Source: an uncultured Syntrophaceae bacterium
GTDB taxonomy: Bacteria; Desulfobacterota; Syntrophia; Syntrophales; UBA2210
Assembly (NCBI GenBank): GCA_964441165.1
Contig: CAYTUH010000002.1
Coordinates: 1-30,973 of the forward strand
Length of the DNA: 30,973 bases
Direction of reading: 5' to 3'
Shown here: positions 1-30,973 of the stretch, piece after piece
How positions within the stretch are numbered: the stretch's first letter is position 1
Layout: every line of letters begins with the position of its first letter
Translations under genes and position numbers: made by a program
The notes under the pieces: model-generated
The model's database searches: none
What the model was told of the DNA's origin: nothing
What the model saw: only the letters and a program-made list of their open reading frames with translations

Positions 1-1397
1 GGGATAAGGGTTGAAAAAATTTGAAAATCGGGAACAGAGTGGACATGAATCAGCTGATATGGTTTTTTAAAATGTTGTATTGATAAAAAAAATGATGAAA
101 CAATAAAAAATCTTAACAGGGAATATAAATAAGCAAACTTCGATTTTTCAGCCACTTGTCTTTCTTGCAGGTGGTATATGTTTACTCCATTTAATTCGGT
201 CCGTAATGGCTGTCCCGGACTTTTTAAAACTATCACAGCGAGTTGATCACCGCGCTGTACTAACGTTTGAGCATATCGTCTTATCCGTGCAGCAGATTCA
301 GGAAAAGAATGCGCCTTCCGCGACGCCGGGCACCAGGTCACGGAATTCGACCACCCGCTGGCTATCACATCGATTTGATCACCTCGCTGTACTAACGTTT
401 CAGCATATCGTCTTATCCTGGCATCAGATTCATAAAAAGAATGCGCCACCATGCAGGTACGGATTTTCTTTCTATCGGTTGTTATTTTGTGTGAATAATT
501 TTCAGACCAGAAACCGGCTATTTCTTTCGGCAATGGATTCCAGTACTGGCCTTCGTATGCACTCTTGACATAATTTAGAAATTCTTCGTAATAGTCTGCC
601 GGATACTCCTCCAGTTCACATTTTTTATTCATGAAATTCATATAGTCCGGATGGGTATTCAGAAGCGCCATCCCGCCATGCCGGGCTATCCAGTCCAGTT
701 TTCGCTTCCATATTTCGATGCTCCTTTCTCTCATGAGGACGAACAATGTGAAGTCCTGAGGAATCGTATAGGGAAGTTCGACATAGCCATGCATATTCAC
801 ATTTGTCCGTATCCATAATGGAAAAATGGTCTTGACACCGTCCGGTTGCGGTTCAAAGGGATCGGTATCAAAGGTGGAGGTTCCATGGGTTATTTCCAGC
901 CCCTGCATCCACTCCAGATTATGATGCATCGAGGGAGAGGTGAATCCCGTGGCACTCCATGATTTGAGATAATGATTGATACGGACGGCTCGTTCTTCAA
1001 ATATCTTTCTCGACAGAAACAACTTTCCGTCATGTTTCAAACCATGAACGCCTATCTCGAATCCCCTCTCACTGAGCAGATCGCACAACGACTGCGAAAT
1101 GCGATACCTTTCAGGGACAAAATTAAAGGAAGACCTGAAACTCATCCTTTCCTCGAGGGTCATCAAATTGTAACAAAGGTCATGACCCTTCTGCGTGTCG
1201 ACATCATGCTGCAGCACCAGGGCGAATCGTTTCTGCCCGGGCCATCCCGGCCAGTCATCGGGCTGCTTGGACGCATCATGGTCTATGGGCCAGATGTCAT
1301 CAACAACCCGCCTTTTTCTCATGACCATTTCCCGCCTTAAAGCGATCTGGATCCCCCTGGGGATAAAAGGTTTTAACGTATAGTAGAGTGTTGTCAT
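1..1397 (-). CDS. Polysaccharide deacetylase-like domain fused to a GT4-type glycosyltransferase; 3' end runs off the window
   Basis: Hand translation from ATG 1397 is stop-free to the window edge. Deacetylase-like motifs: KRFALVLQHDVDT, GFEIGVHGLKHDGKLF, STFDTDPFEPQPDG, VELPYTIPQD, LNTHPDYM. GT4 N-terminus follows: CMVAHSFYESDARIRRYAETLVQRGD...LIHVHSVPDF. Not in the ORF track, probably because its stop lies outside the window. Confidence 0.85.
   Translation of the reverse strand, partial: MTTLYYTLKPFIPRGIQIALRREMVMRKRRVVDDIWPIDHDASKQPDDWPGWPGQKRFALVLQHDVDTQKGHDLCYNLMTLEERMSFRSSFNFVPERYRISQSLCDLLSERGFEIGVHGLKHDGKLFLSRKIFEERAVRINHYLKSWSATGFTSPSMHHNLEWMQGLEITHGTSTFDTDPFEPQPDGVKTIFPLWIRTNVNMHGYVELPYTIPQDFTLFVLMRERSIEIWKRKLDWIARHGGMALLNTHPDYMNFMNKKCELEEYPADYYEEFLNYVKSAYEGQYWNPLPKEIAGFWSENYSHKITTDRKKIRTCMVAHSFYESDARIRRYAETLVQRGDQIDVIASGWSNSVTWCPASRKAHSFPESAARIRRYAQTLVQRGDQLAVIVLKSPGQPLRTELNGVNIYHLQERQVAEKSKFAYLYSLLRFFIVSSFFLSIQHFKKPYQLIHVHSVPDFQIFSTLI
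230..447. repeat. Imperfect direct repeat, 86 bp x2 (230-315 and 362-447), period 132 bp, 46 bp spacer
   Basis: Hand alignment gives 77/86 identity; the repeat is in frame within the GT4 domain. Confidence 0.95.
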
Positions 1398-1451
1398 ACT
1401 TATCTATGGTTGCCTTGATTCAGCGGTTGATGCGTGCAGTTCGGTTCATTC

Positions 1452-2510
1452 CTATCCGACATGTCTGTACAATAGTTTGCCCGAAAGCCTTAATAAAGGT
1501 GCGGGCATTTTGCTGAATATCATTTTATAGAGAGAGTCGGTTCTTCCCGTGTCTTTCACAAAGGCGTGCGTTTTGAGATCGTAGACATAATAATTTATTA
1601 CGTTTTCTTCCGTTCCCCAGCCCAATTTGTATTGCCTGAGTCCATGATTGTCCCTGTCGGTTCTTCCTAAACAGAGGCTTTCATAGCGATGGTGGGAGTA
1701 ATATTTTATCGCCTCCCACATGACGAGGTGATTCGCTCTCATGGCCTGATACCGTCTATCCGAAGCACCATATTTGTAGAGTGCCTTCACGCCGAAACAG
1801 AAAAAAACGGCACCGGCTATTACCCTTTCTCCAAGAAAGGCAAGGGCGACAAAGCCTTTACCCGTGGACAAAATGGAACCATGTACTTTTCTAAAAAACT
1901 TGAATGGTTGTGGAGGCAGACCGTGAAGTTTTCTTGTCAGACAGTTAAGCTCGTAAAACTCGGCTATTGATTTCAATGAATGGGAAAAGCTGATCGTGAC
2001 GCCCGCTTTTTTCGCTTTTTGTATATTTCTCTGCATATTGTCTCTAAAACTGCTGAATATCTGTTTTTCATCACCTGTGAGTTCGATAGTATGGCCATAG
2101 TAATAACGCGATGGTTTCTCGTCTTCAAGAAAGTGAGAGCCGCCTCTCAATTCAATATATCTCCACCTTCTTTCTTTCCCATAAGCTATTATCCGACTGA
2201 AGACATCGTTAAATTGCTCTTTGTCCTCCATTATGAGTTCACAATAGTCGGTAAAAGGTAAGGAGACTCCTCGTCTGCCTGTAAGAATGCTGTCAACTTC
2301 CATCACAGGAATCACCCCCCTCAGTCGTCTATTCTGGAACAGGGAAAAGTAGAGGGGCTTGTAGTGGTAGGACGCACTCAATGTAACGGCCCAGGCAGAA
2401 GTAAGGAAGAAACCGGCGTCCCGGTGTCCCTCTATTATTGTGTCCCACCCATTACAATCGGCAGGATTGACAATCTCGATGCGAACCCCTCTATCGGTCA
2501 TATTTTTCAT
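1452..2510 (-). CDS. FemAB-like GNAT-family protein (type found in PEP-CTERM EPS loci)
   Basis: 352 aa with GRRGVSLPFTDYC, YIELRG, KALYKYGAS, ANHLVMWEAI, LGRT..N.GL.QYK.GWG; EPS context. Confidence 0.85.
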   Translation of the reverse strand: MKNMTDRGVRIEIVNPADCNGWDTIIEGHRDAGFFLTSAWAVTLSASYHYKPLYFSLFQNRRLRGVIPVMEVDSILTGRRGVSLPFTDYCELIMEDKEQFNDVFSRIIAYGKERRWRYIELRGGSHFLEDEKPSRYYYGHTIELTGDEKQIFSSFRDNMQRNIQKAKKAGVTISFSHSLKSIAEFYELNCLTRKLHGLPPQPFKFFRKVHGSILSTGKGFVALAFLGERVIAGAVFFCFGVKALYKYGASDRRYQAMRANHLVMWEAIKYYSHHRYESLCLGRTDRDNHGLRQYKLGWGTEENVINYYVYDLKTHAFVKDTGRTDSLYKMIFSKMPAPLLRLSGKLLYRHVG

Positions 2511-2580
2511 GACAGGAAAAAATTGCTGAATATCCGTTCATCTTTGAGTGATTATTCCTTCATCAACATATGTGACAACT

Positions 2581-2645
2581 CTGCCTTGCTCAGGAAGGCA
2601 GGGATCCGGGATTCGGCTGGATGCCGGATCAAGTCCGGCTTGTCA
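2581..2645. repeat. REP-like palindromic element(s) in an intergenic gap
   Basis: Hairpins CTGCCTT..AAGGCAG (2581-2601) and GCCGGA-TCAAG-TCCGGC (2623-2639). CTGGATGCCGGATCAAGTCCGGC resembles dispersed palindromic repeats of the GTCATGCCGGACTTGATCCGGCATCCAG type, recognised from memory; one copy in this window. Confidence 0.5.
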
Positions 2646-2836
2646 TTTGATGTGTTTGATTGGCGGAGTAATGATACAACGAGGCTTGATAAAAACGTCG
2701 GGACTATTCTGCTCGTTTTTACGGCCAGATGATACAGCTTCGCCCCCTCGGTTACATTGACCGTCTAAATCCGCACGCCATGATCCGAAAAGATACCGAT
2801 GCAACTGTCCATCAGGCATGACCCGACCATTCGGTG

Positions 2837-3946
2837 TCAGTCCTGAAAAAACGCCCTCACCTCTTGAGCAACATGTGCGATTTGAACATGAGAAAGCTCG
2901 GGATACATGGGAAGTGAGAGGAATTCATCAGCACATTTTTCGGCTATGGGAAACATCCCCCGTTTTAGTCCAAGATGCCTGTAGGCATCCTGCAGATGAA
3001 TGGGAAGGGGGTAGTGAATGCCGCAATATATGCTTTTCTCTGCAAGTCCTTTCAGAAGTTCGTCGCGGTGGTTTGTCCGAATCGCGTAAATGTGATAGAT
3101 GTGGTGTGTATATTCAGCTTCCTGCGGCGGTATGATACCGTCCGTTCCTGACAAAAGGTCGTTATATAAACGGGCGTTTTTTCTTCGGCTTTCGTTCCAT
3201 GACGTAAGATGTTTCAATTTCGTGCTCAGGATGGCGCCCTGAATGCCGTCCATACGGGCGTTCCATCCCACCATTGTGTGCTGATATTTCACCGTCTGAC
3301 CATGATCGCGAAACATCTTCATCGCATGTGCCAGATTTTCGTTATTTGTCACGATGGCTCCGCCTTCACCGTAGGCACCGAGATTTTTGCCCGGATAGAA
3401 ACTGAAGGCACCCGCATCTCCCATTGCCCCCGCCTGTTGCTTTCCCTTGTAAAGGGCCCCATGGGCCTGGCAGGCATCCTCGATGACAGGAAGCCCGTAT
3501 TTTTCGGCAATCGCGATGATCGGATCCATGTCAGCCATCTGGCCGAAAAGGTGAACGGGAATAATTGCTCTGGTCTTCGAAGTAATGGCCGACTCGACCA
3601 GGGAAGGGTCCATGGTATACGTATGGGGTGATACATCGACAAAGACGGGTGTGGCACCGCAGAAACTGATTGCCTCGGCAGTGGCGATGAATGAATTCGG
3701 TACGGTTATCACTTCATCGCCGGGACCGATTCCGAGCATGATAAGCGGGATCCAGAGCGCCTCGGTTCCGCTCCCGACGGCCACGGCATATTTACAGTGA
3801 CAGAAGGTAGCGAAATCCTTTTCAAACTGTTCGACAAAGGGCCCTCCGGCAAAGGCTGTTTCGTCGATAACCCTGGTAATGGCTTCGTTTATCTCGTCTC
3901 GTATTGATTCATACTGCAACTTCAGATCAAGAAACGGTACGCGCAC
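2837..3946 (-). CDS. DegT/DnrJ/EryC1/StrS PLP-dependent sugar aminotransferase (WbpE/WlbC-like)
   Basis: PVHLFGQ, IEDACQAHGA and FSFYPGKNLGAYGEGG (PLP lysine) motifs. Confidence 0.95.
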   Translation of the reverse strand: MRVPFLDLKLQYESIRDEINEAITRVIDETAFAGGPFVEQFEKDFATFCHCKYAVAVGSGTEALWIPLIMLGIGPGDEVITVPNSFIATAEAISFCGATPVFVDVSPHTYTMDPSLVESAITSKTRAIIPVHLFGQMADMDPIIAIAEKYGLPVIEDACQAHGALYKGKQQAGAMGDAGAFSFYPGKNLGAYGEGGAIVTNNENLAHAMKMFRDHGQTVKYQHTMVGWNARMDGIQGAILSTKLKHLTSWNESRRKNARLYNDLLSGTDGIIPPQEAEYTHHIYHIYAIRTNHRDELLKGLAEKSIYCGIHYPLPIHLQDAYRHLGLKRGMFPIAEKCADEFLSLPMYPELSHVQIAHVAQEVRAFFQD

Positions 3947-3977
3947 GTCAATCCCTCCCTGATGAAAGTCCGAACTC

Positions 3978-4466
3978 TCAGTACGGCAGTTCTTGTATCG
4001 TTTTCAGCACTCTCGCGGGGTTACCGGCGACAATCGTATTCGGCGGCACGCTCTTCGTGACAACACTACCGGCTCCTATGATTGCATTTTCACCGATGGT
4101 CACCTTACTCAGGATTGTGGAACCTGATCCTATGGAAGCACCCCTCCTCACCATTGTCGGTTCAACCTGCCAATCCGCTTCAGACTGCAATGAGCCGTCG
4201 GGATTCGTGGCTCGGGGATATGTGTCATTGATAAACGTCACATTGTGTCCTACAAAGATATTATCCTCCATCACCACTCCTTCGCAGATGAAGGTGTGGC
4301 TTGAAATTTTGCAATTGCTGCCGATCTTCGCATTTTTCTGAATCTCAACGAAGGCGCCGATCTTCGAGTGATCACCAATGGAACACCCGTACAGATTGAT
4401 ATATTGTGATAACTTTACATTGCTGCCGAGCTTCACATCATCGGTAATTGACTGAAAGGTCTTCAT
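3978..4466 (-). CDS. Hexapeptide-repeat sugar N-acetyltransferase (WbpD/WlbB-like)
   Basis: IGAFVEIQKNAKIGSNCKISSHTFICEGV, GASIGSGSTIL, VAGNPAR. Start moved to ATG 4466, which forms an ATGA overlap with the upstream stop at 4463-4465. Confidence 0.92.
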   Translation of the reverse strand: MKTFQSITDDVKLGSNVKLSQYINLYGCSIGDHSKIGAFVEIQKNAKIGSNCKISSHTFICEGVVMEDNIFVGHNVTFINDTYPRATNPDGSLQSEADWQVEPTMVRRGASIGSGSTILSKVTIGENAIIGAGSVVTKSVPPNTIVAGNPARVLKTIQELPY

Positions 4467-5464
4467 ACATTCACGGCCCTTCCCATTTGCCTCAACGATT
4501 GCGTTGCCGCCTCCAGTAGCTGCACGACTCTCAACCCTGCCTGTCCGTCGTTTACCGGAGTTACCCCGTTCATCACGCATTCGATGAAATAATCCGCCTC
4601 CACCGCCAGCGCTTCCATCCGGTCAATCCTGGGGATCCAGACATCCCCGGAGCGGTAGTTGACCAGGAGGTCATGAATACTTTCCCTGGAACTCACGTGA
4701 ACGCCGCGATCGTACACTTTTATCTTTTCATCGGCATCGAGATCGTTCCAGACCAGCATTTTCTTGTCGCCGCTGATCAATATGTTCCTGACCTTCACCG
4801 GAGAGAGCCAGTTGACATTGAAATGGCCGATCATACTGTTGGAGAAAAAGACGGTCACGAAGGCGGTATCCTCATGGGAATTCAGGTGCGCACTACCCGT
4901 GGCGACAATCGCTCGCGGATTCTCGTCAATGACATAATCCATGATCGACAAATCGTGGGGAAGCAGATCCCACAAGACATTAATATCATGCTGAAAAAGG
5001 CCGAGATTCACCCGTGTGGAGTCAAAATAGTAGAGGTTCCCCAAGACATTTTCCGAAATGATTTCCCTGATTTTTTTTACCGCACCCGTAAAAAGGAAGG
5101 TGTGATCGACCATAATCGTGAGGTGCTTTTTTTCGGCCAGATCGATAAGCTCTTTTGCCTGGGCAACAGTTGAAGCAAAGGGTTTCTCAATGAAAACATG
5201 TTTCCCGTTTTCAAGAGCCTTTTTTGCCAGTTGATAATGGGTAAATACCGGAGTCACGATTGCGACAGCATCGATGTCGACGGCAGTAAGAACGTCGTCA
5301 CAATCCGACGACAGCTTGACATGAGGATATGACTTTCCTGCCTTGCGGAGCCGTTCCTTGTCACAATCACAGATGCAGACGACTTCCGATCCCTCGGCAA
5401 TACTGAAGTTACGGACTATATTAGGACCCCAGTAACCGTAACCAATGACTGCAATCCTAAGCAT
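4463..5464 (-). CDS. Gfo/Idh/MocA NAD-dependent oxidoreductase (WbpB/WlbA-like)
   Basis: IAVIGYGYWG Rossmann motif, HVFIEKP, DLLPHD. Start taken at ATG 5464, preceded by GGAGGG. Confidence 0.93.
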   Translation of the reverse strand: MLRIAVIGYGYWGPNIVRNFSIAEGSEVVCICDCDKERLRKAGKSYPHVKLSSDCDDVLTAVDIDAVAIVTPVFTHYQLAKKALENGKHVFIEKPFASTVAQAKELIDLAEKKHLTIMVDHTFLFTGAVKKIREIISENVLGNLYYFDSTRVNLGLFQHDINVLWDLLPHDLSIMDYVIDENPRAIVATGSAHLNSHEDTAFVTVFFSNSMIGHFNVNWLSPVKVRNILISGDKKMLVWNDLDADEKIKVYDRGVHVSSRESIHDLLVNYRSGDVWIPRIDRMEALAVEADYFIECVMNGVTPVNDGQAGLRVVQLLEAATQSLRQMGRAVNV

Positions 5465-5483
5465 TTTTCCCTCCCTTGCATCT

Positions 5484-6614
5484 CTAATATGCGCCTTTAC
5501 CAAGCAAGACGACCCAGGGCGTCTTTATAATGATCTTTATATCAAGCCAGAGAGACCATTCCCGAATGTATTTAAGGTCCAGGCGTACCATTTCATCGAA
5601 ACTACAGGAGCTTCTGCCGTTGACCTGCCAGAGTCCCGTAATACCAGGTTTAACTTCAATGATACGTCTCATGTGCCAGAGTTTGTAGTGGTCACACTCA
5701 TAGGGTATGGGAGGTCGCGGTCCCACAAGAGACATATCGCCTTTCAGTACATTGATGAATTGCGGTAGTTCGTCGATGCTCGATTTTCGTAAAAACCGGC
5801 CGAGGCTGGTGATTCTCGTATCATCCTTCATCTTGTAAATGCCTCGTGGTCCAATCGCACCATCACCTTCACCATTGATAAGATGTCTGACATATTCCTG
5901 ATGGCAGCGGGGGCTGCAGTCTTCGTACATGGTTCTGAATTTCAGAAAGGTAAATCGTTGCCCCAGAAACCCTGCACGTTCCTGCCTGAAAAATATCGGC
6001 CCCTTCGAGGAAATCTTGATCAGGATTGGTACGACAAGTAAAAAGGGAGAGAAAATGACGAGGCCCACAAGGCTTCCGGCAACATCCATGAATCGTTTCA
6101 TGCAATAGGATATATTGCCGTGACTGTTCTTCCTGACCGCCTCGGGATAGAAAAGCTTTACCGATCCCGTTCCACTGCCCCCGTTATCCCTCTCAGGAAA
6201 CCAGGATTCGCAAAACTTGATCTGGTCGACATATTGTTTTTCCAGTACTGCGGACAAAGAAGTTTTTATGCGGCATGATATGGTGCTGTGAACTGTTTCG
6301 TTTCGTTCACCCGTTTCGGTAAAAAGGATTCCGATGACCGTCCCCTTTGAATACCACCCCTTTACATCAGTCTCTCGTGTCGTGCAGGACAATTGATCTG
6401 CTATCTTTTTTACTATTTTTTTCCTACACTCATCACTGACATCCCGAATGTCAATAGACATTAGAAGAAAGGGCCGGGCCGACCGCTCCGTTCGCTTTCT
6501 CTCCAGACGAAGCATATCCCGGAAATAATCTTCGTCATGCAGCCGGAGGTCAAGATAGGCATGACCGTTCGAAATAATATTATTTCTTTTTATTTCTTGA
6601 ATTAGTCTCATCAT
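5484..6614 (-). CDS. Priming sugar transferase (Bac_transf, WcaJ/PssA-like C-terminal domain) with an N-terminal degenerate GGDEF-like domain
   Basis: C-terminal KRFMD, one TM helix, FLKFRTM, DTRIT.LGRFLRKSSIDELPQF.NVLKGDMSLVGPRP, KPGITGLWQV. N-terminal YFRDMLRLERKRTERSARPFLLMSIDI..RETDVKGWY. Confidence 0.92.
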   Translation of the reverse strand: MMRLIQEIKRNNIISNGHAYLDLRLHDEDYFRDMLRLERKRTERSARPFLLMSIDIRDVSDECRKKIVKKIADQLSCTTRETDVKGWYSKGTVIGILFTETGERNETVHSTISCRIKTSLSAVLEKQYVDQIKFCESWFPERDNGGSGTGSVKLFYPEAVRKNSHGNISYCMKRFMDVAGSLVGLVIFSPFLLVVPILIKISSKGPIFFRQERAGFLGQRFTFLKFRTMYEDCSPRCHQEYVRHLINGEGDGAIGPRGIYKMKDDTRITSLGRFLRKSSIDELPQFINVLKGDMSLVGPRPPIPYECDHYKLWHMRRIIEVKPGITGLWQVNGRSSCSFDEMVRLDLKYIREWSLWLDIKIIIKTPWVVLLGKGAY

Positions 6615-7539
6615 TTATCACAAAACCCTGCGATAAAAACGTATTCCGGGACAATCACCGATGTCCCAGACATTTAATTCATGGTCTCGATACACAAATG
6701 ATTCTAATTGACAGATTGGGCGTACAACCCCCTGCGCACTGGAATTCTTGCGGATCAGGGAAGTATCAAATTGCATGCGATTGGACGACGAGATGTGAGA
6801 ACGGCCATTACAATAGAAGGATAACGCGTAATTCCCTCTCATGCAGGAATTGAGAGAGTGCGGAAAAAAGAAAGGGATGCCCTCTGCCGCGAATCAGTGC
6901 CACATAATTCTCAGCCAGGAATACCTTCAGGTTTCACTGCGTGTGATTCACAAAAGACACTGGAATTATAGTATGCTTCAACGTACCAACATACCGTTCC
7001 AAGATGAAATGATTATGGATAACGATTCTGCTGTTGTCTCTGAATTTGAATATACAACTTTCCCTTCCAGAAAACGGAAGCCCGGAGAAGATGAAAAACC
7101 AATCTACAGTTCCGGATTGAATTGCAGGCGAACCATCGCCAGGATCAACCTGTCGATTCAGGGTAATACGGAACGCCTCCTTGACAATTCGTCTTTCAAC
7201 TTTCTGCTATAAAAGAACCGTGGTTGTAAAGCCACCCGATAAAGTCCTACCGGGGTATTATATTTATATCCTTGACTGAAGGCCCGGGACACGCAACAAC
7301 TCATTTCTTCAATCGTCAAACCGTGGCGCTACGTCCATCTTTTCTGCATTCGCGCAACAAGTACTGTATTGCTTTCTGATCTTGAGCCTTGTCTTTGTAT
7401 ATTCAATTTTAGAAACAGAGATTATATTTGTGCACCTTATGGTGACAATTACGGAAACAAATTAAACATATTTTCAATCTGATTTATCTGAACCTATACA
7501 TACCCCCAAAAATGTATAGGCTTTCAGTTGCATGTTGAA

Positions 7540-7552
7540 AATCAAACAGTTA
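7540..7552 (+). promoter_or_regulatory. IHF-consensus site
   Basis: AATCAAACAGTTA matches WATCAANNNNTTR exactly and lies in AT-rich intergenic DNA. Confidence 0.45.
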
Positions 7553-7597
7553 CGTTTAAATTGTTAAAAGGTACTGCCATATTGAAAAAGAGTTTTC

Positions 7598-7626
7598 AGA
7601 ATAAAGAAGTTTTAATACAAAGTCAA
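7598..7626 (-). promoter_or_regulatory. Putative sigma-70 promoter facing the sugar-biosynthesis genes
   Basis: Minus-strand TTGACT-N17-TATTCT; AT-rich DNA raises the chance of a random match. Confidence 0.35.
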
Positions 7627-7807
7627 TAAAAAATTGACAACTTTTTGTATTAATATGGTTTTTCGTAATGCCTGCATTTGATTTTGACTATACTAAACTA
7701 TAACTTTGCACCCTATTCTATCCACTCGCACCACTAAAAACCACTTCATCGCATTGTAATATTGGCAGTGAAAAATCAGGTGATTTGACGGCTGCCACCG
7801 CCTCTTT

Positions 7808-8962
7808 TCAGATCCTTTGGGAAGGGTCGTCCTCGTCGACGAGAGGCGGCTGAACATGTATTTTTTGACTCTTATTTTTCAGGATATTGATTTCATGAAG
7901 CAATTTGATTCTGTTTTCCATGCAGTTCCGTAATCCCTGGGTGAGTTCAAGTATCATTGCATCCCGTTCCTTTTCGGATGAGGTGAAATTCCCCAGAGCG
8001 GCGGTGAGCAATTCCATACTCTTATTCAGATTACCGGACATATTCTCAAGTACGTCGATCCGCCTCTCCAACTCGTCCATCCTTTTCACCAGACTCACTT
8101 TATTGGCAATATGTCGATGTGAACTCCTGCCGGACTGCTTTTCTCGTGGAAGAACATCTCCGATATCTCGGAGTTTCACCACTTCTTCTATCACGTCCTT
8201 CCCGATGATCGACCGTTCCTCCGCAAACCCGTGAACCAGGGCGGCATCACAGAGAATGTTGACAAGGCGCGGGAGTCCTCCTGAATAGTGATAGACGGCC
8301 TGAACCGCATCGTCGTCAAATATTTCCAGGTTTCGAGCCCCGGCCACCCACATGCGGTGATTGATGTACTGTGTCACTTCGTCCCCGGAAAGGCCGGTCA
8401 GATGCCAGTATACGGTTACGCGCTGCAGGAGTTGTTCGAGATGCCGTTTTCTGAGCTTGATCTTTAAATCGGGCTGCCCGATGAGGAAGATCTGGATAAG
8501 GTGGTTCTTATCGGATTCAAGGTTTGAAAGCAGACGAATTTCTTCAAGTGTTTTATCGGAGAGATTCTGTGATTCATCGACGATCAGGGCGACACGTTTC
8601 TTCTCGGAGTATTTACCGAGCAAAAAGTTGTAAAACATACCTATCAGTTGTGATTTATCCTTGCCATTCACGGCAAGATCAAATTCCTGGCAGACCATTT
8701 TGAGGAACTGCGTTGGTTGTATGATAGTGTGGCTTATGAAGGCAATCTCAATGTCCGGTTTCAGTTTTCTCAGAAAGAGATTGAGCAGGGTTGTTTTGCC
8801 CGATCCGATTTCTCCGGTAATGACGACAAAGCCCTTGTTTTCCATGATCGCATATTCAAGATGCGCGTAGGCTTCTTCATGACTTTGACTCATATAAAAG
8901 TAATTGGGGTCCGGTGTCAGATCAAAGGGCTTTTCCCGGAACCCGTAAAATGATTCATACAT
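7808..8962 (-). CDS. ExeA-like AAA ATPase (XrtA/PEP-CTERM system-associated type) with C-terminal coiled coil
   Basis: MYESFYGFREKPF..TPDP, Walker A GEIGSGKT, Walker B LIVDESQ, LIGQP, SGGLPRLVN. Confidence 0.92.
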   Translation of the reverse strand: MYESFYGFREKPFDLTPDPNYFYMSQSHEEAYAHLEYAIMENKGFVVITGEIGSGKTTLLNLFLRKLKPDIEIAFISHTIIQPTQFLKMVCQEFDLAVNGKDKSQLIGMFYNFLLGKYSEKKRVALIVDESQNLSDKTLEEIRLLSNLESDKNHLIQIFLIGQPDLKIKLRKRHLEQLLQRVTVYWHLTGLSGDEVTQYINHRMWVAGARNLEIFDDDAVQAVYHYSGGLPRLVNILCDAALVHGFAEERSIIGKDVIEEVVKLRDIGDVLPREKQSGRSSHRHIANKVSLVKRMDELERRIDVLENMSGNLNKSMELLTAALGNFTSSEKERDAMILELTQGLRNCMENRIKLLHEINILKNKSQKIHVQPPLVDEDDPSQRI

Positions 8963-8970
8963 GACTCACA

Positions 8971-9801
8971 TTAATCCCGCACTTTATTCAGTACCGTTCC
9001 CATAATCGGTCGTCCCTTCAGAAGTTCCATTGCCCGCTCAAAATCATCCTTACGCGTTTTCTCCGATTCAACCACCATTATAATACCATCCATATACCGG
9101 GCCAGGACAAGGGAATCGGCACTTGTCAAGAGCGGGGGACTGTCGAAAATGACGAACAACCGGTCATATCGCTCTTTTATCCGGCGAATCAGTATCTTCA
9201 TTGGCTCAGTATCCAGAAGTTCCGACGAATTCTGAATCGGGACACTACCGGAGATAATGTTCAGTCGGGGGATTTTCGGATCGATTACGATATCCGACAG
9301 AGCAGCATCACCTTTTAAATAATGCGCAAGACCCTGTTCAACATCAAATCCCAGGAGTCTATGGATCGACGGGTTTCGCAAATCGGCATCCACAAGAAGT
9401 ATGGTTCTATCCATCTGTTGCGAGAGGGCGATGGCAAGATTGATGGCCGTTGTCGTTCTTCCCTCTCCATTTTTGGCACTGGCGATCATCAGCGTGTTTT
9501 CGTTATTTTCATTCATGGCATGCATGATCTGCGTGCGGAGAATCTTTATCCGGTCTGCGATGATGTTTCCATGACAGACTGAGATGATGCGGTTTTTCTC
9601 CAGATTGCGAAAGTCCAGGCCTTTGATCTGTGCATTCGCAGTGAGGAAGTCCAACTCATTGTCCATTGACGCATATTCCATGTGCGACGGCGAGCGGCGA
9701 CGAGATCCATCGACGGCCACATTTTCAAATGTAAGTGGATTTTCACTGCGCTCTTTTCGTGCGTCTTTCGCTTTTTCCAAGGCCTTTCTTAATTTACTCA
9801 T
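8971..9801 (-). CDS. Stand-alone BY-kinase (CpsD/CapB family) with variant Walker A
   Basis: SAKNGEGRTT (Walker A-like), LLVDADLRNP (A'), VIFDSPP (B), GTVLNK. Confidence 0.9.
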   Translation of the reverse strand: MSKLRKALEKAKDARKERSENPLTFENVAVDGSRRRSPSHMEYASMDNELDFLTANAQIKGLDFRNLEKNRIISVCHGNIIADRIKILRTQIMHAMNENNENTLMIASAKNGEGRTTTAINLAIALSQQMDRTILLVDADLRNPSIHRLLGFDVEQGLAHYLKGDAALSDIVIDPKIPRLNIISGSVPIQNSSELLDTEPMKILIRRIKERYDRLFVIFDSPPLLTSADSLVLARYMDGIIMVVESEKTRKDDFERAMELLKGRPIMGTVLNKVRD

Positions 9802-9871
9802 GGCATCGCCTTCCTTTATTCGCGTGTGTGTATTTCAAAAATCGTTCTATCCGTGCTGCGAGAGAAGAAGC

Positions 9872-11593
9872 CTAAAATTGTATCATTAATGTTCTCTGCA
9901 CGTTCAACCATACTATGTCCAGGGGCATGTAGAAGAAATGTACCACCAATAACGCCATAATGAGACCACCACTTGTCAGTACCGTAAAAAGGGTTGCGCG
10001 AAGGCGTCTCCGCGTAACTTCCGCGTCGGTCACGATTAAAGGAATCGCGGCGAGCAACGGAAGTGGGGTGAGTGCACCAATTTCGTGCGGTGTTTTGATT
10101 GAATGATCGAAGTTTTCCTGAAGTAACGTAAGGCCACCACCCAACCCGATGGCAAGGAACAACCCCATGACGATGATTCTGATTCGATTCGGCTTTGAGG
10201 GGGCTTCCGGCGTATGTGCCGACTCTATGATCACAAAGCGCTCCCCATGCTGCGTTTCCTCCATCCCCCGCGCCACCCTTGCTTCCAGGAGCTTACTCAT
10301 GATCTCATTATATTTTTCCTTTGCATTCGTATAATCCCCAATAATCCCGTAATATTCCTTTTCAATCATCGGTGTTTTCTCGATCCGCTGCTGATAAAGG
10401 GCTATTTTTTCTTTGATTTCGTTCTTTTCTTTCAGGTACGCCTCAATTTCCAGAATCGTCGTGTCCAATTGCGTGCGGAGACTCACATAGGCCGGCCTTT
10501 CCTCTTTCTGGGAGGAGAAGACCGCTGTCGTAACTTCTTTTCCTGATGCCTGCAGTTCCCGGGATAAGACATCTATCTCCTTTGAAAGTTTGACCACATC
10601 GGGATGTTTCGACCCTAATGAGGTGCTCATCGTTGCCAATTGTTCCTGCAATCCTGTGAGTCGTTTTTCTTTTTCACCAGCGCCCGTTTCTCCTCTGGCA
10701 TGAGCTTCGAGCTCTTTGATCTCTTTCTGCAATTTGATCACATCGGGGTGTTTTTCCGATAAACTCGATTTCAGATTGATCAATGCAAGCTGCAGCGATT
10801 CTATCCGGTCATTCGGACTGGCGGTGAATTCTCCTTTCCCGCCCCCTGACGCTCCCGATTCCAGCGATGCGAGCTGTCCTTCCAGATAGACTTTTCTTTC
10901 CTGCAGCATACTGATCTGCAGAGATAGCTGGTCAAAATCTCTGTTCAGCTGCTCTATCGCCTGCATGTTCACAGCGCTGTGTTCGGGAAGTTCGCCCATA
11001 TGAATCTTCTTGAATTCACTTAGTTGATTTGCATATCCCCCAATTTGTTCCCTGAGATCGTTCAATTCCTGTTGCAGAAATTCGGTGGTACGGGTGGCCT
11101 GGTTTTCCCGCTTCTTCAAATTTTCTTCAAGATAGAGGGAGGCGAGAACATTGGCGACTCTCTGAACAACAGGCGGCCTCTCGCCTTCATAGGAAAGGGT
11201 AAACGCTATTGTTGATGACTGCCTTCCCTCTTGCGCCTGAATCGTCTCAAGATTGATGTCCTTTCGCATCTTATCGATTACGATTTCGGTGGCGTACTTT
11301 TTCCTCAATTCAGGATAGAGATCAAACTGGTTAATGATATTGAGGAGATTGGAACGACTCAGAATCCGCTGCGTAATGGTCTGAAGCCGCTCCTCTATAT
11401 AGCCGGTCACCGTTGACTTGACATACTCCTCGGGAATCTGCTGCGACTCGATAAGAATGGTCGACTTGGCGACATAGATGGGCGGCAGGACAAAGGCAAT
11501 CACCACGGCACCGATAAAGACCGGTATGGCGGACAACACAAAAATCAGGCTCCTCCGTCTGATCAATCTCTTGATATCCCCGATAGTCGTCAT
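9872..11593 (-). CDS. Polysaccharide chain-length determinant / co-polymerase (GumC/Wzc N-terminal type, no kinase domain)
   Basis: N-terminal TM followed by LPPIYVAKSTIL, long coiled coil, two S.KHPDV repeats, P..P.KPNR and C-terminal TM helices. Confidence 0.92.
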   Translation of the reverse strand: MTTIGDIKRLIRRRSLIFVLSAIPVFIGAVVIAFVLPPIYVAKSTILIESQQIPEEYVKSTVTGYIEERLQTITQRILSRSNLLNIINQFDLYPELRKKYATEIVIDKMRKDINLETIQAQEGRQSSTIAFTLSYEGERPPVVQRVANVLASLYLEENLKKRENQATRTTEFLQQELNDLREQIGGYANQLSEFKKIHMGELPEHSAVNMQAIEQLNRDFDQLSLQISMLQERKVYLEGQLASLESGASGGGKGEFTASPNDRIESLQLALINLKSSLSEKHPDVIKLQKEIKELEAHARGETGAGEKEKRLTGLQEQLATMSTSLGSKHPDVVKLSKEIDVLSRELQASGKEVTTAVFSSQKEERPAYVSLRTQLDTTILEIEAYLKEKNEIKEKIALYQQRIEKTPMIEKEYYGIIGDYTNAKEKYNEIMSKLLEARVARGMEETQHGERFVIIESAHTPEAPSKPNRIRIIVMGLFLAIGLGGGLTLLQENFDHSIKTPHEIGALTPLPLLAAIPLIVTDAEVTRRRLRATLFTVLTSGGLIMALLVVHFFYMPLDIVWLNVQRTLMIQF

Positions 11594-11689
11594 TTCTCCC
11601 CCTTATGTAATAATTCCTGGACCTATTACCTATCCCTTGCCGGCACATCGACCTCTATCCCTACAGCACCCTTCTTTTTGTCATATGAT

Positions 11690-12844
11690 TCATACCCGCA
11701 TCGGAAAATTGAAATTCAGGATCAGAAAGACCCGGTTCCTGTCCATTGTTCTGTCTCTCCCAAAGGACTTGTCGTTCTGACGAGAATAAGCGTAAAACAC
11801 TTTCAGGGAATGATCCTGAGTCAGTCTGTAGGACAGTGAAGGCGAAATCTCGAGATGTTTGGTGTTTCGTTCACTCCACGAATCGACGCTCTTGGTACGA
11901 TAGAGAGATCCGGAACACTGGAGGTCGAGCTGCCGGGTAAGCATGGCCGAGAGGATAAGGGAAAGCCGATTAACCTCGACAGTATCCCCCTCGGCGGAAA
12001 AATCGAGGTCTCGCGAATATGCCAGATTGGCTTTAACCCGCTGCCATGATTTTCCCAAGTCCACATTAGCTGTCCATCCCCAGTTTTCCTCGGATTCTCG
12101 CGACACTGAATCGATAACCGCGTAACGCACACCAGCGCTTATGGCGGCTCGCAAGGTCTCGGAAATCTGGTGATTGAGTCCGACGGACAGACCGTAATTA
12201 TCGGTCACGCTCCGGTCGGAATCGTTCAGCCCATAGGACGTCGAAACCGTCAGGGTATCCCGGCCGCTGTTGAAGCCGTACTGATAGGAAAGGCCGGCAT
12301 CCTGCTTCTCGGAATCGGCATATTCCCTGAATTCATAGGTGCTTCGAGAAAAATCATAACTAATCGTCATACTTGATGTTTCCCCGGTTCGGACATTCAG
12401 CCCACATCCGGCACGGTATCTGTCGCGGTCGGACCGCCGTTCGACGATTCCTGTTTCTTCCAGCAGAGAATCGAGGGTGGAATCCCTCGCATAACCGGCA
12501 TTGGCGGAGAAAGTGATGCGTTCCTGAATCTCCCGTATCCCGTCGATATTGAACCGTCCCCTGTTTTCATTGCGCGCCGCATCGCGCGCATAGAAGATGA
12601 AGTCGCCTCCGGCCTGACTGGTCAGGCTGAAACGGTCCACCGCATAATTGAAGTTCACCGCGGGACTCACCGTCCCTACATAGTCGTCAATCCTGTCGGT
12701 TTCCGTAAAATCGACATTATCGTTGTATTCTCCCTTGAGGCCGACCGACGGCGTTACCGTTATCTCGGCGGAATGCAACGGCAGAGCGGAAATGCATACG
12801 AAGAGGATGGATAAAACAAGGGGGTATCTCATACGCATGAACAT
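11690..12844 (-). CDS. Outer-membrane beta-barrel protein of the polysaccharide export locus
   Basis: Signal peptide, then ITVTPSVGLKGEYNDNV and alternating amphipathic strands rich in Y/F/G; lies between the OPX and co-polymerase genes. Exact start Met is uncertain. Confidence 0.8.
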   Translation of the reverse strand: MFMRMRYPLVLSILFVCISALPLHSAEITVTPSVGLKGEYNDNVDFTETDRIDDYVGTVSPAVNFNYAVDRFSLTSQAGGDFIFYARDAARNENRGRFNIDGIREIQERITFSANAGYARDSTLDSLLEETGIVERRSDRDRYRAGCGLNVRTGETSSMTISYDFSRSTYEFREYADSEKQDAGLSYQYGFNSGRDTLTVSTSYGLNDSDRSVTDNYGLSVGLNHQISETLRAAISAGVRYAVIDSVSRESEENWGWTANVDLGKSWQRVKANLAYSRDLDFSAEGDTVEVNRLSLILSAMLTRQLDLQCSGSLYRTKSVDSWSERNTKHLEISPSLSYRLTQDHSLKVFYAYSRQNDKSFGRDRTMDRNRVFLILNFNFPMRV

Positions 12845-12905
12845 TCCTCATTGTCCGGATTTGCCGGACTCTGAAACATGCACGTTATGCGAGGTATCAT
12901 TTGTT

Positions 12906-13466
12906 TCACGGCACCACCACGATGTCTCCTCGCCTGAGAATAATATTCTGCTCCAGATGTTTTCCTTTCTTCACCTCGTCATAGTCAAAGGGGAAGCTTT
13001 TCGCGCCGTCCTCGTGCCGTCGCAGGATCAGGATACTGCCCGACGAGGCGAAGGTATTCAAATCACCGGCCATGGCTATGATCTGCATGACATCTGTCCG
13101 CATCGTGATGGGAAACTGCCCGGGACTGTTTACCTTTCCCACAACATAGGCCATCAGGCTGTTCGCGCTCAGGAGCATGACGGTCACCTCGGCGTCAGGT
13201 ACGTATTCGCTCAACTTTTTTGAGACCACGTCGCGCAGTTCGGGCACGGAAAGCTCCGTCACATCGACATCGCCGATCAAAGGGAATGACATGATCCCAT
13301 CGGGGGGGACGATAATCTGACGTGAAAGTTCCTCATCCTTCCAGACGGAAATTTCCAGGACATCACCGGGTCCGAGTCTGTAGACCTCTTCCTGTGCCGC
13401 TGCAATGGGCATGTTCACTGTCAATACTACTGCCACCAGGACATAAAGTATCACCTTCTTTTCCAT
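12906..13466 (-). CDS. Short OPX / Wza-like polysaccharide export protein (Poly_export + SLBB)
   Basis: YRLGPGDVLEISVW, VPPDGIMSFPLIG, V.GKVNSPG, L..GDIVVVP. Start moved to ATG 13466 (AAGGAG 9 nt upstream), giving 186 aa. Confidence 0.92.
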   Translation of the reverse strand: MEKKVILYVLVAVVLTVNMPIAAAQEEVYRLGPGDVLEISVWKDEELSRQIIVPPDGIMSFPLIGDVDVTELSVPELRDVVSKKLSEYVPDAEVTVMLLSANSLMAYVVGKVNSPGQFPITMRTDVMQIIAMAGDLNTFASSGSILILRRHEDGAKSFPFDYDEVKKGKHLEQNIILRRGDIVVVP

Positions 13467-13544
13467 CCGCCGCATCTCCTTTGATAATGTTCTCACATTC
13501 CCCAAGATATAGTATCCAAATCCCGTGAGTGGGTGCCTCACCCC

Positions 13545-15842
13545 CTATTGGGACAGCCTCCTCAATGCCGATTCGGCATCCCGATACCCTGGGAAACGCT
13601 CACCACTCTCCATGGCAAGCTGCAGATACTTCCTTCCTTTCTCAGGCTCGTCAAGTCGCAGGAATATCATTCCCAGATGATAGTTGATGGCGGGGTTGTC
13701 CGTACCTTCACCATATGAAGCCGCCAACAGGTCCCGCGCTTTTGCGAACTCTCCCTTCCGGTACTGTATCCAGGCCACCGTGTCCATCAAGGCCGGATTC
13801 GCCCGGTATTTCTCGATGAATGGTTCGACAAGTGCTTCCGCTTTCTCAAGGTTTTCAGGCGTCGATTCATGTTCCGCCAGATAGAAGGCCAGATTATTCG
13901 CCGCAATGATGTTCCCGGGGTTCAGGGACAGTATGTCCTCGTATATTGTCTCGGCTTCCTGAAGTTCCCCCTTTTGTTCGAGAAGGATAGCAATCATGAG
14001 GGACACTAATGCATTCCCCGGGGTTTTTGCTTCTATGCTGCGGTAATGTTCCAGGGCCTTGTCGAGGGAACCCTCTGATTCTTCGAGCTGAGCGAGATTG
14101 AAGAGGGCGTTCAGATTATCGGGGTCAACTTCAAAGGCCTTCTCAAAAAAAGCGCGCGCACCGGACAGGTCTTTTTCGATGGCATAGATTTTTCCCATTA
14201 AAATATAATAGGCGGGGTTTTGGGGGCTCTGCTCGATCTGGCGTTGAACCCGCTGCTTCGCCGCTTCCAGTTCGTTCCTTCGAATTTTCAGACTCACGAT
14301 CTGAGCGAGGGCAGGGACATAATTGACATCCTTTTCCAGGGCCTTTTCGAAAAAGGACTCGGCGCCATGTTCATCCTCTTCCAGGATGCAGGCAAAACCC
14401 ATTTTCAGGTGAGAGAGGGGAGAGTCCGGTTCCAACTCCAAAAGACGCGAATAGTAGTGACGCGCCGATTCGGCATTCTTTTCCCTGAGCGCCATGTCGC
14501 CGAGGGCATGAAGCGCATCCTTCACATCGGGATTGCGGGACAGAATCTGACGGTAAAGGTCTTTCGCGATTTCGACGTCGCCATGCAACTGGTGTGATTT
14601 TGCGAGGCTCAGCAATGCGATGATGTCTTCCGGCTTTTCCTGCAGAACGGTTCGGAATTCCGCGATGGCCCCCAGGTAATCCTTCCTTGTAAAAAGGACA
14701 TTCCCCTTCAATGTGTGGGCAGCCACGTCTTTTGAATTCTCCTTCAGTACCGCATCCACAATTTCCATGGTGCGATTGTATGCTCCGTCTTTATAGTAAA
14801 TGTCGGCCAGAAATAGCTTCGCCTGGAGTACCGCCGGACCGCTCTTTGCCGTGGTCACGAATTGATTCAACAGGTTCACGGCATCGTCCGTCCGCTTTTC
14901 TTCAATTCGCTTCCGCGCCAGCAATGCATAGGGGGCAAATTCGGCAGGGAAATCCCGGATTGCTCTTTGCAGCACCACGACGGCATCTTCGTCCCGTTCG
15001 TCAGCGGCATAAAACTGGGCCATTTTGAGGCGCAGCGCCAGATCGTCAGGCCTGAGCGTAACCAGTTCTTTCAAGATCTCTTCCGCCTCTTCTTCTCGTC
15101 CCGTTCGATTATAGAACCCTGCAAGAAGCAACTTTGAACGATCCGAATCGGCTTCTTCGCGAACCAGGGCCTGATACTCCGATTCAGCGTCGACAAGGCG
15201 ATTCTCACTTTCCAGGATCCTGATGAGAAGCATCCTCCCCCGCATGTTGCCCGCATTTCGATTCAGAAGCGTACGCAGGATCTCTTCAGCACCGGCGGCA
15301 TCCCTCTGTTTGAGCCTCAGGGACGCCATGAGAAGATAAGGGTCATCCTTCTCCCCCTCCCCCATGCCCGTGATGAGTGTTTCGAGGATCGCCTCCGCCT
15401 CGACGTCCTTTCCGGCAAGCATCAGGCATTTTGCCTTCAGTATGAGAGCCTCGTCATCTGAGGGATTTTGAGAGAGCACCAGTTCCGCCTTTTCGAGGGC
15501 TTTCTCCTTCTGCTTGCCCAGGAGATAGATTTCACCCAGCGCAAGCTGCGCATCCATCAGGCCGGCATCGATCTCGACCGCTTTCGACAGCGCCCCATGG
15601 GCCTTCTCAATATTGTTCACTTTCAGAAAGGACATGCCCAGTGCAGCGTAGGCATCACCGAAGGTAGGATCGATTTTGATCGCGTTCTGGTAATTCAGGA
15701 TCGCCTTCGTATACTCGCCTTTTTGCTGGAACTCGTTACCCTTTTCATAAAATTTTTCTCTTCTCGATTCAGGACTTCCGCAACCGACCAGTATGATTAA
15801 CACAAAGAGTACGGCACGTTTCCAATCAGTGAAGAAGGTCAT
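13545..15842 (-). CDS. TPR-repeat lipoprotein, PrsT-like (PEP-CTERM system)
   Basis: Lipobox LVGC, many TPR repeats, and C-terminal NNLAF..A, DTVAWIQYRKG, INYHLGM. Confidence 0.88.
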   Translation of the reverse strand: MTFFTDWKRAVLFVLIILVGCGSPESRREKFYEKGNEFQQKGEYTKAILNYQNAIKIDPTFGDAYAALGMSFLKVNNIEKAHGALSKAVEIDAGLMDAQLALGEIYLLGKQKEKALEKAELVLSQNPSDDEALILKAKCLMLAGKDVEAEAILETLITGMGEGEKDDPYLLMASLRLKQRDAAGAEEILRTLLNRNAGNMRGRMLLIRILESENRLVDAESEYQALVREEADSDRSKLLLAGFYNRTGREEEAEEILKELVTLRPDDLALRLKMAQFYAADERDEDAVVVLQRAIRDFPAEFAPYALLARKRIEEKRTDDAVNLLNQFVTTAKSGPAVLQAKLFLADIYYKDGAYNRTMEIVDAVLKENSKDVAAHTLKGNVLFTRKDYLGAIAEFRTVLQEKPEDIIALLSLAKSHQLHGDVEIAKDLYRQILSRNPDVKDALHALGDMALREKNAESARHYYSRLLELEPDSPLSHLKMGFACILEEDEHGAESFFEKALEKDVNYVPALAQIVSLKIRRNELEAAKQRVQRQIEQSPQNPAYYILMGKIYAIEKDLSGARAFFEKAFEVDPDNLNALFNLAQLEESEGSLDKALEHYRSIEAKTPGNALVSLMIAILLEQKGELQEAETIYEDILSLNPGNIIAANNLAFYLAEHESTPENLEKAEALVEPFIEKYRANPALMDTVAWIQYRKGEFAKARDLLAASYGEGTDNPAINYHLGMIFLRLDEPEKGRKYLQLAMESGERFPGYRDAESALRRLSQ

Positions 15843-16294
15843 TGTGGGCTCTCCTTTACATGTATGACGTTATCTTGAGGGGCATCGTCCCCTGTGACAG
15901 CGGCATGATTTTTCACACCCCCCGCATGAAAAGTATGACGCTCTCGATAATGCTATACTCCAAGGAAACAGCTATCCCTTGTAATTCCTGAACATCCGGA
16001 ATGAACGGGAATAATCTACAGAAACGTACGGGCAAGTCAGGCACAGGATTCCGAGCGACGAAAGATTGATATCGCTACGAGAAGCGGAGACGGCGGATGA
16101 ATGAGAAGCCCGCCCATCAATACAGTGGGCGGTTGAATATCCTCTTCAGGGCTAAAAAATTCTCCAATTTTTTATGAACTAAATTAACACATCTCCTTAA
16201 TAATTTGAGAGCATCATAATTTAATTCAAAAAACAGCAACCCCTTCTTTGTTACAATTCTTAGGTTTATTGAAGATATTCATTTTAATTTAGTT

Positions 16295-16319
16295 AGAGTA
16301 AATTATCATAATTTACTCT
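16295..16319. promoter_or_regulatory. Perfect 25-bp palindrome, candidate operator
   Basis: AGAGTAAATTAT-C-ATAATTTACTCT. Confidence 0.55.
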
Positions 16320-16471
16320 CAAATAAAAGAGCCTTTCCATCAAAGGGGGATTTTTTGTGCGAGAAAGGACTTTTCGCGTTTAACACCGGATCGTCGCCGG
16401 GAAAAGGTAATACAAATTGCATATCGAAAGATGCACTCGCTCCACCGCGGATACGCTGCCGGTGCCGACCA

Positions 16472-16489
16472 CTGTCGGAATACTTTACA
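16472..16489. promoter_or_regulatory. Enhancer-like site 1 (TGT-N11-ACA)
   Basis: CTGTCGGAATACTTTACA, identical to 16560-16577 and upstream of a sigma-54 promoter. Confidence 0.7.
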
Positions 16490-16559
16490 CAGGGGGAGGT
16501 TGGGGTATTTCGCTGATAACATTATTTTTATAGGACAGATCTCCGATTCTGCTCCATAC

Positions 16560-16577
16560 CTGTCGGAATACTTTACA
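16560..16577. promoter_or_regulatory. Enhancer-like site 2 (TGT-N11-ACA)
   Basis: CTGTCGGAATACTTTACA, ending about 120 bp upstream of the -24 element. Confidence 0.7.
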
Positions 16578-16694
16578 ATGTCACCGGCCCTGGTTACGTT
16601 TTACGGGATAAAGCCAACGAGATCGGGTAAAAATAAATTAATATAATTGAGCAATTGCAATCGTTCTTGCATCCACTTGACCTGCGGCAACGAC

Positions 16695-16710
16695 TGGTAT
16701 CAATTTTGCA
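16695..16710 (+). promoter_or_regulatory. Sigma-54 (-24/-12) promoter of the PEP-CTERM gene
   Basis: TGGTAT-CAATT-TTGCA has exact GG-N10-GC spacing and ends 31 nt before the ATG. Confidence 0.85.
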
Positions 16711-16741
16711 TGTTTTTTTAAAAGATAGAGGAGGTGGTACG

Positions 16742-17524
16742 ATGTGTAAAAAAATAACTATACTTTTAGTGGCCGCAGTTCTGCTCACCGGCATAAGCTC
16801 CCTTTCTTGGGGTTCATATATATTGCAGTACCAGGGCAACATTACCAGCAGCATCGGTGACGGCACGCTCGTCGCCACGGCAAGCTGGGACTGGGAAAGT
16901 GGAACCTCAAACTATTCCACTCTGGAATGGTCCGTCTATCAGGAGAACGGCACGGGCGAGTGGAAATATGAATATACTTTTACTGTCCCTGCAAAAGCCA
17001 TCAGTCACAGCATTATCGAGGTCTCTCAGAATTTCCCGGGGTTTCAATACACGGCCACGGGTACGGATCCCTCGACAGGTTCCCAGAATCTGATCATCGA
17101 TCCCGACGCACCGAAGTGGTATGAATCAACGGGCAGTTCAGGTTCCAACCCCGGCATGCCCGATGTCGACCTGGAGCCCGGCGGCGAGGGAGACCTGTAC
17201 GGAATCAAGTGGGATGCCCCGGATATCGCAAACTATGATCCGCTCGTCTTTTCAATAATCATTCTCACCGACCGTGAGCCCATGTGGGGTGATTTCTACG
17301 CCAAGGACGGCCAGGACGGCGCCACAAAAGTATATGCATACAACAGTGGTTTCGGCCAGGATACGACGGCCCCGGTTGCCGACGGCAACGCCAGGACGAT
17401 CGACGGGCTCGCCTGGGTACTGGTCCCCGATACGGAAGTGACGGTTCCCGAGCCGACCACGCTGCTCCTCCTTGGGCTGGGCCTCATCATTCTGGGGGGA
17501 TGTGTACGAAGGCGCAAATCATAA
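16742..17524 (+). CDS. PEP-CTERM sorting-domain protein
   Basis: GGAGG RBS, signal peptide MCKKITILLVAAVLL, and C-terminal VPEPTTLLLLGLGLIILGGCVRRRKS (PEP + TM + basic tail). 260 aa from ATG 16742. Confidence 0.97.
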   Translation: MCKKITILLVAAVLLTGISSLSWGSYILQYQGNITSSIGDGTLVATASWDWESGTSNYSTLEWSVYQENGTGEWKYEYTFTVPAKAISHSIIEVSQNFPGFQYTATGTDPSTGSQNLIIDPDAPKWYESTGSSGSNPGMPDVDLEPGGEGDLYGIKWDAPDIANYDPLVFSIIILTDREPMWGDFYAKDGQDGATKVYAYNSGFGQDTTAPVADGNARTIDGLAWVLVPDTEVTVPEPTTLLLLGLGLIILGGCVRRRKS

Positions 17525-17550
17525 GAAAAAATATATTCTCTCCTCTCAAG

Positions 17551-17583
17551 AAAACGCAGGATCGAACCGATCCTGCGTTTTTT
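17551..17583 (+). terminator. Intrinsic terminator
   Basis: AAAACGCAGGATCG-AAC-CGATCCTGCGTTTT followed by further Ts, 27 nt after the stop. Confidence 0.85.
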
Positions 17584-17637
17584 ATCACCCACTGGTGTAT
17601 CGGAAGATTGCCGGCAATATAATACACGATAATTTTC

Positions 17638-17665
17638 TTGACAATTGAAGGACCGGCTATATAAT
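17638..17665 (+). promoter_or_regulatory. Sigma-70 promoter for tRNA-Leu
   Basis: TTGACA-N16-TATAAT, ending 10 nt before the tRNA. Confidence 0.8.
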
Positions 17666-17675
17666 CGTCCGCACT

Positions 17676-17762
17676 GCCGGAGTGGTGAAATTGGTAGACG
17701 CAGGGGACTCAAAATCCCCCGGGCTTATGCTCATCTCGGTTCGAATCCGAGCTCCGGCACCA
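17676..17762 (+). tRNA. tRNA-Leu (CAA)
   Basis: GCCGGAG/CTCCGGC acceptor stem, GGGGA-CTCAAAA-TCCCC anticodon arm, long variable arm, GGTTCGAATCC T-arm, encoded CCA. Confidence 0.98.
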
Positions 17763-17775
17763 TGGAAAATCAAGG

Positions 17776-17808
17776 GGTTGCAGCTGAAAAAGTTGCAACC
17801 TTTTTTTT
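17776..17808 (+). terminator. Intrinsic terminator after tRNA-Leu
   Basis: GGTTGCAGCT-GAAAA-AGTTGCAACC followed by T8. Confidence 0.8.
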
Positions 17809-17854
17809 ATCCTGCATGCGAGGGAATTGTGAAGAGGTTTTTACGCCGGCGAGA

Positions 17855-19012
17855 CTACTTCATCAGCATCGGGAGGAATATATCCAGTTGATTGATTGCC
17901 AGACCGATCAGGATTGATCCGACAAAAAAGGATGAGACGATCCAGATGGTCGCCTTCTTTCCAAACAGCGGGACCAGTAACGCGATGGAAGAGAAGCAGA
18001 TTCCATTACCGGCGATGGTAAGGGCAATGGCATGCCCCATGGGCAACCCCATTTGCATGATGGGAGCAAGAATCAACACGTCTTCGCCGGAACAGAGAAA
18101 TACCGGCAAACCTATCAGTACCGCCAAAAACAACCCCGAGAATGTGGAATTGAGATAGGTCCCGACAATATGGTGCGGAATATACACTGAAAAGAATGTG
18201 CCGATTATTATCCCGACAATCATATAGGGCGTCAGAAAGATCATGAGATTGTAAGCGGCGTCTACAAAGGATTCGGCGTTGTTCATCACGGCACCGCCGG
18301 CACTGCAGCCCTTGCAGGAAAAACATGCCGTCCCGGAAACACCGGGCTCCGGCTCACCCAGGAAATGCTCGACAAGAACCCCCGTAATCATGGCAAGCAG
18401 AAATATCGCGGCAATTCGATATATGACATACCGCCATCCCAGAACGCCCTGGGCAAAAACGATGACGAAGGGATTGAGAACCGGCACGACCATCATGAAG
18501 GTAACGATCCCGGCGAGCCTGATCCGTTTCGCGGCAATCAGGCTGTAGGAAAAAGGAACGGCCGCGCAGGAGCAGACCGGGAGAACTGATGCGAGGATGC
18601 CGGCACCTGCCATGCTGCGGGGAAGCCACATGCTGTTTTTTCTGAATACTTTTTCAATCAAGCCCGAAAGGACACATCCAACAATAAAATAAGGATAGAC
18701 GCGGATGGTAAAGGAGACAACGACATGGAAAAAGGATGCATCATGAGACGCGTTTTGACCGGGAAGTTTGCTGCAGGAGTAACAGTAGATATAAGCTCCC
18801 ACCGCACAGAGTGAAAAAAAGGCAACGAGTATTTTCCGTGCGTCGATGCCGGGAGTAAGGTGCAGATCCGTTGCGACCCGATCCGACCAGACGTGAAAGG
18901 CCGGAATGCGTCTCCGCAGCTGCCACAGCACCAGTATAATGACATAGACCAGCGTGAGGGGAATGCCGACGGTACCGAAGTAGTTTTCCGCATCTTGCAG
19001 AGCTTGTAACAT
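17855..19012 (-). CDS. DUF318/ArsP-like predicted permease with N-terminal extension
   Basis: Many TM segments with LPVCSCAAVP, F..VVP.LNP and GLPVFLCSGED motifs. Confidence 0.8.
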   Translation of the reverse strand: MLQALQDAENYFGTVGIPLTLVYVIILVLWQLRRRIPAFHVWSDRVATDLHLTPGIDARKILVAFFSLCAVGAYIYCYSCSKLPGQNASHDASFFHVVVSFTIRVYPYFIVGCVLSGLIEKVFRKNSMWLPRSMAGAGILASVLPVCSCAAVPFSYSLIAAKRIRLAGIVTFMMVVPVLNPFVIVFAQGVLGWRYVIYRIAAIFLLAMITGVLVEHFLGEPEPGVSGTACFSCKGCSAGGAVMNNAESFVDAAYNLMIFLTPYMIVGIIIGTFFSVYIPHHIVGTYLNSTFSGLFLAVLIGLPVFLCSGEDVLILAPIMQMGLPMGHAIALTIAGNGICFSSIALLVPLFGKKATIWIVSSFFVGSILIGLAINQLDIFLPMLMK

Positions 19013-19615
19013 GTCTTTTTTTCACAGCAAGTCAGGATATGAGCTTTCGCACAAAAACGTACAATAATTTTGCTGAACTATCAGATATCAAGTCTTAATA
19101 CAAGCACATAGTGACCATACCTCCTTTTCACCGGTCGCCGATAGCGCACTGGTGCCTAATCTCTCTTCCGTATCAAACAGTTAGCCTCAAAAGCCCGGAG
19201 TGTGCTCGAAACAGTTTGTCCTTACCCTCCACAGCGGTAAATCCATTTATCCCGGAACGATCTTCACGATTGGGGTGCATGCCCTGTCCCGGAGAACACC
19301 TCTCCGAAGATTTCCTCCTTTGAACAATGCCCGAAGAGTGTGTTACAGAAAAGAAAGCTGTGAAAAGAGCCAATTTTATGTTATACATTTCAGTCTTTTT
19401 ATGATATTTATTGAAACAAAACAATGAGTTATTTAAAAAATGGCCCCGTACACTATACCCTGTGCAGTCAGAGGGATTGCGGATCGTATCCGAATTCCCC
19501 GGACAACGGACAGGGGTGGCGGCAGCATCTGCTGCAATCCCTGTTACCGTTGGAATCCGGCAGGAGAAAACACCGGGTGGTCGCATGCGTCATCGTGTAA
19601 TAAAAGGATGTCAAT

Positions 19616-20572
19616 ATGCCAGAAGATGAAACGGGCAGGCACTTCCGTGACCTTGCCGAACAATTAATAGAAGAACAGCGATACGACGAGGCAATCGAAC
19701 TCTACGAAAAACTCCACGAGATGAACCCACATGATGACTCGATCGTGATGGCTCTTGCCTGGGCGTACCGTGACTGTGGAAGGACTGCCGATGCGATATC
19801 GGCTCTCAAGCGGTTATTCGAAAAAGAACTGAGCAGGAAAACTTTCACGGGATTTGCCTTCGACGAGTTGGTGCGCATATTCCGGAGTGAAGAAAATTTC
19901 GAAGAACTGGTCGATCTCTGTGAACGCGCTGTGACTGCACAGCCCGACGATGTATCGCTTCTGGTCACACTGGGCGATTCCTGTCTGAAAGCGGGAAAAA
20001 TTGACCGGGCCATTGAAGTCTTTGAAAAACTCGCCCGGACGGATCCCGACGCCCCCTCCATATTCTGCGCACTGGGAGACGCCTATATCGCCTCGGGTGA
20101 CTTCACCAGAGGGGAAGGGGCATACGAACGGGCCGCCGCACTGGAACCGCTGGACGCATCCTCATTTTATTTCAGAATGGCAAATGCCTATTTAGGGATG
20201 GATATATTCGATCATGCGGAACGGGCGGTGAGAAAATCGCTTGCCCTGAATCCACACAGTCCGCTCTACTTTTGCGCACTGGGAGACACACTCATCAAAC
20301 AAGGCCGTTTTGATGAAGGAGTAAGCGCCTATGACAAGGCGATAGATCTCGATCCCCACGGAGCGGGGGTCTATTGCAATCGACTGGGAAAGGCCTTTGC
20401 AAAGGATCGGCATCATGAGAAAGCCATCGCAGCCTTCGAGCGGGCAATCGAATCGGATCCGAAAAATCCCTTCTACTACCTCTGTCTCATGGAATCCTGT
20501 GCCGAGGAGAATCTCGATGAAAAGGCCCGCGAATATTATAAACAGGCGCAAGACCTCAAGGTGTTCACCTGA
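19616..20572 (+). CDS. TPR-repeat protein
   Basis: 318 aa of helical repeats such as LGDSCLKAGKIDRAIEVFEK, LGDAYIASGDF..G..AYERA and LGDTLIKQGRFDEG..AYDKAI. Confidence 0.9.
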   Translation: MPEDETGRHFRDLAEQLIEEQRYDEAIELYEKLHEMNPHDDSIVMALAWAYRDCGRTADAISALKRLFEKELSRKTFTGFAFDELVRIFRSEENFEELVDLCERAVTAQPDDVSLLVTLGDSCLKAGKIDRAIEVFEKLARTDPDAPSIFCALGDAYIASGDFTRGEGAYERAAALEPLDASSFYFRMANAYLGMDIFDHAERAVRKSLALNPHSPLYFCALGDTLIKQGRFDEGVSAYDKAIDLDPHGAGVYCNRLGKAFAKDRHHEKAIAAFERAIESDPKNPFYYLCLMESCAEENLDEKAREYYKQAQDLKVFT

Positions 20573-20771
20573 GATACCGGGGGATCGCCCCTGGCTCGAT
20601 CCATGCAGGATCCGAGCAGGTATTCACTTCATCGATTGTCAGGAGAATCCCTGCTTGAGGGAATCGGAAGGGAGAACGTGTTTTTCTCCTTGAAAGAACC
20701 AACCCAAAGTGATAGTAGATTTTCTCTCGATCGGTCGGCAATCATTGCCGGCCCTGAAGGAACATAATTGT

Positions 20772-20847
20772 GGGGATGTAGCTCAGCTGGGAGAGCGCGG
20801 CGTTCGCAATGCCGAGGTCAGGGGTTCGATCCCCCTCATCTCCACCA
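20772..20847 (+). tRNA. tRNA-Ala (CGC)
   Basis: 76 nt starting GGGGATG (G3:U70 pair), CGGCG-TTCGCAA-TGCCG anticodon arm, GGTTCGATCC, encoded CCA. Confidence 0.98.
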
Positions 20848-21008
20848 TTCATTTTCTCTGCCGTTCACAATTCCGCACCCCTCTTCTTCCGGAATCTCCA
20901 AACGATCATCGACATTCACCGGACTCTGACGACGCGTTTGATCCGGACTGAAGGCTTCACGGCCTGCGCTCCGCTCACCGATACCGACAAAAGATACCGA
21001 CAAAATAA

Positions 21009-21038
21009 TTGACAGAATCAGCAGGTTAACGTTAGATT
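21009..21038 (+). promoter_or_regulatory. Putative sigma-70 promoter
   Basis: TTGACA-N18-TAGATT upstream of the glycosyltransferase. Confidence 0.45.
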
Positions 21039-21117
21039 ACAGACAGACGCAGACAAAGGAACTTTTTCTGTTCTGTATGGTAGCAGCAGATCCAGTGCAT
21101 TCAAGGAGGATCCGTTC

Positions 21118-22350
21118 ATGGATGAGCAGTATGATGTGGTCGTCGGAATTCCTTCCTATAATGAAGCTGATACGATCGGCTATGTGGCACAGATGGCGGC
21201 CCAAGGACTGTCAGCCTATTTCGGTGACAAGCGATGTGTCGTCGTCAACTGCGACAATAACAGTCCCGATGGGACAAAAACGGCCTTTCTCTCCGCCGAT
21301 TTTCCCGAAAGCATCGACAGACGATATATTGCGACGGAGGCCGGAATAACGGGAAAAGGGAATAATTTCTGGAATCTTTTCTCATTCTGTTGCGACGTTG
21401 GGGCAGAATTGATCGTCGTCGTCGACGCCGACCTCCGGTCGATCACACCGGAATGGATCAAATATCTCGGCCGTCCCGTTGAAGAGGGGCACGACCTCGT
21501 CACGCCGCTCTATTCACGGCACCAGTTTGACGGAACGATCACCAACCACCTCTGCTATCCCCTGGTTTTTTCACTTGCCGGTGTCGATATCCGTCAGCCC
21601 ATCGGGGGTGATTTTGCATTTTCATCGAAACTGTGCAGACACTGGTGTTCCCAGGAATGGAACGACATGATCCGCCATTACGGAATCGATATTTTCATGT
21701 CTCTGACGGCCCTCTTTGGCGATTTCAGAATCTGCCAGACGGGACTCGGCAATAAAATTCACAATGCCAGTTCACCCAAACTGGGAACCATGTTTGAGGA
21801 AGTGGTCTACACGCTCTTTTCAGTCCTTCTGCAGCACCGTAAAAAGTGGATGGGGATATGGCTCAAAAGGGGAGAAAAGACGGCATGGCAAACGGACGTT
21901 CAAACCGTCCGACTCTGCGGCCTGGAAAAGATGGAAGAGGCACAGAAACTGTATATCGACATCGTGGACCTGAAACAGAAATGCCGCAAAGAATACGACA
22001 CCTATCATGACCTGGTACAGTGGTACCTCAGTTCATACGGCTACCAGAAAATCAAGGACATGTTCGAAATGGACTACTTCGACGTTGATATCATGCTCTG
22101 GTCCCAGTTTGTGTACAACTTCATCTACCTCTTCGACGGCGCTGCGGAAACGGTGAAAGGGGATATCATCAACGCACTCAAACCTCTTTATTTTGCCCGC
22201 AGCATCACCTTCGATTACCAGACCTGCCGGTACAGCATCGATTATGCCGAACAGGAGGTACGCAATCAGGCTATGGCCTTTCTTTCGCAGAAACCCTATC
22301 TCCTCGGACTTTACCAGGGAAACGAGCGACACAACACCTGTGATGGTTGA
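21118..22350 (+). CDS. GT-A glycosyltransferase resembling glucosylglycerate/mannosylglycerate synthases
   Basis: VVVGIPSYNEADTI, VNCDNNSPDGT, GKGNN, VVDADLRSI, YSRHQFDGTITNH, IRQPIGGDF, YGIDI; AAGGAGG RBS. Confidence 0.8.
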   Translation: MDEQYDVVVGIPSYNEADTIGYVAQMAAQGLSAYFGDKRCVVVNCDNNSPDGTKTAFLSADFPESIDRRYIATEAGITGKGNNFWNLFSFCCDVGAELIVVVDADLRSITPEWIKYLGRPVEEGHDLVTPLYSRHQFDGTITNHLCYPLVFSLAGVDIRQPIGGDFAFSSKLCRHWCSQEWNDMIRHYGIDIFMSLTALFGDFRICQTGLGNKIHNASSPKLGTMFEEVVYTLFSVLLQHRKKWMGIWLKRGEKTAWQTDVQTVRLCGLEKMEEAQKLYIDIVDLKQKCRKEYDTYHDLVQWYLSSYGYQKIKDMFEMDYFDVDIMLWSQFVYNFIYLFDGAAETVKGDIINALKPLYFARSITFDYQTCRYSIDYAEQEVRNQAMAFLSQKPYLLGLYQGNERHNTCDG

Positions 22351-22404
22351 TGCAGGGCAGGGTAGAGTTCCGTATCGCCGGAACTCCAATACCCTGTCCG
22401 TGCA
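22351..22404. terminator. Long hairpin between convergent genes (possible bidirectional terminator or RNA stabiliser)
   Basis: TGCAGGGCAGGGTA/TACCCTGTCCGTGCA outer stem plus GAGTTCCG/CGGAACTC inner stem; no U tract. Confidence 0.45.
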
Positions 22405-22428
22405 CTGCCTTACGGAATTGGTCCTGTT

Positions 22429-24429
22429 TTAATAGAATGTCCGCCCGAAGAGCTTTTCACTCAGACCGGTGAGATCGGACCATTTCATGGGACCGCCCTT
22501 ATCGGGAGGGAAACCGGTCCCCCAGATCATTCCCACGTCAATCATGCGGGGATCATCGATGACCCTGCGCTCCAGGAGATCTTTTCCCACCTCCACCATT
22601 GCGGTGAGCAGTCCCCGTTGAATCGCCTCCTCATCCTTTTCCTTCTTGTCCCCGACGGCGATAAGGGGCAGGGCTTCGGGATCGACGCTCCCGTCGGCCA
22701 GGAAAAATCCCTTCCCTGATTTTTTCAGGCCGTATCGACCGGCATTCACCACGTTGCCGAGTGACTTCTGTTCTATACCCATGCCGACAAGGGCTTTATA
22801 AGGGACATCGATACCCACCTCATCTACGAGTCGTATCGGGCCCACGGGCATGCCGAAACGGACCATGGCACCGTCAACCTTCTCGATGGAATTTCCCGCT
22901 TCAAGATAGTTCAGGGCATTGACCAGGTAGGGGAAGAGGAGGGCATTGACGACGAATCCCGGATTATCGTTGCACACGATGGGCCGTTTTTTAATGGCGC
23001 TGGTGAAATTCAGGAGATTATCGATGGTATCCCGGCTCGTCTTCTCACCCCGTATCACCTCCACGAGCTCCATCTTCCACACGGGCGAAAAGAAATGAAT
23101 GCCGCCGAATCGTTCGGCATGCGTGACGAATTGCGACATGGTGGTAATAGGAATGGAAGAGGTATTGCTGGCGATCAGGCAGTCCTCGCTCACCGCCGCA
23201 CAGAGTTCCCGGTAGACCTGCTCCTTGACCTTGAGGTCTTCAAAAACCGCCTCCACCACAATATCGACATTCGTGAAATCATCGGTGTACTCCGATGTCA
23301 CGGTAATCAGGTTCATCAGGTCTTCCACGGGGGCCTTGAGACGCTTCTTCTCCGCCATCCCGGTCAGTATCTTTTTGACAAATTCCTTCCCGGGCTCCAG
23401 GGCTTCCGGGACGTCTTTGACGATGACAGGGCACTGCATTCGTCGAAGGATATCGATTACGATTCCCCGCCCCATGGTTCCGAATCCGAGGACCGCCGCC
23501 TTTTTCAGCGGGGTGGGCTCGAATCCCTTTGTCATCATCGCCTTCGGTTTGTCGGTCATGGTCTTGATGAAAAAGGTGTTGATACTTCCCTTCGCCTCGG
23601 GCGAGAGGACTGCCTGCACGAAATATTCCTTTTCGATTGCGAGCCCCGCCTCAAGGGGGACCTTCACCCCATCCTGGATGGCCTTCATGGCCAGCATGGG
23701 ACCGGGGATCTCCCGTCCCTTCGTCGCCTTCAGAACCCCCTGCCGGGCCATTTCCATGATGTCATCAATCTGCGAAAAATCCTGTTCCGGCCTTTTCAAT
23801 TCCGCTGTTCCGTCGATAACGGCTGCAAGAAGCACCTTGGCTTCTTCAAGAAGATCACCCTCTACCGGCACGATTCTGTCGACGATCCCCGTCTCCAATG
23901 CCTTGGCAGCGGGCAGCATCTTTCCCCGCAGGATAAGCTCGATGGCGCCGTACCCTATCAACCGGGGCAGCCGCTGCGTCCCTCCCGCGCCGGGGAAGAT
24001 ACCCACCATGCACTCCGGCAACCCGATGAGGGTGGTGGGCGACTCCTTGGCAATCCGTGCGGTGCAGGCGAGAGAGAACTCAAGCCCCCCGCCCAGGCAG
24101 TGACCGTTGATTGCGGCAACCGTCGGAAAGGGGAGTGCGCTTAACCTGTTGAACGCCTGGTGCCCTTCATCGAGCAGTTCCCGGACCTGCGATTCCGTCG
24201 CAAGCTGGGCGACCACGTTCAGGTTGGCCCCCGCAAGGAAGGTCTTCGGTTTACCGGACATGAAAATGACACCCTTGAGGGACGTCTCCTGTTCCAGGTA
24301 GTCGACGACGTCACGGAAACGTATGAACATTTCCTCGGTCCAGGTATTCATCGTCTCGTTCACCAGATTAAAGGTCACGATCCCCCTCTCCCCATCCTTT
24401 TTCAATTGAAAAATTCCCCCGAAATCCAT
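22429..24429 (-). CDS. Fused enoyl-CoA hydratase / 3-hydroxyacyl-CoA dehydrogenase (FadB/FadJ-like)
   Basis: FLAGANL, GHCLGGGLE, LPE..GIFPGAGGTQRLPRLIG, GFGTMG (GxGxxG), EAVFED, SNTSS, HFFSP..M.LVE, PGFVVN. Confidence 0.95.
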   Translation of the reverse strand: MDFGGIFQLKKDGERGIVTFNLVNETMNTWTEEMFIRFRDVVDYLEQETSLKGVIFMSGKPKTFLAGANLNVVAQLATESQVRELLDEGHQAFNRLSALPFPTVAAINGHCLGGGLEFSLACTARIAKESPTTLIGLPECMVGIFPGAGGTQRLPRLIGYGAIELILRGKMLPAAKALETGIVDRIVPVEGDLLEEAKVLLAAVIDGTAELKRPEQDFSQIDDIMEMARQGVLKATKGREIPGPMLAMKAIQDGVKVPLEAGLAIEKEYFVQAVLSPEAKGSINTFFIKTMTDKPKAMMTKGFEPTPLKKAAVLGFGTMGRGIVIDILRRMQCPVIVKDVPEALEPGKEFVKKILTGMAEKKRLKAPVEDLMNLITVTSEYTDDFTNVDIVVEAVFEDLKVKEQVYRELCAAVSEDCLIASNTSSIPITTMSQFVTHAERFGGIHFFSPVWKMELVEVIRGEKTSRDTIDNLLNFTSAIKKRPIVCNDNPGFVVNALLFPYLVNALNYLEAGNSIEKVDGAMVRFGMPVGPIRLVDEVGIDVPYKALVGMGIEQKSLGNVVNAGRYGLKKSGKGFFLADGSVDPEALPLIAVGDKKEKDEEAIQRGLLTAMVEVGKDLLERRVIDDPRMIDVGMIWGTGFPPDKGGPMKWSDLTGLSEKLFGRTFY

Positions 24430-24584
24430 AATGGCAGTCTCTCCTTTCTGTATATGCTTCTGCTGTTACTGCTCAATCGGCTATTCGACATAGTGGACAT
24501 TGACATACAAGTCAAGAATTATGTTTTCATGCGTGTTCGTTGTTCGCCGACGATTCCCGGCACCCTTCGCCATGTCCTTTCCGC

Positions 24585-24613
24585 TTGACATAGGATAGGT
24601 TTTTTTCTATGCT
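24585..24613 (+). promoter_or_regulatory. Sigma-70 promoter for the ABC transporter operon
   Basis: TTGACA-N17-TATGCT. Confidence 0.7.
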
Positions 24614-24686
24614 CGCTCGATGGTATTTTTAATGTCATACTTTGCGGAAGACATGGACAAAACCGAATTTTTCAAAGGAGGCTTTT

Positions 24687-25448
24687 ATGGGTAAGAAAAC
24701 TTTGTGGGGGATCGTTTTTTTCTGCGCGGCTGTCTGTTTTGTATTGAACCCGATATCATCCCTGGCAGGCGAAAAGGTGTTCATTAATGGTATTGACGCA
24801 AACTTTCCGCCCTTTGCATATGTGGATAAAAACGGCAATCCCGACGGTTTCGATGTCAAGTCCGTTGACTGGATCGCCAAGGAAACGGGTTTCTCCGTCA
24901 CGCACAAACCGATGGATTGGGCCGGCATAATCCCGAGCCTCAAGGCAAAAAAGATCGACATGATCGCGTCCGGTATGAGCATTACCGACGAACGGAGAAA
25001 ACAGGTCAACTTCTCCATTCCCTACTGGGTCATCAAACAGGTTCTCGTCAGCAAGAGCGACTCCTCACTTACCGTCGATCAAATCCTCGCGAAGGGCCAC
25101 AAGATTGGCGTACAGCGGGGAACCACGGAAGCGAAGTGGATGGAAGAAAATCTGATCAAAAAGGCGGGAAAGGATTTCAGCCTTGTCTATTATGATTCCG
25201 CACCGCTGGCCGTCATGGATGTGGTAAACGGACGCATCGTTGCCGCCGCGATGGATGACGCCCCTGCGAAGGATGCGGCACGGAAGGAACCCGTCAAGAT
25301 CGTGGGCACCTTTGGAATGGAAGCGGAAGAATTCGGATACGCAGTCCGTAAAGAAGACACGGAATTGCTCAACAAGATAAATGAAGGACTGAAAAAGCTT
25401 ATGGCGTCACCCTACTGGGAAGAACTGAAGGCCCAATACAAACCGTGA
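24687..25448 (+). CDS. Polar amino-acid ABC transporter substrate-binding protein (SBP family 3)
   Basis: Signal peptide, FPPF, GFDV, IIPSL..KKIDMI.SGMSITDERRK.V.FS.PY, GVQRGTT. Start ATG 24687 follows AAGGAGG. Confidence 0.95.
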   Translation: MGKKTLWGIVFFCAAVCFVLNPISSLAGEKVFINGIDANFPPFAYVDKNGNPDGFDVKSVDWIAKETGFSVTHKPMDWAGIIPSLKAKKIDMIASGMSITDERRKQVNFSIPYWVIKQVLVSKSDSSLTVDQILAKGHKIGVQRGTTEAKWMEENLIKKAGKDFSLVYYDSAPLAVMDVVNGRIVAAAMDDAPAKDAARKEPVKIVGTFGMEAEEFGYAVRKEDTELLNKINEGLKKLMASPYWEELKAQYKP

Positions 25449-25479
25449 TACAGGGTGTAAGCACGTTCTGAAGCGTTCG

Positions 25480-25513
25480 GGAAGGCATTAGGACACTATT
25501 CCTAATGCCTTCC
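25480..25513 (+). other. Perfect 14-bp stem-loop between the SBP and permease genes
   Basis: GGAAGGCATTAGGA-CACTAT-TCCTAATGCCTTCC. Confidence 0.7.
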
Positions 25514-25540
25514 AATTTTATACGGGATTCAAATAACGGA

Positions 25541-26209
25541 ATGACGGAAAGTTTTATCGCAATTTACGATGCATTACCTTACCTGCTCAAGGGATCACTC
25601 GTAACAATCGGCCTGGTCATCGGTGCCATGATACTGGGACTGTGTCTCGGCACTATTCTCGCTATCGGCCAGGTTTACGGCAATACCTTTGTCAAACGCC
25701 TGGTTGGCATCTACATATGGTTTTTCCGCGGCGTTCCCCTTCTCGTGCTGCTTTTTCTCTTCTACTTCGGTCTCTTTCCCTATCTGAATATTAACCTTTC
25801 GGCCTTCACCGTCGCTGCAATGGTCCTGGGACTTATCAGCGCCGCCTATCAGTCACAGATATTCCGGGGGGCAATCCTTTCGCTGCCGGTGGGTCAGCTC
25901 AAGGCTGCCCGTGCCATCGGCATGAGCGAGACGAAATCCATAGCCTTTATTATTCTTCCTCAGGCCTTCCGCCTCTCCGTCCCGGGATGGTCCAACGAGT
26001 ATTCGATTGTGTTAAAGGATTCGGCAGTGGCCTACGCCTTGGGCGTAATGGAAGTGATGGCCCGCGCGCATTTCGTCGCGTCGCGCACCTACGAACACCT
26101 GCCCCTCTACTTTACGGCGGGCGTAATATTTTTGATTCTGACGTACCTGGGCACCAAAGGCCTCCGAATTCTCGAAGAGAAGGTACGGATCCCCGGTTAC
26201 TCCAGATAA
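25541..26209 (+). CDS. Polar amino-acid ABC transporter permease (HisM-like)
   Basis: FRGVPLLV, SQIFRGAILSLPVGQLKAARAIGM (EAA loop), ILPQAFR, KDSA. Start 25541 preferred because ATG 25505 lies inside the hairpin. Confidence 0.93.
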   Translation: MTESFIAIYDALPYLLKGSLVTIGLVIGAMILGLCLGTILAIGQVYGNTFVKRLVGIYIWFFRGVPLLVLLFLFYFGLFPYLNINLSAFTVAAMVLGLISAAYQSQIFRGAILSLPVGQLKAARAIGMSETKSIAFIILPQAFRLSVPGWSNEYSIVLKDSAVAYALGVMEVMARAHFVASRTYEHLPLYFTAGVIFLILTYLGTKGLRILEEKVRIPGYSR

Positions 26210-26219
26210 GGATAAGAGA

Positions 26220-26978
26220 ATGACTCTCAAGGAACCTGTGTTACGAGTTGAAAACTTGACAAAAACCTACGGGAACAAGGTTGTCCTGCAGGATGCCTCT
26301 CTTACGGTAAACAAACGTGAGCTGAAAATCCTGATCGGACCCTCCGGCGGAGGGAAAAGCACCCTTTTACAATGCATCAATTTTCTCGTCACTCCCGACC
26401 GGGGGCGCGTCTGGCTGGACGGGCAGGAAATCCTGATATCCCGCAAGCGCGAGCTCTACGAATACCGCCAGAAAGTTGGAATGATTTTCCAGGATTTCAA
26501 TCTCTTTGACCACCTGACGGCGCTCGAAAATGTTGAAATAGGATTATTAAAGGTCAGAAAGATGAAAAAGGCCGAATCGCGTGACAAGGCAATGCATGAA
26601 CTGGATCGGGTCGGCCTGAAGGATCATGTCAGGAAATACCCGGCACAACTCTCCGGTGGACAGAAGCAGCGTGTATCGATTGCCCGGGCCCTCGCCATGG
26701 ATCCGAAGGTGATGCTCCTTGACGAACCCACGTCCGCCCTGGACCCCGAGCTTATTTCGGAAGTCCTTACCGTCATCAAAAATCTCCGGAAAAACGGGAT
26801 GACCATGATCATGTCGACTCACCACATCGGCTTTGCCAAGGAGGTGGCGGACGAGATCGTGTTTCTCGAAGACGGCAACATTCTTGAAACCGGTCCTTCA
26901 GAGAAGATTTTTTCCCAGGCGGAGTGCGAACGTACCAGGGAATTCTGTTCAAAGATCGTGGAACTCTACGGAAACTGA
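26220..26978 (+). CDS. Polar amino-acid ABC transporter ATP-binding protein (GlnQ-like)
   Basis: GPSGGGKST, VGMIFQDFNLF, LSGGQKQR, LLDEPTSALDPE. Confidence 0.97.
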   Translation: MTLKEPVLRVENLTKTYGNKVVLQDASLTVNKRELKILIGPSGGGKSTLLQCINFLVTPDRGRVWLDGQEILISRKRELYEYRQKVGMIFQDFNLFDHLTALENVEIGLLKVRKMKKAESRDKAMHELDRVGLKDHVRKYPAQLSGGQKQRVSIARALAMDPKVMLLDEPTSALDPELISEVLTVIKNLRKNGMTMIMSTHHIGFAKEVADEIVFLEDGNILETGPSEKIFSQAECERTREFCSKIVELYGN

Positions 26979-26985
26979 TACCGAT

Positions 26986-27660
26986 ATGGAAGAACTCTTC
27001 TTCATAAAAAACGATGTGCTGCCCGTACTGATCAGGGGATTGATCGTCAGCATCCAGCTGATCATCCCCTCGGCACTCTGTGGCCTCTGCATCGGTGTCT
27101 TCATCGGCGTATTACGGGTATTCGGCACCGTCGTCACCCGGAAGCTCGCCGACACATATGTCATGCTCTTCAGGGGATTCCCACTTATCGTGCAGCTTTT
27201 CATCTGGTATTTCGGCCTGCCCCATCTCGGCATCTATCTGTCACCCTACGCCGCATCGATTGTCGCCTTTTCACTCTGCAGCGGCGCCTACCACTCGGAA
27301 TACGTCCGGGGAGCCCTTCTTTCAATCAAACGGGGGCAGCTTATGGCCGCCCAGGCCCTTGGGTTTACGAAAGTAAAGATGATCCTTTCCATCGTACTCC
27401 CCCAGGCGGTTCGACGTGCCCTCCCGGGGTGCGGTAACGAAATCATCTATCTTATTAAATATTCCTCATTGGCCTATATGGTGACCTGTATCGAACTCAC
27501 GGGAAAAGGACACACCATTGCATCGGAAACCTTCAAATTTACTGAAATATTTTTGATTGTGGGAATCATATATCTCTTTCTCACCACCCTGGCAAGCTGG
27601 CTGCTTCGCTACTGTGAAGGCCGCGTTCGCATTCCCGGGTTCGAGCATCATGCCATGTAA
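26986..27660 (+). CDS. Polar amino-acid ABC transporter permease, second subunit
   Basis: FRGFPLIVQLF, SEYVRGALLSI..GQ..AA.ALG, VLPQAVRR, KYSSL. Start ATG 26986 is 7 nt after the ATPase stop. Confidence 0.93.
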   Translation: MEELFFIKNDVLPVLIRGLIVSIQLIIPSALCGLCIGVFIGVLRVFGTVVTRKLADTYVMLFRGFPLIVQLFIWYFGLPHLGIYLSPYAASIVAFSLCSGAYHSEYVRGALLSIKRGQLMAAQALGFTKVKMILSIVLPQAVRRALPGCGNEIIYLIKYSSLAYMVTCIELTGKGHTIASETFKFTEIFLIVGIIYLFLTTLASWLLRYCEGRVRIPGFEHHAM

Positions 27661-27708
27661 GAGAGCCTTCTCCCTATCTTGCCGGGGCAGAGATTGGATC
27701 GAATAAGC

Positions 27709-29130
27709 ATGCCACTTTACAGACCACTCAGCACGGAAATCATAAGCCGCATTGAAAGAGAAATGGGTACGGGACAGGTGAAACGTGATCCCGGGACGCT
27801 GCGGGAGTTTGGACAGGATTCCGGTGAAACATGCTGTCTTCCCGAACTTGTGGTCAACGCAACATCGGTTGATCAGATCCAGGCACTCCTCAGACTCGCC
27901 AATGCCTTTCACTTCCCCGTCACACCGCGGGGCCTCGGCACGGGTCTCGCAGGAGGGGCGGTCCCGGTATACGGAGGCGTCATCCTGTCACTCGCCGGAA
28001 TGAACCGGATTCTCGATATCGACAGAGAAAATCTCATCGCCGTGGTGGAACCGGGCGTGCTGAATATGGACCTCAAAAACGCCGTCCACGCTGTGGGGCT
28101 CTTTTATCCGCCCGATCCGGCCAGCCTGGACACCTGTTCCATCGGAGCAAACGCCGCGACGAATGCCGGCGGTCCAGCCTGCGTCAAATACGGGACGACG
28201 CGAGATTATGTCCTCGGCATCGAGGCGGTTCTCCCCTCGGGAGACCTCATAACCGCCGGTGTGCAGACCAGAAAAGGCGTTGTCGGCTATGACATGCTTC
28301 ATCTGCTTATCGGATCCGAGGGGACCCTCGGCGTCATGACGAAACTGATTCTCAAACTCCTCCCCCATCCGCCGGCCCTCACCACCATGGTGGCCTTCTT
28401 CCCGGCATTGACGGATGCAATGACCGCAGTGAAGGATACCCTCACGGGCGGGCACATACCCTGTGCCATCGAATTTCTTGACAGGAAATGCCTTGACGTC
28501 GTGGGAGACCTGCTCCCCTTTGAAGAAGCGGCGGAAGCGGGTACCTTTCTCCTCGTTGAGATAGACGGACCGATCGAGGCCATCACGAAGGAAATAGAGG
28601 AAATCGGCGTTATCTGCATGGAGAAAGGGGCGCTCCACGTCATTATGGCCCCCGATTCTCTGAAGCGAACAAAAATGTGGGAAATACGCAGGCAGGTGGC
28701 TCTCAGGATCGAGGAGCGCTTTCCCCTCTATATACCCGAAGACATTGTAGTCCCCATCGGCAGAATAGCCGATTTTGTGGCCTGTCTGCCGGAGTATGAG
28801 GCCCAATTCGGCATGAACATTTATTCCTTCGGCCACGCGGGAGACGGAAACATCCATCTCAACATCACGGCGGATAGCCCGGATCTCAGGCCCCGGGTGG
28901 ATGCGGGCATTGAAGCGTTGCTGAAGCATGTGCTCTCTATGGGCGGCACCATGTCGGGGGAACATGGCATCGGCATGGCGAAAAAACAGTTTCTCTCCTT
29001 TGAACTGTCGCCGGAAAGTATCCGGCTGCAGAAAAAAATCAAGAAGATTTTCGATCCACAGCTCATACTCAACCCGGGAAAGATCTTCGACCTCGATCCA
29101 GACATGGATTTTAAGACTGAAATCTCATGA
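27709..29130 (+). CDS. FAD-linked oxidase/dehydrogenase, GlcD / D-2-hydroxyacid family
   Basis: RGLGTGLAGGA, YPPDPAS, IGANAATNAGG, GSEGTLG, FGHAGDGNIH, SGEHGIG, LNPGK. Start could also be 27679. Confidence 0.93.
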   Translation: MPLYRPLSTEIISRIEREMGTGQVKRDPGTLREFGQDSGETCCLPELVVNATSVDQIQALLRLANAFHFPVTPRGLGTGLAGGAVPVYGGVILSLAGMNRILDIDRENLIAVVEPGVLNMDLKNAVHAVGLFYPPDPASLDTCSIGANAATNAGGPACVKYGTTRDYVLGIEAVLPSGDLITAGVQTRKGVVGYDMLHLLIGSEGTLGVMTKLILKLLPHPPALTTMVAFFPALTDAMTAVKDTLTGGHIPCAIEFLDRKCLDVVGDLLPFEEAAEAGTFLLVEIDGPIEAITKEIEEIGVICMEKGALHVIMAPDSLKRTKMWEIRRQVALRIEERFPLYIPEDIVVPIGRIADFVACLPEYEAQFGMNIYSFGHAGDGNIHLNITADSPDLRPRVDAGIEALLKHVLSMGGTMSGEHGIGMAKKQFLSFELSPESIRLQKKIKKIFDPQLILNPGKIFDLDPDMDFKTEIS

Positions 29131-29363
29131 GGAAAGACGCCTAAAGCCCGGAGCGGCCTGATCGCTGCGTAATCATATACCGTCGCCTGCTGCACCCCTC
29201 TGGCAATCCATGTCATTGCGGTATCGACGCGCAGTGCGTCGTAGATTCTGCCCATCAGTCAACACTGCAGAGGTGCCGTTCTCAAGATCCCTCTCCCGGA
29301 GATTGCCGGAAGATTCGATATTATCCATTGATATTTGAAAGAAAGTTTTGTAATCATTCCACT

Positions 29364-30785
29364 ATGAATTACAGCGAAACGGACAGTGCACAGGCATATG
29401 CGGGGAAGGCCCTCATTGCGGACCCCATATACCAGTATATTCTTTTTACCGTACCGCTCCAGGGGGAACCGTCGGAAAAAACGGAAAAGGATCTGATTGA
29501 TTCACCCTGGCTGCAGCGGCTGCGAAGGATATATCAGCTTCAGAGTGCACGATGGGTTTACCCTGCCGCCGAACACACGCGTTTTCAGCATTCGCTGGGG
29601 ACCATGCACATGGCCGGCGAATTCGGAAGGCATCTTTACCCCAGTTTGCGGGAACGCTTTTCCGATGTTCCCTCAATCCACTACGTTGAGGAACTGCTCC
29701 GGGTAGCGGGGCTGCTTCATGATGTGGGTCACGGCCCCTACGGTCATTTTTTCGATGACAATTTTCTTCGTCAGTACCACCTGACCCACGAGAAATTGAG
29801 CCAGGAAATCATCATCAGGAAGCTGGGAAGGCTCATAGGGGAAATCCGGAGAAGCCCCTCGGGACCCTTCCGGCCCGACGAGTCCCTGTCGCCCCGTGAA
29901 ATTGCCTTTCTGATCAAGAAACCCGAGGGAGAAGATCCTGTGTCTCGGCCGGAATGGCTGCATTTTCTGCGGCAGCTCTTCACCGGTATTTATACCGTGG
30001 ACAATCTCGATTATGTCCAGCGTGATGCCTACATGACGGGATTTTCCATCGACATTGTCGACATCCAGAGGCTCTGTTTCTACAGTTTTTTTACGAAGGA
30101 AGGACTTACCCTGCACCAGGCGGGGACGTCGGCATTGAACAGGTTTCTCAATGCCCGGTTGAACCTCTATACCAATGTCTATTATCATCGCACGACCCGC
30201 GCTATCGATCTCCACCTGCAGGAGATATTTCGCGAAACGGTCAACATCCTGTTTTCAGTCAATCCCGCCGAAGCGCTCGACCGGTATCTCGACCTTGACG
30301 ACTGGAGTCTCTTTCAGGAGGTCAAACACTGGTTCACGTCATCGGAAAAGAGGAAAAAGGCGCTGGGCCGCGAATGGAACAAAGTGCATGCCCGGAAAGT
30401 CAAATGGAAGATGTCCTTTGCCACGGAGCTTTCCGTTGACCAGATTCAGAAAGGTGCCCGTTTTTCCAGGGCCCAGGATTACGAACGGCACATCAGGGAA
30501 CAGCTTCCCCCTTCCCTGCGGGGAATAAAATTTCGCGTTGACATGGCCACACAGGACCCGCGGCCGATCAACCCGATGATTGAACAGGACAAAAGGATCA
30601 CGATTTTCAATCCTTCGACGAAAACGGTTTCTCTGGAACCGCTCCAGGAGATTTACCGCTTTATTCCGGCGCGGGTGGTTCACTTCAGGGTATTTGCCCT
30701 CAATCACACCCATGACGAGGCTCTGAACACCGCCGCCGAGCACGTGCTCGGGTCGCTGGGCGAAGGGATGAGCACAAATATTTAA
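29364..30785 (+). CDS. HD-domain phosphohydrolase, SAMHD1-like / dNTP triphosphohydrolase-like
   Basis: DPIYQYI, LQRLRRIYQL, YP.AEHTRFQHSLG, LLHDVGHGPYGH, DNLDY..RD, VYYH. Start could also be 29328. Confidence 0.9.
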   Translation: MNYSETDSAQAYAGKALIADPIYQYILFTVPLQGEPSEKTEKDLIDSPWLQRLRRIYQLQSARWVYPAAEHTRFQHSLGTMHMAGEFGRHLYPSLRERFSDVPSIHYVEELLRVAGLLHDVGHGPYGHFFDDNFLRQYHLTHEKLSQEIIIRKLGRLIGEIRRSPSGPFRPDESLSPREIAFLIKKPEGEDPVSRPEWLHFLRQLFTGIYTVDNLDYVQRDAYMTGFSIDIVDIQRLCFYSFFTKEGLTLHQAGTSALNRFLNARLNLYTNVYYHRTTRAIDLHLQEIFRETVNILFSVNPAEALDRYLDLDDWSLFQEVKHWFTSSEKRKKALGREWNKVHARKVKWKMSFATELSVDQIQKGARFSRAQDYERHIREQLPPSLRGIKFRVDMATQDPRPINPMIEQDKRITIFNPSTKTVSLEPLQEIYRFIPARVVHFRVFALNHTHDEALNTAAEHVLGSLGEGMSTNI

Positions 30786-30876
30786 CGACCGAAATCAGCG
30801 GACACCGCGTGACTTCCGGGGCGAAGGATGCGTGTGGGCATGTCTTCTGATTTCTTTTTTTTAAGGAACGAGTGCA

Positions 30877-30973
30877 ATGAAAGAAAAGGAAACAACGGAC
30901 CTTACCCTGTTCGTCAGGACGTCCCAGGAAGACATTACCGGCTGGAACCGGCAGCGAATCGTCGATGCCCTTA
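30877..30973 (+). CDS. nrdD: Probable anaerobic ribonucleoside-triphosphate reductase, N-terminal ATP-cone; runs off the window
   Basis: MKEKETTDLTLFVRTSQEDITGWNRQRIVDAL resembles the ATP-cone start of deltaproteobacterial NrdD; only 32 aa are visible. Confidence 0.65.
   Translation, partial: MKEKETTDLTLFVRTSQEDITGWNRQRIVDAL

What the first reader, a model, noticed from the sequence alone, without database searches (positions are those of the whole stretch)
6195..6545. Priming glycosyltransferase with a degenerate GGDEF-like domain that keeps the RxxD I-site: candidate c-di-GMP gate on EPS initiation
Seen: residues ~25-140 read YFRDMLRLERKRTERSARPFLLMSIDI...TTRETDVKGWYSKGTVIGILF. Established: GGDEF domains begin with a pattern like F...L..E..R..R...L.L...D.D, and the c-di-GMP I-site is RxxD five residues before GG(D/E)EF (PleD: RAIDLPCRYGGEEF). 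Here R80-E-T-D83 (6377-6366) is at that spacing, while the catalytic motif is replaced by SKGTV. Inactive GGDEF domains with an intact RxxD act as c-di-GMP receptors (PelD, PopA). Known allosteric control acts mostly on synthase-type systems. Inference: the first committed step of a Wzy-type, PEP-CTERM-linked pathway may be directly controlled by c-di-GMP. I cannot confirm this is undescribed without a literature search.
Basis: partly seen in the sequence, partly recalled or inferred. Interest (0 to 1): 0.75.

Follow-up and report, generated by a model that had tools for sequence, protein, structure and literature searches.

The report
Dead GGDEF sensor domain on sugar-priming enzyme
The enzyme that starts building an exopolysaccharide here carries an N-terminal, catalytically dead copy of the domain that normally makes c-di-GMP; it keeps that domain's c-di-GMP-binding residues, so the biofilm signal may switch the pathway on at its first step, but ligand binding is untested.

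Summary
The gene at 5484-6614 (minus strand, 376 aa) has two parts. The C-terminal part is a complete small monotopic phosphoglycosyl transferase (PF02397, E 4e-67; PglC-like fold). The N-terminal part (residues ~25-142) is a truncated, degenerate GGDEF fold:
- hhalign gives 97.8% probability (E 7.7e-13) against c-di-GMP-bound cyclases.
- The AlphaFold2 model has pLDDT 88, and all top 49 Foldseek PDB hits are GGDEF domains.

The catalytic parts are gone. GG(D/E)EF is replaced by variable residues (SKGTV here), the GTP-binding loop is deleted and the C-terminal subdomain is absent.

The inhibitory-site residues are kept. In 127 non-redundant homologues, R80 and D83 are each present in 126, position 115 is K or R in 124, and G86-W87 next to the site are invariant.

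The domain was found only on phosphoglycosyl transferases, in about 1,430 clusters at 50% identity. All 80 listed genome hits (of 85) are uncultured Syntrophales-type deltaproteobacteria, Acidobacteriota, Nitrospirota or Fibrobacterota.

The locus is an XrtA/PEP-CTERM exopolysaccharide locus. I found no paper describing this fusion.

c-di-GMP binding, and control of the transferase by it, is a well-founded inference (about 0.5), not a shown fact.

The parts
5484..6614 (-). Whole gene: 376-aa protein made of a GGDEF-like N-domain and a small monotopic phosphoglycosyl transferase (stop codon 5484-5486)
   Evidence: ORF list. More than 120 full-length homologues have the same architecture at 93-100% coverage. 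The full-length AlphaFold2 model has pLDDT 81.5.
6189..6542 (-). Degenerate, truncated GGDEF-like domain (residues 25-142): helix a1, then b1-a2-b2-b3-a3-b4
   Evidence: hhalign 97.8%; PDB profile hits; AlphaFold2 pLDDT 88 and secondary structure; top 49 Foldseek hits are all GGDEF.
6480..6503 (-). E38-R-K-R41-T-E-R44-S45 at the end of helix a1. E38 is invariant; R41 and R44 are each 126/127
   Evidence: E38 and R44 align with residues that are invariant in the four c-di-GMP-bound cyclases.
6450..6452 (-). D55, at the position of the first metal-binding Asp of active cyclases; not conserved in the family (D79, N20, E14, H7, S4)
6366..6377 (-). R80-E-T-D83: the RxxD inhibitory-site motif
   Evidence: Translation. 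Aligned to the RxxD of 6zxm, 3ign and 5euh. R is 126/127 and D is 126/127; 218 of 219 domain copies carry it.
6354..6359 (-). G86-W87, invariant in 127/127. W87 replaces the Arg that precedes GG(D/E)EF in real cyclases
6336..6350 (-). S89-K-G-T-V93: the b2-b3 hairpin in place of the GG(D/E)EF catalytic motif; variable across the family
6270..6272 (-). R115 on helix a3; K or R in 124/127. It aligns with the first Arg of the cyclase 'ERIR' motif, which is PleD R390 by my numbering from memory
6114..6188 (-). Flexible linker (residues 143-167) with a conserved (L/F)-Y156-P157-(D/E) motif
   Evidence: Low pLDDT over 144-170; Y156 119/120 and P157 112/120.
5487..6113 (-). Monotopic phosphoglycosyl transferase catalytic domain (residues 168-376) with a predicted re-entrant helix-break-helix at 168-202
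   Evidence: PF02397 E 4e-67; TIGR03025 E 5.5e-87; Foldseek PglC 8e37 E 1.5e-12 with target TM 0.78, and WbaP 8t53.
5769..5774 (-). D281-E282, the catalytic Asp-Glu dyad in the S-x-DELPQ motif; invariant
2837..5464 (-). Downstream sugar-modification cassette: GFO-type 3-dehydrogenase, hexapeptide N-acetyltransferase and DegT aminotransferase. It probably makes the di-N-acetylated UDP-sugar used by the transferase
   Evidence: NCBIfam hits. The genes co-occur with the transferase in 57, 47 and 41 of 85 8-kb loci, in the same order in L086, L088 and L090.
7808..15842 (-). Upstream XrtA/PEP-CTERM export and assembly genes: ATPase, tyrosine autokinase, chain-length determinant, outer-membrane protein, export protein, PrsT
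   Evidence: TIGR03015, TIGR03018, TIGR03007, TIGR03016, TIGR03027, TIGR02917.

Best explanation
The gene encodes the initiating (priming) phosphoglycosyl transferase of an XrtA/PEP-CTERM exopolysaccharide pathway. Its cytoplasmic N-terminus is a truncated GGDEF domain that can no longer make c-di-GMP. It keeps the allosteric inhibitory site: R80, D83, R/K115 and the Arg residues at the end of helix a1.

Most likely the domain is a c-di-GMP receptor. When the messenger rises, it binds this site, probably as an intercalated dimer that bridges two N-domains as in PleD and WspR. Through the short linker to the re-entrant membrane helix, binding changes the activity of the catalytic domain. I expect activation. 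That would couple commitment of undecaprenyl phosphate and a di-N-acetylated UDP-sugar to the biofilm signal.

Shown here: the domain identity, loss of the catalytic parts, retention of the inhibitory-site residues, an intact transferase, and the locus context.

Inferred: ligand binding, which nucleotide binds, dimerisation, and the direction of the effect.

My rough probabilities:
- dead GGDEF fold: 0.97
- inhibitory-site residues under selection: 0.9
- binds c-di-GMP or a close cyclic dinucleotide: 0.55-0.6
- the full mechanism as stated: about 0.5
For: Fold and homology.

Catalytic decay:
- A six-residue gap lies where FKxxNDxxGHxxGD sits in real cyclases.
- Positions 89-93 are variable and D55 is not conserved.
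- The domain ends after strand b4.

Inhibitory site kept in a dead domain:
- R80 and D83 are each 126/127, position 115 is K/R in 124/127, and R41 and R44 are each 126/127.
- RxxD is present in both copies of the tandem-domain proteins.
- RxxD is not needed for the GGDEF fold, since many real cyclases lack it (my knowledge). Near-total conservation across about 1,430 clusters therefore points to function.

The transferase is intact: PF02397, the invariant DE dyad and a PglC-like fold.

The domain is dedicated to these transferases:
- Every sequence long enough to judge has the catalytic domain after it, fused either directly or through a WbaP-like four-helix and accessory region.
- Apparent stand-alone copies are frameshift artefacts.

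Topology: the N-terminus of monotopic transferases is cytoplasmic (PMC10942596), so the domain can meet the messenger.

Circumstantial evidence: a canonical GGDEF cyclase lies next to the gene in Fibrobacterota-type loci L010, L046 and L076 (divergently transcribed in L010 and L046), and within 8 kb in L055 and L056.

Precedents: PelD and PopA are dead GGDEF domains that use RxxD as a receptor (PelD papers are cited in PMC12802240; PopA from my knowledge).
Against: - No binding or activity data exist.
- The third inhibitory-site position is Lys rather than Arg in two thirds of the family.
- The conserved patch is larger than a canonical inhibitory site (E81, T/I82, K85, invariant G86-W87). The site may therefore be reshaped for another ligand or a protein partner.
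- There is no cyclase, phosphodiesterase or c-di-GMP riboswitch in the 31-kb window.
- Cyclase adjacency is seen in only 5 of 85 loci, all from one lineage.
- The inter-domain arrangement is not confidently modelled.
Confidence: 0.5

Rival explanations
1. The dead GGDEF domain binds no nucleotide. It is a scaffold or dimerisation module, and the conserved RETD-x-KGW and ERKRTERS patch is a protein interface. Possible partners are the catalytic domain, a second protomer, the co-encoded tyrosine autokinase or the XrtA-associated ATPase. Regulation could then come from tyrosine phosphorylation, for example of the conserved Y88 or Y156, as for S. aureus CapM.
For: The conserved patch extends beyond a canonical inhibitory site, with invariant G86-W87 and conserved E81 and K85. 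A tyrosine autokinase and an ATPase are encoded just upstream. Phosphorylation of the small transferase CapM and partner-induced dimerisation of EpsZ are known ways to control these enzymes (PMC12802240). Y156-P157 in the linker is nearly invariant.
Against: It does not explain why exactly the three residues that bind c-di-GMP in real cyclases are the ones kept while the catalytic residues drift. Small monotopic transferases work as monomers (PMC12802240). No predicted interface is available.
Confidence: 0.25
2. The reshaped inhibitory site binds a different small molecule. Candidates are another cyclic dinucleotide such as 3'3'-cGAMP (used by some deltaproteobacteria), pGpG, (p)ppGpp, or a uridine nucleotide or UDP-sugar acting as feedback. 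WbaP's accessory domain senses UMP in this way.
For: W87 replaces the conserved Arg before GG(D/E)EF, and Lys often replaces the third Arg, so specificity may have shifted. Nucleotide feedback on a transferase has a precedent (WbaP and UMP, PMC10942596). Many hosts are deltaproteobacterial lineages.
Against: No GGDEF inhibitory site is known to me to prefer a ligand other than c-di-GMP (my knowledge). The residues that contact guanine and phosphate in c-di-GMP complexes are the ones conserved here.
Confidence: 0.17
3. The domain is an evolutionary relic or folding aid with no regulatory role, and the RxxD match is incidental.
For: RxxD is a short motif. The window protein alone scores below the Pfam threshold.
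Against: R80, D83, G86, W87, E38, R41 and R44 are invariant or nearly so in 127 sequences that share only 31-48% identity, and the family spans about 1,430 clusters. The domain has been duplicated in tandem with the motif kept in both copies.
Confidence: 0.05
4. The domain is an active diguanylate cyclase with an unusual motif.
For: None beyond the fold.
Against: There is no GG(D/E)EF. The GTP-binding loop is deleted, the metal-binding Asp is not conserved, and the C-terminal subdomain that carries the phosphate-binding residues is absent.
Confidence: 0.01

Closest known systems
PelD of Pseudomonas aeruginosa (degenerate GGDEF c-di-GMP receptor of the Pel polysaccharide system)
   Same: A catalytically dead GGDEF domain that keeps RxxD plus a downstream Arg and uses them as a c-di-GMP receptor. 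It switches on polysaccharide synthesis after translation. PelD appears among the Foldseek hits (4dmz, rank 34).
   Different: PelD is a separate membrane protein (transmembrane, GAF and GGDEF parts) and acts in a synthase-dependent pathway. Here the domain is shorter (about 118 residues, no C-terminal subdomain), is fused to the enzyme itself, and sits on a phosphoglycosyl transferase of a pathway with Wzx/Wzy-type export machinery. Binding is unproven.
Inhibitory-site feedback in active cyclases (PleD, WspR, DgcR 6zxm, GcbC 5euh)
   Same: Same fold. RxxD, the helix-a3 Arg and the helix-a1 Arg are all at aligned positions. The proposed cross-linking of two domains by dimeric c-di-GMP is copied from these enzymes.
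   Different: In those enzymes the site inhibits the domain's own catalysis. Here there is no catalysis to inhibit, and the output is a fused transferase.
EpsW-EpsZ of Myxococcus xanthus (PMC12802240), and small monotopic transferases fused to receiver domains
   Same: Post-translational control of polysaccharide synthesis at the initiating transferase through a small cytoplasmic signalling domain.
   Different: The signal there is phosphorylation of a receiver domain, not a nucleotide messenger. EpsW is a separate protein that stabilises a dimer of a large transferase.
WbaP accessory domain PF13727 (PMC10942596)
   Same: An N-terminal cytoplasmic domain on a monotopic transferase that binds a nucleotide and regulates the enzyme allosterically.
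   Different: The fold differs (Rossmann-like versus palm), the ligand is UMP, and it provides product feedback rather than a global signal.
PglC of Campylobacter (small monotopic transferase)
   Same: The catalytic domain has the same fold, 34% identity and the DE dyad.
   Different: PglC has no N-terminal domain. The window enzyme also has an insertion of about 20 residues after the KFRTM motif.

Membership tests
GGDEF domain superfamily (PF00990 fold) | Significant sequence-profile similarity to GGDEF domains | tested here: met
   hhalign 97.8%, E 7.7e-13. The PDB profile search finds GGDEF proteins as its top hits. 61 of 127 members hit PF00990 at E<=1. The window protein alone is below Pfam's cut-off (12.4 versus 23.8 bits).
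GGDEF domain superfamily (PF00990 fold) | Palm-like core (a1, b1-a2-b2-b3-a3-b4) with the motif hairpin between b2 and b3 | tested here: met
   AlphaFold2 secondary structure. The top 49 Foldseek hits are all GGDEF domains.
Active diguanylate cyclases | GG(D/E)EF catalytic motif | tested here: not met
   SKGTV here; positions 89-93 are variable in the family.
Active diguanylate cyclases | GTP-binding loop (FKxxNDxxGHxxGD) and metal-binding Asp | tested here: not met
   Six-residue gap at this loop. D55 is only D79, N20, E14, H7, S4.
Active diguanylate cyclases | C-terminal subdomain (b5-a4-b6-b7) with phosphate-binding Lys and Arg | tested here: not met
   The domain ends after b4 at about residue 142 and runs into the linker.
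Degenerate GGDEF inhibitory-site receptors (PelD/PopA type) | RxxD on the a2-b2 loop just before the hairpin | tested here: met
   R80 and D83 align to cyclase RxxD; each is 126/127.
Degenerate GGDEF inhibitory-site receptors (PelD/PopA type) | Further basic residue on helix a3 (PleD R390, PelD R402) | tested here: met
   R115 aligns to the first Arg of 'ERIR'; K86 and R38 of 127. The PleD and PelD numbering is from memory.
Degenerate GGDEF inhibitory-site receptors (PelD/PopA type) | Measured, RxxD-dependent c-di-GMP binding | not testable with these tools
   Needs DRaCALA, ITC or a structure.
Monotopic phosphoglycosyl transferases (PF02397) | Pfam domain above threshold and a PglC-like fold | tested here: met
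   225.7 bits against a cut-off of 27. PglC 8e37 E 1.5e-12, target TM 0.78.
Monotopic phosphoglycosyl transferases (PF02397) | Catalytic Asp-Glu dyad and re-entrant membrane helix | tested here: met
   D281-E282 invariant. Helix-break-helix at 168-187 and 189-202 in the model.
TIGR03013 (EpsB_2) XrtA/PEP-CTERM system glycosyltransferase | Score above the NCBIfam cut-off | tested here: not met
   160 bits against a cut-off of 393. The best model is the general TIGR03025, at 292.8 against 295.55, and it matches only the C-terminal half.
XrtA/PEP-CTERM exopolysaccharide locus | Marker genes next to the gene | tested here: met
   TIGR03015, 03018, 03007, 03016, 03027, 02917 and 03019 hits. A PEP-CTERM protein lies at 16655-17524. 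The same synteny with a PrsR-like regulator is seen in L086.
XrtA/PEP-CTERM exopolysaccharide locus | Exosortase XrtA itself | tested here: not met
   The ORFs of at least 150 aa that I scanned (plausible gene calls; ORFs lying within annotated genes were not scanned) gave no exosortase match. The gene may lie outside the window.

The most novel reading that the evidence does not exclude
Dimeric c-di-GMP bridges two dead-GGDEF N-domains. In single-domain proteins the bridge forms between two protomers. In the tandem-domain variants it forms within one chain. The bridge switches on the initiating phosphoglycosyl transferase. This would be the first direct second-messenger gate on the undecaprenyl-phosphate commitment step of a Wzx/Wzy-type pathway. 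It would operate in a large, unstudied family spread through uncultured Syntrophales-type deltaproteobacteria, Acidobacteriota, Nitrospirota and Fibrobacterota.
Probability: 0.4. Interest if true: 0.8.

Novelty: new variant of a known kind. Interest (0 to 1): 0.7.

Why it matters
Allosteric control of polysaccharide synthesis by c-di-GMP is well established for synthase-dependent systems such as cellulose, alginate, Pel and PNAG. [quoted passage not shown]

A messenger-sensing domain built into the initiating transferase would place the switch at the step that commits scarce undecaprenyl phosphate. It would also add a new output class to c-di-GMP signalling.

The family is large (about 1,430 clusters at 50% identity) and sits in abundant soil, sediment and groundwater lineages that form flocs and biofilms. 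It offers a compact domain of about 120 residues that is easy to test.

Tried and rejected
- The word-index search with the N-domain alone found nothing. The exhaustive HMMER search and the full-length search were needed.
I replaced it with a degenerate DNA pattern for TRE[TI]D[IV]KGW[YF]. That pattern selects for the motif, so I used it only for taxonomy and synteny, not for conservation counts.
- Model coordinates are not exposed, so I could not measure inhibitory-site geometry or inter-domain contacts.
- A c-di-GMP riboswitch or other Rfam family in the 1.2-kb gap upstream of the gene: none found.
- A canonical cyclase in the window: none found.
- The HD protein at 29328-30785 as an HD-GYP phosphodiesterase: rejected. 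It has no GYP motif and looks like a dGTP triphosphohydrolase.
- Stand-alone N-domain proteins on long contigs: rejected. In L089 and L090 every neighbouring gene is also broken, so these are frameshift artefacts of error-prone assemblies.
- The intergenic region as a conserved non-coding element: it is not more conserved than the flanking genes in the one close relative available.
- O'Toole et al. 2021 (PNAS), which catalogues transferase fusions, is not held. I therefore cannot exclude that this fusion is listed there.
Full report
**1. What is at the coordinates**

The finding lies inside one ORF, 5484..6614 on the minus strand, 376 aa.
- 6377-6366 reads R80-E-T-D83.
- 6350-6336 reads S89-K-G-T-V93.
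- 6503-6480 reads E38-RKRTERS-45.

Pfam finds only a C-terminal bacterial sugar transferase domain (PF02397, residues 173-370, E 3.9e-67). NCBIfam places that half among the exopolysaccharide polyprenyl glycosylphosphotransferases (TIGR03025, E 5.5e-87). The only matches to the N-terminal third are two very weak hits to GGDEF proteins, CbrR and SiaD, at E about 0.1.

**2. The N-terminal domain is a GGDEF fold**

A word-index search with the N-terminus alone found nothing. The full-length protein has more than 120 listed homologues of the same length and 93-100% coverage. For two of them, precomputed Pfam hits already include PF00990. An exhaustive HMMER scan with residues 1-165 found 1,430 clusters (50% identity representatives) at E<=0.001.

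I built a non-redundant alignment of 127 N-domains, A1, which share 31-48% identity to the window protein. Four independent tests give the same answer:
- The A1 profile searched against all PDB sequences returns GGDEF proteins as its top hits (E 3e-4 to 4e-3). Several are c-di-GMP complexes: DgcR 6zxm, 3ign and GcbC 5euh.
- 61 of the 127 members hit PF00990 at E<=1 when scanned alone, best 2.1e-6. No other family is hit by more than two members.
- hhalign of A1 against the four cyclase segments shown gives 97.8% probability, E 7.7e-13, over 109 columns.
- An AlphaFold2 model of residues 25-157 has mean pLDDT 88.2. Its order of elements is a1, b1, a2, b2, b3, a3, b4. Its top 49 Foldseek hits in the PDB are all GGDEF domains, best 6khu at E 5.7e-6 and TM 0.66. 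PelD is at rank 34.

**3. It cannot be a cyclase**

- The alignments open a six-residue gap exactly where active enzymes carry the GTP-binding FKxxNDxxGHxxGD stretch.
- The hairpin that should read GG(D/E)EF is variable across the family.
- The position of the first metal-binding Asp is D in only 79 of 127.
- The model ends after b4, so the C-terminal subdomain of real cyclases is missing.

**4. The inhibitory site is kept**

- HMMER and hhalign both put R80 and D83 on the RxxD of the c-di-GMP-bound cyclases.
- In A1, R80 and D83 are each present in 126 of 127. The single exception is one sequence that lacks both.
- Over all 219 full-length domain copies, 218 read RxxD at the fixed distance from the invariant GW.
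- R115 on helix a3 aligns with the first Arg of the cyclase 'ERIR' motif. By my recollection of the PleD sequence this is R390, the third primary inhibitory-site residue. The position is K in 86 and R in 38 of 127.
- R41 and R44 at the end of helix a1 are each 126/127. R44 aligns with an Arg that is invariant in the four template cyclases. From memory, PleD R313, the secondary inhibitory site that lets dimeric c-di-GMP bridge two domains, lies in this segment.
- G86-W87, directly after RxxD, is invariant. W87 replaces the conserved Arg that precedes GG(D/E)EF.

One detail differs between methods. hhalign makes the hairpin one residue longer.

**5. The rest of the protein and its architecture**

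The catalytic half is intact:
- The D281-E282 dyad in SxDELPQ and many other residues are invariant in 112 full-length homologues.
- The full-length model (pLDDT 81.5, pTM 0.69) has a helix-break-helix at 168-202 and matches PglC (8e37, E 1.5e-12, 34% identity) and WbaP.
- No PDB entry covers both halves.
- The linker (residues 144-170) is modelled with low confidence, so the orientation of the two domains is unknown.

The N-domain appears only with these transferases:
- It is usually fused directly to the small catalytic core.
- It is sometimes present in tandem (P0075, P0121, P0122, P0124), with RxxD in both copies.
- It is sometimes placed ahead of a WbaP-like large enzyme (P0183, P0269).

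Short 'stand-alone' copies on long contigs are artefacts. In L089 and L090 all neighbouring genes are also fragmented.

The N-terminus of monotopic transferases is cytoplasmic (PMC10942596), so the domain is where c-di-GMP is.

**6. Context**

Upstream on the same strand lie six genes: the XrtA/PEP-CTERM-associated ATPase, tyrosine autokinase, chain-length determinant, outer-membrane protein, export protein and PrsT. Downstream lie a GFO-type UDP-GlcNAc 3-dehydrogenase-like enzyme, a hexapeptide acetyltransferase, a DegT aminotransferase and a FemAB-family protein. A PEP-CTERM protein is encoded at 16655-17524. No exosortase, Wzx or Wzy gene is in the window.

A DNA-pattern scan of species-representative genomes found 85 loci. 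All 80 listed are metagenome-assembled genomes of Syntrophales, Syntrophobacterales, Syntrophorhabdales, Bryobacterales, Terriglobia, Nitrospirota and Fibrobacterota or Chitinivibrionales.

Within those 8-kb loci:
- The dehydrogenase, acetyltransferase and aminotransferase accompany the transferase in 57, 47 and 41 cases.
- The tyrosine kinase and the ATPase accompany it in 26 and 19 cases.

The gene order is the same in L086 (53% identity), L088 (86%) and L090. L086 also holds a PrsR-like sigma-54 regulator. The cassette suggests that the donor is a 2,3-diacetamido sugar; this is inference.

A canonical GGDEF cyclase lies next to the transferase gene in L010, L046 and L076 (divergently transcribed in L010 and L046), and within 8 kb in L055 and L056. 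All five are Fibrobacterota-type genomes. The window itself has no cyclase, HD-GYP protein or c-di-GMP riboswitch.

**7. Mechanism**

The best-supported reading is that the N-domain is a c-di-GMP receptor of the PelD/PopA kind, built into the enzyme it controls. The argument has two steps:
- A catalytically dead domain has lost everything needed to make c-di-GMP.
- It has kept, almost without exception across a very large and diverse family, the residues that real cyclases use to bind c-di-GMP allosterically. Those residues are dispensable for the fold.

The retained helix-a1 arginines and the existence of tandem-domain variants fit a model in which dimeric c-di-GMP bridges two N-domains. The direction of the effect (activation) is inferred from the general rule that high c-di-GMP favours matrix production.

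None of this is shown. The Lys at position 115 in most members and the invariant GW leave room for a reshaped site that binds another ligand or a protein partner. The rivals are weighed in their own sections.

**8. Comparison with what is known, and novelty**

Dead GGDEF domains that act as inhibitory-site receptors are known. So are accessory and regulatory domains on these transferases: receiver-domain fusions, EpsW-EpsZ and the UMP-sensing domain of WbaP (PMC12802240, PMC10942596).

What I did not find is a GGDEF-like receptor on a phosphoglycosyl transferase, or any direct c-di-GMP control of this step. Nine completed full-text searches returned nothing relevant. PMC12802240 (November 2025) still describes c-di-GMP control as a feature of synthase-dependent pathways.

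Two caveats apply. The 2021 PNAS survey of transferase fusions is not in the library. Automated annotation has occasionally labelled family members as 'GGDEF domain-containing'.

I therefore rate this a new variant of a known kind, with interest 0.7.

Noticed in passing
window 6615-7807: A 1.2-kb gap with low G+C (0.39-0.45) lies between the XrtA-associated ATPase gene and the transferase gene. It has no convincing ORF and no Rfam match. The gap has the same length in the 86%-identical relative L088, at 78-88% identity, which is no higher than the flanking genes. In more distant relatives (L086, L090) this position holds a NusG paralogue, and in L086 also an outer-membrane protein. It may be a long leader or promoter region of the biosynthetic operon.
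   Followed up: partly
window 2837-5464; L086, L088, L090 and 41-57 of loci L001-L085: A conserved cassette of GFO-type 3-dehydrogenase, hexapeptide N-acetyltransferase and DegT aminotransferase lies directly downstream of the transferase. In L090 a 2-epimerase follows. This resembles the WbpB/WbpE/WbpD route to UDP-2,3-diacetamido sugars, which suggests the initiating sugar.
   Followed up: partly
proteins P0075, P0121, P0122, P0124 (tandem); P0183, P0269 (large type): Some family members carry two GGDEF-like domains in tandem, each with RxxD and GW. Others place the domain ahead of a WbaP-like four-helix bundle and accessory domain.
   Followed up: partly
L010 2-952, L046 2303-3196, L076 2447-3490 (also L055, L056): In Fibrobacterota and Chitinivibrionales genomes, a conserved ~300-aa canonical cyclase (GGEEF or GGDEF with its own RxxD) lies next to the transferase gene, divergently transcribed in L010 and L046. 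Its N-terminal domain was not identified.
   Followed up: partly
L089, L090 (proteins P0137, P0283 and many hits): Many short 'stand-alone' N-domain proteins on very long contigs come from assemblies in which every gene of the locus is split into pieces. These are frameshift errors, not real architectures.
   Followed up: yes
window 5829-5925 (residues 230-262 of the transferase): An insertion of about 20 residues after the KFRTM motif, relative to PF02397 and PglC, holds invariant H238 and conserved Y241 and I246. It is present in the small-type family members but not in the large-type P0269. Its role is unknown; it might contact the N-domain.
   Followed up: no
window 6141-6149 (F155-Y156-P157): A nearly invariant (L/F)-Y-P-(D/E) motif lies in the otherwise variable linker just before the membrane helix. 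With a tyrosine autokinase encoded two genes upstream, the tyrosine is a candidate phosphorylation site.
   Followed up: no
window 4463-5503 and 3978-4580: The longest ORFs of the dehydrogenase and the acetyltransferase overlap their upstream neighbours by 20 and 118 bases. The real starts are probably internal (M14 'MLRIAVIGYG' and M39 'MKTFQS'), which gives short overlaps typical of translational coupling.
   Followed up: no
window 29328-30785: This HD-domain protein is not an HD-GYP c-di-GMP phosphodiesterase. It has no GYP motif and gives weak matches to dGTP triphosphohydrolases.
   Followed up: yes
window 16655-17524, 17676-17759, 20772-20844: A PEP-CTERM sorting-signal protein lies beside the locus, followed by two tRNA genes. 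The region from about 16 kb onward is on the opposite strand and marks the edge of the polysaccharide locus.
   Followed up: no
window 3-1403 (-): A 467-aa ORF runs off the left end. It has no NCBIfam match and only a sub-threshold GT4 match at its C-terminal part. The sequence contains a near-duplicate stretch (HSF[YP]ES[DA]ARIRRYA[EQ]TLVQRGDQ appears twice).
   Followed up: no
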